IMG/VR virus record: IMGVR_UViG_3300042545_001134 | Location: 56,600 to 120,599 of that record | Length of the DNA stretch: 64,000 nt | Reading direction: 5' to 3' (one strand) | Source of the DNA: a virus | Shown here: positions 1 through 64,000 of the stretch, one piece after another | Layout of the letters: every line of letters begins with the position of its first letter | Position numbering within the stretch: the stretch's first letter is position 1 | Program-made: the position numbers and the translations under genes | The notes under the pieces: model-generated | The model's database searches: none | What the model saw: the letters and a program-made list of their open reading frames with translations, nothing else | What the model was told of the DNA's origin: nothing

Positions 1-26
1 AGAAAAAAACAGACGGGACAGCAGCA

Positions 27-48
27 ACCGAGAATTTGCTTGGCAAAC
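27..48 (+). repeat. Degenerate copy of the GATTTTGTTTGGCA-family element (AATTTGCTTGGCAAA)
   Basis: Sequence gagaatttgcttggcaaac resembles the 15-nt core that recurs in this region. The match is partial. Confidence 0.3.
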
Positions 49-72
49 TTTTAAAATTTAAAAACAGAATAC

Positions 73-561
73 ATGGGACGAGTAAATAAGACAATTGAGG
101 GGGTTTTCACAAACATCGTAGGTACCTCAAGTGAAATCAGTACTTACAATCAATTCATTAATCAAGGTGAGGATTTAAATATTTCTAAGGAACTACAGGA
201 CCTCACTGACACATATGTGAAGTTAGTTAACGAAAGTAAGAACACATTCGAACAGTTGGCATCTTTGGAGGAGATTATCATGCAAATGAGAATCAAGGAG
301 AACTTAGATGATATCAAATTATCATTGGTTCGTGAATACATCTACGCAAGGACTCCATTCTATCGCAAGGATAAGAAGGCCAAGGATGTTAGGGTCATAG
401 TGAACAAAGTGGAGTTTCATCCTGAGGTGGACAGTGAAGGAATCGAGATTTTGTTTGGCAATGAGGAATTCATGGCAAGAGCAAAAGAGAAGTTGGTTCA
501 GTCAATGGACAGTGAGATAAAGGAGAACATCCGATTACTAAAACAAATGTTGAACAATTAA
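73..561 (+). CDS. Hypothetical protein (162 aa)
   Basis: ORF-track frame with no recognisable motif. It contains an internal copy of the intergenic repeat element at 424-461. Confidence 0.5.
   Translation: MGRVNKTIEGVFTNIVGTSSEISTYNQFINQGEDLNISKELQDLTDTYVKLVNESKNTFEQLASLEEIIMQMRIKENLDDIKLSLVREYIYARTPFYRKDKKAKDVRVIVNKVEFHPEVDSEGIEILFGNEEFMARAKEKLVQSMDSEIKENIRLLKQMLNN
424..461 (+). repeat. Copy of the CCTGAGG..GATTTTGTTTGGCAA element, located inside ORF 73-561
   Basis: cctgaggtggacagtgaaggaatcgagattttgtttggcaa aligns with the intergenic copy at 711-751 across about 40 nt. Confidence 0.55.
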
Positions 562-710
562 ATTTGGAGTCATGGACGAAAGAGCACAATTCATTAGAAT
601 CGCAATGGCAAGATTAAACTCTGTGTACATTTTTAAACCACAGAGGTTGGCGGTTGCGGCAAAGATGTACCGAAAGTACTTGGAACGGAAAGAACAGAGA
701 AACGACTAAC

Positions 711-751
711 CGTCCTCAGGATGGTGACAGGTGGTCGATTTTGTTTGGCAG
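711..751 (+). repeat. Intergenic element: GC-rich segment + GATTTTGTTTGGCAG
   Basis: cgtcctcaggatggtgacaggtggtcgattttgtttggcag lies about 73 nt upstream of the ORF 823 start. Confidence 0.6.
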
Positions 752-822
752 AAAAAAATATCATAAAAGATTTGGAATATTCTAGAATTAATATTAACTT
801 CGTACTTTAAAACCAAAATATT

Positions 823-1140
823 ATGTCATATAAACAACAAGTACAGGATTTACAGAATGATATTATAAAAAATATCAAACGATTCGTGGGTGAACTCGGT
901 CAAGATGAATTACATTTTAACGAGATGTTTAGAGTTTGGGTAACGATATCAACTTGGGACGATGATTATGTTCGTGTGTCATACGCGGCAGTCGGGTTAC
1001 GGGGTGAGTTTGTTATCTGCACCAGTGAGGTTGAGGAAGAAGAAATTCAATTAGGGGAACTCGACATATATGAGTTGTCATACATTTTAGATTTACTAAT
1101 ATCAAATCAATTTAAAACCGATAACAATGGACAAGATTAA
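823..1140 (+). CDS. Hypothetical protein (105 aa)
   Basis: ORF-track frame co-oriented with its neighbours. No motif recognised. Confidence 0.5.
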   Translation: MSYKQQVQDLQNDIIKNIKRFVGELGQDELHFNEMFRVWVTISTWDDDYVRVSYAAVGLRGEFVICTSEVEEEEIQLGELDIYELSYILDLLISNQFKTDNNGQD

Positions 1141-1708
1141 ATTAAACAGTAAGGTCGTTGTATCCGACCCTTGTTACACAATTCCAACTTGGTGTCAGGC
1201 CATAGTTGATGGTGTATTACCTGGCAACTATAATGTGTTCTGTAAAAGACACGACTTAGGTGACTGGGGAGTTCGTAACTCAATGTTACTTATAGTACAC
1301 GAGGACCACACAAACGACACTCTTGAGTGGGAATCACATCCCGCAACAATTGGTGTTGACTCTGGTCAGTGTGGATTCTTCTCAAGTGAATCATATCGTA
1401 ATGACTCTCACCCAATTGAAAAGGGTGGGGCTGACTTCTCTTGTTCTCGAGGTGAAGAAGGTGATGAGTTCTATGACAAGATGGGACAGAGAACTTTGAC
1501 CACAGAGTCATATGGTGTGTATGACGAGGGTGCGGTGTGTTCATCAGGTATAGGAGATGGTTCATATATGTTGTTTACGGCAGAGGATGATTTTGGTAAT
1601 GTAATAGGAATGGCGGTGGACTTCTTAATTGAGGGTCCTGAAGACGAGGAGGATGATACAAACAACTTCATCGATTTCGAATTCTATAAAGAAGAACTTG
1701 TAAAATGA
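1127..1708 (+). CDS. Hypothetical Cys-rich protein with acidic C-terminus (193 aa)
   Basis: ORF-track frame. The C-terminus is EGPEDEEDDTNNFIDFEFY. Confidence 0.5.
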   Translation: MDKIKLNSKVVVSDPCYTIPTWCQAIVDGVLPGNYNVFCKRHDLGDWGVRNSMLLIVHEDHTNDTLEWESHPATIGVDSGQCGFFSSESYRNDSHPIEKGGADFSCSRGEEGDEFYDKMGQRTLTTESYGVYDEGAVCSSGIGDGSYMLFTAEDDFGNVIGMAVDFLIEGPEDEEDDTNNFIDFEFYKEELVK

Positions 1709-1769
1709 TAGTAATAGGAATCATCATCGTTATCGTACTTTTGTCGATACTAAAAGAAATAAAGAAGAA

Positions 1770-2036
1770 ATGAAAAAGTTATTCATAGTGATGGGATTGG
1801 CAATCGGTGGTTGCCAATCACCACAAACCTTAATCATGAAGTCGGACTTCACCGCAGTAAATCAGGACTCCACTAAGTTGTGGATTAAGGATACTGAATT
1901 TGGTAAACATCTGTACAACGCATGGAAGACAGGAGTTTATGGGGACGACACGAAAGTATACCTGTTGGACAGCACAGAATTCAACAATTTGGTTGGCACA
2001 AAATCAAAGTCCAAGAATCCGACGGTGAGTCTGTAG
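1770..2036 (+). CDS. Putative lipoprotein (88 aa)
   Basis: N-terminus MKKLFIVMGLAIGGCQSP carries a signal peptide with a lipobox-like LAIGGC. Confidence 0.5.
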   Translation: MKKLFIVMGLAIGGCQSPQTLIMKSDFTAVNQDSTKLWIKDTEFGKHLYNAWKTGVYGDDTKVYLLDSTEFNNLVGTKSKSKNPTVSL

Positions 2037-2058
2037 ACCCCCCGATTTTGTTTGGCAA
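2031..2058 (+). repeat. Intergenic element: short hairpin (GTC-tgta-GAC) + GATTTTGTTTGGCAAG
   Basis: 15-nt core at 2044-2058, 26 nt upstream of the ORF 2084 start. Confidence 0.55.
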
Positions 2059-2083
2059 GAAATATTAATTTAAATAAATCCAT

Positions 2084-2521
2084 ATGGAACCGAATTTAAT
2101 TATCAAACCATCCCAATGGTTAAACCTTGGGTGGTACGCATTAACAGTGGGAGGATTATACATCCATGAGTACTTGGGGTTATTCTTCTTAGTAATCCTG
2201 ATTTATAAAATCTTGGACATCTACTGTTGGAGTTACAGGTTCTACGACGATATCATTGTGGAGAAGAGAGGAATCCTGAATGTGACCCAAGAAGAGGTTC
2301 ATTACTTCAGAATCAAATCCATGATGGTGGAGGAACCATTCTTCCAACGTTTATTGGAACTGTCGACCATCAACATGTCTACATCTGAACATCTCAAACA
2401 GAACTTCGTTCTACATGGTATTTTAAAGGCAGAGGAAACTAAAGAATACCTTGCGAAGATGACCAAGACTAAGAGACGTAGTAATGGAATCCGCGAGATG
2501 GATATCATCAACGGGTACTAA
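2084..2521 (+). CDS. Membrane protein with bacterial PH-like (bPH_2/YdbT-like) domain
   Basis: Two N-terminal hydrophobic helices, then RGILNVTQEEVHYFRIKSMMVEEPFFQRLLELSTINMSTSE. This resembles the bPH_2 family pattern. Confidence 0.45.
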   Translation: MEPNLIIKPSQWLNLGWYALTVGGLYIHEYLGLFFLVILIYKILDIYCWSYRFYDDIIVEKRGILNVTQEEVHYFRIKSMMVEEPFFQRLLELSTINMSTSEHLKQNFVLHGILKAEETKEYLAKMTKTKRRSNGIREMDIINGY

Positions 2522-2530
2522 CCCTGATGG

Positions 2531-2561
2531 ACCTGAAGACAGGTGACGATTTTGTTTGGCA
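2531..2561 (+). repeat. Intergenic element: hairpin ACCTG-aaga-CAGGT + GATTTTGTTTGGCAGG
   Basis: 5-bp perfect stem followed by the conserved U-rich core. This is the first of three tandem copies. Confidence 0.6.
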
Positions 2562-2580
2562 GGGATTACCGTCCGACGGG

Positions 2581-2608
2581 ACCTGAGATGGTCGATTTTG
2601 TTTGGCAA
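2581..2608 (+). repeat. Intergenic element: hairpin GACC-tgagat-GGTC + GATTTTGTTTGGCAAGG
   Basis: Stem-loop then conserved core. This is the second tandem copy. Confidence 0.6.
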
Positions 2609-2620
2609 GGGTTAACCTTC

Positions 2621-2657
2621 CTCAGGACGACCCCGGAATCAGGATTTTGTTTGGCAA
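2621..2657 (+). repeat. Intergenic element: GC-rich segment + GATTTTGTTTGGCAAT
   Basis: Third tandem copy, about 80 nt upstream of ORF 2739. Confidence 0.55.
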
Positions 2658-2738
2658 TAGTTTTTTGAAATATTTTGTAACGGGATTTGGAAATGTCAGA
2701 TTTATTGGTTATATTTTATATATAAAACTGATAATATT

Positions 2739-2924
2739 ATGGCAAACAAAAAAATCACTCAGAGACAACCAGGTAAGGTAACTGCATACGAACCTGTGTC
2801 GCATCACATCTACCACGATGGTTATTCATATCGTGTACGTGTGATTAAGAACGGTACCCGTTACAGTCAGAATTTCTCTAGTAGAAAGAAGGCAATGGAT
2901 TTCCGCAAGTCATTGTTATCTTAA
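2739..2924 (+). CDS. Small basic hypothetical protein (61 aa)
   Basis: ORF-track frame followed by a strong terminator hairpin. Confidence 0.45.
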   Translation: MANKKITQRQPGKVTAYEPVSHHIYHDGYSYRVRVIKNGTRYSQNFSSRKKAMDFRKSLLS

Positions 2925-2973
2925 TAGGATAACTTTACGTGGGTTCTCCATTCCACAATGGGGGACCACTAGA

Positions 2974-2999
2974 CCCGTGGTAACCCCACGGGTTTTTTT
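2974..2999 (+). terminator. Rho-independent terminator
   Basis: Hairpin CCCGTGG-taacc-CCACGGG followed by TTTTTTT. Confidence 0.7.
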
Positions 3000-3016
3000 C
3001 GTTACCACAGAAACCT

Positions 3017-3050
3017 GACTCAGGATGGTATCCTGGATTTTGTTTGGCAA
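3017..3050 (+). repeat. Intergenic element: hairpin CAGGAT-ggt-ATCCTG + GATTTTGTTTGGCAAGG
   Basis: 6-bp stem immediately 5' of the conserved core. Confidence 0.6.
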
Positions 3051-3060
3051 GGACACCCGT

Positions 3061-3098
3061 GTTGTAACATCTAACACTGTCGATTTTGTTTGGCAAGG
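3061..3098 (+). repeat. Intergenic element: hairpin GTGTT...AACAC + GATTTTGTTTGGCAAGG, abutting the ATG at 3099
   Basis: Conserved core at 3082-3096. The gene start (atgtgtatgaca) follows directly. Confidence 0.6.
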
Positions 3099-3866
3099 AT
3101 GTGTATGACAGAACTATTTATATGTATGACACAGAAACTAATAAACCTACTGAATGAGGACGATACTCAAAAGGTAGAACAAATGATACAAGACTTCGAG
3201 GGGTACAACCAAAATGGTATCGAGGTGGTTATGGTGAAGAAAGGTGATAGTGGTGGGGCCATAATGATGATACGGATAACATCCCCAACAATAACAGATG
3301 ATATAGTAAACGAAAAGTTAGAGGTCATCTCAAAGGACTTACAGTCCAAAGGGTATGGTGACCTAATTTTACTTTTCGTAGTTAGTGCCGTATACTATAC
3401 ACCTGAAGGTGTGGATTTAAAAATCGATGTGATGAACTATCAACCACACCAAATCAAAAATAACCTGAGATATGAGTACCCTTCAATTCAGGATATACTA
3501 ATGGGTAATGTGGACTTTACTATACAATCCAATGTAATACCTACGGTTAATCAGGACACCGCAGAGTGGATTCGTATTAAGAAGAAGAGATGTATGACAG
3601 TATATCAGGTACTCCAAAAAGGTTCAGTTAATGGTGTGTCATACACACTAGGTCCCATCCATGGGATGAGTGAGGTGGAACCTACGGTTACTCCGAACTA
3701 TAAAAAGACCTTACAGAGGGACACCATTAATCAACTTCTGTTATCCGTCGAATTAAACGTCCGTATTACAGAGGTCTCCGACCTCAATAGAAAGGACGAA
3801 GTCTCATACGGTATCAAAGAGAAGTTCGAAAAGTTTGGTGTCAACGTGGAAGTCATGGTGAACTAA
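3090..3866 (+). CDS. Hypothetical protein (~255 aa)
   Basis: ORF-track frame. The track start at 3090 is TTG inside the repeat core, so the ATG at 3099 is the more likely start. Confidence 0.5.
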   Translation: MARMCMTELFICMTQKLINLLNEDDTQKVEQMIQDFEGYNQNGIEVVMVKKGDSGGAIMMIRITSPTITDDIVNEKLEVISKDLQSKGYGDLILLFVVSAVYYTPEGVDLKIDVMNYQPHQIKNNLRYEYPSIQDILMGNVDFTIQSNVIPTVNQDTAEWIRIKKKRCMTVYQVLQKGSVNGVSYTLGPIHGMSEVEPTVTPNYKKTLQRDTINQLLLSVELNVRITEVSDLNRKDEVSYGIKEKFEKFGVNVEVMVN

Positions 3867-3894
3867 AACACATATACATATTTACATATATAGA

Positions 3895-3918
3895 CCCTGT
3901 CATACGACGGGGTTTTTT
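3895..3918 (+). terminator. Rho-independent terminator
   Basis: CCCTGTC-atac-GACGGGG (one G-U pair) followed by TTTTTT. Confidence 0.65.
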
Positions 3919-4153
3919 ATTTTAGGACCGATATAACGATATCCATAGTATACATTTCCAGGAAATTTAAATTTATGTCCTTACTTCACACAAGGTACAA
4001 TCCCAGGGTAAATGTCACTGAGTGGTAAAAAGTGGGGGAAAGTGGCATTGTAATACGCCCAGCCCAAAAACCGGTCATTTTGACCTGACAAAAGTAGGGG
4101 ATTTTCGTTACGACAAAAAATGTCTGGATAGTAGGGTTAAAAACGGGGTTTTT

Positions 4154-4498
4154 TTAGGGGTTATTTTTAGAATCATAAACCAATGGTTCCTCACATACCG
4201 GACACTCATCCAGTACAATCATATTGTTCCTGCGGAACGACCAACGTTCCACGGTAGGTAATTCATCTACTGTAAGAACCGTATAACCATCCATACATTT
4301 TACTTCACCATCTATATCATAGTACCTACCTTTATACCTTGTTACTATATGGTTTTTTCTTTGAGAAATATATGGGGTACAATCTTTATACATCTTCTTT
4401 AGTAGGATATGAAACCTATAACATCCTCCTTCGGTATAGATGTATCTTATGTACCCATCTGTATTTCTCAGTTCATCTATGAATGTTAGTATATTCAT
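4154..4498 (-). CDS. Hypothetical Cys-containing protein (114 aa)
   Basis: ORF-track frame with C-terminal CPVCEEP, a possible zinc-ribbon half-site. Confidence 0.4.
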   Translation of the reverse strand: MNILTFIDELRNTDGYIRYIYTEGGCYRFHILLKKMYKDCTPYISQRKNHIVTRYKGRYYDIDGEVKCMDGYTVLTVDELPTVERWSFRRNNMIVLDECPVCEEPLVYDSKNNP

Positions 4499-4519
4499 TT
4501 TATACTTTATGGTATTATA

Positions 4520-4804
4520 CTATATGGTATTATTGGAATCAACTATCCTTCTATACAATTCATGTTGTAATCTATAAGTCTCTAATCTTTGTTGTTCTTC
4601 ATTAATAGTTATGGTATTATTCTCAATTGGATTGTGTCTTCTTCTATATCGTTCATGACGTATTCTATAACTTTCTTCTTCTGCCTCTATACCATACCTT
4701 AACGTATCTCTTATTCTTCTTCTTACAGATTCTTCTAATTCATTGGGATATACTTCTATTATACTATTATCAATATATCCCCTGCCAAGTTTAAAATTGT
4801 TCAT
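4520..4804 (-). CDS. Small hypothetical protein, MNNFKLGRGY family (94 aa)
   Basis: Shares its N-terminus MNNFKLGRGY and ~37 bp of start-region DNA with the next ORF. Confidence 0.45.
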   Translation of the reverse strand: MNNFKLGRGYIDNSIIEVYPNELEESVRRRIRDTLRYGIEAEEESYRIRHERYRRRHNPIENNTITINEEQQRLETYRLQHELYRRIVDSNNTI

Positions 4805-4813
4805 ATATATGGT

Positions 4814-5116
4814 TTAAGACATAAGACTGTCTATTATTTTATCCTGTAATTCAAATATACTATCCATGTTGATATTATCATAATTCAATTCCTCCATAAC
4901 GTATTCTGCCCAAACAATATAGTGGGTAAACGTGAGATTATCCTTTATTGATACAATATCCGTGGCAACCCTATTAAACCCCTCATATTTTATCTCAATA
5001 CGGATTGTGGTTTCATCTATATGATATAGTATTATCGATAACCCATATTGGGATATGATTTTGGTATTATATCCCCTGCCAAGTTTAAAGTTGTTCATAT
5101 ATATGGATTTCTTCAA
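4814..5116 (-). CDS. Small hypothetical protein, MNNFKLGRGY family (100 aa)
   Basis: Tandem paralogue of 4520-4804. The duplicated start region is tatcccctgccaagtttaaa(a/g)ttgttcatatatatgg. Confidence 0.45.
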   Translation of the reverse strand: MKKSIYMNNFKLGRGYNTKIISQYGLSIILYHIDETTIRIEIKYEGFNRVATDIVSIKDNLTFTHYIVWAEYVMEELNYDNINMDSIFELQDKIIDSLMS

Positions 5117-5195
5117 TTTATAGGTTTTAACCCCCTCGATTTTATATCTACACCATAAACAACGTAGAGATACTTATATTATAAAAGTAATCACA

Positions 5196-5273
5196 GTTGT
5201 ATATACCTTTCAAATTGTGATTATAAACAACTGCAGAACAAATATCAACCTGTGTAGAACAGTTGTATACACC
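5196..5273 (-). CRISPR. Solo repeat-spacer unit: degenerate 36-nt repeat, 30-nt spacer, 12-nt partial repeat fused to scaffold A
   Basis: 5196-5231 gttgtatatacctttcaaattgtgattataaacaac vs array consensus gttgtatacacctttcaaataagaggtatttacaac. Spacer is 5232-5261. 5262-5273 gttgtatacacc is the repeat 5' end. Confidence 0.7.
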
Positions 5274-5390
5274 AATAAAAAGTATTTAGTGAGTGGGTTA
5301 TTACCCCGAGATTATCTCCTCCTGTTTATTCAGGGAATCACTATGGGTTGTACAACCAACCCCATCACTTGTGGTGATGAAAATATCTTG
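5274..5390 (-). ncRNA. Conserved omega-RNA/tracrRNA-like scaffold, copy A, overlapping the 3' end of the nuclease CDS
   Basis: About 85% identical to 7151-7273 in its conserved blocks. Contains hairpins CCTG-tttatt-CAGG and GGGTTG-tacaac-CAACCC, the latter with a compensatory change in copy B. The strand is inferred. Confidence 0.65.
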
Positions 5391-6728
5391 TTTTTTCTGT
5401 AGACCTTTTAATAGTCTACCTTTCTTACTCTTACCTTTTACTTCGTTACCTTCAGCGTAAGTTATATTATATGCCCCAACAATATCGGCATCCTTTAGTT
5501 TACCGTAATCGTCACACTCAATGTTAATACAGGTGAATTTGGTTTTATCCTTATCCTTTCTATTCTCCTTATCCACATTCTTACAAGTTGGACATGTAAT
5601 AGATGTATCTTTTGGATTCACCCACAGGATTTGAATCCCCACCATCTTTGCTTTATATTCAATATCCGTTTGAAGTTGATAATATGCCCACGATTTTAAA
5701 AACAAATCTTTAGTGTTTGTGGTTATACCAGTTAAGTCCTCCATCTTAATAATACCCACATTGTATTGTTGGGCAATATCAATAACATCCCTACTGATAT
5801 CGTGATTCATTAACACGGACCAATTGTGTTCCTTTTCCTTTAATCTTTCCATTCCCAACATCTTTCTTGTTCTTCCATGTCCACCCTTGGCAAACTTCAT
5901 GGATTGTTGAAGTGCTCTTCGTATCTTATAGAACTTCATTCTCTCAGTTTGAATCTTTTCACCGATTGAAATCTGTGATGGTTGATGTTTCTCCCCGTCA
6001 ATGTATATTGATACTGGTCTGTTTATACCCAAATCAATTCCCATTACCTTATCAGGAATCATATCCTTTGATTTTGTATCAGGTACTGTACATGTTAATA
6101 ATAAAATAAAATCTTCATCCTTAATTTGAATAGAACTGGTGTTCATTTTGTATTCACCATTCAATATTCTATTGACAATTTTTTCATTACCACTTCTATC
6201 CCTTCCGTAATGTAATTTGAATTTAATTCCTTTGTGAATACTTCTCTCTGATGACGATAATGGTAAGTTAAAAACATAATCCTCCCCTTCTTTACTCACC
6301 ACAGGTTCTTTATTTACCGTACCTTTAAATGGTATTGTTAATGATGTTTTTCTAAATGATGGTATTGACATCTTTCCTTGTAAAATATCATAAAAACTCT
6401 CATCAATAGTTTTATATATCTTTTGACAAAACGACGATTTTATGTTCGATGATATGATGGTATTTTTCTTCATTAAGTTATAACCCATATTCTCCACCAT
6501 CGCCCCGTATTTTTCCTTGAAAATCTCTTTTGATTTAACTTTAGTAATATTAGTTGAATTTTTTATCTCATCCAACTCGTACTGGTTACAAACAGTTAAC
6601 CTAATAACTTCGTTTCCAATTTGAACCAAGTCAGATGCAATTCTTTTTACGTAATTGTACGATGCAGTTCTGTCCTTGCTGGTTTCACCAACCGCAATCA
6701 ATTTGATTTTTCTTGTGATTATTGACAT
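5301..6728 (-). CDS. TnpB/Cas12-like RNA-guided RuvC endonuclease (475 aa)
   Basis: RuvC-I GIDLGINRP, RuvC-II IIKMEDLTG, YKAKMVGIQILWVNPKDTSITCPTC..CINIEC zinc finger, RuvC-III DADIVGAYNI. This is the canonical TnpB/type V order. Confidence 0.85.
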   Translation of the reverse strand: MSIITRKIKLIAVGETSKDRTASYNYVKRIASDLVQIGNEVIRLTVCNQYELDEIKNSTNITKVKSKEIFKEKYGAMVENMGYNLMKKNTIISSNIKSSFCQKIYKTIDESFYDILQGKMSIPSFRKTSLTIPFKGTVNKEPVVSKEGEDYVFNLPLSSSERSIHKGIKFKLHYGRDRSGNEKIVNRILNGEYKMNTSSIQIKDEDFILLLTCTVPDTKSKDMIPDKVMGIDLGINRPVSIYIDGEKHQPSQISIGEKIQTERMKFYKIRRALQQSMKFAKGGHGRTRKMLGMERLKEKEHNWSVLMNHDISRDVIDIAQQYNVGIIKMEDLTGITTNTKDLFLKSWAYYQLQTDIEYKAKMVGIQILWVNPKDTSITCPTCKNVDKENRKDKDKTKFTCINIECDDYGKLKDADIVGAYNITYAEGNEVKGKSKKGRLLKGLQKKQDIFITTSDGVGCTTHSDSLNKQEEIISG

Positions 6729-6753
6729 ATCATGTTCTATTTTATGTTCATCG

Positions 6754-7093
6754 TTATATTAAAAACTTCAAGTAAGAGGTATTTACAACATAAATCCCAT
6801 TAGTTCGTATGGGTTCGTAGTTGTATACACCTTTCAAATAAGAGGTATTTACAACGTACTTGATGACCTGCAACAGGTCCATCAGTTGTATACACCTTTC
6901 AAATAAGAGAAACCCAAAGTACATGTTGTATACACCTTTCAAATAAGAGGTATTTACAACGTTTTCTCTTTCCCATGAGGTGCATCACCTGTTGTATACA
7001 CCTTTCAAATAAGAGGCATTTACAACTATTAACGGATGTACCAAAAATTAACATATAGTTGTATACACCTTTCAAATAAGAGGCATTTACAAC
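6754..7093 (-). CRISPR. CRISPR-like array of 36-bp repeats and 29-31-bp spacers
   Basis: Repeat GTTGTATACACCTTTCAAATAAGAGG(T/C)ATTTACAAC at 6820, 6925, 6991, 7058. Truncated copy at 6885-6910 and degenerate copy at 6754-6789. Spacers are unique. Array lies 25 nt upstream of the nuclease start codon. Confidence 0.85.
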
Positions 7094-7126
7094 ATGGTTA
7101 ACCCCATCTTATTATGAATCAACATA

Positions 7127-7273
7127 TTGTGAATGATTCCCTTATTAAAAAATAAAAGGTATTTAGTGAGTGAGAAGTTAATCTCCAGAAAAATTCCATC
7201 CTGTTTATTCAGGATTCACTATGGGCTGTACAACCAGCCCCACCAAAGTTTTACCTCTGATGAAAATATATTG
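7127..7273 (-). ncRNA. Conserved omega-RNA/tracrRNA-like scaffold, copy B, with a degenerate repeat at its array-proximal end
   Basis: Blocks AATAAAAGGTATTTAGTGAGTG and CCTGTTTATTCAGG..TCACTATGGGCTGTACAACCAGCCCCA..TGATGAAAATAT shared with copy A. An AT-rich promoter-like region follows at 7274-7340. Confidence 0.65.
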
Positions 7274-7465
7274 AAGTTTCCAATATTTCAAAGAACAATA
7301 CAAAGATACGTGTATTTTTTAGATATCCAAATTTTTTTTTAAAAATATTTTTTTATTCATCATCCTCCAACGAATCACTGTATGTGGGTTTATCCTTTGG
7401 GACATAGTCCTCATCACAATTATCAATATGGTCCTCGTCGTTCATAATAGATTTATTTTAAATAA

Positions 7466-7761
7466 CACCCTGATTTATCCAACTTACAGGTGTCGTGGCT
7501 GTCCCCGTTACCGGGTTAGAAATAGACTTTTGGATAGATAGTCAATCTAAATAGAGCCTTTCCCTATCAGAAGTTCCATATGGTTATCACACCACTTCTC
7601 ATCGTATTGGACATACTATCCGGTGATTAACCGAATCGCGTAGTCAGGACAGGAATCGAACCTATAACCAGTTTTCTAAGCCCTACGTGCAGGATTTTCA
7701 CTGCCTCGTACTGGTGTCTAATCGAGCATACACAGCGTTTAACCAATTCCGCCACCTGACT
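7466..7761. repeat. Segmental duplication, copy 1 (tRNA-like gene plus ~170 nt flank)
   Basis: 7580-7761 is near-identical to 9325-9506. 7466-7580 is about 70% similar to 9205-9325. Confidence 0.7.
7641..7761 (-). tRNA. tRNA-like element, atypically long (121 nt)
   Basis: Minus strand reads AGTCAGG..GGCG-GAATTGGTTAAA-CGCT (D-arm with GG)..ATAGG-TTCGATT-CCTGT (T-arm)..CCTGACT-A. The anticodon arm is not canonical by eye. Confidence 0.45.
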
Positions 7762-7949
7762 ATTAGCGTTCTATTAAAAATGGAAGTTATTGCGCCTATA
7801 CCATTTCGTTGATACCACCAATATGGCGTTCATTTTATTCCATTGTTCAAGTTTTGTGAACATTTTCAAATATAGATTTTTATTCCATCATTGCGCCTAT
7901 TTTTCTTGCTTTGCGCCTATTTTTTCCACCATAAGGCTAAAATTAGAAA

Positions 7950-8189
7950 TTATTTTCCAAATGTTTCGTTGTAGTATTGTTGAGAGCCAATTACATATTC
8001 ATCTGAAATGCCAAATTTGTAAGCATTCATTATCTCCTGCTTGTGCATTTCTTTGGCTTCGTCAACATCCACTAAAAAATTATCTATCATTGTTGTTCTA
8101 ACAATTCCATCTGGTTCAGATTCTATTATTAAAATTCTTCGTTTCAATTCAGATATTAACCATTCTATACTGCTTTTTTGTTTTTCCAT
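7950..8189 (-). CDS. Small hypothetical protein (79 aa), YYNETFGK-tail family
   Basis: C-terminus YYNETFGK shared with 8326-8544. Conserved upstream motif. Confidence 0.45.
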   Translation of the reverse strand: MEKQKSSIEWLISELKRRILIIESEPDGIVRTTMIDNFLVDVDEAKEMHKQEIMNAYKFGISDEYVIGSQQYYNETFGK

Positions 8190-8325
8190 TTTATTTGTTG
8201 TTTAAATGTTTTCTATTTCTTTTTTAATTCTTCATAAATACCACCTAAAATAATCATTATGATTAGTTGTATAAATGTAGTTACCCAATAATAAGCGTGT
8301 TCCATAAGTTTTTTTGTTATTTAAG

Positions 8326-8544
8326 TTATTTTCCAAATGTTTCGTTGTAGTATTTTTCTGCTGTTTCGTATGGCTTATCTCTAAAATGCCACGATTGATT
8401 ATAGCAATTGATGATTTGTTGCTTCTCCATTTCTTTGGCTTGTAAAAGAATATCTTTATACATTTTCCTTAATTCTTCTGAATCAAAAGATACTAATCCT
8501 AATAATTTTAATTCAATAAATCTTACTGCTGTTTGTTTTTTCAT
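8326..8544 (-). CDS. Small hypothetical protein (72 aa), YYNETFGK-tail family
   Basis: Paralogue of 7950-8189. Confidence 0.45.
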   Translation of the reverse strand: MKKQTAVRFIELKLLGLVSFDSEELRKMYKDILLQAKEMEKQQIINCYNQSWHFRDKPYETAEKYYNETFGK

Positions 8545-8933
8545 TTTGTTTGTTGTTTAAGTTTTACAATCTCAATCAGTTTTTTAATACACTCAAGCTC
8601 TGCTTCTTTATAAGTACCATTAAATTTTAAAGGTTCAGTTCCACATAGTCTATTCCATTTATCATTAATAATTAGATAAGAAAACTCTTGAGTACCAACT
8701 TCAATTAATCCTGTTAATCTATATTCTTCTCTAAACCATCTAAATACTTGTTGGTAAATTGGGGCTTTAATAAGATTCTTTTCTAATAAATTAGAATCAA
8801 ACATTTGTATTAGTATTTCACCAGTTGGCTCTTCCCATTCGGTAACAATACAATATCTACCAAAACAAGGTTCATCAAATCCTAATTCTTTTAAAGCTAA
8901 TGCTTCTTGGTATGGCATAAATTCTTTTTCCAT
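8541..8933 (-). CDS. Hypothetical protein (130 aa)
   Basis: ORF-track frame. Shares the same conserved upstream sequence as the two preceding genes. Confidence 0.45.
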   Translation of the reverse strand: MEKEFMPYQEALALKELGFDEPCFGRYCIVTEWEEPTGEILIQMFDSNLLEKNLIKAPIYQQVFRWFREEYRLTGLIEVGTQEFSYLIINDKWNRLCGTEPLKFNGTYKEAELECIKKLIEIVKLKQQTK

Positions 8934-9122
8934 TTTGTTTGTTGTTTAAGTTATATAATTTGTTAAATGTTTTTTTGGTGCTTGTTAAATGTTTGTATAA
9001 ATTTTTAGTAACGTTTCATGCACTTTGTCCAGTTAATTCATTAAAAGACTGGACATTACACGCCTTTAAATGCTTAAGCCTATTGGCTTTTGTTAATTGT
9101 ACCTATGGTACTTTGTTAATTG

Positions 9123-9201
9123 TAGTCAGGGCCGGACTCGAACCGGATAAACAACCATTTTATTGGACTTGGGCACCATCCCGCATTACGCCCACCTGAC
9201 T
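9123..9201 (-). tRNA. tRNA-like element (79 nt)
   Basis: AGTCAGG acceptor, T-arm TCCGG-TTCGAGT-CCGGC, CCTGACT-A at the 3' end. D and anticodon arms are ambiguous. Confidence 0.4.
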
Positions 9202-9204
9202 ATA

Positions 9205-9506
9205 TAACACCCTATTTTATCCAACTACAGGTGTTAAGGCTGTCCCTATTGCTAGGTTAGGAATAAACTTATTTAAATTAGATAGTCAATCTAAATAGAA
9301 CCTTGTCCTATTAGCAGTTCCATATGAGGAATCACCTCACTTCTCATCGTATTGGACATACTATCCGGTGATTAACCGAATCGCGTAGTCAGGACAGGAA
9401 TCGAACCTATAACCAGTTTTCTAAGCCCTACGTGCAGGATTTTCACTGCCTCGTACTGGTGTCTAATCGAGCATACACAGCGTTTAACCAATTCCGCCAC
9501 CTGACT
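9205..9506. repeat. Segmental duplication, copy 2
   Basis: See 7466-7761. Confidence 0.7.
9386..9506 (-). tRNA. tRNA-like element, identical second copy of 7641-7761
   Basis: 121/121 identity with the first copy. Confidence 0.45.
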
Positions 9507-9927
9507 ATTTTTTCTTATTCTTCTTTAATTCTACCACCTTCTCATACTCCTCAGATTCAATTAAATTATCAATAACCATCTTTTCAAATATGTTTTTGTC
9601 ACTTTCATTATCCGATAATTCGTGATGTGCACCACTTTTGAAAAGTTGGTACATACTTTCAAGTGACTTAGAATCGTTCTTCATTTGATAATTTAATGAA
9701 TAGAGCATTAAAGAGTTTAATAAACCAAACCAAGTATGTTCAGATTCGGTAAATTCGGATTCGTCTTTACCTTTGGATAATATTTTATTCCCAACTTCAA
9801 AGATATCATCAATATCAATTGGAGATTTTAATCTGACATCACTGTTTTCAATCAAATCAATCATAATCTGAGGTATGTGTGTATATTTTTTCATGGCACA
9901 AAGATAATCAATATATTCTAAAAACAA
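9505..9927 (-). CDS. Hypothetical protein (140 aa)
   Basis: ORF-track frame. Confidence 0.45.
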   Translation of the reverse strand: MFLEYIDYLCAMKKYTHIPQIMIDLIENSDVRLKSPIDIDDIFEVGNKILSKGKDESEFTESEHTWFGLLNSLMLYSLNYQMKNDSKSLESMYQLFKSGAHHELSDNESDKNIFEKMVIDNLIESEEYEKVVELKKNKKK

Positions 9928-9954
9928 AAAAATATTTTTTTGTTCATCAAAATG

Positions 9955-10584
9955 TTACTCGTCGTTTATTTTTAATTCAAATTTTTTAATTTTAAAAAAT
10001 TTTTCAAAATATTCCCGTTTAAAGAGCCATCCACGAGTTTTTTTAAGGTTACCACCGGAAACGACGGACCAAATATGTTCTTTGGCAAGGTTTATTATCC
10101 TTATTGGAGTATTAATCCAAATTTCACCAATAAAAACGTATATAGTGATAAAATAATCTGAGGTCGTAGCAATAACTCCAGAATCTTGTTGTATACCATT
10201 TTCATCTTCGCATGAAATTTCTATAAACCCATTACCTGTATCTTTATCGGCAGATAATTGCCTCTCAAAATGTTGCATTTTTAATACCCTTTCATATTTA
10301 CCGGGGTATGCCTTCAAGTCTAATTTTACTTCAAATTTTCTTATTTTCCCATACTTACTGGCAACAATGTCAAATTTCTTTAATTCACCAGTCGGTAAGT
10401 TAGTTCTAAAACATGATATAATAGTCCAACCATAATCAATTAATAGTTGAATAATAATTTTTTCACCAATATCACCAACTCTACTATCTTTACTAAAAGA
10501 ATAATCATTGGGGTATTGTTGCCTTAACCTACCCATTTTATGGATAAAATTATAATCATCTTCGGTTAAGTAAACTTTTTTCAT
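9955..10584 (-). CDS. Hypothetical protein (209 aa)
   Basis: ORF-track frame. Confidence 0.45.
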   Translation of the reverse strand: MKKVYLTEDDYNFIHKMGRLRQQYPNDYSFSKDSRVGDIGEKIIIQLLIDYGWTIISCFRTNLPTGELKKFDIVASKYGKIRKFEVKLDLKAYPGKYERVLKMQHFERQLSADKDTGNGFIEISCEDENGIQQDSGVIATTSDYFITIYVFIGEIWINTPIRIINLAKEHIWSVVSGGNLKKTRGWLFKREYFEKFFKIKKFELKINDE

Positions 10585-10717
10585 GGCACAAATATAATAG
10601 GTTATTTAGAATATTCCAAATTATTCTTCAATGTTTTTTGATTTGAACCATAGGAGTATAACCCCCACGATTCCGTAGACAATTAAAAATGTCAATATGT
10701 GTTCAACGATTATCATA

Positions 10718-10987
10718 TTATTTTCCATCAAGATGAATGTCGGTTGCGTAATTCTTTTCCTTATTGAATAAAGGTTCTTGGTCTACCAACTCGTCATGTA
10801 GTGTCCAGTCATCATATGTTTTTTCACCATCGTTGAAACTCATATTATCTGAATTCTCTTTTAGGTATTCCAGCACCTGTTCTTCTTCCATACCCTGAAG
10901 TTCAGGATAGTTATCCGTGTCAATCTCAATTGATTTCTTTAGAATCCATGTGTGAAACCCTTCGCTTAATTGAATTTTTAGTTTCAT
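10718..10987 (-). CDS. Hypothetical acidic protein (89 aa)
   Basis: ORF-track frame. Confidence 0.4.
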   Translation of the reverse strand: MKLKIQLSEGFHTWILKKSIEIDTDNYPELQGMEEEQVLEYLKENSDNMSFNDGEKTYDDWTLHDELVDQEPLFNKEKNYATDIHLDGK

Positions 10988-10990
10988 AGT

Positions 10991-11254
10991 TTAAAAATTG
11001 TCCGTTGAATTCATTTTAATGTTCTCATCATATTTGGTTTTACCATAATGTTGAGCGTTAATTGTTTCACCGGTTGTTGTGAAGTAATGATGTTTACCCC
11101 CATCAAAGAATCGGTACATCTTTATACCATCCTTCTCGAATAGAAACTCAACTTGGAATCCATTACCCTCTGTTGTTGATGATTGTGGGTCCTTGTAACA
11201 TCCTGTTAATAGAACACCCGCCAATAATAATCCTAATATTTTTTTCATTACCAA
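10991..11254 (-). CDS. Putative lipoprotein (87 aa)
   Basis: MVMKKILGLLLAGVLLTGCYKD is a signal peptide with a lipobox. Confidence 0.5.
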   Translation of the reverse strand: MVMKKILGLLLAGVLLTGCYKDPQSSTTEGNGFQVEFLFEKDGIKMYRFFDGGKHHYFTTTGETINAQHYGKTKYDENIKMNSTDNF

Positions 11255-11481
11255 TTATCTAAGTCTGTTAAATCTAATTCTGTTTTTGTGTTATGACTGT
11301 ACACAACAATTTCACTACCAATACCCGTAGGGGTTACTTTCCATGTGAGTAGTCCGCACTCACCATAGATTGCCTTGATATGTGATTTCCACTCATTAAA
11401 TTTATTTTGTTGCTCGTCGCTTAACTCAACAGTTATAGTGTTGTTTTTATTTTTCATAATACTTCGGTTAATACTCTCCAC
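11248..11481 (-). CDS. Hypothetical protein (77 aa)
   Basis: ORF-track frame. Confidence 0.4.
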   Translation of the reverse strand: MESINRSIMKNKNNTITVELSDEQQNKFNEWKSHIKAIYGECGLLTWKVTPTGIGSEIVVYSHNTKTELDLTDLDNW

Positions 11482-11837
11482 TCTTTTAATACGTTACCAT
11501 CAAATATTACTTCAACGGGAATACCTTTTAGTTTATCAACACTACGTACCTTCGCGTCTTTAAGAAGTTTAGAAAGGAACCTCATAGTTTCTGAGTATCC
11601 TTTATCCCTATCTTCTTCTGTCCACTTACAGTGTTCACTCCACTTAATTGATTCAGCGTCCCAATTACCCTTGAAGTCTCCAACTGCCCAACCACCATCA
11701 CCAAGAGTGATAGATAATCCAAGTTGAGAATCTTGATAACCACCAAGACCAAATTGTACCAATTCGATTTTACCTAATTTCTTTTCCATATTTTTTTTAT
11801 TTTTAGATTCCACGGAATAACCATGAAACAAATTCAA
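11454..11837 (-). CDS. Hypothetical protein (127 aa)
   Basis: ORF-track frame. Confidence 0.45.
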   Translation of the reverse strand: MNLFHGYSVESKNKKNMEKKLGKIELVQFGLGGYQDSQLGLSITLGDGGWAVGDFKGNWDAESIKWSEHCKWTEEDRDKGYSETMRFLSKLLKDAKVRSVDKLKGIPVEVIFDGNVLKEWRVLTEVL

Positions 11838-11900
11838 TCATTAAGTAACACATCAAAGATATACTACCCAACACTAATAGTGTTGCTAAAATTTTATCTT

Positions 11901-12173
11901 TCATTTTACTTTAGGCATTAATTCACAATCAAATTTATAAAGTTCATTCACCACCGGAGTGTAACCCTTTATTTTTGTTTTAATTACAATTTCTTTCCTA
12001 TCCTCCAACATCAATCCAACAACCACACTATCATTCCATTGAAATGTCATAACATATGTAATCAGACCAGTGCACGATTTTGGTTTAACCTTTGTTTTTT
12101 CTTTTGGAACATCCTTAAAACTTGATAGTGTTACTATAACAACCATCAATAATAATGTGTGTTTTATTCTCAT
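11901..12173 (-). CDS. Putative secreted protein (90 aa)
   Basis: N-terminal hydrophobic signal-like segment. Confidence 0.4.
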   Translation of the reverse strand: MRIKHTLLLMVVIVTLSSFKDVPKEKTKVKPKSCTGLITYVMTFQWNDSVVVGLMLEDRKEIVIKTKIKGYTPVVNELYKFDCELMPKVK

Positions 12174-12179
12174 GTTGTT

Positions 12180-12362
12180 TTATTGACCAATCTGTTCACC
12201 AATCTGTATTGATAACGCCGCAATGAATGAAACTAACGCGATTCCACCAAATACCATTCTAACAATAAATCGAACCTTGCGGTTTTTAATGTTATCAACC
12301 AACACCCACATCGATAATAAAAATACCCAACCAATAATGTTTAAAAATGTTACTGTTAACAT
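12180..12362 (-). CDS. Small membrane protein (60 aa)
   Basis: Two predicted transmembrane helices. Confidence 0.4.
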   Translation of the reverse strand: MLTVTFLNIIGWVFLLSMWVLVDNIKNRKVRFIVRMVFGGIALVSFIAALSIQIGEQIGQ

Positions 12363-12363
12363 A

Positions 12364-12546
12364 TTATTTTCTTAGTTCGTTTAGTTTATCTGAAAGTAAG
12401 TCAACCTCAGTTTTTGTTTCGAGTTCTCCTTCTTCATTTATTTTACCCCACGTTTTTATTAAATTACCCGATATGATTTCATCAAACGTTAATCCACTGT
12501 AACTACTGTACTGTGAAATTGTGCCCAATATAGATTCTGTTTCCAT
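12364..12546 (-). CDS. Small hypothetical protein (60 aa)
   Basis: ORF-track frame. Confidence 0.35.
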   Translation of the reverse strand: METESILGTISQYSSYSGLTFDEIISGNLIKTWGKINEEGELETKTEVDLLSDKLNELRK

Positions 12547-12669
12547 AATATTTTATTCTTTTAATTTGTTAGCAACCCATTCAGGGTCATTTTTAAATTC
12601 TTTCCATGTGTCGAAGTCCTTCAACGACTCAATGATTTCTAATAATCTATCTATTGTATCCATAATATT

Positions 12670-13602
12670 TTAAAAAGGTAACGAGTCATTATCATAAATT
12701 TCCGATGCTCGGTTTGTTTCATCATCTAATCTTCTCATTATTTCCTCAACCCTAATTCTTTCCTGCCATTGAAGTCCTTCATTTCGTTCTTGATATTGTT
12801 GTTCTTGATTTAATTCATTGGCAATTCTTCTAACATCATCAATATCAATATCATCACGAAAATGTGGAGGTAATGGTGCATTTTGTTTTTTACTTTGTTG
12901 TATGGTTACCGCGATTCCATGGTTTTTTGCCAATTCAATAACTGACTCTCTTTTTTTAACCTCCTCAATCAACACACCCATAACTTCATTTGGTATTGAC
13001 CATAACATTGGATTACTTTCCTTGTCGTTGGCCAACCATCCCTGTACTTTATCTTCGGTTGTTGAAGATGATACCGCATATTTTACATTACTCTTCTTAT
13101 TGATGATGTAAATCAATTTGTATTTTGATTTGTAATCGTCCCAATGTCTCTCCTGGGTTGTACACCACTTCGTATTTGCACCATACATCTTTGATGCCTC
13201 AAATGATAATGGAATTATAACCAACCAAAAATCGGTTTCATATAATTTCTTAACCTGTTTCTCAAGTTCCTTTAGTTTAACAACATCATCCGCTCGGTTT
13301 ACTTCCTTCTTGATGTCATTAAAATTTTTATAATGACTAATGTCGGGATTACTCAAACGGTTTGCTCGAGAATGTTTTTCAAAATCAATAAGTAATGCCA
13401 AATTTTCATATTCGAATAGTTTAATTACTATACTCCTATGTAACGCCTGAACATCTCCCTTCTTATAGTACTCGTTTTTGAGTATCTTGATAAGAAACCC
13501 CATATACTTGTAGGTCTCTGATGGTTCAACTGATGCAATAATGTCAATCAGTGAAACATTTAATTCCGGATGTTGTTCTTTTAACTTATCTAATCTTGAC
13601 AT
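12670..13602 (-). CDS. Hypothetical protein, TKWCTTQE-motif family (310 aa)
   Basis: ASKMYGANTKWCTTQERHW aligns with SSRKYGSSTKWCTTQENNP in 27936-28955. Paralogues. Confidence 0.5.
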   Translation of the reverse strand: MSRLDKLKEQHPELNVSLIDIIASVEPSETYKYMGFLIKILKNEYYKKGDVQALHRSIVIKLFEYENLALLIDFEKHSRANRLSNPDISHYKNFNDIKKEVNRADDVVKLKELEKQVKKLYETDFWLVIIPLSFEASKMYGANTKWCTTQERHWDDYKSKYKLIYIINKKSNVKYAVSSSTTEDKVQGWLANDKESNPMLWSIPNEVMGVLIEEVKKRESVIELAKNHGIAVTIQQSKKQNAPLPPHFRDDIDIDDVRRIANELNQEQQYQERNEGLQWQERIRVEEIMRRLDDETNRASEIYDNDSLPF

Positions 13603-13604
13603 AT

Positions 13605-13904
13605 CTACTTAGGTATTCTATCCAACACTCTTTCCACCATATCTTCTCTTATCCGATAGTTGTTTTCATTGTCGAATGACTGTTGCGATATGTACTCACC
13701 GGCACGATTCTTAAACCTCGCGTAGATACCATTACTTTGGTGGGTAAAACCATTCGTCTCCAAATAATCTTTAACATAATCCTTACCACTAAATCCTTGT
13801 TGTTTAACGGTTACGAAAAAAAGTCTATCCGCAAAACTAATCGATACATCCGAAAACTTTATGTATGAATGTAGGTGTTCGTGTACTTGAATGTTACTAT
13901 CCAT
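13605..13904 (-). CDS. Hypothetical protein (99 aa)
   Basis: ORF-track frame. Confidence 0.45.
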   Translation of the reverse strand: MDSNIQVHEHLHSYIKFSDVSISFADRLFFVTVKQQGFSGKDYVKDYLETNGFTHQSNGIYARFKNRAGEYISQQSFDNENNYRIREDMVERVLDRIPK

Positions 13905-13956
13905 GATGGTTTATTTTTATAAAGGATAAGAAATTTTTCCGAATATTCCAAATTGT

Positions 13957-14694
13957 TTACCAATAACCCACATCTTTTTTAAAGAAATCGTTATTGCCCC
14001 TGTTTCTGTAACTCTTAATGAGTAACTTAATCATACCAAAATACCCCATCTTTTTAAACCTCCTATCATCTTGACCAATATAGTGATTTGAAATTTTAAA
14101 GTTTTCGGGGTAAAACTTCTTACTCAATACATAATCCTCAGAGTGATTTAATGTTTCATCAAACCCACCGAAAAGATTAAACATCTTTCTATCAACCATG
14201 AAATAGGTTCCAACTGCAAAGGGGGTGACCTTACTAACAAAGTAATTCACGATATTAAACATTTTAAACATAAGTGAAGTTCTAAAATCATTACCATATG
14301 ATTCTAATTTACAGGTTAATAGTTGTAATTCCCTCTCTTCCATTTCATTTAATGTATTTTTAATGGTATGGGAGTCATCTAAAATTACATCACCGTCAAT
14401 GAATAAGATATATTTGGTATCAACCAATTTTGCCCCATTGTTTCGACCAACTGATACGGTACCCCCATCAATCAATTCTATCTTTAGTTTCTTCTGATAA
14501 AAGAATGATTGTTTTTTAATTACCTTTCGAGTTCCATCATTACTATGATTGTCCGCAATTATCACTCTTGTTCCCCGTATACCGGTTTGGTTATGTATTG
14601 AATGTAATGTACGCTCAATGTAATTTGCTTCGTTATATGTTGGGATAACGATTGTAAGGTTATTTTTTATTGAAGTGTTTTGTGAATTTGCCAT
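13957..14694 (-). CDS. Glycosyltransferase family 2-like
   Basis: N-terminus TIVIPTYNEANYIERTL and a DGD motif. Confidence 0.55.
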   Translation of the reverse strand: MANSQNTSIKNNLTIVIPTYNEANYIERTLHSIHNQTGIRGTRVIIADNHSNDGTRKVIKKQSFFYQKKLKIELIDGGTVSVGRNNGAKLVDTKYILFIDGDVILDDSHTIKNTLNEMEERELQLLTCKLESYGNDFRTSLMFKMFNIVNYFVSKVTPFAVGTYFMVDRKMFNLFGGFDETLNHSEDYVLSKKFYPENFKISNHYIGQDDRRFKKMGYFGMIKLLIKSYRNRGNNDFFKKDVGYW

Positions 14695-15427
14695 TGTTAT
14701 AAATTATATATGAATTATTTTCTATCCAGTCACCGCAATTGACGTATTCAATATCGTCGATGACTTTTATTATGGGATGATGAATATGCCCACAGACAAC
14801 TTTGGTACAGTTTCTTTTTTTCGCTTGGTAAACTATTTGGTCCTCAAAGGATGTGATGAATTTAACCGCCTCCTTTACTTTATCCTTTAAGAACTTAGAT
14901 AAAGAACGTTTAAACCCCAATCTTTTAAGGTATCTATCAACTACAATTGCCAAATCGTAACCGACGGAACCAAGAACACCCAACCATTTTAATTTTACAA
15001 CACCATCATATAGGTCTCCATGTGTGATGAAAATATCTTTGTAAATGTATTCATTGTGAAATTCGATATTCCCAAATGATAAGTCATCATAATCCCTCAA
15101 GAACTCATCATGATTACCAGTGATGTAAATTACTTTCGTACCATTTTTTGAATAGGATAGAATTTTTCTTATTAAGTTGGTGTAAGATTGTTTCCAGTAA
15201 AATCTCTTTTTTAATAACCAACCATCAATTATGTCACCAACCAAGAAAAGGTATTCCGGTTGATATTTTTTTAAGGTCTCAAGGACCTCTTCAGCATTAC
15301 ATCCCTTTGAACCGAGGTGAACATCTGAAATTAATAACGCTTCAATTTTTTTCATTTTAAAATAGTTTTCCTTGTATGTATTCCATTGCTCTTCTATACC
15401 TACTGATTGGTTTGTGTTCCTCACCAT
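14660..15427 (-). CDS. Metallophosphoesterase (LpxH-like)
   Basis: LISDVHLG..LFLVGDIIDGW..ITGNHDEF motif pattern. Confidence 0.5.
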   Translation of the reverse strand: MVRNTNQSVGIEEQWNTYKENYFKMKKIEALLISDVHLGSKGCNAEEVLETLKKYQPEYLFLVGDIIDGWLLKKRFYWKQSYTNLIRKILSYSKNGTKVIYITGNHDEFLRDYDDLSFGNIEFHNEYIYKDIFITHGDLYDGVVKLKWLGVLGSVGYDLAIVVDRYLKRLGFKRSLSKFLKDKVKEAVKFITSFEDQIVYQAKKRNCTKVVCGHIHHPIIKVIDDIEYVNCGDWIENNSYIIYNNGKFTKHFNKK

Positions 15428-16082
15428 CTAAGAACTTCTCCAATACTCTCTTTACATTAATCTCTTCGGGGTCATAGATGTCTCTAACAATATTATTCCC
15501 GTCAATTATGTGTGGTCGGGCGTAGTATGTTAACTTCTTAAATGAATCACCGTACTTGTGAAACTGTTCTTTGAATAACTCGGACGCCATCTCTTTAATT
15601 TTGATTTTAAATTGATAGTACTCGTCACCAATCTCTTTAGTCCACCCGTATTCCCAACTGGTAAACAAATAAACTTTCTTTTCTGATTTGTGGAAGAACG
15701 TAATGATTTTATCTTCTCCCGGTGAACCGGTGTTCCACTCTATCTTTTCTTCGTTGTTAGATTTATCTTCAATACCAAAGATTCCATTTGGTGTTACGAA
15801 CAAATAATCAGGAGATGACTTACTTCCGAATGGTTCGTGAATAACAAAGTATCCACCGCCCAATTTATCGGAGGTGAATACACTGTGGTCGTATTTGAAA
15901 TAGAAGTTTTTTAATTCGTCTTTATTCTTCTTATCTTCAATGTAGAATTGACCGTCTTTCAACCATGGTAATTCTAAGAACTTGGTCATCGTAAATGATT
16001 CTCTCTCTTTACTGTTCCAATCGTTCTCAATCTCGTTAACTATACCTGATAGTATACCTTTCAATTCTTCACTTTTTTTCAT
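15357..16082 (-). CDS. Hypothetical protein (241 aa)
   Basis: ORF-track frame. Confidence 0.45.
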   Translation of the reverse strand: MKKSEELKGILSGIVNEIENDWNSKERESFTMTKFLELPWLKDGQFYIEDKKNKDELKNFYFKYDHSVFTSDKLGGGYFVIHEPFGSKSSPDYLFVTPNGIFGIEDKSNNEEKIEWNTGSPGEDKIITFFHKSEKKVYLFTSWEYGWTKEIGDEYYQFKIKIKEMASELFKEQFHKYGDSFKKLTYYARPHIIDGNNIVRDIYDPEEINVKRVLEKFLDGEEHKPISRYRRAMEYIQGKLF

Positions 16083-16291
16083 TAAGATTCTCTTTCTTTT
16101 CTATCTATGTATCTATGTACAATAATTAACAATATCATTACGATTATACTTTGCTGTGCTGGTATTGGTAAAAACATCACTAACGCCATGCAGATACCAT
16201 AAAGAAAATCGTTCCAATCCTTCTTGATGAGTGACCCTAAAATATAGAGACCCCATATAATTCCAATCACTATGTTGAAGACTACTAACAT
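16082..16291 (-). CDS. Small membrane protein (69 aa)
   Basis: Two hydrophobic helices. Confidence 0.4.
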   Translation of the reverse strand: MLVVFNIVIGIIWGLYILGSLIKKDWNDFLYGICMALVMFLPIPAQQSIIVMILLIIVHRYIDRKERES

Positions 16292-16385
16292 TGTTCCAAA
16301 TATAAAAGATTATTTTGAATATTCCAAATAATACCCTGATTTTTTTCAAAATCGGTATATATATGGATTATAAAAACTTATAACA

Positions 16386-16790
16386 TTGGACAAAATAGAA
16401 GTATTTGAACCCTATCATCAACACCTATTATTAAAGTGTTGGATGACTAATCCTCCTAAGAAGGAAGAACAACTAAATAAATGGTTTATACACCTCGTAG
16501 ATTCGGTTGGAATGAGGGTAGTTGCTGGGCCAACCAGTGTCTATGTATCCGACCCAGGTAATGAGGGGTTAACGGGAACCGTAACATTAGCCACATCACA
16601 CGGGTCAATACACATTTGGGACCATTATGAGTTACCAATGGCACAGTTTGACATCTACAGTTGTAAATGTTTTAACTTGGGTACCGTATTAAAGTGTTTT
16701 GAACCTTTCGGTATGGTAAAGGCAGAATGGGTTATGATTGACAGGAATGGTAGTCCTGTAATCACCGAATCGGGAGTGTGGGAAGGTTAA
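16386..16790 (+). CDS. speH: S-adenosylmethionine decarboxylase proenzyme (SpeH/SpeD class 1b-like)
   Basis: TLATSHGSIHIWDH and DIYSCK match the AdoMetDC pyruvoyl cleavage region (ESH..SIHTWPE) and the DIFTCG motif. Confidence 0.55.
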   Translation: MDKIEVFEPYHQHLLLKCWMTNPPKKEEQLNKWFIHLVDSVGMRVVAGPTSVYVSDPGNEGLTGTVTLATSHGSIHIWDHYELPMAQFDIYSCKCFNLGTVLKCFEPFGMVKAEWVMIDRNGSPVITESGVWEG

Positions 16791-16877
16791 TTTATTTATA
16801 TTTTCCGAATAAATCTATGTAATATTGGTGGTGTTCTCAATATAGGGGCGGTGATATTTATATATAAATAAAAAATT

Positions 16878-17438
16878 ATGGGTGGAGATATACGTAAAAT
16901 GATTGATAAAGTAAAAAACTTTAAACATTTTGTGAATGAAAGATTGGAATTAGGTAGTCAAGAAAGAATTCATCTAAGTAAAACACCAATTGATAAAATT
17001 GAAAACGGAGTTAAAAATCAAGATGTTCACGGAAAACCGGGAGGTTTATGGTATGGATTCGGTGATAATTGGATTAATTTTAAAAAATATGGTGTTACTT
17101 GGGATACCAAGGAAAACGTACCATTAAAGGGTGTGATGAATAGTGAGGTTTATATTTATAAATTATATTTAGATATGAGTGAAATTATGATTCTGAATAC
17201 AGAAGATTTATTTAAAGAGTTTACAGAAAAATATAGTACACACCAAAATTATCCACACAATATTAATTGGGATTTAGTTTCAAAAAAATATAAAGGTATC
17301 GAGTTTCCAAATTATGAAGAGATTGGTGTTAGAAATTTACATCAAGAATCAAAAGAATATTATTGGGCATATACCATTGATGCAAATTCTGGTTGCATTT
17401 GGGATGTATCAGCAATAAAAAAATTTAGATTATTATAA
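16878..17438 (+). CDS. Hypothetical protein (186 aa)
   Basis: ORF-track frame. Confidence 0.45.
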   Translation: MGGDIRKMIDKVKNFKHFVNERLELGSQERIHLSKTPIDKIENGVKNQDVHGKPGGLWYGFGDNWINFKKYGVTWDTKENVPLKGVMNSEVYIYKLYLDMSEIMILNTEDLFKEFTEKYSTHQNYPHNINWDLVSKKYKGIEFPNYEEIGVRNLHQESKEYYWAYTIDANSGCIWDVSAIKKFRLL

Positions 17439-17457
17439 AAAATTGTGGATGAAGATA

Positions 17458-18177
17458 TTAATGAGAAATAACTAACTCATCTCTAAGTTTCGCGGCCATT
17501 TCATAGTTCTCATCTGCAACCGCAATGAGTAATCTCTCTTGGAGTTCCTGTTTTGATTCTCCAGATAAATCTTCTTGAATTGGTTCTCTTTCTTCTTGTA
17601 GAATGGAAACCCACGCCTTCAAATAAAGAATAACATTCCCCTTTTTAGAATAGTAGTTGTGGTCTTGAGTGGTTGTGGTAACCATTTTCTTCACTTCAAC
17701 CATTTTGGTTCTTCCAAACAATCTACCGAAGAAAGTATTAACTGGGATATAATCGTAATGGTCAAATACTTCAGTTGTTACTTTATGATGGGTAGATATC
17801 CCTGAACGTTTTAATATTGCGGAATTTTCCAAATACTCTAAGTGTGCGATGTCATCAGTAGTTAATCCAGCATCGTTTAAATCGTCGAAAATCTGTTTCA
17901 TTGGTACTCCCGTTATTGGGCACCATGCACTTATAAGGCTCTTCCAAGTTTTTGCCACCTCAGGTTTATCTTTAACCTTCTCAAAGATTGAGTGTGTAAA
18001 GATATCCTCATCTTTAAGTCGTTGTTTCAACTCGGTACCTGTTATCCCTAACATTGCTTGAGATACAACACCACAGTTACAACTTTCTTGTTCCTGCCAA
18101 TTGTAAATTACTGTTCCATTTTCAAGTGCTCTGATTGCACCCATTAAAGATTTGGTTAATTTTTCTTTACGGTTCAT
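17458..18177 (-). CDS. Hypothetical protein with C-terminal UVR motif
   Basis: C-terminus NYEMAAKLRDELV resembles the UvrB/UvrC UVR domain. Confidence 0.45.
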   Translation of the reverse strand: MNRKEKLTKSLMGAIRALENGTVIYNWQEQESCNCGVVSQAMLGITGTELKQRLKDEDIFTHSIFEKVKDKPEVAKTWKSLISAWCPITGVPMKQIFDDLNDAGLTTDDIAHLEYLENSAILKRSGISTHHKVTTEVFDHYDYIPVNTFFGRLFGRTKMVEVKKMVTTTTQDHNYYSKKGNVILYLKAWVSILQEEREPIQEDLSGESKQELQERLLIAVADENYEMAAKLRDELVISH

Positions 18178-18188
18178 AGTATGTAGAT

Positions 18189-19061
18189 TTATAATATTTC
18201 TTTTAAAGTTATTTCTTGTGGTGAATTTATAATTTTAGGACCTTCTCTAAACCATTTAGTGATGATGTTTTTTTCACCCGAGATAACCGGTAGTCCGCAA
18301 TGTTTTGCGTATTCATTTGGTTTTCCATTTCTTAAAATATTAGACCAAACAACGGCAGTTCCGGTATTCGGAATTAATGTTTTATCGATTTTTGTGAAGT
18401 GTGTTTCACCACCCTCTTCCACATCATTAAGATAAACCATGAATGTCCACGTTCTTTGACCAAGATTAACTAACCCCACTTTATTGGGTTCGTAATTCTC
18501 ATCAAAATAATCACCGTGTTCTTTAAATTGTTGACCAACTAGATACTTCTGACCTTGTGGTATTTCACCCAACTCGTGGGGTAATTTCATAAACGAATGT
18601 ATCTTATCATTTACGGATTTATAGATTGGATTATCTAAAAACATATCACAGGTTGAACTGGTTCTAACGTCTTCAACATTAGTATTTGTAACCACTGTTG
18701 ATTGTCTCAACTTACCAACCATCTGTTCTATTAACTCCCCACATTCTTCACCCGATAAGAAGTTTGGTATTGTATAAATTTCCAAAAACTCAGTCTCGAT
18801 TCTATAAACACCTGAGTTATCACACAACGGTTTATAGAGAGGTTGAATGGTAAATGGTGGTGTTTCATTAAGGGCTACTTGGGTATCCTTTCTTTTTTGT
18901 ATCAAAGGATTTGAAGGTGTCATATCTAATTCTTTAGAAATTAAATCATATTCAAATCCATGATTTAATAATACGTTAAAGATATTTTCTTTACCTAAAC
19001 CATTTACTACGTTTGTCCAAATCCAAACTTTCCATTCCGGTGATAAACTTTTGATAATCAT
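18189..19061 (-). CDS. 2OG-Fe(II) oxygenase, prolyl 4-hydroxylase-like
   Basis: HGDYFDE..TWTFMVYLNDVEEGGETHF is a P4Hc-like H-x-D..H pattern. Confidence 0.55.
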   Translation of the reverse strand: MIIKSLSPEWKVWIWTNVVNGLGKENIFNVLLNHGFEYDLISKELDMTPSNPLIQKRKDTQVALNETPPFTIQPLYKPLCDNSGVYRIETEFLEIYTIPNFLSGEECGELIEQMVGKLRQSTVVTNTNVEDVRTSSTCDMFLDNPIYKSVNDKIHSFMKLPHELGEIPQGQKYLVGQQFKEHGDYFDENYEPNKVGLVNLGQRTWTFMVYLNDVEEGGETHFTKIDKTLIPNTGTAVVWSNILRNGKPNEYAKHCGLPVISGEKNIITKWFREGPKIINSPQEITLKEIL

Positions 19062-19331
19062 TTTTATTTATATTGATTGAATAAATCTATGTAATAATCC
19101 ACCTTTTCGGGACGGACTGTCATTGAGAAATAAAATTGTTTTTCTTTAATTCCTTTTGGGAATTTTGTGCGCATTAGATTAAATAACTCTCTTCTTTCGA
19201 CAGTAGGGTTATGATATTCGTGTTTCATTTTTTTGTTTATAAACTACAATATACAATAACAGAAACAAGTACCATCCACAGTACGAGTACTCCGGCAATT
19301 GCCCAATCCGTAGATTTCCAATTCTTCATTT

Positions 19332-19619
19332 TTATAAACTTTTTAAATGGCAGTATCGATTCGCCGCCACGATTATCTTGAGGTTTTTCAGACAGTCTTG
19401 GTCTGCACGGTTGACTGCCTCGAATAAATTGTTATCAACGATTGACTGAACAAAACTCCCACCCATCGGACCAACACCATCTCGAGTTACCATCACTGAT
19501 ACAATGATATCAATAATGTGTTCACTTACATTTACTTCGTACTTTTTTACAAACTCTCTTGCGGTTTCGTAAAATTTGTTTCCTCTATCTATCATAACTA
19601 TTTTGTTTTTAATTATCAA
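19332..19619 (-). CDS. Hypothetical protein (95 aa)
   Basis: ORF-track frame. Confidence 0.4.
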   Translation of the reverse strand: MIIKNKIVMIDRGNKFYETAREFVKKYEVNVSEHIIDIIVSVMVTRDGVGPMGGSFVQSIVDNNLFEAVNRADQDCLKNLKIIVAANRYCHLKSL

Positions 19620-20088
19620 ACCAAAAAACTACTCTAAATCCATTTTCTTTAATCGTATGTCGATTGTCATCATCAATCCAAAACTCATTTTTAAATCTTT
19701 CATTCATTGGGTTAACAAAAAAAGATAATGTTTCAATAAGTTCTTTATTATCTGAATTATTGTAAATGTAATCTTTGAGTTCTTTCATTGTATAGTAAGA
19801 AGGTGTATGTACCTCATCCCATTTTTCATACTCTCTTTTGGTAACGTCACTCACATCTTCAGGTAAACCTCTCGGCTCCTTAATTGGGTCTTCAGAACTT
19901 CTCACACCAGCAAGTATTCCGAACAACTCATAATTTCTTCCAATGTAAAATGAAACTTGGTCGTATTCATTTTTAGAGTCGTCCAACCCAAAGTGTGGAT
20001 TTATTTGCCAGTAGTCAACGTTGACCCATTTATTTTCACCGTTAATCGATGTGTATTTTTCTAAGTAACTATGTATATCGCATCCCAT
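19609..20088 (-). CDS. Hypothetical protein (159 aa)
   Basis: ORF-track frame. Confidence 0.45.
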   Translation of the reverse strand: MGCDIHSYLEKYTSINGENKWVNVDYWQINPHFGLDDSKNEYDQVSFYIGRNYELFGILAGVRSSEDPIKEPRGLPEDVSDVTKREYEKWDEVHTPSYYTMKELKDYIYNNSDNKELIETLSFFVNPMNERFKNEFWIDDDNRHTIKENGFRVVFWFDN

Positions 20089-20133
20089 ATTTCAAATATA
20101 ATTAATTTTTTCCAATTATTCGGTTTTACCAAA

Positions 20134-21015
20134 TTAAACTTTTAATTTTTTTATTATTATTTCCGCAGTTGCTCTCGGACTCAAAAATTCTTCGTAAAAT
20201 TTTTTATTATTTAATCCCATTTGTTCCAATTTTTTAGGATTTTTGAGTAAGTTTCGTGCGATTTTAATTCCATCACTCCAATTTTCTACTTTTATAACTG
20301 GAATATTTTTATAGTATTCCCTATCGGGTAATTCTTCTGTTATAACTACACAACCATACTTCATGGCCTCATACAATCTAAATGTTTCTGAATTTGTCCA
20401 ACCTCTTGGACAAAGTGCTATTTTACTATGTTGTAAAAAGTATTGGTATAATTCCGAGTCCATTCCTTTGTTAAAATCTTCGTTGAATTGAAACAAATCT
20501 CTATTCCATTTCCATTGAAGGATTTTATTCAAAATTTTCAAAGTTTTATTTTTGTAGAATGATAATCCCATGGATAACCAAAACTTACGAATACCACTCA
20601 ACTCACTTGCCAATACCAATCGGTTTCTATTTAAACAACCAATAAAAGATATGTTGTATAGTCTTTCACCCATTGGTATTATTTCGGAATTTATACTTTC
20701 AGTAAAATAACCCAAAGGTATTGATGTTGTATTTTTGGTATTCCAATAGTAATTTGAAAAAATATGAGTGTAATCGTTTTTTATCTCATTTATATTATTT
20801 CTTTTGTTTTCACTACTATGCCAAATTAAAACTTTTTTGGAATGATTGATTCGTTTGGGTAGTGGAGTAGGAGTTTTACTTCCATTAGTAGAATACATCA
20901 CAAACAAAAATTCATCAAAATTTTTAAGTTTCTTTTTTAGATACTTAAACATTTCTCCCGTGTACCCTCCTTTGTATTTTTGCTCATTACCCAACTCATC
21001 AATAACATTTTTCAT
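20134..21015 (-). CDS. Glycosyltransferase, exostosin (GT47)-like C-terminal domain
   Basis: CPRGWTNSETFRLYEAMKYGCVVI resembles the exostosin CPRG..EAL..GCIPV region. Confidence 0.4.
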   Translation of the reverse strand: MKNVIDELGNEQKYKGGYTGEMFKYLKKKLKNFDEFLFVMYSTNGSKTPTPLPKRINHSKKVLIWHSSENKRNNINEIKNDYTHIFSNYYWNTKNTTSIPLGYFTESINSEIIPMGERLYNISFIGCLNRNRLVLASELSGIRKFWLSMGLSFYKNKTLKILNKILQWKWNRDLFQFNEDFNKGMDSELYQYFLQHSKIALCPRGWTNSETFRLYEAMKYGCVVITEELPDREYYKNIPVIKVENWSDGIKIARNLLKNPKKLEQMGLNNKKFYEEFLSPRATAEIIIKKLKV

Positions 21016-21054
21016 ATTTTTAATATAATTAAAGTTTTTTAAAAAACAAAATGA

Positions 21055-22320
21055 TTACACCATTGAGTTGTAATATGTGTGTGATTTTATGATTGCGTTT
21101 TCAATAACACCAATGATACTGGTAAGGTTAAATTCATCAATATTACCAATTGAAATTCTAAACCAACCCTTGTTTTCTTTTGAACCAAAGTATTCAAATG
21201 GTACAATACCCAAACCACACGTATTGATTAAGTAGGATATGTAATCCTCAGTATTGGCAAATGAGTGAGTGTATTCTATATAAACTGAAATGTATATTCC
21301 ACCTTCAGGTCTTTGACAGTCAACTCTGAATCCTTTACCTTTCATCTTATCAAACATATCACAAATAGAATGTGTAATGTGTTTGTATTTGGTGGTAACA
21401 TTTTGAGTGTGGTGGGTGAACTCAGGTAAAGTATCTGACATAAATTTACCAACCGCATTTTGTTCCGCCTTTGGTGCCCACGCTCCGATGTGTGAAAATA
21501 TCTCGGTTAGTTTTCCAATAATATCTTTAGGTCCAAACGCCCAACCAACACGAACACCGGTTGCATTAAGTGACTTGGAGATACCATCAACACAAATCAA
21601 ATAATCTTTAATCTCAGGACATAGTGTTAATGGATGAACAAACAAATCATCTTGAGTTAAATCAGAATAGATTTGGTCAAAGAAAAGGTACAGAGGTCTC
21701 GAATTTATGTGGTCTTTCCTAACGTTATTTTCATTTACAATTAAATCACAAATATCTTTTAAAACTTCAGGGTCTATAACACGACCTGTTGGGTTCTGTG
21801 GTGAACAAATACAAACCAATGATGTGGTCCTTTTAATTTTAACGTCAATATCCATTACACTCGGGAAGAATGAGTTCTCAGGTTTACATTCGATAACATC
21901 TTTAACCGCATTATGTAAGAATGAGTAGTGATTGTTATTCCACGATGGAACCGGATAAATAACAGAGTCACCATCATTTACGGTACCTTTGAATATGGTA
22001 TAGATTAATGGTCGAACACCTCCACCAATTAATATCTCTTCGGGTGAATAGTCAATGTCGTGTTTTGTTTTCATGTAATCACTAACCGACTTTCTCAAAT
22101 CTAGTTCTCCCTGTGATGCCGGATAGTTGGTTAGGTCTTCGTTGTACGCATCTTGAATGAAAAACTTTAACCTCTCAGGTATTGGCCATTTCTTCGAATC
22201 AAAATCACCTATTGTTAAATTGGCAACGGGTTTAGTTTTTGATATTTCTTTAATTTGTTGTGAGATTTTAATAATCTCTGAGCCGATGATTCCGTTTCCA
22301 ATTTTCGATAATCTTTTCAT
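21055..22320 (-). CDS. PLP-dependent aminotransferase (class I/II fold)
   Basis: GISKSLNATGVRVGW lysine region and overall AAT-like pattern. Confidence 0.6.
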   Translation of the reverse strand: MKRLSKIGNGIIGSEIIKISQQIKEISKTKPVANLTIGDFDSKKWPIPERLKFFIQDAYNEDLTNYPASQGELDLRKSVSDYMKTKHDIDYSPEEILIGGGVRPLIYTIFKGTVNDGDSVIYPVPSWNNNHYSFLHNAVKDVIECKPENSFFPSVMDIDVKIKRTTSLVCICSPQNPTGRVIDPEVLKDICDLIVNENNVRKDHINSRPLYLFFDQIYSDLTQDDLFVHPLTLCPEIKDYLICVDGISKSLNATGVRVGWAFGPKDIIGKLTEIFSHIGAWAPKAEQNAVGKFMSDTLPEFTHHTQNVTTKYKHITHSICDMFDKMKGKGFRVDCQRPEGGIYISVYIEYTHSFANTEDYISYLINTCGLGIVPFEYFGSKENKGWFRISIGNIDEFNLTSIIGVIENAIIKSHTYYNSMV

Positions 22321-22349
22321 TGTTTTTTATGGGTCTTTATGTTTTAAGT

Positions 22350-22853
22350 TTATTCGTAATTTTCACTGAAAGTCTTATTCAACCCATTAATAACATTTTG
22401 TTGTTTATCTTTCAATGCATTATCGATTAAATACTTTTCATTTTCTATTGCCCACAATCTTTCGTAATTTTCATCCAAAGTACCTTCTATTGTTTCAATA
22501 TCCTTTTTCTTACACAAGTAAATAGTGTCATCATTTTGATAACCGTAAGTTAAAAATTCAACGGGATAAATCAAGAAAAGGGATAAAATTTGATGACCTT
22601 CTCTTTGATAATACTTTAAAGACCATTTTTTTATGTAAAATACGGAACCATCCCAATTATTCTCAGTTAACTCATAAATTGGGTTGACTTTGGTTCGGTA
22701 TTTCTCAGATATTTTAAACTTGTGTACATATTTTATCTTATCGTATAATGATAATTTGTTTAATAACGCGTACACAAGTATTCCGAATACTAACAATATC
22801 GATAATAACAGGAAACCTCCAAGTATTAATGTAGCAAAATCTGATAGTGTCAT
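22350..22853 (-). CDS. Membrane-anchored hypothetical protein (167 aa)
   Basis: N-terminal transmembrane helix. Confidence 0.45.
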   Translation of the reverse strand: MTLSDFATLILGGFLLLSILLVFGILVYALLNKLSLYDKIKYVHKFKISEKYRTKVNPIYELTENNWDGSVFYIKKWSLKYYQREGHQILSLFLIYPVEFLTYGYQNDDTIYLCKKKDIETIEGTLDENYERLWAIENEKYLIDNALKDKQQNVINGLNKTFSENYE

Positions 22854-22874
22854 AATAGTTTTATTTTAAATTGT

Positions 22875-23669
22875 TTAACTTAAAGAGTTAGGTAAGTATA
22901 GTAATGTTGGATTCTTTTTTTGTATATCTAATTCGGGATAGTTCTCTTTGAATTTCATAACATCAAACTTTTTAGTAATTAAGTGATGACCATTCTTAGT
23001 TGGAATAACCGCCTCGAGTTTCGGTCCCACTTTATAACCTATTGGCATACCCGCACTGTCGAACTCAACTTCAGTAATTGGTTTACATTCGTATTCAATA
23101 AATGCAACCATAAGAGGACTCATTTCTTTTATGTCATCAACATCAATAATCCATCTCTTCTCCTGTGTTTTAATTTGACCAACAACTGAATCAAATAACC
23201 CCTTTTGGTTGTGTTGACCATTCTGAATACGTTGTGCCAAATCAACCATCATGTTTAATGACACATCAAAATGGTTTTGTTTCTGAACGTGGATGTACGC
23301 TCTCGCCTTAAACATCTCACAGAGTTGTTTAATCTCTTCATACCTACGTTCAAGATGTTCGATACTTTCAATACAGTAAGTCTTAATTGTCCTTACCGAT
23401 TGGTGATTATCTCTTTCACCTTCGGGTTGGTCTTTCTTACGTTTAAAAACATATAACATGTAGAAGTCCCCACTTTTTTCAAAGTTCAAGAGAGGTCTAA
23501 TTAAATCTATATTGTCCATACTACTTTGTTTATTGTTTGTCATTCTTTTTTCTTTTAACCATTCGTTTAATGATTCACTTGTTTCGTTACTTAACGCATT
23601 GTCAAGTTTTTCTTCGAGTTTGTTTAAGTCTAAGTTGCTCACTATTGTTCCATTGTTGGTTTTAACCAA
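22875..23669 (-). CDS. Hypothetical protein (264 aa)
   Basis: ORF-track frame. Confidence 0.45.
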   Translation of the reverse strand: MVKTNNGTIVSNLDLNKLEEKLDNALSNETSESLNEWLKEKRMTNNKQSSMDNIDLIRPLLNFEKSGDFYMLYVFKRKKDQPEGERDNHQSVRTIKTYCIESIEHLERRYEEIKQLCEMFKARAYIHVQKQNHFDVSLNMMVDLAQRIQNGQHNQKGLFDSVVGQIKTQEKRWIIDVDDIKEMSPLMVAFIEYECKPITEVEFDSAGMPIGYKVGPKLEAVIPTKNGHHLITKKFDVMKFKENYPELDIQKKNPTLLYLPNSLS

Positions 23670-24376
23670 AGAGTATTATCTTTGAAGATGTAGTTCCTTA
23701 ATGCTGGGTATTCATGTAATGTCTTCAATGTTTTAACGGTATCGTGTTTAAAACATTTGAATAATTCCTCTCTAATTCTTTCAGTTGATACAACACCCAT
23801 CTTACCAACATAATCATAATCTTGCATAATACTATCCATCGCCGGTCCTATCCAAAATCCTTTGGTTATACAGAACCTGATTGCTCTCAGAATACGAAGT
23901 GGGTCGTCATCAAATGTATCGGTACATGGTAATGGTGTACGAAGATACCCTCTCTTTAAATCCTCAATCCCATTAAAGTAATCTATGATATTCCCATCAC
24001 CGTCTTTTGCCAACGCGTTCAATGTAAAATCCCTACGTTCTAAATCGTCATATAAGGTCCCTGGTTTAACGATAGGTATTCGGGTACCACTTATGTATCC
24101 AACTTCCTTTCGAGCCATTACGAAGTCTGCAACACCTTGGTAACGGTGTCCCTCAGGGAACCGTGCTCTAATGGTGAAACATGATGGTGTTTCCAAGAAT
24201 ATTTCAAACTTTTCAGAGACAAGATAATAGTGTAAAACCGTGAACATATCCTCCGCCTCAGTGTATAAATCCAATAAAGATTGGGTGGGTACTGCAACAT
24301 AATCCACATCTTTAGATGTTAACCCCAAGATTTCGTCCCTTACTTTTCCCCCAACTTCGTAAAATGTAAAACTCAT
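23642..24376 (-). CDS. tRNA nucleotidyltransferase / poly(A) polymerase head-domain protein (CCA-adding type)
   Basis: GGKVRDEILGLTSKDVDYV matches the GGxVRD..D.D motif of class II nucleotidyltransferases. Confidence 0.6.
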   Translation of the reverse strand: MSFTFYEVGGKVRDEILGLTSKDVDYVAVPTQSLLDLYTEAEDMFTVLHYYLVSEKFEIFLETPSCFTIRARFPEGHRYQGVADFVMARKEVGYISGTRIPIVKPGTLYDDLERRDFTLNALAKDGDGNIIDYFNGIEDLKRGYLRTPLPCTDTFDDDPLRILRAIRFCITKGFWIGPAMDSIMQDYDYVGKMGVVSTERIREELFKCFKHDTVKTLKTLHEYPALRNYIFKDNTLWLKPTMEQ

Positions 24377-24437
24377 AATATTTTTTATGGTACAAATATA
24401 AGAGATTACTTCGAATATTCCAAATTATTTGTAAATA

Positions 24438-24466
24438 AAAAACCCCCATAAACTATGAGGGTTTTA
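24438..24466 (-). terminator. Rho-independent terminator (minus strand)
   Basis: Minus strand CCCUCAU-aguuu-AUGGGGG followed by UUUUU, downstream of gene 24582-25148. Confidence 0.55.
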
Positions 24467-24581
24467 ATTCTAAAAAACAAATTTAACCAATATGACAGAA
24501 AGTGCGGTAGTCACCGATACACATACTCAGGGTAGTGTTATGATAATGATAACAAATTCTATTTGGTTTTTAAAGTCATTT

Positions 24582-25148
24582 TTAAAATAATTCTTTTAGT
24601 TTGTGTTTTTCTATCACATCTTTCAATGAGGTAACATATTTGTCCCCCGACTCGGCGTAACTACCACTGAGGTAAGTGAAATATTCCTGTTCGTTACGAA
24701 TAGATGAAAGGTATCGACATTGATAGAATGCGTAATCGTAAACAGATTCATACCAGTTCTCATAGTATGCATGACCATTCTGTGTACCCTTAGCGGTGTT
24801 GATTCGAATAGTTGCCTGTTTCATTCCAAATAAGTTGTGGTTCTCTTTGAATATGTTACTTTTAAATGCACCTGTCTCAAGAATAGATTGTGCCATTACT
24901 ATATGAGGAAAACGAACATTCAATCGTTTAAGTTCATCGGCAAATTTATCTTCAGTGAATTCATTTTTTTGTTGGTCGAGACTAACAACCAATAGTTCCA
25001 TTTCATGTTCATCTAATGTTGTGAACCTATAGAATCTACCAAGTAGGAACGTTGCGAACATTAAGACCACAACGACTGATAATGCAATCTTTGTTTTCTT
25101 TAAATCTTTCCTCCACACTAATGTATTTGTATCAAATTTATAAAACAT
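24582..25148 (-). CDS. Peptidoglycan hydrolase, glucosaminidase (FlgJ C-domain-like) with N-terminal TM anchor
   Basis: FPHIVMAQSILETGAFKSNIFKENHNLFGMK matches the glucosaminidase PF01832 core. Confidence 0.6.
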   Translation of the reverse strand: MFYKFDTNTLVWRKDLKKTKIALSVVVVLMFATFLLGRFYRFTTLDEHEMELLVVSLDQQKNEFTEDKFADELKRLNVRFPHIVMAQSILETGAFKSNIFKENHNLFGMKQATIRINTAKGTQNGHAYYENWYESVYDYAFYQCRYLSSIRNEQEYFTYLSGSYAESGDKYVTSLKDVIEKHKLKELF

Positions 25149-25425
25149 AATTTTAGGTTTTTAGGGTTAAACAAACATCGGACCAAACTCAATTGTTCAA
25201 TTTACTGTAATGAAATTCATAATATTCCTTACTCATTAAATGACCAACGATAATCTTGGTCATCCTTAACGCCTCGTCAAACGTTTCGTAGTAAAACGTT
25301 TTACCATTGTCGGTGACAATTACCCAATTCTTTATATTTTTTAGGTCATTCATTGTGAATAGTTTTAAACTTCACTACAAATATAGTAAGGTTTTTGGAA
25401 TATCCAAAAAAAATTAAAAATATTT

Positions 25426-25839
25426 TTAAATTCTAGAATTTAGTTCCCGAGTAAGTCTCTCACGAACTTTATCACTAATTGGTATTGCGTTACCATCCTC
25501 GTCAACACGAACAAAGGTGATGTTGGTGGATAGTATAACATCTTCTTCGTGTGTGTACACGTTGAACGACCTTGCCTCCAAGTAAAGTGTTATAGATGTG
25601 TTACCAATTTTAACAACATCACCATATATTTTAAGTAACGAACCTTCTCTTGCTGGTTTTTTAAAAATACATTTATCGATACAGATGGTTACCATTCGTC
25701 TATTGTGACAAATCTCCATCGCATACGATGCAGCTGATGAGTCTATCCAACTAGTAAGTTTGCCCCCGAAGAGGTTCCCATGAAATCCTAAATCCGATTT
25801 CTTAATTGGGTGTGTGTTGATTAAGTTCAATTTGTTCAA
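25426..25839 (-). CDS. Acyl-CoA thioesterase, hotdog fold (YciA-like)
   Basis: HGNLFGGKLTSWIDSSAASYAMEICHNRRMVTICIDKCIFKKP..GNTSITLYLE aligns with YciA. Confidence 0.7.
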   Translation of the reverse strand: MNKLNLINTHPIKKSDLGFHGNLFGGKLTSWIDSSAASYAMEICHNRRMVTICIDKCIFKKPAREGSLLKIYGDVVKIGNTSITLYLEARSFNVYTHEEDVILSTNITFVRVDEDGNAIPISDKVRERLTRELNSRI

Positions 25840-25850
25840 GATTATTTTAT

Positions 25851-26228
25851 TTAATTGGAAACGATTAACTGGTCCACTATCATCTTGGCAGTGGCGTAGT
25901 TTGTTGCTAATGGTACTTCGTGAACATCACAAACTCTCATTAACATTTGTACATCGGGTTCATGGGGATGTCTATCCAACGGGTCTCTAAAGAATATAAC
26001 CGCAGTCATTTCTTTTCTTGCGACCATTGCTGCGATTTCAGCATCACCACCCATAGGACCTGAGTTGACTGTGTCCACTTTAGTTATGCCAGCAAACATA
26101 ATTCGTTTACCTGTTGTACCTGTGGCAACAATATCAACATCTTCTCGGTTGAAGAAATATAATCTCTTCATCACAAAGGCAACCATGTCCGCCTTCTTCC
26201 CATCATGGGCAATCAATGCAATCTTCAT
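25851..26228 (-). CDS. mgsA: Methylglyoxal synthase
   Basis: IALIAHDGKK..ATGTTGKRI..NSGPMGGDAEIAAMV..AVIFFRDPL..HPHEPDVQMLMRVCDVHEVPLATN shows near-motif-for-motif similarity to MgsA. Confidence 0.8.
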   Translation of the reverse strand: MKIALIAHDGKKADMVAFVMKRLYFFNREDVDIVATGTTGKRIMFAGITKVDTVNSGPMGGDAEIAAMVARKEMTAVIFFRDPLDRHPHEPDVQMLMRVCDVHEVPLATNYATAKMIVDQLIVSN

Positions 26229-26229
26229 A

Positions 26230-26709
26230 TTAATATAAGTAAAGTTTTATACCACAGAATAAGTTATGTTCGTTTTTCATATTCACATAACTTACTGAAG
26301 CATAAAATGGGTATGTTAGTTTATAGTCCGCACTTACTCTAAACATTGTTTTAGTATAGTCCCTAACATCAACACCCAACCCAATTGTTGGTACAAGTCT
26401 CTTAATGTCTTTATGTCTAAAAACATAGTTACCACCAACGTAAACATCATCACTGTATGCGTTAAAAACAAATGGTTCGTTGTTTACCATATACAAACCG
26501 GCGGACATTCTCCTGTGTCCAATTTCAATATTAGACATTCCGTACCTATTGGATAATGAATACCCAACTGAATAGAACGAACCACCACCTCTATTCCCGT
26601 AGGATAATGAGTAGTTGAACGCCTTTTGAAACGGTCTACTCAATAAAGATGATGGTTGCCCAAACAACTGTAGAGGTAAGATGAACAGTAATGTTATTAA
26701 TAATTTCAT
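26230..26709 (-). CDS. Putative outer-membrane beta-barrel protein (159 aa)
   Basis: Signal peptide MKLLITLLFILPLQLFG, alternating amphipathic strands, aromatic C-terminus. Confidence 0.4.
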   Translation of the reverse strand: MKLLITLLFILPLQLFGQPSSLLSRPFQKAFNYSLSYGNRGGGSFYSVGYSLSNRYGMSNIEIGHRRMSAGLYMVNNEPFVFNAYSDDVYVGGNYVFRHKDIKRLVPTIGLGVDVRDYTKTMFRVSADYKLTYPFYASVSYVNMKNEHNLFCGIKLYLY

Positions 26710-27104
26710 ACACTTTTGGGGTCGATTCCCACTTTAGCAAAAACATTTTCACATCTTTCTCTGAATACCGAATCAGTACCAAATAAATCTTCAAACGTTC
26801 TAATGGAATGAATGATTGTTGTGTGGTCTTTACCGCCCACCATCTCACCAATCTTCGCTAAAGAAAATCTCGTCTTTCTTTTAATAATGTACGCAATTAA
26901 ATGTCTTGATTCGACACACTCTCTCTTTCTTGAACGAGAGATAATTTGTTCTTTTGTTAATCCATAATCCCGACCAACAATTTCAAAAATTTGTTCTTCT
27001 GTAATAACCATTTTGGATTTCTTCAAATACGGATGTTTTCTTGAATCTAAAAATTCAATCTTCAAACCCGGATATATGTAAGGACTTATTTTTTTGTTAG
27101 GCAT
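26706..27104 (-). CDS. DnaA C-terminal (domain IV) helix-turn-helix protein
   Basis: ESRHLIAYIIKRKTRFSLAKIGEMVGGKDHTTIIHSIRTFEDL matches the DnaA_C signature ..GGRDHTTVLHA.RKI. Confidence 0.6.
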   Translation of the reverse strand: MPNKKISPYIYPGLKIEFLDSRKHPYLKKSKMVITEEQIFEIVGRDYGLTKEQIISRSRKRECVESRHLIAYIIKRKTRFSLAKIGEMVGGKDHTTIIHSIRTFEDLFGTDSVFRERCENVFAKVGIDPKSV

Positions 27105-27310
27105 TAATCAACAATTTTTCTGACGAAATAAGTGTGACCTGAGTCGGTATTGGCATTCAATAACTCGACCATTTTGTTTACCTCTTCTTCTGACTCAAAC
27201 TCTTCAACTTCACCTAGTGAATCATTCATAATGATGTTGATGTAGTGAGGTTCCCCGTCTCCGTGGAACTTGTTAGAAACCATTTTTTTTACGATGATGT
27301 ATTTTCCCAT
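27104..27310 (-). CDS. Small hypothetical protein (68 aa)
   Basis: ORF-track frame. Confidence 0.4.
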   Translation of the reverse strand: MGKYIIVKKMVSNKFHGDGEPHYINIIMNDSLGEVEEFESEEEVNKMVELLNANTDSGHTYFVRKIVD

Positions 27311-27311
27311 G

Positions 27312-27860
27312 TTATTTTGTTAAATAAAGTCTGTTGTGATTGTAAAGTGCAACGGGATTGTTGTCTGCAATTTCACCATACTTACTCATTACGTGTTCGT
27401 ATGCCAAATCCTGCGGTTCATTAATAACTTCCGATAAGATATTACAGAAACCAAAGTTAGATTCATCAACGGAATCTTGTTTTGTACCGGGTAAACCACA
27501 GTAGTATGCCTCCCCAACTTCGCTGATGAACATTCCACTATAGAAACCTTTCAATCCAAATGGTTGAACGAATCTATCGGCGTTACACCAAATGAATACT
27601 GAGTTGTCTTTCTCACTTAATACGGGTACAACGTTTTTATCAATAATGTATGGACCATACCCTTTGAATGTACCAACCGAGAACAAACCACCGGGTGAAC
27701 CGTGACCCATCATCATAACTCTATCGTGTTCTCTGATTAGTTCAATCAGTTCTTGTTGACTTACACCACCAGTTATTACTGTTTTGTTTGGTATAGGATT
27801 ATAGACAATATCCAAGAATGATGTTGAACTGTCTTTCGGATGTACTATTAATGTTTTCAT
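27312..27860 (-). CDS. Hypothetical protein (182 aa)
   Basis: ORF-track frame. Confidence 0.45.
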   Translation of the reverse strand: MKTLIVHPKDSSTSFLDIVYNPIPNKTVITGGVSQQELIELIREHDRVMMMGHGSPGGLFSVGTFKGYGPYIIDKNVVPVLSEKDNSVFIWCNADRFVQPFGLKGFYSGMFISEVGEAYYCGLPGTKQDSVDESNFGFCNILSEVINEPQDLAYEHVMSKYGEIADNNPVALYNHNRLYLTK

Positions 27861-27935
27861 TGTACAAAGGTATGTTTATTTTCGAATATTCCAAAAATAT
27901 TCTAATATTTTTATTATAAAACTATTTTGGTTATA

Positions 27936-28955
27936 TTAACCTCGAGCCATACCAATATCAAATCCTGTGTTATACGCTGCGGTGCCCCCTCTCATATCTC
28001 CAACAGTTAGTTCACCGTGATAACGATTTTCTACGCGCATATCAAGGGCAGACTCTTCAGTAACTTCCATATCAGTCGGACCTTCGTCAACCATAGGTGA
28101 TTCCATTGCCACTTCCATTGGTTCTTCACGAGATATGAGATATTTTTCTCGTCGATTCATAAGTTCCTCTTGTTTTTTCAAGTCTTCCTCACTTAATAAT
28201 AATAAGTTCGATACTGGATTCTTAAAAACTTCTTCTTTGATACATTCCATTATGAATAATGGTAATTCACTTTCAATTGAATCGATTCTTGTATCCGCTT
28301 GATTCCAAAATGAGAACTCAGGTTCAAGGTCTAACGATTTAAAACATGCAACTTTTAGACCTGTTACTTTGTTAATCATGTAAAGAAGGATTCCTCTCTT
28401 TGCATAACGAATAAAGTACTCAGGGTTATTCTCTTGAGTTGTACACCATTTAGTAGATGAACCATACTTACGAGACGAATGATAAGTTAAAGGTCTAAGA
28501 ACAATCCACTCATCATCTGAGTATATTACTTTGATTTGTTTTTCCAAATCTTTCTCAAGTGTCTTTACCTCAGCAATACCAGTTGCCACCATAATCTCAT
28601 CAAACGTACTGTAACGAGACAAATCACTTTGTTCAATCAAACCTCTTTCATTGTACTCACAAAACTTCATGAATGACTTCAAATCATTATGGTTAAACAT
28701 AATGTCAATGAAACGGTACATAAACATTAGTTGTAGTGGTGTGAAGTCACTAAGGTCCTCCTCACTAATTCCGTAGTCCTTTTTGTACGATGCGATAACT
28801 TCTTTTTGGTATTCATCAAGATTTTTAGTTTTCTTCATAACACGCATCAATGTCTCAACGTATTTTGTTTTTTTCTCAGGCACAAACAATTCAACAATGT
28901 CAATCATGTTGATGATGTGTTCAGGATTTGTTTTTAAGTTTCTAATTCGTGACAT
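27936..28955 (-). CDS. Hypothetical protein, TKWCTTQE-motif family (339 aa)
   Basis: Paralogue of 12670-13602. Confidence 0.5.
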   Translation of the reverse strand: MSRIRNLKTNPEHIINMIDIVELFVPEKKTKYVETLMRVMKKTKNLDEYQKEVIASYKKDYGISEEDLSDFTPLQLMFMYRFIDIMFNHNDLKSFMKFCEYNERGLIEQSDLSRYSTFDEIMVATGIAEVKTLEKDLEKQIKVIYSDDEWIVLRPLTYHSSRKYGSSTKWCTTQENNPEYFIRYAKRGILLYMINKVTGLKVACFKSLDLEPEFSFWNQADTRIDSIESELPLFIMECIKEEVFKNPVSNLLLLSEEDLKKQEELMNRREKYLISREEPMEVAMESPMVDEGPTDMEVTEESALDMRVENRYHGELTVGDMRGGTAAYNTGFDIGMARG

Positions 28956-28965
28956 AGTATATTTT

Positions 28966-29592
28966 TTAATAGTTCTTTCTTAATAATTCAATTACGTCCC
29001 ACGCATCCTCAAGTGCATTGTGCGTAACAATACCTTCAATGTTGGCTCGTTCTTTACATTTAGTTAGTGAGGGAATTGCCTCATCATTTGACCAATCAAC
29101 AAATAAAATTGATGGGTCGATTATTCTCGAACGAGTTCTTATTAATTTCTTCCACCACGGCAACTCTTCTAAGAATAACTTGTCAAAGGTACCAAAGTTC
29201 TTTCCGGCAACATTGATTGTAATTGGTTTAGTTTGTCCATTAATTACCAGTATAAAACCATCCCCATACCCATTATTGATTAAGAAATAATAGAATTCTT
29301 TTACAACTTCATCTTCAGTATAAAATTTATATCCACTATTATTATTTAATAGTTCTCTAACTTCATCTTTACCCTCAAGATATTCACCCATCATAGAGAT
29401 AATGTTACTATTCATAGTGATTGCTCTTGGTGAACCTTGAATATTGTTTTGAATTACTATTGCGTTGAACTTGGGTAGTTCCTCGTAAGGTAATTTCTTA
29501 GTGGTGTCTTCGATGATTGCACCGATAGATAGGACATTGTTCATATCAGGATTTAAACCTGATGTTTCGATATCAATTGATACATATAACAT
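28966..29592 (-). CDS. DEDD-family 3'-5' exonuclease
   Basis: Exo I motif SIDIETSGL and Exo III-like THNALEDAWD. Confidence 0.65.
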   Translation of the reverse strand: MLYVSIDIETSGLNPDMNNVLSIGAIIEDTTKKLPYEELPKFNAIVIQNNIQGSPRAITMNSNIISMMGEYLEGKDEVRELLNNNSGYKFYTEDEVVKEFYYFLINNGYGDGFILVINGQTKPITINVAGKNFGTFDKLFLEELPWWKKLIRTRSRIIDPSILFVDWSNDEAIPSLTKCKERANIEGIVTHNALEDAWDVIELLRKNY

Positions 29593-29783
29593 TAGTCTAA
29601 GGATTTAATTATCATTACGAATATGATGAATAGAATAATGAGCGCAAAACCACCCCACAAAGGTGCGGTTACCCACCACCAAGACCAATCAATAAAACCC
29701 GTAAGTTTAAGGGTCATGAAAATTAAAAACATCAGTCCGAAGAAACCTATCCCCCCTGATGAACTTGAATTACTGTTCGACAT
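29592..29783 (-). CDS. Small two-TM membrane protein (holin-like topology)
   Basis: FFGLMFLIFMTLKL..WWWVTAPLWGGFALIILFIIFVMII. Confidence 0.4.
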   Translation of the reverse strand: MSNSNSSSSGGIGFFGLMFLIFMTLKLTGFIDWSWWWVTAPLWGGFALIILFIIFVMIIKSLD

Positions 29784-30258
29784 TTTTTTTAAAATTATAT
29801 TTGGTTGTTAATATTTCAATTGTTTTCTCTGCGGATGTGTGTTGTATACCAATACCACCGGCACCAATCCAACCATCGATATTATCTTTTCTATCGTCAA
29901 TTAGAATTGAATTTGGTTCCGCGAAATCTTTCTTGTGTTTAGCACTTCTAAGAATAAGTTGTGTGCCAGGTAATTCTCTTTCAACCCAATCATGTTTGGC
30001 AACACGAGAATCATTCTGCCTTGATGGGGCAGATAAAATAAAGGGGTTATGTGGTTTAATAAAATCCCACAAGATGTGACCATCGTTCATCCATTTTAAG
30101 TTAATCCAAAAGTCATAACCGGCAGAATTAATCGGGTCCCAAAAATTAGTATCGTTTCGATGTTCACCATCCAAATCGTGACCGGTTAAATTCTTATATC
30201 CTTTATTGAAATCAATAAGGACACCATCAAGGTCACAGTATATTTTATAATCACCCAT
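29770..30258 (-). CDS. 5'(3')-deoxyribonucleotidase (NT5C/HAD-like)
   Basis: N-terminal KIYCDLDGVLIDF HAD motif I and NT5C-like length. Confidence 0.55.
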   Translation of the reverse strand: MGDYKIYCDLDGVLIDFNKGYKNLTGHDLDGEHRNDTNFWDPINSAGYDFWINLKWMNDGHILWDFIKPHNPFILSAPSRQNDSRVAKHDWVERELPGTQLILRSAKHKKDFAEPNSILIDDRKDNIDGWIGAGGIGIQHTSAEKTIEILTTKYNFKKNVEQ

Positions 30259-30301
30259 ATTTTAGAGATGTTTTTACAAATATACAAAAATGTTTTTAAA
30301 T

Positions 30302-30330
30302 AAAAAAACTGGTAAGTATTATTTACCAGT
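30302..30330 (-). terminator. Rho-independent terminator (minus strand)
   Basis: CTGGTAA-gtattat-TTACCAG hairpin with a U-tract on the minus strand. It overlaps the last codons of 30323-30661. Confidence 0.55.
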
Positions 30331-30661
30331 TTTCGTCATCGTCATCACCAAAGTCGTCTTTAAAATCGTCATCTTCATAATCATCCTCCTCATCAACATG
30401 TTCGTCCTCCAATTCTTCAATTAGTGATTCATATACTAAATCCTCACTTACCCAATCAGGTAGGTCTTCATCTGTGTTTGATTCATAATTTTTAATGTCG
30501 ATATCCTCACGATTAATATAGTTTGAGTCTCCGTAAGAATCTTCAATTATTTCGGGTTCATTGTACCACGAGTAACTTACATATACCTCGGCTTCGTCAG
30601 AACTATTAGGGTCGTATATTGTGACAACTTTAGTATTCAGTCCTTTTTTTGATTTTCCCAT
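30323..30661 (-). CDS. Highly acidic hypothetical protein (112 aa)
   Basis: C-terminal D/E-rich tail. Confidence 0.45.
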   Translation of the reverse strand: MGKSKKGLNTKVVTIYDPNSSDEAEVYVSYSWYNEPEIIEDSYGDSNYINREDIDIKNYESNTDEDLPDWVSEDLVYESLIEELEDEHVDEEDDYEDDDFKDDFGDDDDENW

Positions 30662-30689
30662 AGTTTAAATTAAGATATTTATTAATAGA

Positions 30690-31238
30690 ATGTTCAAATA
30701 TATATCTGTAATATTATCAAAATTCACTCAAGGTCAAAGAATTATTGCCCTGTTGTTATTATTATTGTCTATAACATTCATTTCTATTGGTCCAAAAATA
30801 GTGGAATCGTTAACTTACAGTGATGTGGAATTGAAATCAAAAGTAGAGTCTCAAACCACACAAATACTTGAATTGAACGACAGAGTAACTGAATTAAATA
30901 CTCAAATTATATCCAACCAAAGACAATGTACAGATGCAATTGTTGAAAGAGAAAAAGAAATCATGGGTGAGATTATTGCACTTGAGGGTAGGGTTAAACA
31001 ACAAACCAATCCACTTGGTGGGTCCGATAATGGTCGTGAGAATGGTTCGGGTACACCACATCAAAGAATGTCGATGAAAACGATAGATACGGTAAACATG
31101 GAAATGATTGTTCTCGAGTCTACACCTCCACCACCCATACAGAAAGAAAAGACCCAACCAACATCATTGATGTTAGATGGGCTAAGTAAAATTAAAAAGA
31201 ATCTAAATAATAGTATTAATTCAAAGAAAAAGAATTAA
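30690..31238 (+). CDS. Membrane-anchored coiled-coil hypothetical protein (182 aa)
   Basis: N-terminal TM helix followed by heptad-like segments. Confidence 0.45.
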   Translation: MFKYISVILSKFTQGQRIIALLLLLLSITFISIGPKIVESLTYSDVELKSKVESQTTQILELNDRVTELNTQIISNQRQCTDAIVEREKEIMGEIIALEGRVKQQTNPLGGSDNGRENGSGTPHQRMSMKTIDTVNMEMIVLESTPPPPIQKEKTQPTSLMLDGLSKIKKNLNNSINSKKKN

Positions 31239-31474
31239 TTTCCTTTAGCAACAACTTCGGGGTTATCGGTATGTGCGTCTTTCACAACATAAAAATTACC
31301 TTCTTCGTCTTGCGCCAAACTTAATAGAACCGCTTGTTCTTCTTCATAACTATCAGCACCCGGTAACTCCTCAGGTTGAACCTTAGTATCGAAATCATCG
31401 AATTCAGCCTCTTTTATTGTCTTTTTTACGATGTTCTCGATATCTGAAATACTCAATTTAACTATTTTAGCCAT
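31235..31474 (-). CDS. Small acidic hypothetical protein (79 aa)
   Basis: ORF-track frame. Confidence 0.4.
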   Translation of the reverse strand: MAKIVKLSISDIENIVKKTIKEAEFDDFDTKVQPEELPGADSYEEEQAVLLSLAQDEEGNFYVVKDAHTDNPEVVAKGN

Positions 31475-31510
31475 GATGTGTTGTTTTATATATAAATATC
31501 ATTTAAAATG

Positions 31511-31531
31511 AAAAACCCCTCCGAAGAGGGG
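31511..31531 (-). terminator. Rho-independent terminator (minus strand)
   Basis: CCCCTC-cgaa-GAGGGG followed by UUUUU on the minus strand, directly downstream of 31538-32461. Confidence 0.7.
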
Positions 31532-31537
31532 TTGTTA

Positions 31538-32461
31538 TTATTTAATACCTATCATTGAACTAGTTTTGTCCCCTAACATCGTTTCGGGTAACTTACCATT
31601 CCATTTGTTAATCCACTCAAGTTGTAACAACATAGGGGTAATTGTCTTTTGTTTTAGACTGTTTGCCTCTGCCTCAGCCTTCGCTGCGGTTAACATTGCC
31701 TGAGCGTTACCGTTGGCGGTTGCGATTTTAATCTTAGCCTGAGCCTCAGCAGTTTTAACTTGATTTTCAGCCATCAAAGAACTTTGTACGGCATTATTCT
31801 TAGCCTCGATTGACTTTTTAAATGTCTCAGGATAAATCAAATTAGAAGTGAATTGATTAATAACAAATCCTTCTTTTTGTAATTGACTCTCCAACAATCT
31901 ACGAACCTCGACTTCAAACACCGCTCTATTTGATATGAGTTCATCTGCGGTATACTTATTGGTTGCCAAACGGAACGCATCGTACACTGCGGTCTTTAAA
32001 AATCCCTCCTCAATCTCGGGTAATGACCTACGATATTTCGCGAAGATGAATGGGACTCTTTCTCGTTGAACCGAATAGTTCACAATTGGGGATACATGGA
32101 ATTCACTACCGTCTTTTGAGTTAACGATAAATGAGTTATCCGCATCTTCTGTCTTGGTGTATTCTTTGTGTTGGATGTAAATCGGGAACTCATAAATTTT
32201 TGTAGTTAATGGATTGTAAAACACCATACCGGTACATTCCGTAACATCATCCACTCCTTTACCTGTTCCATAAAGATTAACTTTAACACCTACGTGTCCT
32301 GCATCGATTCTCTCACATGAGAAGAATAACGTGATAAGTAGAATAAATCCTACGACTCCTAAAATAATTGATTTCATTGTTTTTTTTCTTTTTATTTGTT
32401 CTTGTAATTTACGTTCTTGACGTTCCTTTTCTTGTTGTAAATAATAATTCTGGTAATCCAT
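31538..32461 (-). CDS. SPFH/band-7 (prohibitin/flotillin-like) membrane protein
   Basis: N-terminal TM helix, SPFH-like core, C-terminal alanine-rich coiled coil AEAQAKIKIATANGNAQA. Confidence 0.6.
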   Translation of the reverse strand: MDYQNYYLQQEKERQERKLQEQIKRKKTMKSIILGVVGFILLITLFFSCERIDAGHVGVKVNLYGTGKGVDDVTECTGMVFYNPLTTKIYEFPIYIQHKEYTKTEDADNSFIVNSKDGSEFHVSPIVNYSVQRERVPFIFAKYRRSLPEIEEGFLKTAVYDAFRLATNKYTADELISNRAVFEVEVRRLLESQLQKEGFVINQFTSNLIYPETFKKSIEAKNNAVQSSLMAENQVKTAEAQAKIKIATANGNAQAMLTAAKAEAEANSLKQKTITPMLLQLEWINKWNGKLPETMLGDKTSSMIGIK

Positions 32462-32467
32462 TTATGT

Positions 32468-32842
32468 TTATTTTTTTGGTTTATTTATTACCTCCGTTTT
32501 TGGTTTTCTTTTTTTCTTTGGTTTGACAAAAACAATTTCGGGATAATAATCCAACTCCGTTTCAGGTTCTTTATCGGGTTCAGGTTCGAACAATGGATGT
32601 ACCTTTGGTGTGGTATCCAAAAACGTTACCTTAACATAATATATTACAAATAATAGTACGAACACCGCACCGATACCCGAAAGAATATTATACAATGTGT
32701 TTGCCACGGTTAAACCGGGGAAGATAATAAATTGGAAAAATCCAATTACCCCAGTCATTACAAAGAACGATTGTAAAATTGGGGATTTGATTAGTTCAGA
32801 GAAAACTTTTTTCATGATTGTTTGGTTTTTTAAAATATACAA
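32468..32842 (-). CDS. Membrane protein with basic C-terminus (124 aa)
   Basis: Two TM helices and a KKKRKPK tail. Confidence 0.45.
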   Translation of the reverse strand: MYILKNQTIMKKVFSELIKSPILQSFFVMTGVIGFFQFIIFPGLTVANTLYNILSGIGAVFVLLFVIYYVKVTFLDTTPKVHPLFEPEPDKEPETELDYYPEIVFVKPKKKRKPKTEVINKPKK

Positions 32843-32863
32843 ATTAATTTTTAATTTTCCAAA

Positions 32864-33520
32864 TTACCCAACAACATTTTTCATGTCATCATTGTGATGG
32901 TCAAGAGGTCCCATCTCAGAACCAATTGGTACTTTTAACATTGGGTTCATTACCTCATGAACAAAGTCATATGGTCTAAACTCGGGATGTCCGTCCATAC
33001 CAACATCCATTCTTCTTCCACCACTAACCTTAGCGTGATGAGGTAGGTGACAATGACCATGTAAATGGATACGACCTTTTCTTAGATTGTTCCAAGATGT
33101 GATTGGGTAATGTAACATCTCAAATGAATGACCTTGGTATTCAAGTCTATTGTAGTGACTAACACTGGCAAATAAACTCTTACAGTTTTCACGATTTCTT
33201 TCAATGTGATGGTCATGATTACCTAACAAGATATGAATCTCTTGACAGATGATTCTATTTCTGAATTCCGCAATGTTCTCGAACCCACCGAATGACCAAT
33301 CACCCAAGTGAATCAACACATCATCTTGACCAACAACTTCATTGATGTTGTTTACAATCGCAGCGTTCATCTTATCAAGAGTTGCGAAATCTCTTGTTTG
33401 ACTAACGGGAATACTACCGTCGGGCATTCTCCAATTAGTAATTCCTCTACATATATTAGTATGTGAGTAATGTGTGTCAGATGTTATCCAAACCTTTCTA
33501 CTATTATCTATCCTTAACAT
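32864..33520 (-). CDS. Calcineurin-like metallophosphoesterase
   Basis: HLGDWSFGG..GNHDHH..GHCH motifs. Confidence 0.55.
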   Translation of the reverse strand: MLRIDNSRKVWITSDTHYSHTNICRGITNWRMPDGSIPVSQTRDFATLDKMNAAIVNNINEVVGQDDVLIHLGDWSFGGFENIAEFRNRIICQEIHILLGNHDHHIERNRENCKSLFASVSHYNRLEYQGHSFEMLHYPITSWNNLRKGRIHLHGHCHLPHHAKVSGGRRMDVGMDGHPEFRPYDFVHEVMNPMLKVPIGSEMGPLDHHNDDMKNVVG

Positions 33521-33521
33521 A

Positions 33522-34094
33522 TCAACTAAATTCTGTTGATGTACTTACACGAAGTCCATCGATTATTAAATCATCATATTTTTCATTATCCATCCAAAAG
33601 GCACCATGACCTTTTGCTCTTTGTTCTTTACGATATTCTTCGTTGACAACCCAACCATCGGGTTCACCCCATTCGAGTGCCATGGTAATAAACTCTTCAA
33701 CATTTTCTTCTTCACCATATTCATCTACAACCCTACCTGAACGAATGAACGATAAAAGTTCTTCCTTATTGGAATAATATTTGTCCTTGTGAAAATTCCA
33801 ACAGAACTTCCATCCACCACTTCGTTTACCTAAATGAATATTGGTACCATCGAGAAAATCATCCCAAACAGAAATAGAGTCCCAAGAATCTTCTTTAGTT
33901 ACGCGGAATCCCCTTTCAATATTACTCGGAGTTAAATCTAAATCCATAACTCGTTGGATAAGAACCTTTTTTCTTTCGTCCATCTCACTCTCAAGTGGTA
34001 TATGGTAATAGTTTGTGCCCATAATAATTATATTATGATACAAAGATAAAAAATAATTTCGAATATTCCAAATAATAGCAAAAAAAATCCCCAA
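33522..34094 (-). CDS. Hypothetical protein (190 aa)
   Basis: ORF-track frame. Confidence 0.45.
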   Translation of the reverse strand: MGIFFAIIWNIRNYFLSLYHNIIIMGTNYYHIPLESEMDERKKVLIQRVMDLDLTPSNIERGFRVTKEDSWDSISVWDDFLDGTNIHLGKRSGGWKFCWNFHKDKYYSNKEELLSFIRSGRVVDEYGEEENVEEFITMALEWGEPDGWVVNEEYRKEQRAKGHGAFWMDNEKYDDLIIDGLRVSTSTEFS

Positions 34095-34130
34095 TTTCTT
34101 GAGGATTCTTATTTTATGGGGGAATTGTAA

Positions 34131-34475
34131 TTATTCTTGTACGTAATTTTCGAAAGTTAAATCAGGATTTTCAGTTGAGAATTTACTAATTAAGTAGTCT
34201 TGAACCGATGACAATAACATTTCATATGGGTCAGTTAATGACACATCAAAACTTAATTCCGCTCTGTCAATGTTATTAATGGTAAATTGTGAAACCGTCA
34301 CCAATTGTAGTGAGGTTACATCGGCCGGATTAGTAACTTCTTTTTCAACACATAGTTGACACTGAATATCTAATCTACCCATAGGTATTTGTTGAACGTT
34401 TAATGCGATAACTGCATCTTTAATATAACTGTCGTTGTTTGGGTTTGGAAAGAATCCGTTTACTTGTATTGCCAT
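34131..34475 (-). CDS. Hypothetical protein (114 aa)
   Basis: ORF-track frame. Confidence 0.45.
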   Translation of the reverse strand: MAIQVNGFFPNPNNDSYIKDAVIALNVQQIPMGRLDIQCQLCVEKEVTNPADVTSLQLVTVSQFTINNIDRAELSFDVSLTDPYEMLLSSVQDYLISKFSTENPDLTFENYVQE

Positions 34476-34481
34476 AATATT

Positions 34482-35660
34482 TTATTTCTTTAATTTAGTT
34501 ATCACTCGTTGAACTAATCTGTTTTTAATACTTTCATTAACATCTCTCTTAATTTGGTATTGTTTAACGTTAGCGACTTTTAATGTTTCTTTAGGGTCGA
34601 TTGCCTCGATTTGTGATTTTAATTCCTCAATGGCTTCCATCAATGCGTTAATCACATTGATATCATCCATTACAGTATATGAATTACCATATTCTTTTCT
34701 TGGGTCAAGTTGTGCAGTTTTAGATACTTGGAAGATTTTGTCATCAAGGAAACCACCTCTTAAACCACTCTCTTCTTTCATCTTTTTACCAATCTTGTTT
34801 GTCATTTTAACATTCCACGCAAAACTCTCACCCATTCTTTCACCACTGATTTGAAAATCCATACGAATAGAAACGTCAATGTTCTTTTCTTCAAGACCAA
34901 ACGCATCTAATTTATAGACATCTGTTTTACCAGCGTATTGTTTTTGGTTCTTCTTGTCTGCTGCCCAATTTCTATAGTTTTGGTTAAATTGTCTAGCCAA
35001 GTAATAAGTTTTCATTTCAGGAGTATCTCCACCTTTAACACGTGCAATTGCCGCCTTTAAGAAATCTTGTAACGATTCATAACCGTTGTAGTTATGTGTT
35101 TCGTAATTGATTTTATTGTTATCGTATCGACCGTACATACTAATATGTCTCCTGTCTCTAGCAACGATTGTTGGGATACTTCTTTTGTTAAGAATTTCAC
35201 TGAACTCTTGGTCCCCGAATTCTGTATCAACGATAGAAAATAGTTTTCTTTTGATTTTTTCTCCTTCTGACATATTTTCACCTGAGTGAATATATGATGT
35301 ATCGATAGAACCTTCTTCATCACCTTCTCCACCCGGTAAAGGTTTTACATCCAACTTTCTTCTTGGTTGACATGCCGGTAAATTACCTTGTTCCCATTTA
35401 AGATTTACTCCGAACTTTTCTTTTAGTTCGTCCATCAACTCAGAATTTTCTTCAATGAATTGATTAATATCACTACCACAAGTGAATAAAATTGGGGTTC
35501 CTTGTACATTCCATCCTACAAGATTGTTGGTCTTATCCATTATCTTTTCGAATTTTTTGGTTATCCCGCTCATTTTTTTCCAATCGGCCATCTCACCCAT
35601 ATCTGTAGTGATAGATTCAAAAATGAGATTTTTTAAATATTTTTTGGTTTTATTGTCCAT
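34482..35660 (-). CDS. Hypothetical protein (392 aa)
   Basis: ORF-track frame. Confidence 0.5.
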   Translation of the reverse strand: MDNKTKKYLKNLIFESITTDMGEMADWKKMSGITKKFEKIMDKTNNLVGWNVQGTPILFTCGSDINQFIEENSELMDELKEKFGVNLKWEQGNLPACQPRRKLDVKPLPGGEGDEEGSIDTSYIHSGENMSEGEKIKRKLFSIVDTEFGDQEFSEILNKRSIPTIVARDRRHISMYGRYDNNKINYETHNYNGYESLQDFLKAAIARVKGGDTPEMKTYYLARQFNQNYRNWAADKKNQKQYAGKTDVYKLDAFGLEEKNIDVSIRMDFQISGERMGESFAWNVKMTNKIGKKMKEESGLRGGFLDDKIFQVSKTAQLDPRKEYGNSYTVMDDINVINALMEAIEELKSQIEAIDPKETLKVANVKQYQIKRDVNESIKNRLVQRVITKLKK

Positions 35661-35708
35661 TTAACGATACTTTTTTCTTATATATAAATACAACCGAAAT
35701 GGTTATTG

Positions 35709-36053
35709 TTATCTTTTATTGATGATGTCTCGTACTTTTTTACCGAGTTCCATATCATTTGGAGTATCATTGATTACACTTTTTGGGACACATATAACAT
35801 CCTCATCGATTTGACGTTCAAAACAAGTGAGACATAATTGTCCCATTCCTTCCAAATAACCCATTCTGTGGTCGATGTGTGTTTCGAACTCATATAGGGT
35901 TTCTTTCCCACATGTAACGCATAATTCTTTTGCCATAGTTATTTTTTTAATAAGATATACTTTTTTTTGTAAAAAAAAAATATTATGATAAAGGTTTAAT
36001 TTTAGGACTTGACCCACTATTGTATCCACTAACAACCTGTGCAACCAAATCAC
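35709..36053 (-). CDS. Small zinc-ribbon protein. The true start is probably Met40 (MAKELCVTCGKE) near 35936.
   Basis: CVTCGKE..CLTCFERQ is a CxxC..CxxC pattern. The N-terminal 39 codons overlap the upstream gene. Confidence 0.4.
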   Translation of the reverse strand: MIWLHRLLVDTIVGQVLKLNLYHNIFFLQKKVYLIKKITMAKELCVTCGKETLYEFETHIDHRMGYLEGMGQLCLTCFERQIDEDVICVPKSVINDTPNDMELGKKVRDIINKR

Positions 36054-37296
36054 CTGTACCCCAAGTCTTTAAAGATTCACATTTGGCGATTTTATCCGCA
36101 CCGATATCATTCTTTAAACCGTTAACAATACAACTGTATGTTGTTTTTCTAAGTGTTTTAAGGGTGGCAATCATACCATCCTCAATCGTTTCATAACTTT
36201 TAACACCATGACTATTAACTGAGACAGAACCCGGTAAATCCCAAGTAGTGTTAAATGGATTAAACGTACCACCACTTCCCTCCGCCTGTCTCCAAGCATA
36301 AAGGAATTTAAGGTTCTCTTCACTTACAGGTGCGCCAAGATTTTCAAGTAGTTTTGCGTAGAATGAACTATCGGTAACACCACCTGCCAATACTGTTGGG
36401 TCAAGATATTGTTTAATATCATTGTCCTCAATGTTCTTTGCTTTAAGTAATTCAATTAGTTTGGTTAACATTTCAGGGGTTGCCTTTGTCATCGATGCAC
36501 TTGGTGAACCACCTGATGGTCCTCCAACCGCCTTACCCGCACCATATTGTAAGTGAAAGTGTGGTCCTGTTGCGTTTTTCGATGGGTTAGTGTACTCATC
36601 AATATATGAGAACTTACCGTCTTTAGATTTGTATTTGTTTAATACATTCATGAACGCCTTCGCGTTTTCTGAATTATATGGTTTCAATACAAGGTCAACC
36701 GCTTGACCCATTGTATGTCTACTTTTAGTACCTTTATGGAAATTATCATTACCCGCGGTAACAACAACCTTTACCTTAGGTTTAACCTCGGCATAATCTT
36801 TTAATACGTCACTTACAATACCACTAATTTCATCTGTAATCTGTCCACCACTGGTAAGTTCATTACCTTTCTCATCGTGACCCAAGTCATCCAATGTACT
36901 TCTTAGTTCGGACGCACTTTCATTAAGTTTCTCGACATTCTCAGATGTGAATTTACTAACGGCAGATGCGGTCTCGGGACCAAACAAACCGTCGACACCA
37001 TATTTTGGTAAAGTGTAACCGAGTAATGTTAAACCGATTTGCATAGATTCAACTTCCTTTTGAAATCCCATTGAACCTTTTTGTTGTTGACTTAATCCAC
37101 CCTTACCAACAGCATCCTCTAATGTAATGTATAGTTGTTCAACGTCTTTAGAAACTAAATCCGCTTTCTTTGGGTCGTCTTTCTTCTTTAAACCTACTTT
37201 TGACAAAATATTATCCAAGAAACCTTCGGTCATAACCTCCTTACCGTAAGTTATTTCGTGGATTCTTTCTAATTCTTCTTGGAGTGTCTTCTTCAT
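35983..37296 (-). CDS. Peptidase M15 (VanY/D-Ala-D-Ala carboxypeptidase-like) with peptidoglycan-binding domain
   Basis: PG_binding_1-like LLGYTLPKYGVDGLFGPETASAVSKF. M15 SRHTMGQAVDL (H..D zinc ligands). Confidence 0.6.
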   Translation of the reverse strand: MKKTLQEELERIHEITYGKEVMTEGFLDNILSKVGLKKKDDPKKADLVSKDVEQLYITLEDAVGKGGLSQQQKGSMGFQKEVESMQIGLTLLGYTLPKYGVDGLFGPETASAVSKFTSENVEKLNESASELRSTLDDLGHDEKGNELTSGGQITDEISGIVSDVLKDYAEVKPKVKVVVTAGNDNFHKGTKSRHTMGQAVDLVLKPYNSENAKAFMNVLNKYKSKDGKFSYIDEYTNPSKNATGPHFHLQYGAGKAVGGPSGGSPSASMTKATPEMLTKLIELLKAKNIEDNDIKQYLDPTVLAGGVTDSSFYAKLLENLGAPVSEENLKFLYAWRQAEGSGGTFNPFNTTWDLPGSVSVNSHGVKSYETIEDGMIATLKTLRKTTYSCIVNGLKNDIGADKIAKCESLKTWGTGDLVAQVVSGYNSGSSPKIKPLS

Positions 37297-37337
37297 GTCT
37301 TAATAAATATATCTAATAAATAGTATAAAACTCCCTT

Positions 37338-37907
37338 TTAGAGTGTCAAAAACTTAATAACCTTCTCCTTTACTCCCGATTGTTTGATGCCTTCATTTCC
37401 TTTTGGTGTTAAAACAAAATTATCTAACCCCCAAGTTTTCCATTCTTCATCATTACCCATGTTTAAATCGTCAATAGAAACCCAATGGGTTATCTCAGGA
37501 TGGTCATGTAGGTATTGTTTAATTTCGATAACCCTACACATCTCCGAGTCCCATTGAGTTGACCATACCCATGTCTTATCATTATACCAAGTACACTCAG
37601 ATAAATCAGGAGTAAACGCAATTGGTTTCTTAATGATTCCTTTGGATTCATAATACTCTCCCATCTCTTCAACATTCGCCCATCGTTTCCAATCTGATGA
37701 GACAACAATCTCAGCGCCTGTTTCTTCTAAGATTTCGTTAAGGATGGTAATCGCCTTTTTGTTAAAGTTGTCGAATCGAGCATCGACCGGTAAAGACAGA
37801 ACGGATTGTGACAGTTTACGTCCAACCTTGGTTTGTTTTTTGAAACGACCGCCCCACTCTGTGGATAAACAGATTACTCCGTCATGGTCTAAAAATATTA
37901 CTTTCAT
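37338..37907 (-). CDS. HAD-superfamily hydrolase-like protein
   Basis: N-terminus MKVIFLDHDGVI has the DxDGV motif. Confidence 0.4.
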   Translation of the reverse strand: MKVIFLDHDGVICLSTEWGGRFKKQTKVGRKLSQSVLSLPVDARFDNFNKKAITILNEILEETGAEIVVSSDWKRWANVEEMGEYYESKGIIKKPIAFTPDLSECTWYNDKTWVWSTQWDSEMCRVIEIKQYLHDHPEITHWVSIDDLNMGNDEEWKTWGLDNFVLTPKGNEGIKQSGVKEKVIKFLTL

Positions 37908-37988
37908 TCTTTTGGTTTAGTGAGACACTCCAAACATATACTTTGCGCAGGTAATAGAATTGGTATTGGGTTACCACATACCTTACAG

Positions 37989-38681
37989 TTATTTATTGAT
38001 TCCATTGTATTTCTTAAATACTTTTACGAACTCAGGTGAATACTTTTTATAAACTATTTCACTCCATTTGGCGTACTTACCAGTTGACATGAATGCCTGA
38101 ATCTCATCATCTATTATTTTCTTATCGTTAACGTAACCCGCCTTGATTAGGTGTTTACCCAAACTGATATATTCGGTCTTCCTGATTTGACTTATCAAAT
38201 AATCCATCTCAACCTTATACTTCAAATCGGTGTAATATAACCCATGGGCCATCTCGTGGTTCATGGTACCTGATTTGATTTTATCTGCACCAATTATGTA
38301 CCACGGTTGGTGCTCTTCACCCTTTCCTTTGGTGTCGTTTTCACAGAAAGAAATAATCTTACCCATGATATTGTCATATTCATTTGGGTAATGTGATTTA
38401 AATTTTTTGTGAGACTCCAAAAGAATGTTTGATGGAATGTTATATCCAACCCAATCGTGTGGGTAACTAAAGTAAGTTGATTTATTACCCTTAGTGTATG
38501 TTCTCATGTAAGATTCAAGACTGAACACATTACCCCTCACTTCAGGGTATGGTGACTCATAATACTCTTGGTATCTACAGAATAACATTGCACGGTCGTA
38601 GTCATCCTTTATTATGACGGCATAGATGTGCGGTTTAATTTCATTTACTTCACCAACCACTAGTGGATGTACTATTTCCAT
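37989..38681 (-). CDS. Hypothetical protein with HExxH motif (possible zinc metallopeptidase)
   Basis: TMNHEMAHGLYY. Confidence 0.35.
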   Translation of the reverse strand: MEIVHPLVVGEVNEIKPHIYAVIIKDDYDRAMLFCRYQEYYESPYPEVRGNVFSLESYMRTYTKGNKSTYFSYPHDWVGYNIPSNILLESHKKFKSHYPNEYDNIMGKIISFCENDTKGKGEEHQPWYIIGADKIKSGTMNHEMAHGLYYTDLKYKVEMDYLISQIRKTEYISLGKHLIKAGYVNDKKIIDDEIQAFMSTGKYAKWSEIVYKKYSPEFVKVFKKYNGINK

Positions 38682-38683
38682 AA

Positions 38684-38878
38684 TTAAAATTTTCCTTCAG
38701 TGTGTGAATTGTTATCCCATTCGTCCTCATCTTCACCAAAAAGGTCCATCCCTTTATAATTGGGGTGGTTTGTTTTCATATAATCAATACCTTCAACCCA
38801 TCTCCACGCAACAATCGTTATTGTTATAACAATTAACACAACATATCCTATAAATCCCATATCCTTAATTATTGTCAA
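38684..38878 (-). CDS. Small membrane protein (64 aa)
   Basis: One TM helix. Confidence 0.35.
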   Translation of the reverse strand: MTIIKDMGFIGYVVLIVITITIVAWRWVEGIDYMKTNHPNYKGMDLFGEDEDEWDNNSHTEGKF

Positions 38879-39047
38879 TTCTCATTTTGGTCCTCTTTTT
38901 TTACAATGACTTTACCCTTTTTGTTTATAATATTACCATCTTTATCTAAAATGTTTCCGTTATCATCCATTATGGGTGCCGTTACCATTTGGTAACACAT
39001 AAACACCATTGATAGAAACATTAGTGATAGGATAGTGTATATTATTG

Positions 39048-39440
39048 TCATTGGTTAAAATATTTTGATTTCCAAAATTGGTACCATTTACGTTTTTGAA
39101 TTGGTCGGCACTCTGAGAATGGATTATCACCAAAATTAACCCTACCCAAATACTTTGACGATAATACATTTAAAAATATCTCATGATATCTCTTAGGGAT
39201 TTCATCAAAGTCTGCCGTGATTTCCACTATAAGTTCGATTGGTCCATTATCATATTGCACAACTATTCGTTCATGAAGTTTCACAATGGTGGATGTTTTA
39301 ATATGAATGGTATCTCCACCCAAAATAAAATCTTGTTGATTTGGGTTATCTGGGTCAATGTTTAACATGTCTTCTTTTACTTTTTTAGGGGTTCTCTTTC
39401 TACTCGGTTTCGTGCTCGAGGTATCGTTCGCATTTGTCAT
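39048..39440 (-). CDS. Hypothetical protein (130 aa)
   Basis: ORF-track frame. Confidence 0.4.
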   Translation of the reverse strand: MTNANDTSSTKPSRKRTPKKVKEDMLNIDPDNPNQQDFILGGDTIHIKTSTIVKLHERIVVQYDNGPIELIVEITADFDEIPKRYHEIFLNVLSSKYLGRVNFGDNPFSECRPIQKRKWYQFWKSKYFNQ

Positions 39441-39672
39441 AGGATTCTTTATCTATTTCTTTTAGGTAGTCAAAAGTCAATTCATATCTACCACTTATTG
39501 TTGACTCATTAAACCATTCAGAATAGATACTATCCTTTTCATTGGTAACCTTCTCCAAATCCATTTTAAGGATTTTATTTTCATTATCTACTTTGGTGTA
39601 CTGTAGTGTCAACCAAATAACAAATAACATCAACAACATCAAATATGTCATTGGTTTTTTTAGGTATTTCAT
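39400..39672 (-). CDS. Membrane-anchored hypothetical protein (90 aa)
   Basis: N-terminal TM helix. Confidence 0.4.
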   Translation of the reverse strand: MKYLKKPMTYLMLLMLFVIWLTLQYTKVDNENKILKMDLEKVTNEKDSIYSEWFNESTISGRYELTFDYLKEIDKESYDKCERYLEHETE

Positions 39673-39945
39673 AGTTAAAATTTAAAAAATTTCTTCGGCG
39701 ATACCCAGTATCTCCGCTAAACACAACATGATAGCCGCACCGGTAAAATTCAAGGTAAAAAGACAATAACATGCCCCGATTCTGATACCTGACTTTACAA
39801 TACTAATCCTGAAATGGACATTTGTTTTTGATTCTTTTTCTTGCATAATAAAATGTACTTAATTTTTTTGACATTACAAAATTAGAAGACAAAAATAGTT
39901 AGAATATCCACATATCCAAAATATTTTTAAAGATATTTTGAAAAA

Positions 39946-41355
39946 TTACGAAATAAAGTCAAACTTTTCCTTCCTTAATTGAAGACCCGAATATTCCGAC
40001 ATCTTTTTGTTTAATATTTGTATTGATTTGTTAAACAAAACATCCACTGAGGTATTTGCCTTACCGTATTGTTGACTTAAACACCCCTTCCTGTATTGTA
40101 AATTAATTCTTTTTCTTTTGTGGGTCATGGCAATATAAACATAGAGTAGTCCGTTGGTAAATTGTTTACCCATACAGTTTTTCATTTTATACCCCTCCAA
40201 TGAAAATTCGTCTTCAGTTTTCAATATTGTGACGTTAAATGTTTCCCCGTCAACTACGATATCTTCTTCTATATGTGAAATAAAATCATCAGGTAACGCA
40301 TACCTAATACGATAACCTTTTTTAAAATGGTTCTTATATCCTTCCCACTGTTTCAATAATATTTCAAAACTATTATCATCATTTGCTTTAAACTTTAAAT
40401 CTAAATTATTATTTAATAATGATTCACGAATAGATAGTAATTCGTTTAATGAAAATACTAACGAATCGTTTTGTAATCCATCTTTTTCCCAATTGTTAAA
40501 CAACTTAACCATGAATCGTTTTTCAGATTCATTCTTTAATGTGTGGTACCTTTTGTTTGGAACTGTCACTGTGCAGTAATCAATCCATTTAATTTGTTTG
40601 AGGTAATCAATATAATTCTCACCAAATAAACCACACACATAACTTATCGTTCTGATATTAATGTAATCTTCCGATTTGTTGATTTCACCAATTAAGTATT
40701 TTGATTTGATACCGTATGAATCCAATATTGCTGGCAGATATTTGTAATCGTTTAACTTCAACCATTTTGGTTTTGGATAATCATATTGTATTGAATGGTA
40801 CACATCATCGTGTGCTCTGATTTTTTTTCTATCTAAATGAAAGTCAACAAGTAAATCGAACAGAGGATTGATGTGTGGTTTATGTTCATATAGTTTTGTT
40901 TTATAGTATTCGGATTGAAGTATTGGGACAATCTTACTCAACAATATTTTCATAATTGAGTCGCACGCTCTTGTGTATTTTACACCCCAGTAGTTTTGTC
41001 TTTTTTCACCTTTAAAAAACCCTGATTCGGTAAAATCAAAAAGTGTACTAAAGTTATTTGTTTGTCTTTTGATTCTACCTTTGGTTGTACGATTATCATC
41101 GATACCGTCGTTTGATAATTGGTAATTTGTTGTAACATTACCATTCTTTAGATTAATAGTTAAACCGTGGCTAACAACCATCTTTCTACGGGTACCGTAC
41201 CTATTATAATCAAATGAAAATTCGGCAATGTATTGAATTAAGTTATCGTATTGATATAACATTAATTGACAGTTAGAGGTTAAACCTCCTTGTTTGTCGA
41301 TTACTCCCCTTTCTTTTTTATTTTGACTATGATTAAACAATAAGTCCATATACAA
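39946..41355 (-). CDS. Large hypothetical protein, paralogue family B (469 aa)
   Basis: LDSYGIKSKYLIGE..VCGLFGENYIDYLKQIK aligns with LDSYGILSKLTNK..FCGFFGNEYTKHIGNLK of 41388-43259. Confidence 0.5.
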   Translation of the reverse strand: MYMDLLFNHSQNKKERGVIDKQGGLTSNCQLMLYQYDNLIQYIAEFSFDYNRYGTRRKMVVSHGLTINLKNGNVTTNYQLSNDGIDDNRTTKGRIKRQTNNFSTLFDFTESGFFKGEKRQNYWGVKYTRACDSIMKILLSKIVPILQSEYYKTKLYEHKPHINPLFDLLVDFHLDRKKIRAHDDVYHSIQYDYPKPKWLKLNDYKYLPAILDSYGIKSKYLIGEINKSEDYINIRTISYVCGLFGENYIDYLKQIKWIDYCTVTVPNKRYHTLKNESEKRFMVKLFNNWEKDGLQNDSLVFSLNELLSIRESLLNNNLDLKFKANDDNSFEILLKQWEGYKNHFKKGYRIRYALPDDFISHIEEDIVVDGETFNVTILKTEDEFSLEGYKMKNCMGKQFTNGLLYVYIAMTHKRKRINLQYRKGCLSQQYGKANTSVDVLFNKSIQILNKKMSEYSGLQLRKEKFDFIS

Positions 41356-41387
41356 AATATATACGGACTTTTTGGAATTATGTAGTC

Positions 41388-43259
41388 TTAAAATCCAAAC
41401 AAATGATGGTTGGGTAAGTTTAAACCATTTCCTCCCTGTAATTGGGCTATTGGGACTTCTTTACCATTAATCTTTACCCTAACTTTTTTTGTTTCTAAAT
41501 GGGTTAGGAGTCTTTGGTGTGAGAATCGTTTAACTTTCCCTCTCAATAACCTTAATGGTTCTGTAAAGTGTTCAGGTGGTATACGGTTACAGAAATGTCT
41601 TTCTTGAATACATTCACCGGTTTTCTTATCGAACTCACATGTCACCCTATCTTTTTCGTCGTCGGTCCTTAATGAGATAACTATTGATGATTCCTTATTC
41701 GCGTAACTAGCAACGCAGTGATGCATGAATGAACCTTCTTCGGAATACTCCTCATCTCTTTTTAAGATGTGGGGTGTGAATTTTCTTTCAACCAAATCCG
41801 CACCTAACAAATTAAAAGGTTCCTCAACCTTTCTAACCATTCTGTTATCAAAAACATATTCGGTTGACCAACCTTTTCTAATCGTGGCAATCATCTTTGA
41901 TAACTCAATATGTTCAGTATGGAAGTCATCATAGTTTGTTGCCCTCATTCTAAAGTTTGGGTCAAACTCTCTAATCTGAGTTATCATATCCAAGTGGTCA
42001 ACAAATAAACTATAGATACCACTCACTGAACGTAATGGGTCACTAACTGATTTGGTATCAACCAGTGAATTGGTGATTTTAATTATATTCTCCTTCTCAC
42101 TATCTTCAAGGTTAAATCTTCGATAGTTCTTTCTTTCTTTGATTGGTTCGGCACTGTATGGTTGTGAGGTTATTGACTTGAAGTAATCGTACGCTCGGGG
42201 TTTTAAATTACCGATGTGTTTTGTATATTCATTACCAAAAAATCCACAGAACAATGCCAAATGTTTAATGTCAATATCCACATGGGTATGTAACATTTTG
42301 TTTGTTAGTTTAGATAATATTCCGTAACTATCTAACGACGATTGTATTAATTTCCTACCATTCTTCTTGAGGTATACTTCGCCCGGATAGTACATGGTTA
42401 TCAATTTATGGTAATCATTGGGCGTTTTAATTTTCTTATGTTTAACAAGAAAGTCTATAAATCTAAGACGTAATTTTAATTTATCCTCATTATCAATCAA
42501 CGTAATTGGGGTGTCGTTGTGTTGACCAATCTCAATTAATAATCTATCCAAAAAGACATCATCATCCATTTCTTTTTTAAACTCATTAAAAACGGGAGAA
42601 TTTTTACTTACATTGTTAGTTATTTTAAAAAAACCATTTGAACCAATTAGGTTTTCAATTACACCAAAAGAATTTCTTCTAAACCTATTTGTTTTAACAC
42701 CTTTATTTCTTCTATTAGATTCCCCAACATTTATATCCCCATTATTTAAATTAAAGGATATGACTTCACTATTCGTTCTAATCTTAAAATATTTAGAGTT
42801 AAGGTCCCTTGACCTTGTTCTTTTGTATGTGCGAGCAATGACTTTACCATCAACCAATTTAATGGTCCTTTCTGTTGTGACAATTAAAATACGAGCAAAA
42901 GGATTTACATAATGTTTTTTTATGTGTCTATCTTTAGTGGTGAAAAACTCCCCATCTATTCCACCTGAAAATGTGTTTTTAAATGCCAATTCAAATGGTA
43001 TCTTCAATGACTTTTCATCACCCAAATCCTCGTTAGTATAATAATATTTGGTTTTGGCCCCTTTTTCGTGTTTAAATAATGGGATGGTAAGATATTTTGG
43101 GGATAATGACATTGGGAGTTTAAAAACATCAAAAAAAACATTATCAAGTTCAGTGGGGATTACGAGTTTTTTAATTGGGTCACCTTGATGTGGGAACTTA
43201 CAATAGTTCTTAACCACAGTTATAATAGCATAAGTTATCGATTGTCTTAAAATTTCCAT
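41388..43259 (-). CDS. Large hypothetical protein, paralogue family B (623 aa)
   Basis: See 39946-41355. Confidence 0.5.
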   Translation of the reverse strand: MEILRQSITYAIITVVKNYCKFPHQGDPIKKLVIPTELDNVFFDVFKLPMSLSPKYLTIPLFKHEKGAKTKYYYTNEDLGDEKSLKIPFELAFKNTFSGGIDGEFFTTKDRHIKKHYVNPFARILIVTTERTIKLVDGKVIARTYKRTRSRDLNSKYFKIRTNSEVISFNLNNGDINVGESNRRNKGVKTNRFRRNSFGVIENLIGSNGFFKITNNVSKNSPVFNEFKKEMDDDVFLDRLLIEIGQHNDTPITLIDNEDKLKLRLRFIDFLVKHKKIKTPNDYHKLITMYYPGEVYLKKNGRKLIQSSLDSYGILSKLTNKMLHTHVDIDIKHLALFCGFFGNEYTKHIGNLKPRAYDYFKSITSQPYSAEPIKERKNYRRFNLEDSEKENIIKITNSLVDTKSVSDPLRSVSGIYSLFVDHLDMITQIREFDPNFRMRATNYDDFHTEHIELSKMIATIRKGWSTEYVFDNRMVRKVEEPFNLLGADLVERKFTPHILKRDEEYSEEGSFMHHCVASYANKESSIVISLRTDDEKDRVTCEFDKKTGECIQERHFCNRIPPEHFTEPLRLLRGKVKRFSHQRLLTHLETKKVRVKINGKEVPIAQLQGGNGLNLPNHHLFGF

Positions 43260-43458
43260 ATCATCACAATTTCTACAAAGATAGTATTTTTTTGGATATA
43301 CAATATTTATTTGAAAAATATTAACATGGCAAAATCATCAAAAAGTAGTTCAAACTCTGTAAAGGTTAATTTTGGTAAAAAAACTTCGGGTAAATCGAAA
43401 AAAAATATCAACAAACATACCAGTAAAGTGAAGAAATACAGAGGTCAGGGTCGCTGAA

Positions 43459-43758
43459 TTACTCTCTTTTTGGAACATAAAGCGTGTAAAACGCAGTAAT
43501 CTCCTCATTGGGGACTATGTCTTTAATTGCCCTAATCATTATAAATCTACCTTCTTCATACACCTCACAATTGGGTGTTTCCGAATGATTAAAGAACCCA
43601 CCAAGTGGTGTTCTACTATACCCATTTTCAAACTCATCATCTCTAATGTGGGTGATTCCAAACACATGATGTTTGAGAATGTTTTCTGTTGCGAATAGAC
43701 CTAATCCGTCTATATCACTGTTTCTAATTGTTACGTTTTTTGGTAATGGTCTGTACAT
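43459..43758 (-). CDS. SET-domain protein (minimal, ~99 aa)
   Basis: FFNHSETPNCEV matches the NHSCxPNC motif. EEITAFY matches the ELTFDY-like post-SET region. Confidence 0.6.
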   Translation of the reverse strand: MYRPLPKNVTIRNSDIDGLGLFATENILKHHVFGITHIRDDEFENGYSRTPLGGFFNHSETPNCEVYEEGRFIMIRAIKDIVPNEEITAFYTLYVPKRE

Positions 43759-44087
43759 TAACTTATCATCTGTAGTAGGATATAAGATAGTTTATAACCG
43801 GCAAATGCACCGAGAGCGGATGGTATTGGAAATACAATCATTTTACCCAAATCGGTCACATACTTTGGTCTGTTAACAATTGTACCCATAAAGTAATAGT
43901 ATATGATATAACCAAACAAAACCGCAATGTCGGTTCGTGTTGAAATGAATACTACTAAAGTTGCCCCAATGAATCCAAAGGTGAAGTTATCACGGATACC
44001 TTCCCAAATTTCATGTGTGGTTGCGCTCTTATATTCCTTTATTATTTTATTTAATTTAATTCCACCCTTCTTAATGCTACTCTCCAT
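43758..44087 (-). CDS. Membrane protein (109 aa)
   Basis: Three hydrophobic helices. Confidence 0.45.
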   Translation of the reverse strand: MESSIKKGGIKLNKIIKEYKSATTHEIWEGIRDNFTFGFIGATLVVFISTRTDIAVLFGYIIYYYFMGTIVNRPKYVTDLGKMIVFPIPSALGAFAGYKLSYILLQMIS

Positions 44088-44092
44088 TTAAT

Positions 44093-44632
44093 TTAGTCTA
44101 CGTTTATCTTTATCTTTGTTTTTTCTCCGTTTGGTTGTGAATACACCGCATGTTGTGGTGTTAGTTCGTAATTTAAACCTATCATCTTCCTAATGTACTT
44201 ATTACCCGTTCCCGGTTTAAGATATGCCACGGTTAAATGTGGGTGGTAATCAGGATAATCGTTTGTGTGTGGATACCCTCTCAATTCACCATTTGCATCA
44301 TGAAGACTGTCACCCTCAACATCGAACTTTAATACATCATATTGTTTGTTCTTAAACAATGACGGGTTATGTACTTTACATGATGGGTATGTGTGTTTAT
44401 TCAATACATTTTTTACATCATCAATGGATACACCATCGTGTAAACCATATAGTAATGTGGTATGTGGTTCTGTCTCCAATCCGAATGAACCATCTTCTTC
44501 TTCGGTGTAAACATCGTTAGGGTCAATCATACCGTGGATGTACTTCATTTCAGGAAATGCGAAGTACAACATTGCACAACCAAATTCGTACTTTGGTTTG
44601 TTTTCTTCATTAATAATATCCATTAGTTTCAT
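44093..44632 (-). CDS. 2H phosphoesterase (LigT/2'-5' RNA ligase-like)
   Basis: Two H-x-T/S-x motifs: HTTLLYGL and HLTVAYL. Confidence 0.55.
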   Translation of the reverse strand: MKLMDIINEENKPKYEFGCAMLYFAFPEMKYIHGMIDPNDVYTEEEDGSFGLETEPHTTLLYGLHDGVSIDDVKNVLNKHTYPSCKVHNPSLFKNKQYDVLKFDVEGDSLHDANGELRGYPHTNDYPDYHPHLTVAYLKPGTGNKYIRKMIGLNYELTPQHAVYSQPNGEKTKIKINVD

Positions 44633-44874
44633 TATCTAGTTTTTGTTATTTGTATCGTTATCCCTGCGGGTCCCGATGACATACTATATGTATTGAATCG
44701 GTTATCATTAAACCAACCATAATCCTTAAAATTAAATAAAATACAATCTCTACCCTCAAACCAAACATGGATTGCGTTTGTTGCATAATCTATTGAAGGT
44801 TGGGATATGTACCCCAATTTCCAAGATTCTCTAAACTCTTCTACAAATTCGTCAGGTGTGATGTGGATAAACAT
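44632..44874 (-). CDS. Small hypothetical protein (80 aa)
   Basis: ORF-track frame. Confidence 0.4.
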   Translation of the reverse strand: MFIHITPDEFVEEFRESWKLGYISQPSIDYATNAIHVWFEGRDCILFNFKDYGWFNDNRFNTYSMSSGPAGITIQITKTR

Positions 44875-45122
44875 TAATCCAAATTAAATAATCCTTTCAG
44901 GTAATCATCATAAGACATTTTCATTACGTGTTCGTATTGGTCTTCGTAACTTACTCTCTGCATGGTTTCCCAAATGTCTTCTGCCGGTTGTTCACCTATT
45001 TTATCTTTAAGGTCTTGGAACTCGGTTGTATTTCCAAAATTCTTATATCCTTGTACAATTGCGTCCACTTTATCGTGTGCTGCAACTTTGAAATCTTCAA
45101 ATGTTAATTGATTGTTTTCCAT
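44874..45122 (-). CDS. Small acidic hypothetical protein (82 aa)
   Basis: ORF-track frame. Confidence 0.4.
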   Translation of the reverse strand: MENNQLTFEDFKVAAHDKVDAIVQGYKNFGNTTEFQDLKDKIGEQPAEDIWETMQRVSYEDQYEHVMKMSYDDYLKGLFNLD

Positions 45123-45130
45123 ATAGATAA

Positions 45131-45418
45131 TTACTCAACTTCGGGCGTTTCTTCCGTACTATTTAATATAATAATTTCCTTATGTTCCTTATCAACTAAC
45201 AACGCAGTTACTGGTTTATCGACCCTATAGAAATGTTCTCCATCGAGTATTCCTTCTTCTCCATTAACCATTGAGTATTCCATAAACTCCTCAGGGAGTT
45301 TGTTAATCCATTCTTTTAATTCTTGTAGTATCATAATTCTAATTTGATAAATGTTTCTTTTTGTGTTGTAATAGATTACCATACCCACCAATTTGTTTGC
45401 TACAAATATCACAAACAA
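45131..45418 (-). CDS. Small hypothetical protein. The likely start is an internal Met near 45334.
   Basis: ORF-track frame. The 5' part overlaps the homing-endonuclease gene. Confidence 0.35.
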   Translation of the reverse strand: MFVIFVANKLVGMVIYYNTKRNIYQIRIMILQELKEWINKLPEEFMEYSMVNGEEGILDGEHFYRVDKPVTALLVDKEHKEIIILNSTEETPEVE

Positions 45419-46001
45419 ATTTTTCTAAAGTTTTACCTTTGTTCCATGTAGGTTTTCCCTTTTTGGTTTCACTTATTTTTTTACTATGTTCTTTTGTTCT
45501 TGGTGGTTTTGGTTTCCTTAATTTTTCTCTATTCTCTTCTTTTTTCATTGGATTATTATCACCTGATAATGCAATACTCATTTTATATCTATACTCATCA
45601 GATTTATGAAATCCATGTGATATTCTTTTTTGTATTGTTTCTTCAGATTGCGTTACCCCAATTTGATACTCTCTTAATTTTTGTTTATGCTCTTCTGTTT
45701 TTGGGTATCTTAACTTTTCTCTAACTTCATCTGATGGATTGAATAACCCCTCACCGCCATCTGTCATATTTGTCAATGTATCTCTACCATATTTTTGAAT
45801 TAAATATTTTTCAGTATCACATGCACCTTCCCATTCAATATCCGATTCAATAATTTCAACATCATATCCATATTTAGCAACAACGTTTTTCCAATGTATG
45901 TTTCTATTTCTATAAGAATAAGCTCTTTCTTCATAAAGGCCAATCCCAACATAAAAAACTTCATTAGTATTTTTCTTTTTGTGTAAATAAACAACTGCCA
46001 T
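45339..46001 (-). mobile_element. GIY-YIG homing endonuclease with NUMOD3 repeats, free-standing next to thyA
   Basis: VVYLHKKKNTNEVFYVGIG is GIY-YIG. Repeated HKQKLREYQ / YRYKMSIALSGDNNP / REKLRKPK / HSKKISETKKGKP are NUMOD3-like. Confidence 0.7.
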
Positions 46002-46072
46002 ATATTATTTCTTTTAGTATAAATATATAAAAGTTGTGAAAAAGGTGCTTTAATTGTTGGTTATTTTTCATA

Positions 46073-47365
46073 TCAATTGGACAAGGGCGCCTTAATTGTT
46101 GAATGCGATTGGTAATTATCCGTTTTAAAAGTGATATCCACATCTAAAGTATTAATAACCTCATCTACGGTTAATAAATGCCAATTTTCATTACCTGAAT
46201 TGATTTTTAATGTGGGTAATTTAAATGGTTCTCTTGTGTGATTTGGTATTTTGTAAGAATTATAATACTCACTTAAACCACCACCGAATGGTACTTGTTC
46301 ATCAACCGCTGTTTTATAAAAATCACCCATTGCGGTCTTTAACAATTCTGTTCTCTCTTCGTGAGTGTATTTTCTTCCAATCTGTTCTTTAGCCTGTTCA
46401 ATATGATTTGAATACAAATGTACATCACCTAAATTACCAATCAACTCATCAGGTACCATATTAACAGTTTTAGCAATTATTTCCAATAACAATCCATAAG
46501 ATGCAATGTTGAATGGTAAACCTAAGAATGTATCTACTGAACGTTGATTCCACATTAATGAGATTGCTCTTGTTGGGATATTATGATTGTTTAGAACTTC
46601 TAATGTCCTTTCTTCAGGAATTACTGTCCCATAATTACCACCTCTTCTAAACTCAGAAGGGTCTAAATCTCTTTTTGTAAATTCTAATACTCTATCATTC
46701 AAACTCAACTCTCTTGTATAAACTTGAAATCCATAATGACAAGGAGGTAAAGTCATTTTATCCAACTCCCCCACATTCCAAGCACTAACCATTAATCGTC
46801 TTGAGTCTGGATTTGTTTTAAGGTCGTTGATTAGATTTTGGATTTGGTCTATTGGTGGGTATTTGAAATATGATACCCCATCGAGATATTCATCCTCGGT
46901 TTCCCAACTTCTCCATTGTTTACCATATATTGGACCTAACTCACCCCATTTCTTAGCAAACTCATCATCGGTTTTGATTTTGTCAATAAATTCTTCTATT
47001 GTAAATGGTTCAGTTAATGTTCTATTTTTCTTAGAATTCTCTAATAATTTGGTTTTACCAACATATTCACCTTTATTATATCTTTTAATATAGGCTTGGT
47101 AAGCATCACCATTCCAAATGTGACAATTGTTATCAACTAAATATTTAATGTTTGTATCACCACGTAAGAACCATAATAATTCAGTTACAATAGTTTTCCA
47201 AGCCATCTTCTTGGTTGTAAGTAAAGGAAACCCTTCACTCATTTTATGACGTATTTGTCTACCAAATACTGAAATGGTACCACCATTTCTTGTTTCTTTC
47301 TTAACTCCATTATCAAGAATGTCTTGTAGGAGTAATTGATATTGTTTATCTATGTTATTCATCAT
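46073..47365 (-). CDS. thyA: Thymidylate synthase (ThyA family) with three insertions, 430 aa
   Basis: FPLLTTKK..ELLWFLRGDTNI, LPPCHYGFQVY (active-site Cys), DTFLGLPFNIASYGLLLEIIAKT, DVHLYSNH. Confidence 0.75.
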   Translation of the reverse strand: MMNNIDKQYQLLLQDILDNGVKKETRNGGTISVFGRQIRHKMSEGFPLLTTKKMAWKTIVTELLWFLRGDTNIKYLVDNNCHIWNGDAYQAYIKRYNKGEYVGKTKLLENSKKNRTLTEPFTIEEFIDKIKTDDEFAKKWGELGPIYGKQWRSWETEDEYLDGVSYFKYPPIDQIQNLINDLKTNPDSRRLMVSAWNVGELDKMTLPPCHYGFQVYTRELSLNDRVLEFTKRDLDPSEFRRGGNYGTVIPEERTLEVLNNHNIPTRAISLMWNQRSVDTFLGLPFNIASYGLLLEIIAKTVNMVPDELIGNLGDVHLYSNHIEQAKEQIGRKYTHEERTELLKTAMGDFYKTAVDEQVPFGGGLSEYYNSYKIPNHTREPFKLPTLKINSGNENWHLLTVDEVINTLDVDITFKTDNYQSHSTIKAPLSN

Positions 47366-47802
47366 TCAAATGTTTGTATTTTGGCATCTACTTCTTTTAA
47401 TTCTGACCATGTTCCAAGATATGTGATTGCCCTAACTTTCCTGTTATCAATCCACACATACTCTTGTCCGTCTTTGATTCTTGGTTTGTCCATAACCAAT
47501 CCATGGTATTTAAAACCTTTTTCTTTTAACCACGTTTCGGTAACTTCTCTGTCTTTACTTTCTCTTGCAGTAAAGAAGGTAATGATATGACCTTCATCAT
47601 ACCATTTATTGATTATATCCAATGCGTTTGGGAAATGATTTGCGGTTACATATAAATGACTGTCTTCGTTTTTGATGTCATCACAGATTGTTCCGTCGAT
47701 ATCGATTAAAAATACCTTACCCATTTTATTATTCTTCGTCTTTTTTATACTCTTCAAATAATTCATCGTTTGAAAGTGTTCCGTATTTTGTTGACAAGTC
47801 AT
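47362..47802 (-). CDS. HAD-like hydrolase (146 aa)
   Basis: KVFLIDIDGTICDD motif I. Confidence 0.4.
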   Translation of the reverse strand: MTCQQNTEHFQTMNYLKSIKKTKNNKMGKVFLIDIDGTICDDIKNEDSHLYVTANHFPNALDIINKWYDEGHIITFFTARESKDREVTETWLKEKGFKYHGLVMDKPRIKDGQEYVWIDNRKVRAITYLGTWSELKEVDAKIQTFE

Positions 47803-48859
47803 CGGTTTTAATTTCAGCGTACATTACATGTAATGTATTTTTTAACTCATCTGCTAATGATAGTGATTTACAAATAACAGTTAAGATTCTGTAAGGGTCA
47901 GCGTTTGAACCGGGTCGTCTATCTTCAAGATAACCCCTCCACGTTTCTCCGACGGTTTTTGGAACCCTAATTGATGCACCTCTATCAGATACACCCCAAC
48001 TGAATTTATCAATTGATTGTGTTTCAAATTTACCCGTTAATCTTAAATGATTATCGGAACCATAATTTTCAATATGAATTTTTGTCCTACTTTCAAATGT
48101 TTTAAAGATTGCGTTGAAGTATTCTTCCCCACCTGTCTCTCTCATTTTTTGGTTTGAGAAATTGGCATGTAAACCTGAACCATTCCATTCACCTGTCGTA
48201 ATTGGTTTAGGGTGTAACTCAATTGCCACCGAATATCTTTCAGAAATTTTATTTAAGAAGTAACGAGACATCCATAAGTCATCAGCACCTTTAAGTTTAC
48301 CTTTAGCAAAGATTTGATATTCCCATTGACCCAATGCAACTTCTGCGTTTGTTCCTTCAAGATTGATACCATAGTTTAAACACATATCTAAATGTTCATC
48401 ACTAATAAGTCTACCAACAACATGACCACCAACACCGCAATAGTATTTTCCTTGTGGGTCAATCATCCCACCATTTTCAAAACCCAATACAGGTTGGTTA
48501 TGTCCTGAACGAATAAAATATTCTTGTTCAAATCCAACCCAAAAATCGGTATCTTCTTCCCCAACTTTTGCTCGGTAATTTGATGGGTGAATCTCATTGT
48601 TTCCGTCAAGTACTTCACACAACACATAAACTGTTGGGTAATCATCTTTACTGTTATTGTTTTTATAAAACCTAACAGGTTTTAAGTAACAATCGGAGAA
48701 GTTACCCTCCGCCTGCATTGTTGAACTTCCATCGAATCCCCAGTTAGAGATGTCATCAATGGTTAACTCGCCGTTATAGTCAACGACTTTAATTTTACTT
48801 CTAAGATTTGGTTCGGGTGAATATCCATCCAACCAAACGTACTCAAATTTAATTTTCAT
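47729..48859 (-). CDS. glnII: Glutamine synthetase, type II-like
   Basis: YVWLDG..NLRSK N-domain, GFEQEYF, KPITTGEWNGSGLHANFS, RGASIRVPK, YLEDRRPGSNADPY. Motif-for-motif with eukaryote-type GSII. Confidence 0.8.
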   Translation of the reverse strand: MKIKFEYVWLDGYSPEPNLRSKIKVVDYNGELTIDDISNWGFDGSSTMQAEGNFSDCYLKPVRFYKNNNSKDDYPTVYVLCEVLDGNNEIHPSNYRAKVGEEDTDFWVGFEQEYFIRSGHNQPVLGFENGGMIDPQGKYYCGVGGHVVGRLISDEHLDMCLNYGINLEGTNAEVALGQWEYQIFAKGKLKGADDLWMSRYFLNKISERYSVAIELHPKPITTGEWNGSGLHANFSNQKMRETGGEEYFNAIFKTFESRTKIHIENYGSDNHLRLTGKFETQSIDKFSWGVSDRGASIRVPKTVGETWRGYLEDRRPGSNADPYRILTVICKSLSLADELKNTLHVMYAEIKTDDLSTKYGTLSNDELFEEYKKDEE

Positions 48860-49082
48860 TCTGTTGTTTTTTTAATTTATCTATGCATTTGTAAATGCAA
48901 TATGATTCTTCGATTGTGAACGCACCTTCTTTGTTCGCATGGGTAAGTGCGATATCGATAAGTTTTAATGCGTTTTCAGGTTCAATAGTTTCAAGGAATT
49001 CTTTAAAGTCCGATTCCTCTTCATATTCAAAGTCCCCGTTAAAAAGTGTACTCATATCAAAAATATAAGAAATTATTTTCAA
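48849..49082 (-). CDS. Small hypothetical protein (77 aa)
   Basis: ORF-track frame. Confidence 0.4.
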   Translation of the reverse strand: MKIISYIFDMSTLFNGDFEYEEESDFKEFLETIEPENALKLIDIALTHANKEGAFTIEESYCIYKCIDKLKKQQNEN

Positions 49083-49104
49083 ATTTCCAAGTAATTATTG
49101 TAAT

Positions 49105-49467
49105 ATGTCAGTAATAATTAACGATAAACAGTACGTGGCGGAATATCTGTCGACTCCCGAGGAAATAATGAAGGGAATGATGGGTAGAGACACCCTTGAG
49201 GGTTGTATAGTCTTCAAGATGGGAATGGGTCACCATTCGTTTTGGATGAAGAACTGTTACATACCATTGGACATTGTATTCGTGAATAAGAATAGAATTT
49301 CACATATCCATAAAAACTGCGAACCCGCCGGAAATAAACTTAATCCACCGAGATACACCGGTATCGGGGACCATGTCATTGAATTTCCAACGGGAACCGC
49401 TAATAACTTTAAAGTGGGTGATAGGGTTGCCATGTACTTAGGTGCACCTGTGAACCCCGTTCGTTAA
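49105..49467 (+). CDS. DUF192-family protein
   Basis: EGCIVFKMGMGHHSFWMKNCYIPLDIVFV pattern. Confidence 0.45.
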   Translation: MSVIINDKQYVAEYLSTPEEIMKGMMGRDTLEGCIVFKMGMGHHSFWMKNCYIPLDIVFVNKNRISHIHKNCEPAGNKLNPPRYTGIGDHVIEFPTGTANNFKVGDRVAMYLGAPVNPVR

Positions 49468-50321
49468 CCTTCGTATTCGGGGAACAAATTATAATCAAAC
49501 TGATTGATTCTCTGACGAGAAATCTCGGTGTACTTTTCAGATAGTTCAAATCCGATATAGTTTCTACCCAATTTCTTTGCCGCAAGTGCCGTGGTTCCCG
49601 AACCTGAGAAACAATCCAATACCAAATCATTTTTAAATGAAAGGATTTTAATTGCCTTAACCGGAATATCCATTGAGAAGGTTGCCTTAGTTAATGACTT
49701 CGTATCGTTGAAGTATTTCCACTGACCGAACACCAACTCCATAAACTCATTCTTATCTTTATCAGAATAGATTCGTTTAGTTCTTGTTTTGGGGTCTTCA
49801 CCTTCTTCCACCTCAACGTCAACTTGTGCTTCAGTATATGACCACGTTGAGATACCTTTATCTTTCTTCTTGTAGTCTTTCTTATATGCAAGAATAACAC
49901 ATTCTTTTGGATTATATATGTACGGTGCTGACGGTGACATCCACGAACCCCACGCAGTTGTTTTAGAACGGTGTGGAGAATCTTCCTCTAAATCGACAAC
50001 ACCAAAGAAACCGAATCCAATCTCTTTCATTATCTGCCAGTATTCAGATACGATGAATACACGACCGCCACGTTCCCTTACGTTTACTTCATAAGGTATG
50101 TTAATCGCAACACGACCATCGTCCTTTAATGTTCTGTAAACTTCAGATAACCAAGTTCTACACCACTCAAAGTAATCACCCATAGGTACATCGTCTATAT
50201 GTGTATCATATGCGATACCAACATTATATGGTGGTGATGTGACCACTAAATCTATTGTGTTATCACCCAATTCTTTGAATAGTTCAACACAATCTCCGTT
50301 ATAAATTTTATTCGATTCCAT
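49464..50321 (-). CDS. DNA methyltransferase (N6-adenine/N4-cytosine, beta-class)
   Basis: N-terminal IDLVVTSPPYN (DPPY motif IV), later FSGSGTTALAA (motif I). Confidence 0.75.
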   Translation of the reverse strand: MESNKIYNGDCVELFKELGDNTIDLVVTSPPYNVGIAYDTHIDDVPMGDYFEWCRTWLSEVYRTLKDDGRVAINIPYEVNVRERGGRVFIVSEYWQIMKEIGFGFFGVVDLEEDSPHRSKTTAWGSWMSPSAPYIYNPKECVILAYKKDYKKKDKGISTWSYTEAQVDVEVEEGEDPKTRTKRIYSDKDKNEFMELVFGQWKYFNDTKSLTKATFSMDIPVKAIKILSFKNDLVLDCFSGSGTTALAAKKLGRNYIGFELSEKYTEISRQRINQFDYNLFPEYEG

Positions 50322-50410
50322 TTACAATTACGTTTTTATCGGTTATCTTCTGATAAAGTATAAGGAATTAAAACCAATAAACCAAATATTTAATAAAAAA
50401 GAAAAACATT

Positions 50411-50583
50411 ATGGGATGCGGATGTAAAAAGAAGAACGTTCAAACAACAGTGAACCCTTCACCAGCGACAATAACATTAAACGAAACATTTCAACCAACA
50501 ACTACTATGGACCAACAGGTTCAACAGTTGGTACAGAAGATTGAGGAGATTAACGAAACTCTTGATTCTCAGGGGGAACAATA
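50411..50583 (+). CDS. Small hypothetical protein (57 aa, not in ORF track)
   Basis: ATG at 50411 (MGCGCKKKNVQTT..), followed by a terminator hairpin. Confidence 0.35.
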
Positions 50584-50602
50584 ATATATTATCGGTTTTA
50601 AG

Positions 50603-50638
50603 ATAACGGATAGAGTAAAAACTGTCCGTTATTTTTTG
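50603..50638 (+). terminator. Rho-independent terminator
   Basis: ATAACGGA-14 nt-TCCGTTAT followed by TTTTTT. Confidence 0.55.
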
Positions 50639-50670
50639 ACCATATAATATATATAAATTTATATACTTAT

Positions 50671-50868
50671 ATGAAAGCACAGACAAAACTTACGAGTGTT
50701 CACATTTTAGATGATGTGTACAAAAAATTCAAAATCAACACGATAGATGGTTCAATTAACCTACAGAAGTTAGTTAATAGGGCTCTTGATTTATACAATA
50801 CAAGAGAGGATTTTAGAGACCAGATAAACAACCATAACGGTTTGGCAACAACGGGGTCTAAATTCTAA
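50671..50868 (+). CDS. Small hypothetical protein (65 aa)
   Basis: ORF-track frame leading the glycan module. Confidence 0.4.
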   Translation: MKAQTKLTSVHILDDVYKKFKINTIDGSINLQKLVNRALDLYNTREDFRDQINNHNGLATTGSKF

Positions 50869-50870
50869 CT

Positions 50871-52229
50871 ATGAAGAAAAAGATTCTATTATTATCTGAT
50901 GATTTAAGAATGACATCGGGTGTTGCTACTATGTCAAAAGAATTGGTAATGGGTACTATTCACAAGTACGATTGGGTACAGTTGGGTAGTGCAATCAACC
51001 ATCCTGAGGCAGGTAAAATTGTAGATATAAATGCGGACATTAGGGAGAAGACAAGAGTACTTGATGCAAACCTTAAAATCATTCCAAGTAATGGATATGG
51101 TAATATTTTTACATTGAGGTCTCTTATTGAGTCTGAGAAACCTGACGCAATATTACACTTCACCGACCCACATTACTGGCAATGGTTGTACGAGGCGGAA
51201 CATGAGATTAGACAACAAATTCCAATTCTATATTACCACGTGTGGGATAACCTACCTGACCCAACCTATAATAGAAACAATTATGAAAGTTGTGATTGGA
51301 TTGGTTGTATCTCCAAACAAACATATGGTTTAGTCCATAGAGTGGGTAAAATGGATAACGAACCAACCTTCAAACCTTTGGAGGATTGGCAAATCAGTTA
51401 TGTTCCTCACGGTATTAATTCAGATGTGTTCAAACCAACAGATAGTGTTGCTGATGATTTAAAGAAATACATTTACGAAGATAAAGAATATGATTTTATT
51501 CTATTCTATAACAATCGTAACATCAAAAGAAAACAACCGGGTGATGTGATATTATCATATAAATTATTCTGTGATTCTTTACCTAAAGAACAATCCGATA
51601 AATGTTTATTGTTAATGCACACCACACCAATCGATGAGAATGGTACCGACCTACCGGCGGTGGCTAAAAGTGTTTGTCCCGACTATAATATTAAGTTTGT
51701 TAACTTAAAATTGGAACAGAATAAATTGAATGAGTTGTATAATATTGTTGACTGTACAATTAACATTGCGAACAACGAAGGTTTTGGTTTGGGTACCGCC
51801 GAAAGTATAATGGCTGGCACACCAATCATTGTTAATGTCACAGGTGGATTACAAGACCAATGTGGTTTTGATTACACCGCAGACAATTACATAACATTCG
51901 GTTCACTCCACAATAGAAAGAAACACGGTTCAACTTTACATGGTGAATGGGTTGTACCCGTTTGGCCATCCGTTAACAATCTAAATGGTTCGGTCCCAAC
52001 TCCTTTCATTTATGAAGACAGAGTAAACAATAATGATGTTGCCGGTGCAATTTCTGAAGTTTATGGTTGGGGTAAAGAAGGAAGAAAAGAACGAGGATTA
52101 AAAGGTAGAGAATGGGCAATCGAAAACCTATCAAGTAAAGTGATGTGTGATTCATTAATTGATGGAATTGAAACAACTTTCAAAAACTATAAACCTAAAA
52201 AGAAATTTGAATTATATCGTATAGTATGA
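50871..52229 (+). CDS. Glycosyltransferase, GT4-like
   Basis: EGFGLGTAESIMAGTPIIV is an E-x7-E-like motif. Confidence 0.55.
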   Translation: MKKKILLLSDDLRMTSGVATMSKELVMGTIHKYDWVQLGSAINHPEAGKIVDINADIREKTRVLDANLKIIPSNGYGNIFTLRSLIESEKPDAILHFTDPHYWQWLYEAEHEIRQQIPILYYHVWDNLPDPTYNRNNYESCDWIGCISKQTYGLVHRVGKMDNEPTFKPLEDWQISYVPHGINSDVFKPTDSVADDLKKYIYEDKEYDFILFYNNRNIKRKQPGDVILSYKLFCDSLPKEQSDKCLLLMHTTPIDENGTDLPAVAKSVCPDYNIKFVNLKLEQNKLNELYNIVDCTINIANNEGFGLGTAESIMAGTPIIVNVTGGLQDQCGFDYTADNYITFGSLHNRKKHGSTLHGEWVVPVWPSVNNLNGSVPTPFIYEDRVNNNDVAGAISEVYGWGKEGRKERGLKGREWAIENLSSKVMCDSLIDGIETTFKNYKPKKKFELYRIV

Positions 52230-53473
52230 GTAAACCTTTTTTATTATTTAGAGGACCCGTTGAAACATTAAGTGGGTATGGAGCACACTCGAGAGATTTA
52301 TTGAGGTCTCTTCGTGACATGGACTTATTTGAAATAAGGGTGGATTCGTGTCATTGGGGTTCAACACCAAAAACGGCATTACAAGAGGATACCGAATATA
52401 ATAAGTGGATACTTGCGCATATCGTTAAAGTGATACCCGCAACTCCCGATGTTTATGTTCAGGTTACAGTACCAAATGAATTCCAAAAGATTGGTAGGTT
52501 CAGTATCGGTATAACTGCCGGTATTGAAACAACAATGGCATCAAAGGAATGGATTGATGGTTGTAACAGAATGGATTTAATCATCACAACTTCAACCTTC
52601 TCCAAGGAAGTACTACTTCAAACCGTTTACAATGAAACTGATAACCTAACCGGTAAACTAATTAAACAACATAAAATTGAGAAACCTGTTGAGGTTCTTT
52701 TTGAGGGTGTTGACACTGAAATTTATAATGATAAATTTTCAGGGTTAGATGTTGGAATTAACGAAGATTTTTCTTATCTTTTTGTTGGTCACTGGTTAAA
52801 AGGTAATTTAGGTCAGGATAGAAAAGATGTTGGTATGTTAATTAAGTGTTTCTCTGAGGCATTTAAGGATTCGGAAGAACAACCCGCATTAATTCTTAAA
52901 ACATCTTCAGCATCTTTTTCGATAAAAGAAAGAGAAAACTTTAAGAAGAAAATTTCTGATTTGGTTAAGGGAATTGAAAACCCACCGCCAATCTATCTTT
53001 TATTCGGTGAGTTAACAGACAAGGAAATGAATGAGTTATACAATCACCCAAAAGTGAAGGCAATGGTAACCTTAACAAAAGGCGAAGGATTCGGTAGACC
53101 TCTACTTGAGTTCTCAATGACAGGTAAACCTATTCTTGCATCTAATTGGTCGGGACATAAAGACTTCTTACCAATGGATAAGGCAGTAATGTTAGGTGGT
53201 TCATTGACTGATGTTCATGAGAGTGTTGTTGATTCATTTATCATCAAGGGGTCAAAATGGTTTACACCAAACTATGGTGAAGTTGTTGAGATTATGAGAA
53301 TGGTTAAAAATGAATATGACACGTTCTACGGTAACTCTCAAGTTTTGATGGAAGAGAATAGAGAAAAATATTCGATGTCAAAAATGACCGAGAAGTTTGA
53401 ATCAATCATAACACCATATGTGGTTAAACCTAAAGAAGTTAAATTAAAAATACCTCAGTTAACAAAACTATAA
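52226..53473 (+). CDS. Glycosyltransferase, GT4-like
   Basis: GEGFGRPLLEFSMTGKPILASNWSGHKDF. Confidence 0.55.
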   Translation: MSKPFLLFRGPVETLSGYGAHSRDLLRSLRDMDLFEIRVDSCHWGSTPKTALQEDTEYNKWILAHIVKVIPATPDVYVQVTVPNEFQKIGRFSIGITAGIETTMASKEWIDGCNRMDLIITTSTFSKEVLLQTVYNETDNLTGKLIKQHKIEKPVEVLFEGVDTEIYNDKFSGLDVGINEDFSYLFVGHWLKGNLGQDRKDVGMLIKCFSEAFKDSEEQPALILKTSSASFSIKERENFKKKISDLVKGIENPPPIYLLFGELTDKEMNELYNHPKVKAMVTLTKGEGFGRPLLEFSMTGKPILASNWSGHKDFLPMDKAVMLGGSLTDVHESVVDSFIIKGSKWFTPNYGEVVEIMRMVKNEYDTFYGNSQVLMEENREKYSMSKMTEKFESIITPYVVKPKEVKLKIPQLTKL

Positions 53474-53754
53474 TGGGATTACTTGACAATTTTAAATTAG
53501 GTAGAGAAAATGAAGACAATTCATTTTTATTTACGAACCATAACCTTCAATTATTTACATTACAACCGACAGTTACATTTAATCAAACCGAATGGATGTT
53601 TCAATTTGATGAAGGTGAACCGACGGTTTTCGCAACACAACAAGAAGAATCCAATTTAACGATAACACTCAACAACACCAATCACGCATCGATAGAATTT
53701 ACGGGACCCAATAATCAAAAATTTAAAATATTCGCAAGAGAAAGACAACAATGA
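53473..53754 (+). CDS. Hypothetical protein (93 aa)
   Basis: ORF-track frame. Overlapping-stop architecture with its neighbours. Confidence 0.4.
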   Translation: MGLLDNFKLGRENEDNSFLFTNHNLQLFTLQPTVTFNQTEWMFQFDEGEPTVFATQQEESNLTITLNNTNHASIEFTGPNNQKFKIFARERQQ

Positions 53755-54377
53755 AAATAAGTTATGCAATTACCGTTTGTGATGAGTTACAAGAAATCAA
53801 AAGACTTGTACCGTTTCTTTTAGAACATAAAAGACCTGAAGATGAAATCATAGTTTTATATGACCAAAAAAATGGGTCGGATGAGGTAATTGATTTCTTA
53901 TTACCATTTAATAGATTCCCACATGTTCAAACATGGAGAGGTATGGTTTTCGTAAATGATTTTTCTATTTGGAAAAACAAATTAAACGATTACTGTGGTG
54001 GTGATTACATTTTACAATTGGATGCGGATGAAATGATTACCGAGGAACTAATTAAAATGTTACCGGCAATACTTGAATCAAATCCTGAAGTTGATTTGTT
54101 TGTACTTCCTCGAATAAACACGGTGGATGGTATAACCGAAGAACACATTAACAAGTGGGGATGGAAACAAGATGAACAGGGTAGAATTAACTTCCCTGAT
54201 TGGCAGGGTAGATTATACCGTAAAGGTTTAAACTGGTATGGTAAAGTTCATGAAAAAATTATAGGGGCAAAGAAATATTCGATTATGCCTGAAGATGAGG
54301 GATTTTGTATCCTTCATCCTAAAACAATCGAGAGACAGGAAAGACAAAATAATTTTTACAGTAAAATTCAAAAGTAA
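53751..54377 (+). CDS. Glycosyltransferase family 2-like (208 aa)
   Basis: QLDADEMI DxD-type motif. N-terminus KISYAITVCDE. Confidence 0.45.
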   Translation: MKISYAITVCDELQEIKRLVPFLLEHKRPEDEIIVLYDQKNGSDEVIDFLLPFNRFPHVQTWRGMVFVNDFSIWKNKLNDYCGGDYILQLDADEMITEELIKMLPAILESNPEVDLFVLPRINTVDGITEEHINKWGWKQDEQGRINFPDWQGRLYRKGLNWYGKVHEKIIGAKKYSIMPEDEGFCILHPKTIERQERQNNFYSKIQK

Positions 54378-55135
54378 TGAAGTTAATTTTAGCAACTGGG
54401 TCCGATATAAATTATATGACCAAGATGAGACCATACTTTAAATCAATTGAGAAAAACTCAAACTTCGATAAGAATGTTTTGGTTTTTGTTGGTGATGGGG
54501 AAGGTTTATCATTACCATTTAAAACTATCGATATCGCAACATTATCGATTTCAGACGTACAGGCATTGAATAATAATAAGTGTGTTCAACACGGGGATTT
54601 CTTAAACTCCAATCACTTCAATTCAATAACCCAAGATGATGACGTTATCTTCTATACTGACGGTGACATCATCCTTCAACGTAACATGACTGACGAAGAG
54701 TTAGAACAATTCAGAAACTTCAAAGATGGTGACGTTTATGTTGGTTATAATGCATCACCAACTGACACATTAATGATTGAATCGGGTAGATTAGGTCAAA
54801 CGGGTGTTAAGGTTGACGGTGTGAGTGACAAACCGTGGGATAAGATTAAAGTCTATAACACCGGTGTTCTCGCAATGAATAAAAGAACTTGGGCTAAACT
54901 ACTAAGTGACTATGTTGAATTGTATCCGTCAGTTGAACCAATGTTTGCGCATTACGCAAAACAACAATGGTTGATTTCATTTTTGATTGGCACAAGAGAA
55001 GATTACAATATAATCGAAATGCCGTACCATATCCATAATCATTTACATTTCCCAAGTCCTGAGGGTACAATCCAAGATAAAAACGGTGATGTATTTTTTA
55101 ACAATAAAAAAGTATTATTCAAACACAAATGGTAG
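54377..55135 (+). CDS. Putative nucleotide-sugar transferase-like protein (252 aa)
   Basis: FYTDGDIIL DxD-like motif. Weak evidence. Confidence 0.35.
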   Translation: MKLILATGSDINYMTKMRPYFKSIEKNSNFDKNVLVFVGDGEGLSLPFKTIDIATLSISDVQALNNNKCVQHGDFLNSNHFNSITQDDDVIFYTDGDIILQRNMTDEELEQFRNFKDGDVYVGYNASPTDTLMIESGRLGQTGVKVDGVSDKPWDKIKVYNTGVLAMNKRTWAKLLSDYVELYPSVEPMFAHYAKQQWLISFLIGTREDYNIIEMPYHIHNHLHFPSPEGTIQDKNGDVFFNNKKVLFKHKW

Positions 55136-55785
55136 AAATTTTTAAAAGGATATCTGAAATTGATATCAAAGAAATCGATTTAAATGTTTTAGAAACAATT
55201 CTCCCCACATTTGGTATGAATGGTGAGAATTCGAGAGAGTTACCTTCAGAATTGTCTGAACACTTTAATGAAGGTATTCGTTTTTGGCAGTACCCAAATC
55301 AATTTGCTCCGTATCTTAAACAAATATCAAAATATAGAATTAAATCGTATCTTGAAATTGGTTGTAGGTGGGGTGGTACGTTTATTATAACAAAGGAAAT
55401 ATTAACCAAAATAAATGGTGAAGTTAATGGATTCGCGTGTGACTTTATGCCACAATCAAGGATGCTTGACGAATACCAAAAATATGGTAATTTTAACTAC
55501 TTACAAACTCATAGTCAAAAATTAAAAAGAGAATCAATAAATCAAGATATTGATTTAATTTTAATTGATGGTGACCACAGTTATGAAGGGTTAAAAAGAG
55601 ATTTTGAAATCTGTAAACAATATAACCCCAAATACGTATCTTTTCATGATATATGTAGTGACGCATGTCCTGGCGTTGTTAAGTTTTGGAATGAAATTAA
55701 GGAACAATATAAACACTATGAATTTATGAGTCAATATGATAGTGTTGACGGTAATTTTTTAGGTATTGGTTTAATAGAGATTTAA
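55129..55785 (+). CDS. Class I SAM-dependent methyltransferase (TylF/MycF-like)
   Basis: YLEIGCRWGG motif I-like. LILIDGDHSYEG. Confidence 0.5.
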   Translation: MVEIFKRISEIDIKEIDLNVLETILPTFGMNGENSRELPSELSEHFNEGIRFWQYPNQFAPYLKQISKYRIKSYLEIGCRWGGTFIITKEILTKINGEVNGFACDFMPQSRMLDEYQKYGNFNYLQTHSQKLKRESINQDIDLILIDGDHSYEGLKRDFEICKQYNPKYVSFHDICSDACPGVVKFWNEIKEQYKHYEFMSQYDSVDGNFLGIGLIEI

Positions 55786-55786
55786 T

Positions 55787-56884
55787 ATGGAGTACGATTA
55801 TCTAATAGTTGGTGCCGGTTTCTTCGGTTCCATATGTGCCCACGAATTAACTAAGTCAGGTAAAAAAGTTTTAGTTATTGATTCAAGAGAACACATCGGT
55901 GGCAATTGTTACACCGAGAATAAAGATGGTATCAATGTTCAAGTATACGGTGCACACATCTTCCACACATCAAACAAAGAAGTGTGGGATTGGATTAACC
56001 AATTCGCTGAGTTTAACAACTATAGACACCATGTGATTGCCAACTACAAAGAAGAATTATATTCACTTCCTTTTAGTATGTGGACATTCAATAAACTGTG
56101 GGGAGTTAAGACACCTCAACAGGCGAAAGATATGATTGCAGAACAATCAAATGATATTGAAGAACCGAGCAACTTAGAAGAACAGGCAATCAAACTTGTA
56201 GGTAAGGATGTTTATGAAAAACTCATTAAGGGTTATACTCATAAACAATGGATGAAAGACCCCAAGGAATTACCAAAGGAAATCATTAAGAGGTTACCAG
56301 TTCGTTTTACCTATGACAACAATTATTTCTTTGACAAATATCAAGGTATCCCAATTGGTGGTTACACTCAGATTTTTGAAAAGTTATTAGAGGGAGTTGA
56401 GGTTAGATTGGGTGTGGATTATTTTAAAGGTAGTTTACCTAAACATAACAAAGTAATATTCACAGGACCAATCGATAAGTTCTTCGGTTACAAGTACGGT
56501 AAGTTAGAATACAAAACAGTTAGTTTCGAACACCAGTATTATAGTTCACCAAACCTTCAGGGTGTCCCTGTAATGAACTATACTGATGTGGATGTACCAT
56601 TCACTCGTATCATTGAACATAAACACTTTGAGGGTTTAGAAACGAATGGCTCGTGGATTACATATGAATACCCACAAGAGTATGTGGCAGATAAAACTGA
56701 CCCATATTATCCTGTGAACGATAAAGAGAACAATGAAATGTTTTCAAAATATAAAGAAGAGGCGGAGAAAGTTAAGGATTGTGTATTGTTTGGTGGAAGA
56801 CTTGGTGAATACAAATACTATGACATGCATCAGGTTGTCGAATCAGCACTAAACTTTATTAAAAAGGAAATCGATGGAAATTAG
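55787..56884 (+). CDS. glf: UDP-galactopyranose mutase
   Basis: YDYLIVGAGFFGS..IGGNCYTE..YGAHIFHTSNKEVWDW..LPFSMWTF..IKRLPVRFTYDNNYF..IIEHKHFE..YYPVND..GRLGEYKYYDMHQVV tracks E. coli Glf end to end. Confidence 0.85.
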   Translation: MEYDYLIVGAGFFGSICAHELTKSGKKVLVIDSREHIGGNCYTENKDGINVQVYGAHIFHTSNKEVWDWINQFAEFNNYRHHVIANYKEELYSLPFSMWTFNKLWGVKTPQQAKDMIAEQSNDIEEPSNLEEQAIKLVGKDVYEKLIKGYTHKQWMKDPKELPKEIIKRLPVRFTYDNNYFFDKYQGIPIGGYTQIFEKLLEGVEVRLGVDYFKGSLPKHNKVIFTGPIDKFFGYKYGKLEYKTVSFEHQYYSSPNLQGVPVMNYTDVDVPFTRIIEHKHFEGLETNGSWITYEYPQEYVADKTDPYYPVNDKENNEMFSKYKEEAEKVKDCVLFGGRLGEYKYYDMHQVVESALNFIKKEIDGN

Positions 56885-57977
56885 TTTTGTACTTGCGGTA
56901 TTCAATAAATTAGACCTCACCAAGGATTGTTATAAAAGACTTCGTGAAATCTATCCCGATGCACCATTAGTAATCAGTAGTGGGGGTTCAACAGATGGTA
57001 CCAAAGAATGGTTAGAGTCTTTAGATGACGATAATCTTTCATTTGTTCACGATGATGATAGGTTAACCTTCTCAGAAACGTATAATGCTGCAATTAAGAT
57101 TGTAGATACGGAGAAACTTGTCCTTATTCACAACGATATGGTCATTGGGAGACACTTTCTCGAGAATTTGAATAGATTACTCACACCAGACACTTTGATG
57201 TGTTATACGACCTTAGAACCACCCATTTTTGCTGGTCACCAAAGACCCGGTAAAGTGATAATGGACTTAGGTAGTTCGTTCCACGATTTTAAATGGGAAG
57301 AATTTGATTCATATGTTGAAGAGAATAAGAACAACTGTCAGATATATGATGGTGGTGTGTTCTTTATGAGTGGTTATAAGAAACTATTCGAGGATGTGGG
57401 TTACTTTGATGGATTTAGTTTTGTACCAGCGTTTGCTGAGGATGATGACTTCTTAATCAGAACCAAACTGAAGGGATATAAATTAAAAACCACATCATGC
57501 GCAATCACATATCACTTTGTTTCACAGACTTCTCGTTTCAGTGATGATTACAAGAAAGATAGATTTAAGTATGAGGTTAACTCAAATAGAAACTTTGTTC
57601 GTAAATGGGGCATATCAATTCCATCATTCAATGAATTAAGATATTGGGAGGATAATCTATTTGTTTATAAGACTTTCACCATGGGTTTAACCACTCGCAG
57701 TCGAGCAAGGTTATTTGAGATAGAACCGTTCTTCGATAAAATCGATTTAGGGACAATTCCCGAGGATTACATCGAGAATGAACAGAAGAATACTCGTTAT
57801 GATTTAAGGTCGAAATTTGTCCTTACAGATATCGTAGATGTGATGGTTTATGAAGTTCAACCAATGACTGATGATGACATCTACACGTTACAGAAATTGA
57901 GGTTATCAATTCCATATTATGAACCGGGTGAATACCAAGTAGGTTCATTAAAGATAGAAATAAGAAAGGGGGTATAA
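56874..57977 (+). CDS. Glycosyltransferase family 2
   Basis: N-terminal ISFVLAVFNKLDLTKDC and a D.D region (FVHDDD). Confidence 0.55.
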   Translation: MEISFVLAVFNKLDLTKDCYKRLREIYPDAPLVISSGGSTDGTKEWLESLDDDNLSFVHDDDRLTFSETYNAAIKIVDTEKLVLIHNDMVIGRHFLENLNRLLTPDTLMCYTTLEPPIFAGHQRPGKVIMDLGSSFHDFKWEEFDSYVEENKNNCQIYDGGVFFMSGYKKLFEDVGYFDGFSFVPAFAEDDDFLIRTKLKGYKLKTTSCAITYHFVSQTSRFSDDYKKDRFKYEVNSNRNFVRKWGISIPSFNELRYWEDNLFVYKTFTMGLTTRSRARLFEIEPFFDKIDLGTIPEDYIENEQKNTRYDLRSKFVLTDIVDVMVYEVQPMTDDDIYTLQKLRLSIPYYEPGEYQVGSLKIEIRKGV

Positions 57978-57990
57978 ACCCCCTTTTTTT
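57965..57990 (+). terminator. Rho-independent terminator at the convergent junction
   Basis: GGGGG-tataaa-CCCCC followed by TTTTTTT. Confidence 0.7.
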
Positions 57991-58462
57991 ATTCGTTTGT
58001 TTCAGTTGGTTTTGATACCAATTGGAATAAGATTGAATAGTTGTCGGTAGTATCACCGGCGTTCTCCAAATCCTCTACTGTCAACGGAGTGTACTCAACT
58101 TCTTTCTCCTCGTTTAACAACTCACCGTATTCTTTTTGGAAATCGATGTATTTTGGATTTAACTCACGAGAAATAACTGCATCGTTCTCATCTTTCTGTT
58201 CAATGAACATACCGATTTGAATTCCACCTTTACCATCGTCTTCACCATGTTTTTGGATGATATCATCACGAAGTGTTTCAACTGACTTGCGTTCTGCAGA
58301 CAATCTCTCACCAAGTTCTGTCAACCAATATTTGGTTTTAAGTGCTAATTTATGTTTTCTAAAACCGATGAAAATTTCTTTTCCTGTTTGTGGATTAACC
58401 AAACCGTTAATCTCACTCTCCAATTGTAGGATTTCTCCAAGTTTAAGCGTTCTTTTTGCCAT
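57989..58462 (-). CDS. Hypothetical protein (157 aa)
   Basis: ORF-track frame. Confidence 0.45.
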   Translation of the reverse strand: MAKRTLKLGEILQLESEINGLVNPQTGKEIFIGFRKHKLALKTKYWLTELGERLSAERKSVETLRDDIIQKHGEDDGKGGIQIGMFIEQKDENDAVISRELNPKYIDFQKEYGELLNEEKEVEYTPLTVEDLENAGDTTDNYSILFQLVSKPTETNE

Positions 58463-58517
58463 AATTGTTTAATTTGATTTTTATTAATTATACATTTAAT
58501 TTTTTAAATTGTCAAGT

Positions 58518-59237
58518 CTATTTCCCCAATAATTGAACTTTTGTTACCCCCGTCATCTTATCTTTTAATAAGGTTGTTAGATTCTTATCCTTTTCAATAT
58601 TGATTGACGATAATTTTGAGGCAATGGTAATTGAGATACCTTCACCAGATGCAATAATCTTACCTCCATTGATTAGACCACAATATTCTTTTGCGACTTG
58701 TAATTTTTCATAGATGTTATAAAAATGTTCTTGATTGAAACCATTTTTATTAATGGCAATAAAGTATTCCCACAACATCTCAAGTTCATTATAACTCGGA
58801 TACAATACATCTATATAATTTTTATAGTGAATCCACTCGTGTTGAGTCAAATCCATTTCATCCACATATTCTTTTTTGATTGGGTGATTAACCAAGGTAT
58901 CAATATATGATATACCCTCTTTAAATGAATATGATTTTAAATCATCTAAGAATGTGTAATCGGAAATCTCGGTATCGGCATCAATCAGTATTGAGATGTC
59001 GTGATTTTTAAGAATGTATTTTGGAAGTATCATTTTATCATGATACGATTTTTGGGACCTTTCATATGGAATTACATGAAGGTATAAAGAAGTTAAAAAG
59101 TCTTTAAAGTATTCGGGGTTATCAGTTAGAACGTAACAATGATAACCCCCATTAAGAATTTGTTTTACCTTATCGGATGTGATTTTATAATAATAATCTT
59201 CACCGAAACAAAAAATTCCAAATCCTATATTGTTCAT
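58518..59237 (-). CDS. Hypothetical protein (239 aa)
   Basis: ORF-track frame. Confidence 0.45.
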   Translation of the reverse strand: MNNIGFGIFCFGEDYYYKITSDKVKQILNGGYHCYVLTDNPEYFKDFLTSLYLHVIPYERSQKSYHDKMILPKYILKNHDISILIDADTEISDYTFLDDLKSYSFKEGISYIDTLVNHPIKKEYVDEMDLTQHEWIHYKNYIDVLYPSYNELEMLWEYFIAINKNGFNQEHFYNIYEKLQVAKEYCGLINGGKIIASGEGISITIASKLSSINIEKDKNLTTLLKDKMTGVTKVQLLGK

Positions 59238-59565
59238 AGGATATAATTTAAGGAAAAAATTTTAAATTACAAAGTGTTAGATAAGAAATTTGCGTAGTTT
59301 GTTGCGGTCTCTTCCTCACCAAATGGTTCGGTTGTCTCCAACACACCATTACGTTTAAATTCAACATACCATACGTTACCATTTTGGTAAACTCTTACAT
59401 CAGTTATAGTGTTCATATTATGAATTTAATTTTAAACTAAAATTAATTGCATGTTGTTCTTCCATATATGGATTACTTATGATAGTTTCACCGTCCTGTA
59501 TGTATTTTACGTACCAACAGGTGTTTTCTAAATAAATTTCTATGTTATCGATTTCTGGCATAATA

Positions 59566-59940
59566 TTATGAATTTATATCAAATACAGTTAATGGTCTTT
59601 GAACCACAATCCATTGTTGATTAGTTTCATCCCAAATTGCGGCCTGAGTGTTTGTAATCGATGGTCTCTCAATTGGTGAATCCCAACATTTTAATTCAGT
59701 ATTAATAACCCAAGAATTGTAAGGTTTTGGAGGTAAGAATACATCTAAAACCTCATTGTATGTGAAACCAACACCAGCGAACATTCCTCTAATGGTTCCA
59801 TTATAAGATGTTTGAATCCATCTTCCACCTAAACCTAAGTCAATCGATAGGTATTCCTCACCTCTGTGTTCTTCCTCATTAGGAACAACTAAAACTTTGG
59901 TTACAACGTTATTTAAATCTATTTCTGCAAAATGTGCCAT
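59566..59940 (-). CDS. Hypothetical protein (124 aa)
   Basis: ORF-track frame. Confidence 0.45.
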   Translation of the reverse strand: MAHFAEIDLNNVVTKVLVVPNEEEHRGEEYLSIDLGLGGRWIQTSYNGTIRGMFAGVGFTYNEVLDVFLPPKPYNSWVINTELKCWDSPIERPSITNTQAAIWDETNQQWIVVQRPLTVFDINS

Positions 59941-59944
59941 ATTT

Positions 59945-61612
59945 TTATTTGTATTTATATCTAATTATTACGATACCACTTCCACCATTTCCTCCTTGGT
60001 TATTTCCATTGTAATGAGAACCCCCGCCACCGCCACCACCGGTGTTGGTACCTCCATTTCCTCCCGGAACGTTTGCCCATGAACAACACGCACCGTATGC
60101 TCCGGGTACTCCCCACATGATTGAATCTTTTCCCCCTTCACCTTGTCCAAGAGCACCTCCACCCCCGCCACCACGACCTCCATATCCACCCGCATCATTT
60201 GAGTAAGCGGAACCTCCTCCGCCACCGCCCCAATAATATGGTCGGCCTAATATACCTGAAAATTTACCTGAACCACCGTTTGGTCTTGAAGGTGAGTTGG
60301 TACCAACTGCACCAGCACCTCCACCTCCACCTGAATAGTATTGTCCACCACCTTGACCACCATTAAATCCTTGACCCGATATTCCTGTACCTCCACTTCT
60401 TATATTTCCATCACTATATCCACTTGGTGCCCCTCCCGAACCACCATTACCTGGTGTACCGTAGTTAGGGGTATAACCATAATATGAACTTGCTCCAAAT
60501 CCACCACCTGTGGATGTTAACCCTAATGCAGATGAACTATCACCTTGGGATGCACCTATTTGAAATTGATGAAATTGTGGTTGTCCCGGTGTATTTGCTG
60601 CAGGTGCTCCCGCACCACCAGCCCCAACTGTTATGGTATAAGTGGTTTGATTTAAAACGGTTCGTCCCGATAAGACACCTCCGCCACCTCCTCCGCCGCC
60701 CATGTCCATACCTCCACCGCCACCACCGGCAACGATAAGATATTCCACTTCCAATAATGAAGCGTCGGCAGTTGATGTGATTGCGAATGTACCACTACTA
60801 TTAAATCTGTGAACTCTCCATTCACCCACTTCGGTGATAACACCACCAGTGGCAATTACTCTATGATGTTTAAATGAAGAACCTGAAGTGTTTATTGTTA
60901 AGGATTCTAATTTGTTTTGTCTGTTATTATCTAATAAGTTTTGTATTGTTGGTTCTGAACCATCACATAAATCAACTCGTGGGTCAAAAAATTGTAATCG
61001 TGTTGTATTGTCACCGCAATAGTAAAGATAAGTTCTATGATTTAATCCATATGTACTTGGTCCTGATTTACAATCACTACCAATATTACAACCATTAATA
61101 CTTCCAACTTTTCCTCCTGTTGTTGTCCAAAATCCAGTATCGGGGTGTCCACCCAATCCTTGTGGATAGTCAAATGGAAAACAATGACCAACAACTAAGT
61201 ACCATTGGTCTTGTGTTAAACCTCCCGAACCACCACAATGCCAATATGGGTTACACTCCTCGTTTCCGTCGGATAGTCTTATAACACATTGACCAATACC
61301 ATTTGTACCTAAATAAAATGTTCCACCAGCACTAACGGATGTTCTTTTAACCCAAACAGAATGTCTATATAATTTTGTGTTGTCGATATAAAACCAATCG
61401 GTGTTCCATCCACCGTCGGGGTTTCCATTACCTGATGGTCTTGTTTCCCAAACAACGGCGGAATTACCCCACGGGTCGGTACCAACTACTCTTGCATTCT
61501 CATCGCCATTTTCATTGGCAGAAAAATTACCAAGGGGTGTGGCAAAACTACTTGAACCCGTTGTCCAATCGTTTCCCGTTATTTTACTCGATGTTTTATA
61601 ATATACTGGCAT
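59945..61612 (-). CDS. Glycine-rich fibre-like structural protein with N-terminal jelly-roll-like domain (555 aa)
   Basis: C-terminal half dominated by GGGGGG/GNGG runs. N-terminal half Trp/Cys-rich and globular. Confidence 0.5.
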   Translation of the reverse strand: MPVYYKTSSKITGNDWTTGSSSFATPLGNFSANENGDENARVVGTDPWGNSAVVWETRPSGNGNPDGGWNTDWFYIDNTKLYRHSVWVKRTSVSAGGTFYLGTNGIGQCVIRLSDGNEECNPYWHCGGSGGLTQDQWYLVVGHCFPFDYPQGLGGHPDTGFWTTTGGKVGSINGCNIGSDCKSGPSTYGLNHRTYLYYCGDNTTRLQFFDPRVDLCDGSEPTIQNLLDNNRQNKLESLTINTSGSSFKHHRVIATGGVITEVGEWRVHRFNSSGTFAITSTADASLLEVEYLIVAGGGGGGMDMGGGGGGGGVLSGRTVLNQTTYTITVGAGGAGAPAANTPGQPQFHQFQIGASQGDSSSALGLTSTGGGFGASSYYGYTPNYGTPGNGGSGGAPSGYSDGNIRSGGTGISGQGFNGGQGGGQYYSGGGGGAGAVGTNSPSRPNGGSGKFSGILGRPYYWGGGGGGSAYSNDAGGYGGRGGGGGGALGQGEGGKDSIMWGVPGAYGACCSWANVPGGNGGTNTGGGGGGGSHYNGNNQGGNGGSGIVIIRYKYK

Positions 61613-61619
61613 GTCTTAT

Positions 61620-62408
61620 TTATATTTTAAAACGAACTCTTCCGTTATTAAAGTTTTGTGTTATTTCAGATTCTGTTAGTGCTCGATTATATATATGAAC
61701 CATTGGAATATATGCATCCATAAAGTGATTACTATTTACACAACCAACAAAAAATTCATTGGTTGGGGTTCCCCCAACTCCAACTGCAGCTTTAGAGTCA
61801 ACTAAAACACCATTTACATATAATCTAACATCACCACCTGAGTCAAGTACAAATCCGTTATAATACCAAATTCCAGTTTCAAAAGTATAATTATATAAAC
61901 CACTGTTATTACCCGCACCAGCATAAAAATATCCCTGACCTCCATTTTGAATACCAAGATACGTGTAACCTGCAGCGTCTTGTGTTCCGGTAAGTGAATA
62001 ACCACCCGTACCGTCTAAATTTTTATATTTAATCCAAATAAAATAACTTCGAGCACCAGATGGTCTAATTTGACTTCGACATTTAGAACTCAATGCCGAT
62101 TGAAAGTTAGCACTACCATTACCTTGGTCATATATGATTTGTGCTCCCGATTCAATAGTTGCATCGTAACCGTAACCACTCATATCTCTCCATATTGTGT
62201 TACAATTGACACATCCGGGATTTGATGAATAATATTGACACCCATAACCACAATCATAATAATTGGACGTATTTTTAAAAGAATAATCATTGGCCGCGTC
62301 TAACCATAAGGTAATTCCTCTAGTTACTAATTCGGGTGGATGTATCGTTGTACCCGTTGGGCTAAAATCATCCGCACCTAATACGTTACCTCCAATTGCT
62401 ATTGACAT
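61620..62408 (-). CDS. Putative fibre/receptor-binding protein with ConA/LamG-like lectin fold (262 aa)
   Basis: Gly/Tyr/Asn-rich beta-sandwich-like composition, contiguous with similar genes. Confidence 0.4.
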   Translation of the reverse strand: MSIAIGGNVLGADDFSPTGTTIHPPELVTRGITLWLDAANDYSFKNTSNYYDCGYGCQYYSSNPGCVNCNTIWRDMSGYGYDATIESGAQIIYDQGNGSANFQSALSSKCRSQIRPSGARSYFIWIKYKNLDGTGGYSLTGTQDAAGYTYLGIQNGGQGYFYAGAGNNSGLYNYTFETGIWYYNGFVLDSGGDVRLYVNGVLVDSKAAVGVGGTPTNEFFVGCVNSNHFMDAYIPMVHIYNRALTESEITQNFNNGRVRFKI

Positions 62409-62424
62409 ATTATATTAATTATAG

Positions 62425-63195
62425 TTAAAAATAGTTATTAACTGTAGCGTTATAGTTCTCTAAAATTTCATATGGATTTAAAATTCTATTGTAGAGACTA
62501 ATCATTGAAATGTCGCCCCAATATTGACTTGCATTGTTAACATCATTTTGTGAACCATTGTTGTATGCACCTATGGAACAAAATCCGTGTTTAAATCTTG
62601 AATTTATACTACTAATACTACCACGTTTAAAACTCGCACTATCGTTATATCCAAATTCATAATAAGGTGCCTCCGTATCAAAAAATCTCCAAACCATGAA
62701 AACCCACGATGATGGGTAACCCGGTAAACTCTGTTGACTAAATCCTGAATTGTTAAAACCTGTTCCATTTGTGTTATCGTACATTCCAATGTCCCATGCA
62801 CCCGATTGTATAATGACATGGTGGTCTTGTCCTGAACTTAAACCCCTAAGTAATGTTCTCCATTCCGCAGTACTGTTTTTAACTCTAGTCCAAAGACAGA
62901 TTGTCACATTACCTGACACAATTAAATCCGAACTCTGTTTTTTTGCACAACCATATGAACCATTAAAGTCCATATATTTAATTGCGGTTGCTGAATTAAA
63001 CGCCGATGCATTTATTTCAAAATTATTTCCGAGAGGACTTAAATCAAACCACGTTGTTCCACTACCAGGATATGAATCTTTATCGGTTGCATCCAAATGT
63101 AGTATCAATCCATCTCTATTATATTTTTGTTTAAAAACTCCTGTTGATGTAATATCGGTACTAGTGATTTCATTATTTTTTAGATATAACGCCAT
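62425..63195 (-). CDS. Putative fibre/receptor-binding protein, LamG-like (256 aa)
   Basis: Similar composition to its neighbours. Confidence 0.4.
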   Translation of the reverse strand: MALYLKNNEITSTDITSTGVFKQKYNRDGLILHLDATDKDSYPGSGTTWFDLSPLGNNFEINASAFNSATAIKYMDFNGSYGCAKKQSSDLIVSGNVTICLWTRVKNSTAEWRTLLRGLSSGQDHHVIIQSGAWDIGMYDNTNGTGFNNSGFSQQSLPGYPSSWVFMVWRFFDTEAPYYEFGYNDSASFKRGSISSINSRFKHGFCSIGAYNNGSQNDVNNASQYWGDISMISLYNRILNPYEILENYNATVNNYF

Positions 63196-63196
63196 A

Positions 63197-63988
63197 TTAA
63201 ATTTCTTCCAAAGTTATGCGGTATTTCTTACCATTTAAGTTATTGATTATGTATAGGTTTTCATCACCCTCTTGGATTGTCCACGTACCACTTGTTCCGT
63301 CAATATCGTTACCTTCGGGTTTATTCATGTTACTTAGGTGTAAGTCATTCGTGTAAATGTTTCTCCAACCTAATGATGCTGAACCCAAATCGTATGCGTT
63401 ATTTGTGGTTGGTAAGAAGTGTCCTGTTGTATTCCAAGAACCATATATTGTACCACCATATGAACCACCATAGTTCACTCTAACACCCCATCCACCGATT
63501 TCATTTAATATTCCAATACCCGCAGCGTCCCAATAGAAACTACCTTTGTAGGTTCCTTGGTGACCCAATCTCATTCTTATTTCACCGTAAGATGCGTTTG
63601 TAGAACCAACTGTCCAACTTGCGTTGTTTTCTGAATACCAATGGTTATTCGTAGCCTCATTATAAAGACCTTCATTTACCTGATTATTTCTAAACCAATT
63701 GTTGGCATAAATGTCAACAAATGTTGGTGAGTTACTAGTTGATACTCTTTGATTCTCTAATGGTTGGAAACGAGCATCTGACTCTGTTTCTGTAAAGTAT
63801 CTGTCGTCATGAGTGTGTGATGACTCAGCGTATTTTCCATCGATATCAACTGTTACAGTTCCACCGTCATTTCTTGTCATGGTGATAACACCGGTTGACG
63901 TATTGAATGTTGCTCCGGTCACATAATAGTTTGTATCGACATATGATGTGATGTATCCACTGTTGTTTGTGAACTGAGAAATGTTCAT
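63197..63988 (-). CDS. Putative fibre/structural protein (263 aa)
   Basis: Similar composition. ORF start lies near the window end. Confidence 0.4.
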   Translation of the reverse strand: MNISQFTNNSGYITSYVDTNYYVTGATFNTSTGVITMTRNDGGTVTVDIDGKYAESSHTHDDRYFTETESDARFQPLENQRVSTSNSPTFVDIYANNWFRNNQVNEGLYNEATNNHWYSENNASWTVGSTNASYGEIRMRLGHQGTYKGSFYWDAAGIGILNEIGGWGVRVNYGGSYGGTIYGSWNTTGHFLPTTNNAYDLGSASLGWRNIYTNDLHLSNMNKPEGNDIDGTSGTWTIQEGDENLYIINNLNGKKYRITLEEI

Positions 63989-64000
63989 TGAGGTTAGTGC

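What the first reader, a model, noticed from the sequence alone, without database searches (positions are those of the whole stretch)
27..3098. Family of at least nine co-oriented hairpin + GATTTTGTTTGGCA(A/G)GG elements punctuating the first 3 kb, one embedded in an ORF
The 14-17-nt core GATTTTGTTTGGCA(A/G)GG recurs at 447, 737, 2044, 2548, 2594, 2643, 3036 and 3082, with a degenerate copy at 31. Most copies are preceded by a short GC-rich hairpin (ACCTG-aaga-CAGGT, GACC-tgagat-GGTC, CAGGAT-ggt-ATCCTG, GTGTT..AACAC). They occur singly, in pairs and in a triplet in + strand intergenic gaps 26-80 nt upstream of start codons, once directly abutting an ATG, and never elsewhere in the 64 kb. A hairpin followed by a U-rich tract resembles an intrinsic terminator, but the invariant GGCAAGG tail is longer than a terminator needs. 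Candidate functions are combined terminator/promoter units of an early-gene cluster, sites for a phage-encoded RNA-binding or processing factor, or an anti-termination or retro-regulation signal. One copy with its upstream arm (424-461) lies inside ORF 73-561 in frame (..GIEILFGNEE..). That suggests either recent insertion of the element or that the ORF is not a real gene.
Basis: seen in the sequence. Interest (0 to 1): 0.6.

Follow-up and report, generated by a model that had tools for sequence, protein, structure and literature searches.

The report
Phased upstream element of phage promoters
A 14-base DNA word repeated between the small genes at one end of this window marks a special class of gene-control cassettes in an uncultivated giant freshwater phage. 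It sits at helical-turn distances upstream of host-type promoters, so it is most likely a docking site for an unknown transcription protein rather than an RNA hairpin signal.

Summary
The repeat is real. GATTTTGTTTGGCA occurs 8 times exactly, plus 2 degenerate copies. All are on the + strand within 1-3098, and none occurs in the other 61 kb. The claimed hairpins are weak, and the "GGCAAGG tail" is not invariant.

The window begins inside a ~24 kb block of small + strand genes of a ~230 kb phage family found in freshwater metagenomes. Its promoters are of the Bacteroidota type. The block holds about 55 copies, and the 14-mer is conserved across lineages whose flanks have diverged.

The typical module is: stop codon, ordinary intrinsic terminator, GC-rich spacer, 14-mer, A-tract, sigmaA promoter (TTTG-N19-21-TAnnTTTG), ATG. 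The distance from the 14-mer to the promoter takes only the values 6-8, 16-20, 27-30 or 39-41 nt, a period of about 10.5. Orthologous promoters jump between these classes. The distance to the upstream terminator is not quantised. Promoters outside the block lack the element.

Best reading (about 0.45): an oriented protein-binding upstream promoter element inside terminator/promoter cassettes like the PeSLs of T4-type phages. These cassettes also serve as recombination joints.

Rivals: an autonomous promoter for a phage polymerase or sigma factor, or a weak terminator or roadblock.

ORF 73-561 is a real gene, and its embedded copy is old, not a recent insertion.

The parts
32..45 (+). Degenerate 14-mer copy (GAATTTGCTTGGCA), 27 nt upstream of the ATG at 73. 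No sigmaA promoter lies between them.
   Evidence: The orthologous position is occupied in all lineages, 27-37 nt before the ATG. In L119 a gene caller places it in the 3' end of an upstream ORF.
447..460 (+). Exact 14-mer embedded in frame in ORF 73-561 (codons E-I-L-F-G-N).
   Evidence: Retained in 6 of 7 lineages and lost in L124. The TTG and GGC codons are invariant wherever the copy is retained.
737..802 (+). Regulatory cassette of ORF 823-1140: 14-mer 737-750, A-rich 20-nt gap, -33 TTTG 771-774, degenerate -7 box TAACTTCG 795-802.
   Evidence: The ortholog in L136 has TAAGTTTG with an 18-nt gap. The left breakpoint of a 98-99% identical exchanged patch lies here.
1985..1998 (+). Degenerate copy (CAATTTGGTTGGCA, 3 mismatches) inside ORF 1770-2036.
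2044..2057 (+). Exact 14-mer, 7 nt after the stop of ORF 1770-2036 and 26 nt before the ATG at 2084. There is no terminator and no sigmaA promoter. It is not present at the orthologous spot in L030 or L034.
2531..2717 (+). Tandem array of three hairpin/GC-arm + 14-mer units (14-mers at 2548-2561, 2594-2607 and 2643-2656). It is followed by a 29-nt gap, -33 TTTG 2686-2689 and -7 box TATATTTT 2710-2717, serving ORF 2739-2924.
   Evidence: The orthologous promoter keeps a 27-30 nt gap in all lineages. The array copy number is 3, 2 or 1 in different lineages.
2739..2924 (+). 61-aa conserved protein with a predicted three-strand sheet plus helix (AP2 / integrase arm-binding-like). It is a candidate DNA-binding factor of the block; this is inference only.
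2971..3001 (+). Canonical intrinsic terminator of ORF 2739-2924 (10-bp stem followed by a T-run).
3021..3095 (+). Tandem pair of hairpin + 14-mer units (14-mers at 3036-3049 and 3082-3095) ahead of ORF 3099/3126-3866. There is no sigmaA -33/-7 promoter. A TATTTATA box lies at 3115-3122 and two GTATGACA words at 3103-3110 and 3124-3131.
   Evidence: Orthologs carry 2-4 units.
3892..3921 (.). Terminator at the end of the + strand block, with TGTCATAC in its loop. The 14-mer family stops here.

Best explanation
The 14-mer (consensus GAtTTwGkTTGGCr) is the sequence-specific core of an upstream promoter element.

What is shown:
- It lies in composite regulatory cassettes that separate the roughly 50 small genes of a ~24 kb + strand block in a ~230 kb freshwater phage whose promoters are of the Bacteroidota type.
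- A full cassette reads: stop codon, ordinary intrinsic terminator, 28-66 nt GC-rich spacer (sometimes a small hairpin), 14-mer, A-tract, sigmaA promoter (TTTG-N19-21-TAnnTTTG), then about 20-25 nt to the ATG.
- The element always points the same way as the promoter.
- It sits one, two, three or four helical turns upstream. Its centre is at about -51, -60.5, -71.5 or -82.5.

What is inferred:
- It is a DNA site for a protein that touches RNA polymerase at the promoter. This could be a class-I-type activator, or the alpha C-terminal domain in the manner of an UP element.
- That contact gives this block its own strength or timing programme, probably early expression.
- Copies without a recognisable sigmaA core promoter are read as extra or degenerate binding sites of the same factor. 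These include five of the window's ten copies, the upstream members of tandem arrays, and the inverted pairs. Some may also work with a different core box (TATTTATA).
- Because the cassettes are repeated, they also act as homology patches at which genes are exchanged between phages, as with PeSL elements of T4-type phages.

The binding protein has not been identified.
For: - Clustering is non-random, confined to the block and strand-specific.
- The 14-mer is conserved across lineages with 67-72% protein identity and unalignable flanks.
- In L119, 16 of 19 sense copies lie in the 22% of the block that is non-coding.
- The gap from the 14-mer to the -33 TTTG takes only the values 6-8, 16-20, 27-30 or 39-41 across 44 gene clusters. 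The Rayleigh R is 0.83 at a period of 10.5-11.
- Orthologous promoters switch between gap classes by steps of about 10-11 bp, for example 7/8/17 and 8/28.
- The distance to the upstream terminator is broad (28-66 nt) and aperiodic, with R 0.2.
- Orientation matters. 43 sense copies lie 6-41 nt upstream of a sigmaA promoter, whereas no antisense copy lies closer than 47 nt.
- SigmaA promoters elsewhere in the window lack the element, and there terminators abut promoters directly.
- The -7 box occupies -12 to -5 in Flavobacterium (PMC9723704), which gives the stated centre positions.
- A 98-99% identical patch shared with L136 begins inside the cassette at about 770, against a background of about 70%. 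This matches the PeSL description in PMC4122927.
Against: - In the window itself only two sites (737 and 2643) have a phased sigmaA-like promoter, and both have a degenerate -7 box.
- Copies at 32, 2044 and 3082 lie 26-30 nt from an ATG, which leaves no room for a -33/-7 promoter.
- Of 116 non-redundant copies, 39 have no promoter, partner or next copy nearby.
- Upstream members of tandem arrays are not in helical phase.
- Inverted pairs with gaps of 2-36 nt, and a conserved copy inside a gene, are not predicted by a simple activator model.
- Promoter cassettes are paralogous, so the phasing statistic overstates independence.
- No binding protein is identified, and there are no transcript data.
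Confidence: 0.45

Rival explanations
1. The 14-mer is itself a core promoter, or the main recognition element, for a phage-encoded or virion-delivered RNA polymerase or a phage sigma factor. On this view it often sits in tandem with a host sigmaA promoter, so genes are expressed in two phases.
For: - Several genes have only the 14-mer upstream, at a narrow distance of 26-34 nt from the ATG. These are the window copies at 32, 2044 and 3082, and L030 7728, L034 3268 and 6676.
- ORF 3126 and its orthologs follow a canonical terminator, then 2-4 tandem copies, with no sigmaA promoter.
- A conserved 48-aa antisense gene in L119 and L123 has a 14-mer 12-18 nt before its ATG.
- Tandem strong promoters are common in phage early regions (general knowledge).
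Against: - No RNA polymerase or sigma factor was found among the ORFs scanned in the roughly 75 kb of this phage that was scanned. About 140 kb remains unseen.
- Helical phasing with the sigmaA promoter is not needed for independent tandem promoters.
- No conserved initiation region follows the 14-mer.
- Inverted pairs would be face-to-face promoters 2-36 nt apart.
- The motif-only genes may instead be co-transcribed with upstream genes or use a TATTTATA box.
Confidence: 0.2
2. The GC-rich arm plus the T-rich half of the 14-mer acts as a weak intrinsic terminator, or the 14-mer is the site of a polar protein roadblock. Either would insulate each cassette from read-through, with inverted pairs acting as bidirectional stops.
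For: - The copies at 737, 2044 and 2548 begin 7-27 nt after stop codons where no canonical terminator exists.
- At one orthologous site a strong CCCCC...GGGGG hairpin directly abuts ATTTTTGTTTGG, and no other terminator is present.
- The unit at 3020-3036 passes the terminator scan.
- The helix ends 0-3 nt from the 14-mer in 48 of 74 folds.
Against: - Most hairpins are weak (mean z -0.6).
- 42 of 122 copies already have a canonical terminator 28-66 nt upstream, at an unquantised distance.
- The invariant TGGC is not needed for intrinsic termination.
- A copy inside ORF 73-561 is kept in 6 of 7 lineages.
- The spacing is tied to the downstream promoter, not to the upstream gene.
Confidence: 0.13
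3. The units act mainly as recombination substrates or are remnants of a small mobile element (MITE-like, with the 14-mer as a terminal inverted repeat). On this view they have no regulatory role of their own.
For: - Gene order and array copy number differ between lineages.
- There is a recent cassette exchange with a breakpoint in the cassette.
- Inverted pairs resemble short terminal repeats.
- The copy at 2044 is lineage-specific and exact.
Against: - All 14 positions remain conserved across diverged lineages while the flanks decay.
- Orientation is strict and spacing is helically phased with promoters.
- No target-site duplications were seen.
- The only transposase-like gene, a TnpB-like ORF at 5301-6728, is lineage-specific and lies outside the block.
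- The right breakpoint of the exchanged patch lies inside a gene, as expected for ordinary homologous recombination.
Confidence: 0.1
4. The element works in RNA, as a processing site, a binding site for an RNA-binding protein, or an anti-termination signal.
For: - All copies lie on the coding strand.
- Sense and antisense pairs could form 14-bp RNA stems.
- In the motif-only genes the element could lie in a 5' leader.
Against: - In full cassettes it lies after a terminator and before the sigmaA start site, so it is largely untranscribed.
- Spacing follows the DNA helical repeat.
- The upstream structure is not conserved.
- There is no Rfam match.
Confidence: 0.05

Closest known systems
PeSL / PmSL elements (promoter-early or promoter-middle stem-loops) of T4-type phages (Arbiol et al. 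2010; Comeau et al. 2014, PMC4122927)
   Same: - Composite terminator-like stem-loop plus host-type promoter cassettes.
- They are repeated between small ORFan genes of a hyperplastic region.
- Degraded 'half' copies occur.
- They are associated with indels, reordering and exchange of gene cassettes.
   Different: - The promoter here is the Bacteroidota -33/-7 type.
- An extra module of about 60-80 bp (GC-rich arm, a 14-bp invariant oriented word, and an A-tract) is inserted between terminator and promoter. It is in helical phase with the promoter.
- PeSLs are described only with a generally AT-rich upstream region.
- This phage family is not shown to be T4-like.
- Promoters outside the block look like plain PeSL-type terminator-promoter joints without the 14-mer.
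Class I activator sites and UP elements of bacterial promoters (CRP at -61.5, -71.5, -82.5; alpha-CTD subsites); also T4 MotA boxes
   Same: - The sites are oriented or face-specific and lie upstream of the -35-equivalent element.
- Allowed positions differ by one helical turn.
- The T-rich then A-rich composition resembles a full UP element in the 8-nt gap class.
- Like MotA boxes, the 14-mer marks one temporal class of phage promoters. This comparison rests on general knowledge.
   Different: - The 14 bp carry high information content, including an invariant TGGC. That is more than alpha-CTD minor-groove reading needs.
- No factor is known.
- MotA boxes sit at a fixed -30 and replace the -35 element, whereas here the -33 element is kept.
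- Many copies lack a core promoter.
Phage P1 C1 operators (asymmetric 17-bp sites dispersed over the genome, single or as overlapping inverted pairs) - recalled from general knowledge, not tested
   Same: An asymmetric word is repeated many times at transcription units of one phage. It occurs both singly and as inverted pairs.
   Different: - P1 operators overlap core promoters and mediate repression.
- There is no helical phasing upstream of promoters.
- There is no sequence similarity.
Phage N4 early promoters (hairpin promoters for the virion RNA polymerase)
   Same: A cluster of co-oriented elements, each a small hairpin plus conserved sequence, lies ahead of small genes in one region of a phage genome.
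   Different: - N4 hairpins have a defined 5-7 bp stem and 3-nt loop at a fixed position.
- Here the hairpins are irregular or absent.
- Host-type promoters are present.
- The giant neighbouring gene is tail-fibre-like rather than polymerase-like.

Membership tests
PeSL-type composite terminator/promoter cassettes | A stem-loop or terminator immediately upstream of a host primary-sigma promoter, which is followed by the gene start. | tested here: met
   Stop codon, canonical terminator, then TTTG-N19-21-TAnnTTTG, then ATG occurs in many intergenic regions of the block. Here a GC-rich spacer and the 14-mer lie between the terminator and the promoter. Outside the block the terminator abuts the promoter directly.
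PeSL-type composite terminator/promoter cassettes | Concentrated in hyperplastic regions of small variable ORFs and associated with indels or exchanges. | tested here: met
   Gene order and content differ between lineages. A 98-99% identical patch starts in the cassette. Array copy number varies.
PeSL-type composite terminator/promoter cassettes | Occurs in T4-like myoviruses with sigma70-type -35/-10 promoters. | tested here: not met
   The promoters are of the Bacteroidota -33/-7 type. T4-like core genes were not seen in the roughly 75 kb that was scanned.
Class I activator site / UP element | Located upstream of the core promoter at positions that differ by integral helical turns, on one face of the helix. 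| tested here: met
   Gaps of 6-8, 16-20, 27-30 or 39-41 nt only; R 0.83 at a period of 10.5-11; orthologs switch gap class.
Class I activator site / UP element | Bound by an activator or alpha-CTD, and stimulates transcription. | not testable with these tools
   No binding or expression data are available. The AP2-like ORF 2739-2924 is only a candidate.
Intrinsic (Rho-independent) terminator | A stable GC-rich stem-loop directly followed by a U-tract. | tested here: inconclusive
   Only 1 of 10 window copies passes the scan. Mean fold z is -0.6. A few orthologous sites have a strong hairpin abutting ATTTTTGTTTGG. Most copies already follow a canonical terminator.
N4-type hairpin promoter | A hairpin of fixed geometry at a fixed distance from the start, together with a virion RNA polymerase gene. 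| tested here: not met
   Hairpin position and size vary or the hairpin is absent. The 4057-aa neighbouring gene matches tail-fibre families only.
Sigma-54 promoter | TGGCA(C) at -24 and TTGC at -12, that is GG-N10-GC. | tested here: not met
   TGGCA is present, but no conserved GC or TTGC follows at the required spacing. Positions +14 to +25 are A-rich and unconserved. True examples seen in the unrelated L057 look different.
CRISPR mini-array | Repeats of at least about 21 nt separated by unrelated spacers. | tested here: not met
   The invariant part is 14 nt. The 'spacers' share GC-rich words such as CCGACGG and CCTGAG.
Known RNA families (Rfam 15) | A match at or near the gathering score. 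| tested here: not met
   All matches in 1-8000 are far below gathering scores, and none lies at the repeats.
IS200/IS605-derived palindromic elements (because a TnpB-like gene lies at 5301-6728) | Subterminal hairpins linked to the transposon, which is shared by genomes carrying the repeats. | tested here: not met
   The TnpB-like ORF has no homolog in the syntenic L030 and L034 regions, which nevertheless carry the repeats.

The most novel reading that the evidence does not exclude
The 14-mer could be the recognition site of a so far unknown phage transcription system in Bacteroidota-infecting giant phages. One possibility is a core promoter for a phage or virion RNA polymerase. Another is the docking site of a dedicated activator or appropriator, delivered or made early, that recruits host polymerase with class-I geometry. 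A second block-specific word (YGTATKACA) and a small AP2-like protein could be further parts of the same circuit.
Probability: 0.25. Interest if true: 0.75.

Novelty: new variant of a known kind. Interest (0 to 1): 0.55.

Why it matters
Almost nothing is known about how phages of Bacteroidota time their gene expression, and their giant phages are uncultivated.

This element gives a concrete, testable handle. It is a 14-bp oriented word, phased with the host-type promoter, that separates one class of about 50 small, probably host-takeover, genes from the rest of the genome. It predicts a specific DNA-binding factor that could be isolated by pull-down with the 14-mer as bait.

It also provides natural parts (terminator, enhancer-like element, promoter) for genetic tools in Bacteroidota.

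Finally, it extends the idea of mobile regulatory cassettes that drive gene shuffling from T4-type coliphages to a very different phage group.

Tried and rejected
- **Close relatives among cultivated phages.** None found by megablast or tblastn with ORF 73-561. Other proteins gave only distant hits.
- **crAss-like phi14:2 early promoters.** The paper reports no common motif for early transcripts, so there is no link.
- **Literature search for the sequence itself.** It returned only unrelated primer hits.
- **Tandem-pair pattern in IMG/VR.** It found nothing. The single 14-mer found three related loci among chance hits.
- **Scan of cellular genomes for 14-mer + TTTGG.** My pattern was too loose. 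It therefore says nothing about a host site.
- **The 14-mer as a sigmaA -7 or -33 box.** The essential A of TAnnTTTG is missing and the spacings do not fit (reasoning).
- **Sigma-54, CRISPR mini-array, N4-type hairpin promoter and IS605-type elements.** All rejected; see the membership tests.
- **Search for an RNA polymerase or sigma factor.** None found in ORFs of the window, in L119, or in the giant gene beyond the right end.
- **Co-variation of the 14-mer with the AP2-like protein.** A distant relative (L283) has the protein and many GTATKAC words but no 14-mer. The protein is therefore not tied to the 14-mer.
- **Shared contig ends as a physical genome end.** Three contigs end at the same base at the block start. 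That point lies at a 55-nt direct repeat, so an assembly break is the simpler reading.

Full report
**Observation**

The 14-mer GATTTTGTTTGGCA is present exactly at 447, 737, 2044, 2548, 2594, 2643, 3036 and 3082. A 2-mismatch copy lies at 32. All are on the + strand, and no other site within 2 mismatches exists in the 64 kb. Chance expectation is 1.3, and no shuffle reaches 9. A relaxed pattern adds a degenerate copy at 1985 inside ORF 1770-2036.

Only four copies continue with RGG, and in relatives conservation ends at GGCR.

Hairpins exist at four copies, but they are not a general feature. The 40 nt upstream of 74 copies fold only marginally better than shuffles (mean z -0.6). Only one window unit passes a terminator-like scan, whereas two canonical terminators (2971-2995 and 3892-3915) are obvious. 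The general upstream feature is a GC-rich stretch with recurring CTGAAG, CCTGAG and CGACGG words.

**Context**

- The window is AT-rich (33% GC). Its first 3.9 kb is a + strand gene block of higher GC, followed by - strand genes.
- Proteins identify a large phage with DNA-modification genes, tail-fibre proteins and a lineage-specific TnpB-like gene.
- No cultivated relative was found.
- Exact look-up of ORF 73-561 gave contig L119, which holds the 10 kb upstream of the window. Window position 1 corresponds to L119 position 9929.
- IMG/VR holds orthologous regions from contigs of up to 233-288 kb from freshwater samples.
- In these relatives the 14-mer family fills a + strand block of about 24 kb with roughly 55 copies. 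The block starts at a divergent junction and ends exactly where the + strand genes end.
- The window therefore shows only the last 3.9 kb of this block.
- In L119, 24 copies are sense and 5 are antisense. Of the 19 good sense copies, 16 lie in the 22% of the block that is non-coding.

**Anatomy**

Upstream of the window, and in all relatives, the intergenic regions follow one grammar:
1. stop codon;
2. canonical intrinsic terminator;
3. GC-rich spacer;
4. 14-mer;
5. A-rich tract;
6. TTTG-N19-21-TAnnTTTG;
7. about 20-25 nt, then the ATG.

The last motif pair is the Bacteroidota sigmaA promoter. Its -7 box lies at -12 to -5 (PMC9723704). [quoted passage not shown]

The same promoters occur in front of - strand genes elsewhere in the window. 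There they lack the 14-mer, and terminators abut the promoters directly.

**The decisive feature: helical phasing**

The distance from the 3' end of the 14-mer to the -33 TTTG takes only the values 6-8, 16-20, 27-30 or 39-41 nt. This holds over 65 instances in 44 gene clusters, with a Rayleigh R of 0.83 at a period of 10.5-11.

Orthologous promoters differ between lineages by jumps between these classes. One promoter has gaps of 7, 8 and 17 nt in three lineages, and a gap of 28 nt at what appears to be the same site in a fourth.

By contrast, the distance from the upstream terminator to the 14-mer is broad (28-66 nt) and aperiodic.

Orientation is strict. 43 sense copies lie 6-41 nt upstream of a promoter, and no antisense copy lies closer than 47 nt.

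Taken together, the 14-mer centres at about -51, -60.5, -71.5 or -82.5. This is the geometry of class I activator sites or alpha-CTD contacts. It means a DNA-level element coupled to the downstream promoter.

**What does not fit simply**

- Only 43 of 116 non-redundant copies have a recognisable promoter. Another 15 are followed by a further tandem copy, 19 by an antisense partner, and 39 by nothing recognisable.
- In the window, the copies at 737 and 2643 have phased promoters with degenerate -7 boxes.
- The copies at 32, 2044 and 3082 lie 26-30 nt from an ATG, which leaves no room for a promoter.
- The copy at 447 is inside a gene.
- The gene 3126-3866 and its orthologs always follow a terminator plus 2-4 tandem units. 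They have only a TATTTATA box, which also precedes other ORFs in the window.
- A conserved 48-aa antisense gene in L119 and L123 has a 14-mer 12-18 nt before its ATG.

These facts keep alive the rival view that the 14-mer is an autonomous promoter for a phage enzyme or sigma factor. However, no such gene was found in the roughly 75 kb of this phage that was scanned.

At three window sites the unit follows a stop codon without any other terminator. At one orthologous site a strong hairpin abuts the T-rich half of the 14-mer. A secondary terminator or insulator role is therefore possible.

**The embedded copy**

ORF 73-561 has orthologs at 67-72% identity in seven lineages. The 14-mer sits at the same codons in six of them and is lost in L124. 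The Leu TTG and Gly GGC codons are invariant wherever the copy is kept, while the Phe codon between them changes. Overall, only 14 of 77 invariant-residue columns keep one codon in all lineages. The ORF is real, the copy is ancient, and there is mild evidence for nucleotide-level constraint on it.

**Cassettes as recombination joints**

- Gene order and array copy number vary between lineages.
- The window shares a 98-99% identical patch with L136. It runs from the promoter at about 770 through ORF 823-1140 to about 1200, in a background of about 70% identity.
- The copy at 2044 is exact and lineage-specific.

This matches the behaviour described for PeSL elements of T4-type phages (PMC4122927). 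PeSLs are the closest known kind. The difference is the added, phased, sequence-specific module.

**Candidate partners (leads only)**

A second word, YGTATKACA, is enriched in the block:
- Twelve GTATKAC hits lie in the first 4.1 kb of the window. None lies in the remaining 59.9 kb, where about 18 are expected.
- The word fills the loops of the inverted 14-mer pairs in a conserved arrangement.
- It is not depleted in the 9 kb upstream of the block in L280.

**Verdict**

This is a real, conserved, class-specific cis-element. It is most probably a protein-binding upstream promoter element within mobile terminator/promoter cassettes of a giant Bacteroidota phage. It is a new variant of a known kind, with the binding factor and the temporal class still to be found.

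Noticed in passing
window 978-4056 (12 sites); L119, L140, L283: A second block-specific word, YGTATKACA (a near-palindrome, TGTA-N-TACA). All 12 GTATKAC hits of the window lie in the first 4.1 kb, on both strands and in both coding and non-coding DNA. None lies in the other 59.9 kb, where about 18 are expected. It fills the loops between inverted 14-mer pairs in the form GTATGACA-N10-13-GTATTACA. It is very dense in the distant relative L283 (20 hits in 7.9 kb), which lacks the 14-mer. It is not depleted in the 9 kb upstream of the block in L280.
   Followed up: partly
[not shown]
   Followed up: partly
window 5301-6728 (-): A TnpB / Cas12f-like ORF (OrfB_IS605 plus a TNB domain). It has no homolog in the syntenic regions of L030 and L034, so it is a lineage-specific insertion. 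Its ends and guide RNA were not examined.
   Followed up: no
window ~770-1200 vs L136 ~10830-11260: A patch covering the promoter, ORF 823-1140 and the start of ORF 1127 is 98-99% identical to a phage lineage whose neighbouring genes are only about 70% identical. This indicates recent lateral exchange of one gene cassette.
   Followed up: yes
L119 2343-2500 (-); L123 2690-2854 (-): A conserved 48-aa membrane-type ORF lies on the opposite strand inside the + block. It is bracketed by an inverted pair of 14-mers, one 12-18 nt before its ATG and the complement of another directly after its stop. A TATTTATY box sits exactly 4 nt before the ATG, which is a leaderless geometry.
   Followed up: partly
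window 3115, 16855, 17153, 30676, 31498, 35690, 37309, 37322, 46025: TATTTAT[ACT] boxes. Nine of the 18 occurrences lie 3-22 nt before the ATG of an ORF of at least 45 aa. This may be a second promoter class, reminiscent of the single-box T4 late promoter TATAAATA.
   Followed up: partly
window 10620, 9928, 27895, 16328 (- strand): SigmaA-type promoters in which the -7 box is followed by only 4-5 nt before the ATG. This implies leaderless mRNAs.
   Followed up: no
beyond window end (L271 1-9212; window 63197-64000 is its 3' end): A giant gene of at least 4057 codons runs off the right end of the window. The part available matches tail-fibre families only.
   Followed up: partly
window ~13900-23700 and 46000-57900: A cluster of genes that suggests hypermodified DNA or surface-sugar chemistry. 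It includes a 430-aa thymidylate-synthase-like protein, an aminotransferase, several glycosyltransferases, a 2OG-Fe(II) oxygenase, a DNA methyltransferase and a tRNA nucleotidyltransferase.
   Followed up: no
L280 ~9343 = first base of L275, L278 and L281 contigs: Three independent IMG/VR contigs (118, 202 and 234 kb) end at the same nucleotide at the start of the 14-mer block. That point is next to a ~55-nt direct repeat containing antisense 14-mer-like words. It is probably a repeat-induced assembly break, but a physical genome end is not excluded.
   Followed up: partly
L057 2046, 3804, 5441 (unrelated viral contig): Chance hits of the 14-mer search turned out to be typical sigma-54-type promoters (TTTTGGCA-N6-TTTGC) repeated in another viral contig.
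   Followed up: no

Follow-up and report, generated by a model that had tools for sequence, protein, structure and literature searches.

A type V-F1 Cas12f locus of a probable large phage with two candidate guide-RNA modules

The window, the 64-kb stretch of DNA analyzed here, probably carries a type V-F1 (V-U3-like) CRISPR-Cas12f system that resides on a probable large phage and is flanked by two guide-RNA modules, both encoded in the sense of the effector gene. Upstream of the gene, a free-standing tracrRNA-like scaffold (7262-7151) precedes a five-unit array, while the downstream module consists of a second scaffold (5387-5274), a fused first guide and then one more repeat-spacer unit. Miniature Cas12 proteins borne by phages are already known; more unusual is how the guide RNAs of this locus are laid out.

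The effector gene (5301..6728, minus strand) starts with ATG and encodes a protein of 475 amino acids. Residues T5, R6, K7, I8 and L10 are nearly invariant in homologues, and this conservation of the N-terminus indicates that the start codon has been placed correctly. Across 38 family members the RuvC triad is invariant, comprising D232 (GIDLGIN, RuvC-I), E330 (MEDLTG, RuvC-II) and D415 (DADIVGA, RuvC-III), as are the zinc-finger cysteines C379, C382, C400 and C405. Judged by these residues, the Cas12f homologue looks catalytically intact, and a nuclease-dead repressor was ruled out because the triad is unbroken. A sequence-only reading of the same DNA had recognized a TnpB/Cas12-superfamily nuclease with an intact triad and zinc finger, and had noted that 475 amino acids falls in the size range of Cas12f; both observations hold.

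Profile and structure searches, which that reading had proposed, place the effector inside the TnpB/Cas12 superfamily as a Cas12f. Nearly the whole of the PADLOC profiles for Cas12u3 (9.3e-82) and Cas12f (1.4e-80) is covered, and the Pfam family PF07282 (Cas12f1-like_TNB) matches with 54.4 bits against a cutoff of 26.3. The top solved relatives in a sequence search of the PDB are Al3Cas12f (1e-48) and AsCas12f (4e-36), and ISDra2 TnpB is absent from that search at E ≤ 1. Likewise, an AF2 model of the protein (pLDDT 83.5, with residues 455-475 below 50) has AsCas12f and Al3Cas12f as its best Foldseek matches, at TM 0.68-0.79, compared to 0.42-0.61 for TnpB. Given these full-length matches to existing Cas12f (V-U3/V-F1) profiles and structures, the novelty first claimed for a hypercompact effector was overstated: the protein is a type V-F1 (V-U3-like) Cas12f and not a new effector class. 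With the known enzymes of this group (V-U3 branch: Al3Cas12f, 9NZO/9NZR; AsCas12f, 8J12, 7WJU and 8DZJ; OsCas12f, CnCas12f1 and SpCas12f1) it shares size, domain order, RuvC triad and zinc finger, and about one-third of its residues, as estimated by eye from the alignment, are identical to those of Al3Cas12f.

A structured scaffold RNA of ~115 nt is present twice in the locus, with strong covariation support. A covariance model, the alignment of which includes both copies from the window, finds exactly two matches in the whole window, both in gene sense, at 7119-7290 (minus strand, 156.5 bits) and 5253-5407 (minus strand, 135 bits), with E values for the two copies of 7e-28 and 1.4e-23. Independent support for the model is provided by matches in loci outside the alignment (L250-L256). 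Among 22 copies of the scaffold, 13 of 19 base pairs carry changes on both sides, and 95.7% of cells are paired, compared to 78.5% when shuffled and 32-46% when pairing partners are slid. The covariation score of 0.51 likewise exceeds the values of at most 0.13 obtained with slid partners. Both scaffolds are shown to be conserved structured RNAs, and a search of Rfam returned no family for them. Each of the 23 distinct family loci examined has a scaffold beside the gene, and eight of them carry two. The guide set described in the sequence-only reading was incomplete in this respect, as both copies of the tracrRNA-like scaffold, which the system would require, had been missed.

The upstream scaffold (7151..7262, minus strand) is defined by the covariance model, by covariation and by a single-sequence MFE fold that gives the same structure. 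It consists of a 5′ hairpin, a stem B and a long-range AGUGA/UCACU helix enclosing two hairpins, and its 3′ end carries an invariant CACUCAC followed by the anti-repeat UAAAUACCUUU. Between this scaffold and the first repeat lies a tail (7094..7150, minus strand) that includes what is left of a repeat half, ATTCACAAT, now decayed, and 34 nt of ‘frozen spacer’; relative L002 has the identical sequence, and L001 shows one substitution and one deletion. The tail may double as an array leader or promoter. A comparable spacing recurs among relatives, with the first full repeat beginning ~72 nt past CACTCAC in 8 of 14 upstream-type copies.

The array that follows (6754..7093, minus strand) runs in gene sense with its leader at the 7094 side. 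Four full 36-nt repeats with the consensus GTTGTAAATACCTCTTATTTGAAAGGTGTATACAAC (7093-7058, 7026-6991, 6960-6925 and 6855-6820, minus strand) are accompanied by a truncated repeat of ~24 nt (6908-6885, minus strand), before which stands a 16-nt spacer remnant, and by a degenerate terminal repeat (6789-6754, minus strand) at the gene-proximal end, 25 nt from the ATG. In addition to the remnant there are four full spacers, of 31, 30, 29 and 30 nt. An array of 36-bp repeats and ~30-bp spacers beside the gene is thus present as originally described, and because its repeats are periodic and near-identical 36-mers, they are not a product of chance. The spacers are entirely unlike those of L002, a relative with 95% identity, and those of all other relatives.

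As in a tracrRNA, the anti-repeat of the scaffold is complementary to the 3′ part of the repeat, AAAGGUGUAUA. Thermodynamic support for this pairing is modest: the repeat also folds on itself (-10.9 kcal/mol), cofold prediction favors this self-fold over pairing with the tracrRNA, and the predicted trans duplex of repeat and tracrRNA is only ~2.6 sd better than duplexes with shuffled repeats. Promoter-like sites are located upstream of the scaffold (7291-7263) and, on weak evidence, upstream of the array (7133-7106), but a sigma-70 scan of the window yielded 16 sites compared to 14.8 expected from shuffles, and we therefore do not rely on them.

The downstream scaffold (5274..5387, minus strand) is omegaRNA-like in that it overlaps the 3′ end of the ORF, where the last ~29 codons of the effector gene encode a disordered protein tail. 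In alignment it is 77% identical to the upstream copy, and the changes in its stems are compensatory. Here a short loop connects the anti-repeat in cis with the final 12 nt of a repeat (GGTGTATACAAC, 5273-5262, minus strand), a segment that stands directly after the scaffold and is followed by a 30-nt spacer (5261-5232, minus strand). The scaffold together with the repeat half and spacer (5232..5273) is a natural single-guide arrangement. The same order, a cis-fused repeat half and then a spacer, is seen in 15 of 17 downstream-type copies among relatives, and the fused spacer differs in every relative.

Behind the fused guide is a mini-array (5128..5231, minus strand) composed of a second-type repeat (GTTGTTTATAATCACAATTTGAAAGGTATATACAAC, 5231-5196, minus strand), a 32-nt spacer (5195-5164, minus strand) and a decayed terminal repeat on the same strand, of which only GTTGTTTAT is kept. 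We considered whether the 5196-5231 repeat might be a degenerate copy of the upstream repeat and rejected this, since it matches the downstream-array repeats of L172 and L007. The repeat at 5196 is not a stray element but part of a second, downstream guide module, which the sequence-only reading had missed.

The small size of this array raises the possibility, which we consider unlikely, that only the upstream tracrRNA and array are functional, everything downstream (scaffold, half repeat and mini-array) being the decaying remnant of an ancestral layout. More distant relatives have the downstream order (gene-tracrRNA-array) only; the downstream array of the window is reduced to one or two units with its last repeat decayed; and L001 has kept the fused guide alone with no array behind it. 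However, no other part of the locus is as well conserved as the downstream scaffold, whose identities across the clade are 90-96% compared to 75-80% for the gene, 57-66% for third codon positions and, in L007 and L008, 76-78% for the upstream scaffold. Pairing of its stems has been maintained through compensatory changes, the attached spacer is different in every relative, and the 246-kb viral contig L170 carries two complete modules with distinct repeats, including a full downstream array of eight repeats besides the upstream one. The degree of conservation relative to the gene, the compensatory stems and the disorder of the overlapping protein tail suggest that the downstream copy is functional. 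Anti-repeat and repeat co-vary in L170 (AACAACC with GGTTGAC) and in L013. Both guide layouts, the split tracrRNA with its array on one flank and the omegaRNA-like fused guide on the other, are under selection.

The carrier of the Cas12f locus is a probable large phage, in agreement with the original suggestion that the gene is phage-borne. IMG/VR contigs of 29-246 kb harbor relatives, as does a contig of 311 kb on which the flanking genes are the same, and PHROG matches in the window include virion and tail-fibre proteins and phage-type metabolic genes. The assignment is indirect because none of the hallmark genes, for capsid, portal or terminase, could be recognized in the 64-kb window. Searched by megablast against GenBank phages, 20 kb of this DNA gave no match. 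It is conceivable, although improbable, that the window instead represents a bacterial chromosome island or large plasmid, in which a host V-F locus of the usual kind would have shed its adaptation genes, a reading for which the missing hallmark genes and the metabolic genes (glutamine-synthetase-like, aminotransferase and glycosyltransferases) could be cited. Against this stand the orthologous loci on IMG/VR viral contigs, the PHROG virion and tail-fibre matches, and the densely packed small ORFs, of no assigned function, that lie on one strand. In its genes the window is also similar to published descriptions of huge phages, though no known phage DNA was found to resemble it. A pattern-based scan of 185,579 species genomes, which may miss bacterial relatives, gave a best match to the effector that is just 27-36% identical, and all members of the close family that we found lie on viral or metagenome contigs, the longest of 311 kb. 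Homologues at E ≤ 1e-10 number 558 after clustering, and every source name found for them is transposase (“IS605 OrfB transposase”) or generic, with none called Cas12f.

Adaptation genes were also sought. The sequence-only reading had stated that no cas1, cas2 or cas4 is present within 30 kb on either side of the effector gene. PADLOC finds no Cas1, Cas2 or Cas4 among the 85 other ORFs of at least 80 amino acids in the window, which upholds the statement on one side; the distance is checkable only there because the window has just ~5.2 kb on the other.

Searches for spacer targets returned no protospacer. Neither the seven spacers of the window nor 88 spacers from relatives have a target among GenBank phages, and exact 20-23-nt scans of IMG/VR with three window spacers found none. 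In further exact IMG/VR scans, two spacers of L001 match only their own array and one degenerate spacer of L250 has no target. When 57 spacers were compared by local BLAST with the window and with 246 retrieved loci, self matches alone came up, and partial self-targets in the window are limited to 11-12-mers expected by chance. In all, ~95 spacers yielded no protospacer from which a PAM or a class of target could be read.

For Cas9, it is established that naturally occurring single guides can have regulatory roles, as with the long-form tracrRNA in S. pyogenes. By this precedent, the cis-fused guide or the upstream frozen ‘spacer’ might serve regulation rather than defense, leading the nuclease to a phage or host promoter by partial complementarity, and the conservation of the 34-nt tail sequence in the window, L001 and L002, where true spacers are not conserved, would fit. 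We regard this as quite unlikely, since neither sequence has an anchored match beyond chance in the 64-kb window (11-12 nt, internal), the downstream fused spacer varies among relatives as expected of an immunity spacer, and the catalytic residues are intact.

Several features invite comparison with TnpB of IS200/IS605 elements (ISDra2, 8H1J/8EXA), including the general fold and a same-strand scaffold that overlaps the 3′ end of the ORF with a guide attached directly after it; in this locus, however, CRISPR repeats then follow rather than transposon-flanking DNA. That a transposon-borne TnpB (IS200/IS605 or IS607) landed in a phage, with the downstream scaffold as its omegaRNA and the repeats incidental, is very improbable: the effector does score 147.9 with the NCBIfam model guided_TnpB (cutoff 100), the family bears a transposase label in databases and the scaffold and guide are omegaRNA-like, but sequence and fold are nearer to solved Cas12f than to TnpB, the locus is single-copy in the window (both scaffold matches sit at one place) and lacks transposon ends, no tnpA-like gene was noted among the called neighbors, the syntenic position with the same neighbors (bPH_2 and DUF1281_C) is shared across phages down to 55% protein identity, on the 311-kb contig, and every relative carries genuine arrays whose spacers vary.

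If the locus is a two-module Cas12f system as we propose, its operation can be sketched from these features. Solved Cas12f enzymes are homodimers, and by analogy the nuclease that binds the scaffold is probably homodimeric as well. In the upstream module, crRNAs derived from the array would pair through the repeat part AAAGGUGUAUA with the anti-repeat UAAAUACCUUU of the tracrRNA-like scaffold. In the downstream module the first guide would come already attached, like that of a TnpB omegaRNA or an engineered sgRNA, and this RNA may be freed from the cas12f mRNA. The resulting complexes would cut PAM-flanked double-stranded DNA complementary to the spacers, most likely to the benefit of the phage against competing phages, mobile elements or the host. 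New spacers could be supplied by host Cas1-Cas2 or by recombination between arrays, and the locus bears on how phages maintain CRISPR arrays without adaptation genes of their own.

A broader evolutionary reading is more tentative. A phage-restricted clade within bona fide Cas12f may have kept a living intermediate between omegaRNA and the pair of tracrRNA and crRNA, running single-molecule and split guides simultaneously, a proposal we find plausible but hold loosely. Almost all downstream copies, and two of the upstream copies, open the module with a scaffold that bears its first guide in cis. The array could have arisen as what looks like a tandem duplication of the terminal hairpin of the scaffold with its guide; in the window, the anti-repeat end of the scaffold recurs nearly unchanged as the 5′ half of the upstream repeat. 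A second module may then have given up its cis guide in certain genomes, this one among them, to become a dedicated trans-acting tracrRNA. The locus offers a natural comparative test bed for the RNA-splitting route recently proposed to lead from TnpB to type V CRISPR. It also adds to Cas12f a large, mis-annotated and apparently virus-only branch of AAV-sized nucleases, with defined candidate guide scaffolds that can be tested directly.

A parallel in RNA layout is offered by TranC systems, transposon-CRISPR intermediates reportedly described by Jin and colleagues in Cell in 2025. As in these, a TnpB-sized effector stands beside a CRISPR array, and both TranC RNA layouts are encoded and conserved at this one locus, with dual use predicted from the sequence. 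TranC systems are reported to use both a single-molecule right-end RNA and a split tracrRNA and crRNA (PMC13565253; bioRxiv 10.64898/2026.03.27.714800), and the latter source includes a phage-borne example, CauTranC9. Because the effector matches established Cas12f profiles over their full length, we assign it to Cas12f and not to a TnpB-like TranC clade, in a comparison made with Cas12f and TnpB sequences.

Relative to V-F1 Cas12f, the locus is similar in its array of 36-nt repeats and in its multi-stem tracrRNA-type scaffold of more than 100 nt, guide RNAs of that group being 129-156 nt (PMC13186708). It differs in that the family is found on viral and metagenome contigs only and in that the scaffold occurs twice, once over the 3′ end of the ORF with a cis guide, a layout that may be either particular to this phage clade or general among V-F1 loci.

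Like Cas12j (CasPhi) and Cas12l (Caslambda), the system appears to belong to huge phages, with a short array and no adaptation genes. Those effectors have 700-800 amino acids, use a crRNA alone without a tracrRNA and are presumed to act in competition between elements. In contrast, the present effector is unrelated to them beyond the RuvC core. A CasPhi-like, tracrRNA-free system was rejected, given the tracrRNA-like scaffold, the 475-amino-acid effector and a Cas12j sequence match of only E 0.79.

The originally claimed novelty of a miniature, adaptation-less effector on a phage is likewise reduced by precedents, as Cas12f-like or TranC mini effectors of phages, with arrays and no adaptation genes, are described in PMC12297358, PMC11748809 and bioRxiv 10.64898/2026.03.27.714800. 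We found no description of a tracrRNA or of a dual or cis-fused guide layout in the passages searched of PMC12297358 and PMC11748809. Compared by description, the Cas12f-like proteins that these papers report from huge phages on computational grounds resemble the present effector in size and in their adjacent arrays. Among them is opdg_150_142, a 465-aa Cas12f-like protein of oral huge phages (PMC12297358).

The 475-aa open reading frame at 5301-6728 on the minus strand had been described in a sequence-only reading as a TnpB/type V fold protein with RuvC D/E/D residues and a zinc finger, and this description holds. Its seven key residues (D232, E330, D415 and four zinc-finger cysteines) are invariant in an alignment of 38 homologues, and by sequence the protein looks like an intact Cas12f homologue. 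Cas12f1-like_TNB scores above the Pfam cutoff, OrfB_IS605 falls slightly under cutoff, and the NCBIfam family assigned is the umbrella guided_TnpB. PADLOC profiles for Cas12u3 (9e-82) and Cas12f (1e-80) are matched over approximately their full length. The closest solved structure by sequence is Al3Cas12f (9NZO/9NZR, 1e-48), followed by AsCas12f (∼4e-36), OsCas12f, CnCas12f1 and SpCas12f1; ISDra2 TnpB was undetected in this search of solved structures. An AlphaFold2 model (mean pLDDT 83.5, pTM 0.70) superposes best on AsCas12f and Al3Cas12f, with TM values of 0.68-0.79, whereas TnpB structures reach just 0.42-0.61.

On these full-length profile, sequence and predicted-fold matches we assign the protein to type V-F1 (V-U3-like) Cas12f. 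The same matches rule out a new effector class, and the earlier suggestion of an unusual hypercompact effector gives way to membership in an existing group. Nuclease activity has been demonstrated experimentally for Al3Cas12f and its relatives, which are tracrRNA-dependent, have T-rich PAMs and work with guide RNAs of 129-156 nt (PMC13186708).

An array with the previously described 36-bp repeats and ∼30-bp spacers ends 25 nt 5′ of the effector ATG in the gene sense, and its coordinates agree with that description. Four full 36-nt repeats (7093-7058, 7026-6991, 6960-6925 and 6855-6820, minus strand; consensus GTTGTAAATACCTCTTATTTGAAAGGTGTATACAAC) are accompanied by a 3′ repeat fragment at 6908-6885 (minus), which is preceded by a 16-nt spacer remnant, and by a degenerate terminal repeat at 6789-6754 (minus); the four full spacers measure 29-31 nt. 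Because the degenerate repeat is gene-proximal, the leader is placed at the 7094 side, with array and gene read in the same direction. PADLOC profiles revealed no Cas1, Cas2 or Cas4 among the window's 85 other ORFs of at least 80 aa. The proposed absence of adaptation genes within 30 kb on each side thus stands for the sequence at hand, which on one side reaches just 5.2 kb beyond the effector gene.

Two copies of a conserved RNA, overlooked in the sequence-only reading, flank this gene. A ∼115-nt element located 5′ of the array (7262-7151) reappears, with 77% identity, at 5387-5274, where it covers the last ∼29 codons of the effector gene. A MAFFT alignment of 22 copies from the window and 15 related loci was folded with RNAalifold into a hairpin followed by a long-range AGUGA/UCACU helix enclosing two more hairpins, and single-sequence minimum free energy folds of both window copies give the same architecture. 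Two-sided changes occur at 13 of the 19 base pairs, and 95.7% of cells are paired, compared with 78.5% for column shuffles and 32-46% for slid partners. The covariation score is 0.51, against at most 0.13 in the comparison, and by eye the variable 5′ hairpin covaries as well. The alignment-derived covariance model has exactly two matches in the 64-kb window, both in the gene sense; neither relatives at 28-30% identity nor the tested bacterial TnpB loci gave any.

A motif, GTTCTTTGAA(A)ATATT (window ∼7286-7296, minus strand, and the corresponding place in relatives), is conserved ∼25-40 nt 5′ of most free-standing scaffolds and is missing at downstream scaffolds inside the coding region. It partly coincides with a sigma-70-like match (7291-7263; TTGAAA-17-TATTTT) and may be a promoter, although promoter-like sites in the region are as numerous as chance predicts.

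In both scaffolds an invariant CACUCAC precedes the anti-repeat UAAAUACCUUU, whose complement, AAAGGUGUAUA, lies in the 3′ portion of the repeat. From this point the two copies take different forms. The downstream anti-repeat is joined directly, by a 9-nt loop, to GGTGTATACAAC, the final 12 nt of a repeat. Next come a 30-nt spacer, a second-type repeat (5231-5196, minus strand; GTTGTTTATAATCACAATTTGAAAGGTATATACAAC) of the kind found in relatives' downstream arrays, another spacer of 32 nt and finally a repeat that has decayed. An omegaRNA, or an engineered single-guide RNA, has this layout, apart from the small array added here. Decay has reduced the upstream copy's cis repeat half to ATTCACAAT, and the first full repeat follows CACUCAC by ∼72 nt. 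The 34 nt after ATTCACAAT are frozen, being identical in one related locus (L002) and nearly identical in another (L001), unlike the true spacers, which share nothing. This arrangement suggests that the upstream scaffold is a tracrRNA dedicated to acting in trans.

The 5′ half of the upstream repeat, GUAAAUACCUCUUAUUU, is nearly the same as the scaffold end CUAAAUACCUUUUAUUU, and the repeat therefore resembles a duplicate of the scaffold's terminal hairpin. This likeness could come from common descent or from the requirement that both sequences pair with one and the same 3′ half. The best sigma-70-like match of the region (5220-5248, minus strand; TTGATA-17-TATAAT, 11/12) is built from the downstream spacer and second-type repeat and faces small ORFs at 4814-5116; it may be a chance occurrence.

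The possibility that the downstream scaffold is a relic is made unlikely by its conservation. Across the window's clade (75-95% protein identity), its nucleotide identity is 90-96%, compared with 75-93% for the effector gene and 57-85% for third codon positions; the upstream scaffold falls to 76-78% in two members (L007 and L008). In stem D, GGGG/CCC has changed to GGAG/CTC in L001 and L008 with pairing preserved. The protein tail encoded across the scaffold is predicted to be disordered, and relatives of 441-459 aa lack it, their scaffold beginning past the stop codon. Together these features argue that selection acts on the downstream scaffold RNA. The spacer fused to it is different in each relative.

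Among 23 distinct family loci, six carry both upstream and downstream scaffolds, seven the upstream and eight the downstream scaffold alone, and two have a pair of downstream scaffolds, each with its own array. A cis repeat half lies 27-54 nt past CACUCAC in 15 of 17 downstream-type copies, and in 14 of these 15 the next repeat ends 56-66 nt beyond it, with none in L001. The loci L013 and L170 instead have a full repeat after the downstream-type scaffold. L170, on a 246-kb viral contig, holds two complete modules with differing repeats (five upstream, eight downstream), and its anti-repeat and repeat have changed together (AACAACC with GGTTGAC), as they have in part in L013.

A database search yielded 558 clustered homologues at E ≤1e-10, with 44-95% identity among the 120 best listed. 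Where a source supplies a name, it is nearly always a transposase one (such as "IS605 OrfB family transposase"), and in no case Cas12f. Contigs of 100-340 kb carry many of these homologues, and orthologues are present on IMG/VR viral contigs of 29-246 kb. A pattern-based scan of 185,579 bacterial and archaeal species, one genome each, found nothing above 27-36% identity; these matches resembled ordinary TnpB genes, several being multi-copy (for example, in Geobacillus). On a 311-kb contig, an orthologue with just 55% protein identity has bPH_2 and DUF1281_C genes downstream, as in the window, which suggests that the gene has been inherited vertically at a fixed genomic position rather than transposed.

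The proposal of a jumbo-phage genome is favoured by these viral-contig orthologues and by PHROG matches in the window to virion-structural and tail-fibre proteins, thymidylate synthase and DNA methyltransferase. Glycosyltransferase and metabolic genes of the huge-phage kind and dense small ORFs are also present. However, the window contains no capsid or terminase gene, and on this indirect evidence we therefore regard it only as likely phage DNA.

CasPhi and Caslambda are known phage examples of miniature type V effectors that lack adaptation genes. Cas12f-like proteins have also been reported from huge phages of oral and soil origin (PMC12297358, PMC11748809), as has a phage TranC (bioRxiv 10.64898/2026.03.27.714800). 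A published model for type V origins has the TnpB guide RNA split into tracrRNA and crRNA, with intermediates using both RNA forms (Jin et al. 2025, via PMC13565253). The locus therefore belongs to a known kind. Its value lies in a large, apparently virus-restricted, mis-annotated Cas12f branch, a clear guide scaffold with covariation support, and a single gene flanked by coexisting fused and split guide layouts.

With two arrays of variable spacers and one guide fused in cis to a scaffold, the locus could operate by analogy with solved V-F1 enzymes and TnpB. Cas12f would bind the scaffold, probably as a dimer, and would use upstream-array crRNAs in trans and, as one continuous molecule, the downstream scaffold-guide, which may be excised from its own mRNA like that of TnpB. 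PAM-flanked double-stranded DNA would then be cleaved. Such activity could exclude competing phages or elements, or act against the host.

The hope that spacers would name a target was disappointed, as those of the window and its relatives have no match in GenBank phages, IMG/VR (exact seeds), the fetched loci or the window. Spacer turnover is complete between loci with 95%-identical effectors. Neighbouring spacers in relatives' arrays can be variant pairs (85-90% identical) or exact duplicates, with pairs in L250 (4962-4991 and 5028-5057), L013 (3091-3120 and 3157-3186) and L251 (2431 and 2497). In L002, a spacer of the upstream array (5636-5664) and the one fused in cis downstream (7468-7495) share 85% identity. 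The pairs suggest that one variable protospacer was targeted repeatedly, or that there was exchange between the two modules. Such turnover and variant pairs are what escaping targets in an arms race would leave behind, although they are not proof of one.

Elsewhere in the window, a metabolic and surface-modification cluster (46073-57977) includes thymidylate synthase (46073-47365), a glutamine-synthetase-like gene (47729-48859), the DNA methyltransferase (49464-50321), two large glycosyltransferases, one GT2 glycosyltransferase and UDP-galactopyranose mutase (55787-56884). A class I/II aminotransferase lies at 21055-22320. Weak PADLOC matches to CRISPR-associated accessory profiles are 2OG (1e-17), probably a 2OG-Fe(II) oxygenase at 18189-19061, a DEDDh exonuclease (3.6e-7) and Csn2 (1.4e-5), the last probably spurious.

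A tRNA gene at 7640-7761 (minus strand; Rfam tRNA, 37.3 bits over 121 nt) lies immediately upstream of the CRISPR locus. It is absent from a default ARAGORN run and an Rfam E-value-mode search of 5000-8000; with introns allowed, ARAGORN gives a 90-nt tRNA whose variable arm is long and whose intron is 32 nt, and its Gly(GCC) call is doubtful. L002 has two tRNA-like repeats at the matching position. The CRISPR locus is also flanked by two pairs of tandem small paralogous ORFs on the minus strand, 4520-4804 and 4814-5116, whose start regions are 95% identical over 42 nt (MNNFKLGRGY), and 7950-8189 and 8326-8544, which have a common C-terminal YYNETFGK.

Follow-up and report, generated by a model that had tools for sequence, protein, structure and literature searches.

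A phage cas12f gene whose 3' end carries a tracrRNA-like scaffold joined directly to a one-spacer CRISPR unit

Type V-F1 CRISPR systems (V-U3 lineage; Al3Cas12f, AsCas12f, OsCas12f, and SpCas12f1) are characterized by a small effector with RuvC and zinc-finger domains, a 36-nt repeat with complementary ends, a tracrRNA-type scaffold that forms a pseudoknot with the 3' end of the repeat and a terminal repeat:anti-repeat stem, and no cas1, cas2, or cas4 nearby. Cas12 tracrRNAs in general form a pseudoknot with the 3' end of the repeat (10.1101/2025.01.20.633832), and in Cas12f single-guide RNAs (sgRNAs), stem 5 is the repeat:anti-repeat duplex (PMC12255294). In the engineered V-F1 sgRNAs, the tracrRNA and the repeat are joined via a tetraloop. 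Active "Cas12f1 and V-U40-43" nucleases have CRISPR-like arrays whose long repeats resemble omega-RNA arrays, and Cas12 arrays located downstream of the gene mimic omega-RNA (Altae-Tran et al. 2023, PMC10691335). For the RpoE-linked branch, the order given in that work is minimization of the array to a half repeat near the tracrRNA, fusion that re-creates an omega-RNA, and then duplication of the unit; the fusion of tracrRNA with a half repeat is a secondary re-emergence of omega-RNA within the Cas12f1/V-U40-43 clade (PMC10691335). Experiments of Hoffmann et al. 2026 (PMC13472631) show dCas12f using chimeric single guides, and a locus was noted there in which the chimeric guides resemble nearby CRISPR repeats. 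A natural tracrRNA-crRNA fusion layout is already described in outline for this Cas12f branch.

The locus analysed here lies in a 64,000-nt stretch of a viral genome record (IMG/VR; hereafter, the window) and shares all the V-F1 features listed above, with strong profile matches of the effector. The 78 bases at 5196-5273, flagged in the original prediction as a solo guide unit, are a mini CRISPR array of one spacer, attached directly to the tracrRNA-like scaffold that overlaps the end of the cas12f gene (Table 1): on the gene (minus) strand, scaffold A is followed by a fused 12-nt half repeat, a 30-nt spacer, and a 36-nt repeat. The region probably constitutes the downstream guide module of a CRISPR-Cas12f locus that is type V-F-like, carried by a phage, and nuclease-competent, and it probably encodes a natural single-guide RNA. 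Observed directly in this analysis are the elements and their strand, a conserved and covarying fold that extends to the cis junction, catalytic residues that are intact, and guide content that turns over among relatives.

Table 1. Coordinates of the Cas12f locus features in the window
Feature	Position	Strand	Comment
Terminal repeat, second repeat type, GUUGUUUAUAAUCACAAUUUGAAAGGUAUAUACAAC	5196-5231	-	36 nt; recovered as a family member by the repeat search
Spacer UGUUCUACACAGGUUGAUAUUUGUUCUGCA	5232-5261	-	30 nt, guide of the fused unit; unique
Half repeat GGUGUAUACAAC	5262-5273	-	Joined in cis to scaffold A; identical to the array repeat end
Anti-repeat AAAUACU (5281-5287) and loop UUUUAUU (5274-5280)	5274-5287	-	Terminal hairpin of scaffold A
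Scaffold copy A, tracrRNA-like	5278-5385	-	Overlaps the ORF 3' end; covariance model R1 103.3 bits, E 1e-26
Scaffold A hairpin with 6-nt loop GUUGUA (5351-5356)	5345-5362	-	Loop complementary to the repeat 3' end UACAAC; proposed pseudoknot strand R:AR-1
cas12f-type effector gene	5301-6728	-	475 aa; RuvC D232/E330/D415 and CCCC zinc finger intact
Main CRISPR array, five spacers	6754-7093	-	Upstream of the gene; gene-strand reading 7093 to 6754
Leader-like segment, ~60 nt	7094-7154	-	Between scaffold B and the first repeat; conserved
Scaffold copy B, tracrRNA-like	7155-7268	-	Heads the main array; R1 113.5 bits, E 1e-29
Candidate Bacteroidota-type promoter	7301-7331	-	-33 TTTG (7328-7331), 19-nt spacer, -7 TATCTTTG (7301-7308); read from the sequence

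The effector matches the Pfam family Cas12f1-like_TNB (1.4e-14) and, in PADLOC, Cas12u3 at 9e-82 (9.3e-82) and Cas12f at 1.4e-80. When a profile of 45 relatives was compared with solved Cas12f structures (PMC13186708), the best match was Alistipes Al3Cas12f (9NZO; 1e-79); AsCas12f (1e-57), OsCas12f, and SpCas12f1 were matched as well, and the match to the nuclease-dead dCas12f 9N9C (1e-33) was weaker than those to active Cas12f. The three catalytic residues D232, E330, and D415 and the cysteines C379, C382, C400, and C405 are invariant in the 45-sequence family alignment that includes the window protein, and the effector is accordingly predicted to be nuclease-competent. With 475 aa, it is within the size range of type V-F effectors (about 400-700 aa), and it is accompanied by CRISPR elements on both sides, the five-spacer array at 6754-7093 and the one-spacer unit at 5196-5273. 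The protein fails the IS200/IS605 TnpB model (NF038281 IS200_TnpB; 33.9 bits against a cut-off of 425), and the broad guided_TnpB subfamily model is the only NCBIfam model that it passes (147.9 bits against 100). By score, this is a Cas12f far from IS200/IS605 TnpB.

The neighbours of the locus include a gene for a phage YunG-like protein, and the window also encodes a homologue of thymidylate synthase, glycosyltransferases, and members of PHROG families. Its relatives (loci designated L followed by a number) were found in IMG/VR viral contigs (29-246 kb) and in metagenomes of freshwater and marine origin, one of them being within a Flavobacteriaceae MAG; no record in INPHARED is similar to the locus DNA, the distant mode included. 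Neither TnpA, Cas1, Cas2, nor Cas4 domains were detected within about 5 kb of the locus or around L186, the relative with 95% identity, and a search of the same surroundings for either type of transposon recombinase (Y1 or serine) likewise yielded none. No sigma-70 family or HTH (rpoE) neighbours are present within about 5 kb, and no second copy of the effector gene was seen in the window. The flanks on both sides of the locus are common to the window and L186, yet the two have zero spacers in common; the downstream YunG-like gene is also found in L110 and L120. This partial synteny indicates a stable phage locus rather than a mobile element, and transposon status was rejected given the lack of TnpA within about 5 kb, the single copy, and the synteny in related phages.

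Scaffolds A and B align over ~125 nt, with a compensatory change between them (GGGUUG/CAACCC in one against GGGCUG/CAGCCC in the other), and the last ~33 codons of the effector ORF are read out of scaffold A. The RNAalifold consensus of 21 scaffolds from the window and its relatives comprises 19 pairs, 12 of which show compensatory changes; the minimum-free-energy fold of scaffold A as a single sequence matches the comparative helices (z = -2.5). The covariance model R1, built from the same alignment, detected 78 scaffold copies across about 50 family loci, every one of the 78 on the gene strand; in the window, it has two matches only, both at the Cas12f locus, the second of which (7155-7268) heads the multi-spacer array as originally proposed. 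An Rfam scan of 4000-9000 identified no family, bar two chance-level hits. Transcription from the plus strand was ruled out because all 78 scaffolds lie on the gene strand and many of their pairs are G-U pairs that fit that strand.

The flagged unit begins next to scaffold A, where the first 12 nt of the array repeat had been reported; indeed, GTTGTATACACC (plus strand, 5262-5273) is exactly the start of that repeat. With at most one mismatch allowed, the 64 kb contain 8 occurrences of this 12-mer where 0.47 would be expected, and 7 of the 8 are within the Cas12f locus. The adjoining 30-nt segment is unique, as claimed, with a single occurrence in the window and all fetched loci (blastn-short), and the sequence at this position is different in each close relative. 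The degenerate repeat predicted beyond the spacer is present and separated from the 12-mer by exactly 30 nt, although its identity to the array consensus is 27/36, not 25/36; none of 200 Markov-simulated 64-kb sequences reached this value, the simulated maximum being 26. What did not hold is its description as a degenerate copy of the neighbouring array repeat: it is 34/36 identical to the repeat of both arrays of L107. By this comparison, 5196-5231 represents a second repeat type. The unit accordingly has the look of a cassette attached via the common 3' half repeat, and not that of an eroded copy of the main array (array B) or of a duplicate of the scaffold terminus. L004 likewise contains two arrays with differing repeat variants.

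The scaffold alignment and the covarying structure bear out the proposed minus-strand order of scaffold, repeat-derived terminal hairpin, and 30-nt guide, as well as the homology between the scaffold terminus and the array repeat. Across 33 distinct units from clades with 38-95% protein identity, the scaffold end reads ...CACUCAC(Y), followed by the anti-repeat AAAUAC(Y), a loop that varies in length, the half repeat (R)GUAUAUACAA(Y), and then variable sequence. Within the half repeat of the window, the first 7 nt pair with the anti-repeat and the last 5 nt with the loop of the conserved scaffold hairpin, in which 5 of the 6 stem pairs covary. This cis junction of anti-repeat, loop, and half repeat is maintained in all 33 units. 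Pairing was counted on their alignment for a specified structure, pseudoknot included, with 500 shuffles and slid alignments as controls: 94% of the cells are paired against 82% in the shuffles, none of which reached the observed value, and 30-51% in the slid controls, with a covariation score of 0.354 against 0.159. Pairing between the loop GUUGU and the five bases that end the half repeat holds in 97.6% of the cells, including 11 G-C to G-U changes that are compatible with the gene strand alone. The anti-repeat pairs with the first seven bases in 85% of the cells, with one fixed A.A mismatch and a closing pair of the terminal stem that varies among the units (U-G, U-A, or C-G).

Within the fused-unit alignment, the changes in the pseudoknot and the terminal stem are one-sided (wobble) only, and double compensatory changes are confined to a few lineages, namely, L004/L123 and L142. 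In L004, the compensation is in trans, with the anti-repeat CAACC facing GGUUG in the repeat and the loop GUUGUG facing the repeat end CACAAC, and in L142, the loop GUUGUU faces the repeat end AACAAU. In silico, the scaffold combines the anti-repeat and the pseudoknot to the repeat 3' end that are typical of type V-F tracrRNAs. The Bacteroidaceae Cas12f locus L083, an outgroup, follows the same logic with a separate tracrRNA, which is encoded on the gene strand a short way upstream of the array and terminates 12 nt short of the first full repeat; the loop GUUGGA of its hairpin can pair with the repeat end UCCAAC.

The position of the unit is genuinely omega-RNA-like. As in the omega-RNA (reRNA) of IS200/IS605 TnpB, the guide RNA shares its strand with the gene and overlaps the ORF at the 3' end, with the scaffold first and the guide last: scaffold A (5278-5385) overlaps an ORF that ends at 5301, and the guide occupies 5232-5261. 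Maturation of the guide RNA from the nuclease's own transcript, which is probable here, would be a further likeness. [quoted passage not shown] Under such a scenario, the fused scaffold-guide would be a retained ancestral omega-RNA and the array would have originated by duplication of the terminal hairpin. Consistent with this scenario, the last ~32 nt of the scaffold are homologous to the whole repeat, the fused half repeat of L109 is followed by non-repeat DNA in an omega-RNA-like manner, and the mimicry of omega-RNA by downstream Cas12 arrays is on record (PMC10691335). In 32 loci, 700 nt or more of flank is available on either side of the gene; of these, 9 have scaffolds on both sides, 9 upstream only, and 14 downstream only, so that the downstream scaffold is the most common (23/32); it is also found in the most divergent relatives. 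Six of these 32 loci have 2-4 tandem scaffold-guide cassettes downstream. Tandem units in these numbers were found in the more distant relatives L124, L128, L132, L133, L136, L138, and L141, and the cassettes of L132, L133, L136, and L138 fit the published description of long direct repeats resembling omega-RNA arrays.

We nevertheless consider a living intermediate improbable, because of the placement of the protein, the missing transposon features, and the published polarity. The protein is within the Cas12f clade, much closer to Cas12f than to TnpB; unlike IS200/IS605 TnpB, the locus lacks TnpA (within about 5 kb), transposon ends, and a second copy, and shows synteny among related phages; and the guide, in contrast to that of TnpB, is delimited by a CRISPR repeat and shows spacer-like turnover. 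In the outgroup loci L082 and L083, the tracrRNA is separate and full repeats come after it, and the published phylogeny places the fusion of tracrRNA with a half repeat as secondary in this clade (PMC10691335). A related comparison is with TranC (Jin et al. 2025, cited in PMC13565253, 10.64898/2026.03.27.714800), which comprises compact TnpB-like nucleases next to short CRISPR arrays, some of them in phages, with the concept that omega-RNA and tracrRNA plus crRNA are interconvertible. The TranC clades are defined by phylogeny and by experimental use of both reRNA and CRISPR RNA as guides; the window protein falls within Cas12f by every profile run.

Comparison of orthologous loci, which the original prediction had named as a check, gave a mixed outcome. 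Scaffold A with the half repeat at its junction is kept in most close relatives, which form a clade with 75-95% identity (L186, L107, L108, L109/L001, L110, and L111). The unit is missing in L106 (85%) and L113 (76%), where the ORFs end about 30 codons earlier, and in the L002 clade; to this extent, orthologues that lack the unit, which were expected if the proposal was wrong, do exist, and the unit is dispensable. What lies downstream of the half repeat varies from no spacers to at least two: the window has one spacer and a repeat, L186 two spacers, L107, L110, and L111 two or more, L108 truncated units, and L109 no repeat. The scaffolds of L110 and L111 differ at one base, and their downstream spacers differ.

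The unit could have come from recombination and may be unused, with a terminal repeat of a type that differs from the main array. Taken further, it would be the decaying stump of a longer downstream array or a recombination scar, and scaffold A would be just a second tracrRNA gene. The single spacer, the repeat type unlike that of array B, the absence of any target found for the spacers, and the series of eroded relatives (truncated repeats downstream in L108 and L186, no repeat in L109, and no unit in L106 and L113) are compatible with such decay. Against it, the cis junction is intact in the window and kept with wobble-compatible changes in the 33 distinct units; the guide position turns over between 95%-identical phages, without decay in place; and the terminal repeat, 34/36 identical to a repeat in use elsewhere, is not eroded. 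We therefore regard a functionless remnant as unlikely, if somewhat less so than a TnpB-to-Cas12 intermediate.

The proposed search for targets of the 30-nt segment in phages was run, and no protospacer was found. Comparison with 50,697 phage records (blastn) produced chance-level hits only (E >= 0.9), two exact 20-mers of the spacer had no match in IMG/VR, and blastn-short against the window and 188 loci retrieved the spacer itself only. The array-B spacers also had only chance-level hits in the phage collection, and the 319 spacers of the relatives showed nothing significant in the window and all loci, the best match being 17/17 (E 0.001 per query). One of the downstream spacers of L186 is ~80% identical to a spacer in an array of the same locus, which suggests that the downstream unit and the main array may draw on the same target pool; a consensus of two similar L186 spacers had no match in IMG/VR.

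A single guide with a fixed function in regulation or homing rather than defence, comparable to autoregulation by the long-form Cas9 tracrRNA or to the atypical crRNA of CAST, has precedents in regulatory natural single guides, including the chimeric gRNAs of dCas12f-sigmaE (PMC13472631), and the conserved 32 nt that follow scaffold B could be a guide of this kind. For the flagged unit, this seems very improbable: the guide after scaffold A differs in every relative and has no match elsewhere in the 64-kb window, and the enzyme has an intact nuclease active site. In IMG/VR, the 32 nt behind scaffold B match just the homologous locus, and they were provisionally treated as leader-like rather than as a fixed guide. 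They belong to a segment (7094-7154) that starts U-rich, ends in a degenerate ...UUCACAAU motif, and is kept in L108, L109, and L186 with one mismatch and one gap, whereas the true spacers differ.

The main array behind this segment consists of four full 36-nt repeats (at 7058, 6991, 6925, and 6820), one 5'-truncated repeat of 25 nt (6885-6909), and a degenerate last repeat (6754-6789), which enclose spacers of 31, 30, 15, 29, and 30 nt. Upstream of scaffold B, the sequence at 7301-7331 is a candidate promoter, with a TAnnTTTG box preceded by TTTG 19 nt upstream, which we take to be the Bacteroidota promoter consensus; the TAnnTTTG box also precedes the scaffold in L002, L003, L081, and L186. 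No promoter-type box of this form is present in the sequence before scaffold A, which suggests that scaffold A is matured from the cas12f transcript.

For the natural single-guide reading that we favour, we infer the transcript ends and the processing of the unit as follows. Transcription of the minus strand, probably from the candidate promoter at ~7301-7331, would proceed via scaffold B, the array, and cas12f into scaffold A. Scaffold A would be the equivalent of a tracrRNA, with its 3' anti-repeat covalently joined to the half repeat via the 7-nt loop, and the last five bases of the half repeat would form the Cas12-type pseudoknot with the loop of the conserved scaffold hairpin. The 30 nt after the half repeat would serve as the guide, and because scaffold, half repeat, and guide are covalently joined, the unit would constitute a natural single-guide RNA, presumably released from the 3' end of the cas12f transcript by cutting or trimming. 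By virtue of the 36-nt repeat behind the spacer, the unit is formally a one-spacer array; this repeat would mark or aid processing at the guide 3' end. For the crRNAs of the main array, either scaffold B or a processed scaffold A would act in trans as the tracrRNA by pairing with that same 3' half of each repeat. The loaded Cas12f would then cleave matching DNA flanked by a PAM, most plausibly that of competing phages or mobile elements. Type V-F enzymes characteristically bind one guide RNA as an asymmetric homodimer and cut dsDNA in a PAM-dependent manner.

Several features set this arrangement apart from the described V-F1 systems. The unit in the window achieves naturally, by a join in the genome, what the tetraloop does in the engineered sgRNAs, and its anti-repeat pairs with the 3' half of the repeat, beside the pseudoknot strand. 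The scaffold is present twice in the window, with one copy overlapping the ORF, and relatives have 2-4 tandem cassettes; furthermore, a phage carries the system, and half-repeat units occur in the arrays. With the re-emerged omega-RNAs and dCas12f-sigmaE, the locus shares the fusion of tracrRNA with half of the direct repeat, a scaffold 3' end that is the end of the CRISPR repeat, duplication of the whole scaffold-guide unit for several sites, and the association with Bacteroidota; the fusion is present in the window and, across the family, in 33 distinct units. Unlike in dCas12f-sigmaE, RuvC is neither inactivated nor truncated, the catalytic triad being intact; no rpoE or HTH partner was seen in the surrounding ~5 kb; canonical arrays of 36-nt repeats exist alongside the fused unit in one locus; and the spacers are 30 nt compared to 14-16 nt. 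In the published scenario, the fusion follows the loss of nuclease activity, whereas here it is found in nuclease-intact enzymes encoded by phages.

A more far-reaching interpretation, possible but doubtful at present, is that active phage Cas12f natively uses fused single guides from the 3' end of its own mRNA, with tandem cassettes and with guide turnover that is independent of Cas1-Cas2 and proceeds via recombination-type capture. The family would then be an active-nuclease bridge between CRISPR arrays and omega-RNA arrays, in which fusion came before the nuclease loss that led toward dCas12f-sigmaE.

The interest of the locus lies in the presence of both guide formats, split (tracrRNA plus array) and fused (a natural single guide), next to one enzyme of the active type, with its catalytic residues intact, along with the irregular half-repeat units. 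It suggests that tracrRNA and a half repeat can be fused without prior inactivation of the nuclease, against the assumption of the published dCas12f scenario. For a 475-aa editor, the family would offer naturally compact (~125 nt) single-guide designs, with about fifty natural junction variants to draw on. The locus also adds a widespread lineage of freshwater and marine phages to the viruses with a CRISPR effector of their own, and is a concrete, testable system for the interconversion of omega-RNA-like guides and CRISPR arrays.

The terminal portion of the Cas12f ORF, approximately 33 residues (KKQDIFITTSDGVGCTTHSDSLNKQEEIISG), is encoded by scaffold A, one of the two tracrRNA-like copies in the locus (window 5301-5400, minus strand). 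Because the Cas12f ORFs of relatives that lack scaffold A are shorter by about 30 residues and have tails of unrelated sequence, this extension looks like read-through into the scaffold RNA gene. At the head of the main CRISPR array, the 32 nt between the degenerate ...UUCACAAU motif of scaffold B, the second copy, and the first repeat are conserved in related phages, whereas the true spacers are not. The sole match to this segment in IMG/VR is the homologous locus; the segment may serve as a leader or, alternatively, as a fixed guide.

Within the arrays of the window and of several related loci, some repeats are truncated at the 5' end to 13-25 nt, so that the 3' half alone is kept, and are paired with short spacers of 15-25 nt. 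Such units are unlike the product of Cas1-Cas2 integration and may have originated by recombination at half repeats or by another route of guide capture. L186 is the locus of a 95%-identical phage; there, TGAATAATTTGGTTGGCCAACACAGAG, the first spacer downstream, is similar to TGAACACTTTGATTGGCAAACACAGAGGA, a spacer of the upstream array, and the two appear to represent variants of one target. Marine relatives (45-50% identity) carry, downstream of the gene, three to four full scaffold-guide cassettes in tandem, 190-460 nt apart, some of which are separated by small ORF-like inserts.

When introns are allowed, ARAGORN predicts a tRNA-Gly(GCC) whose anticodon loop is interrupted by a 32-nt intron (window 7640-7761, minus strand), immediately upstream of the candidate promoter region of scaffold B; at default settings ARAGORN finds no tRNA, and Rfam gave no tRNA match in this interval. 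To the left of the locus, the 14-mer GATTTTGTTTGGCA occurs in eight copies in the window, exclusively on the plus strand, most of them in short intergenic gaps preceding small plus-strand ORFs. Some copies are spaced by 46-49 nt, and several are preceded by CCTCAGGA at a distance of about 15 nt. GATTTTGTTTGGCA has the look of either a regulatory motif specific to the phage or an array of short repeats.

Coordinates of features in the window and in related Cas12f loci
Feature	Locus	Position	Strand	Remark
Conserved 32-nt segment	window	7094-7125		
	L108	2408-2438		
	L109	2136-2166		
	L186	about 2001-2032		
5'-truncated repeats with short spacers	window	6885-6924		
	L001	2800-2860		
	L002	2829-2950		
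	L133	2660-2750		
Similar spacer pair	L186	2061-2180 and 3968-3994		sequence likeness
Tandem scaffold-guide cassettes	L132	1988-3241		
	L133	2558-3813		
	L136	4353-5264		
	L138	4356-4864		
GATTTTGTTTGGCA copies	window	447, 737, 2044, 2548, 2594, 2643, 3036, 3082	+	sequence occurrence
tracrRNA-like region	L083	4425-4566		directly downstream of Cas12f gene

The Bacteroidaceae outgroup locus L083 (32% identity) harbors a tracrRNA-like region of about 100 nt immediately 3' of its Cas12f gene. The repeat end is complementary to the hairpin loop of this region, and the anti-repeat lies 12 nt ahead of the first repeat; therefore, pairing in cis with the first repeat may be general across this branch of Cas12f.
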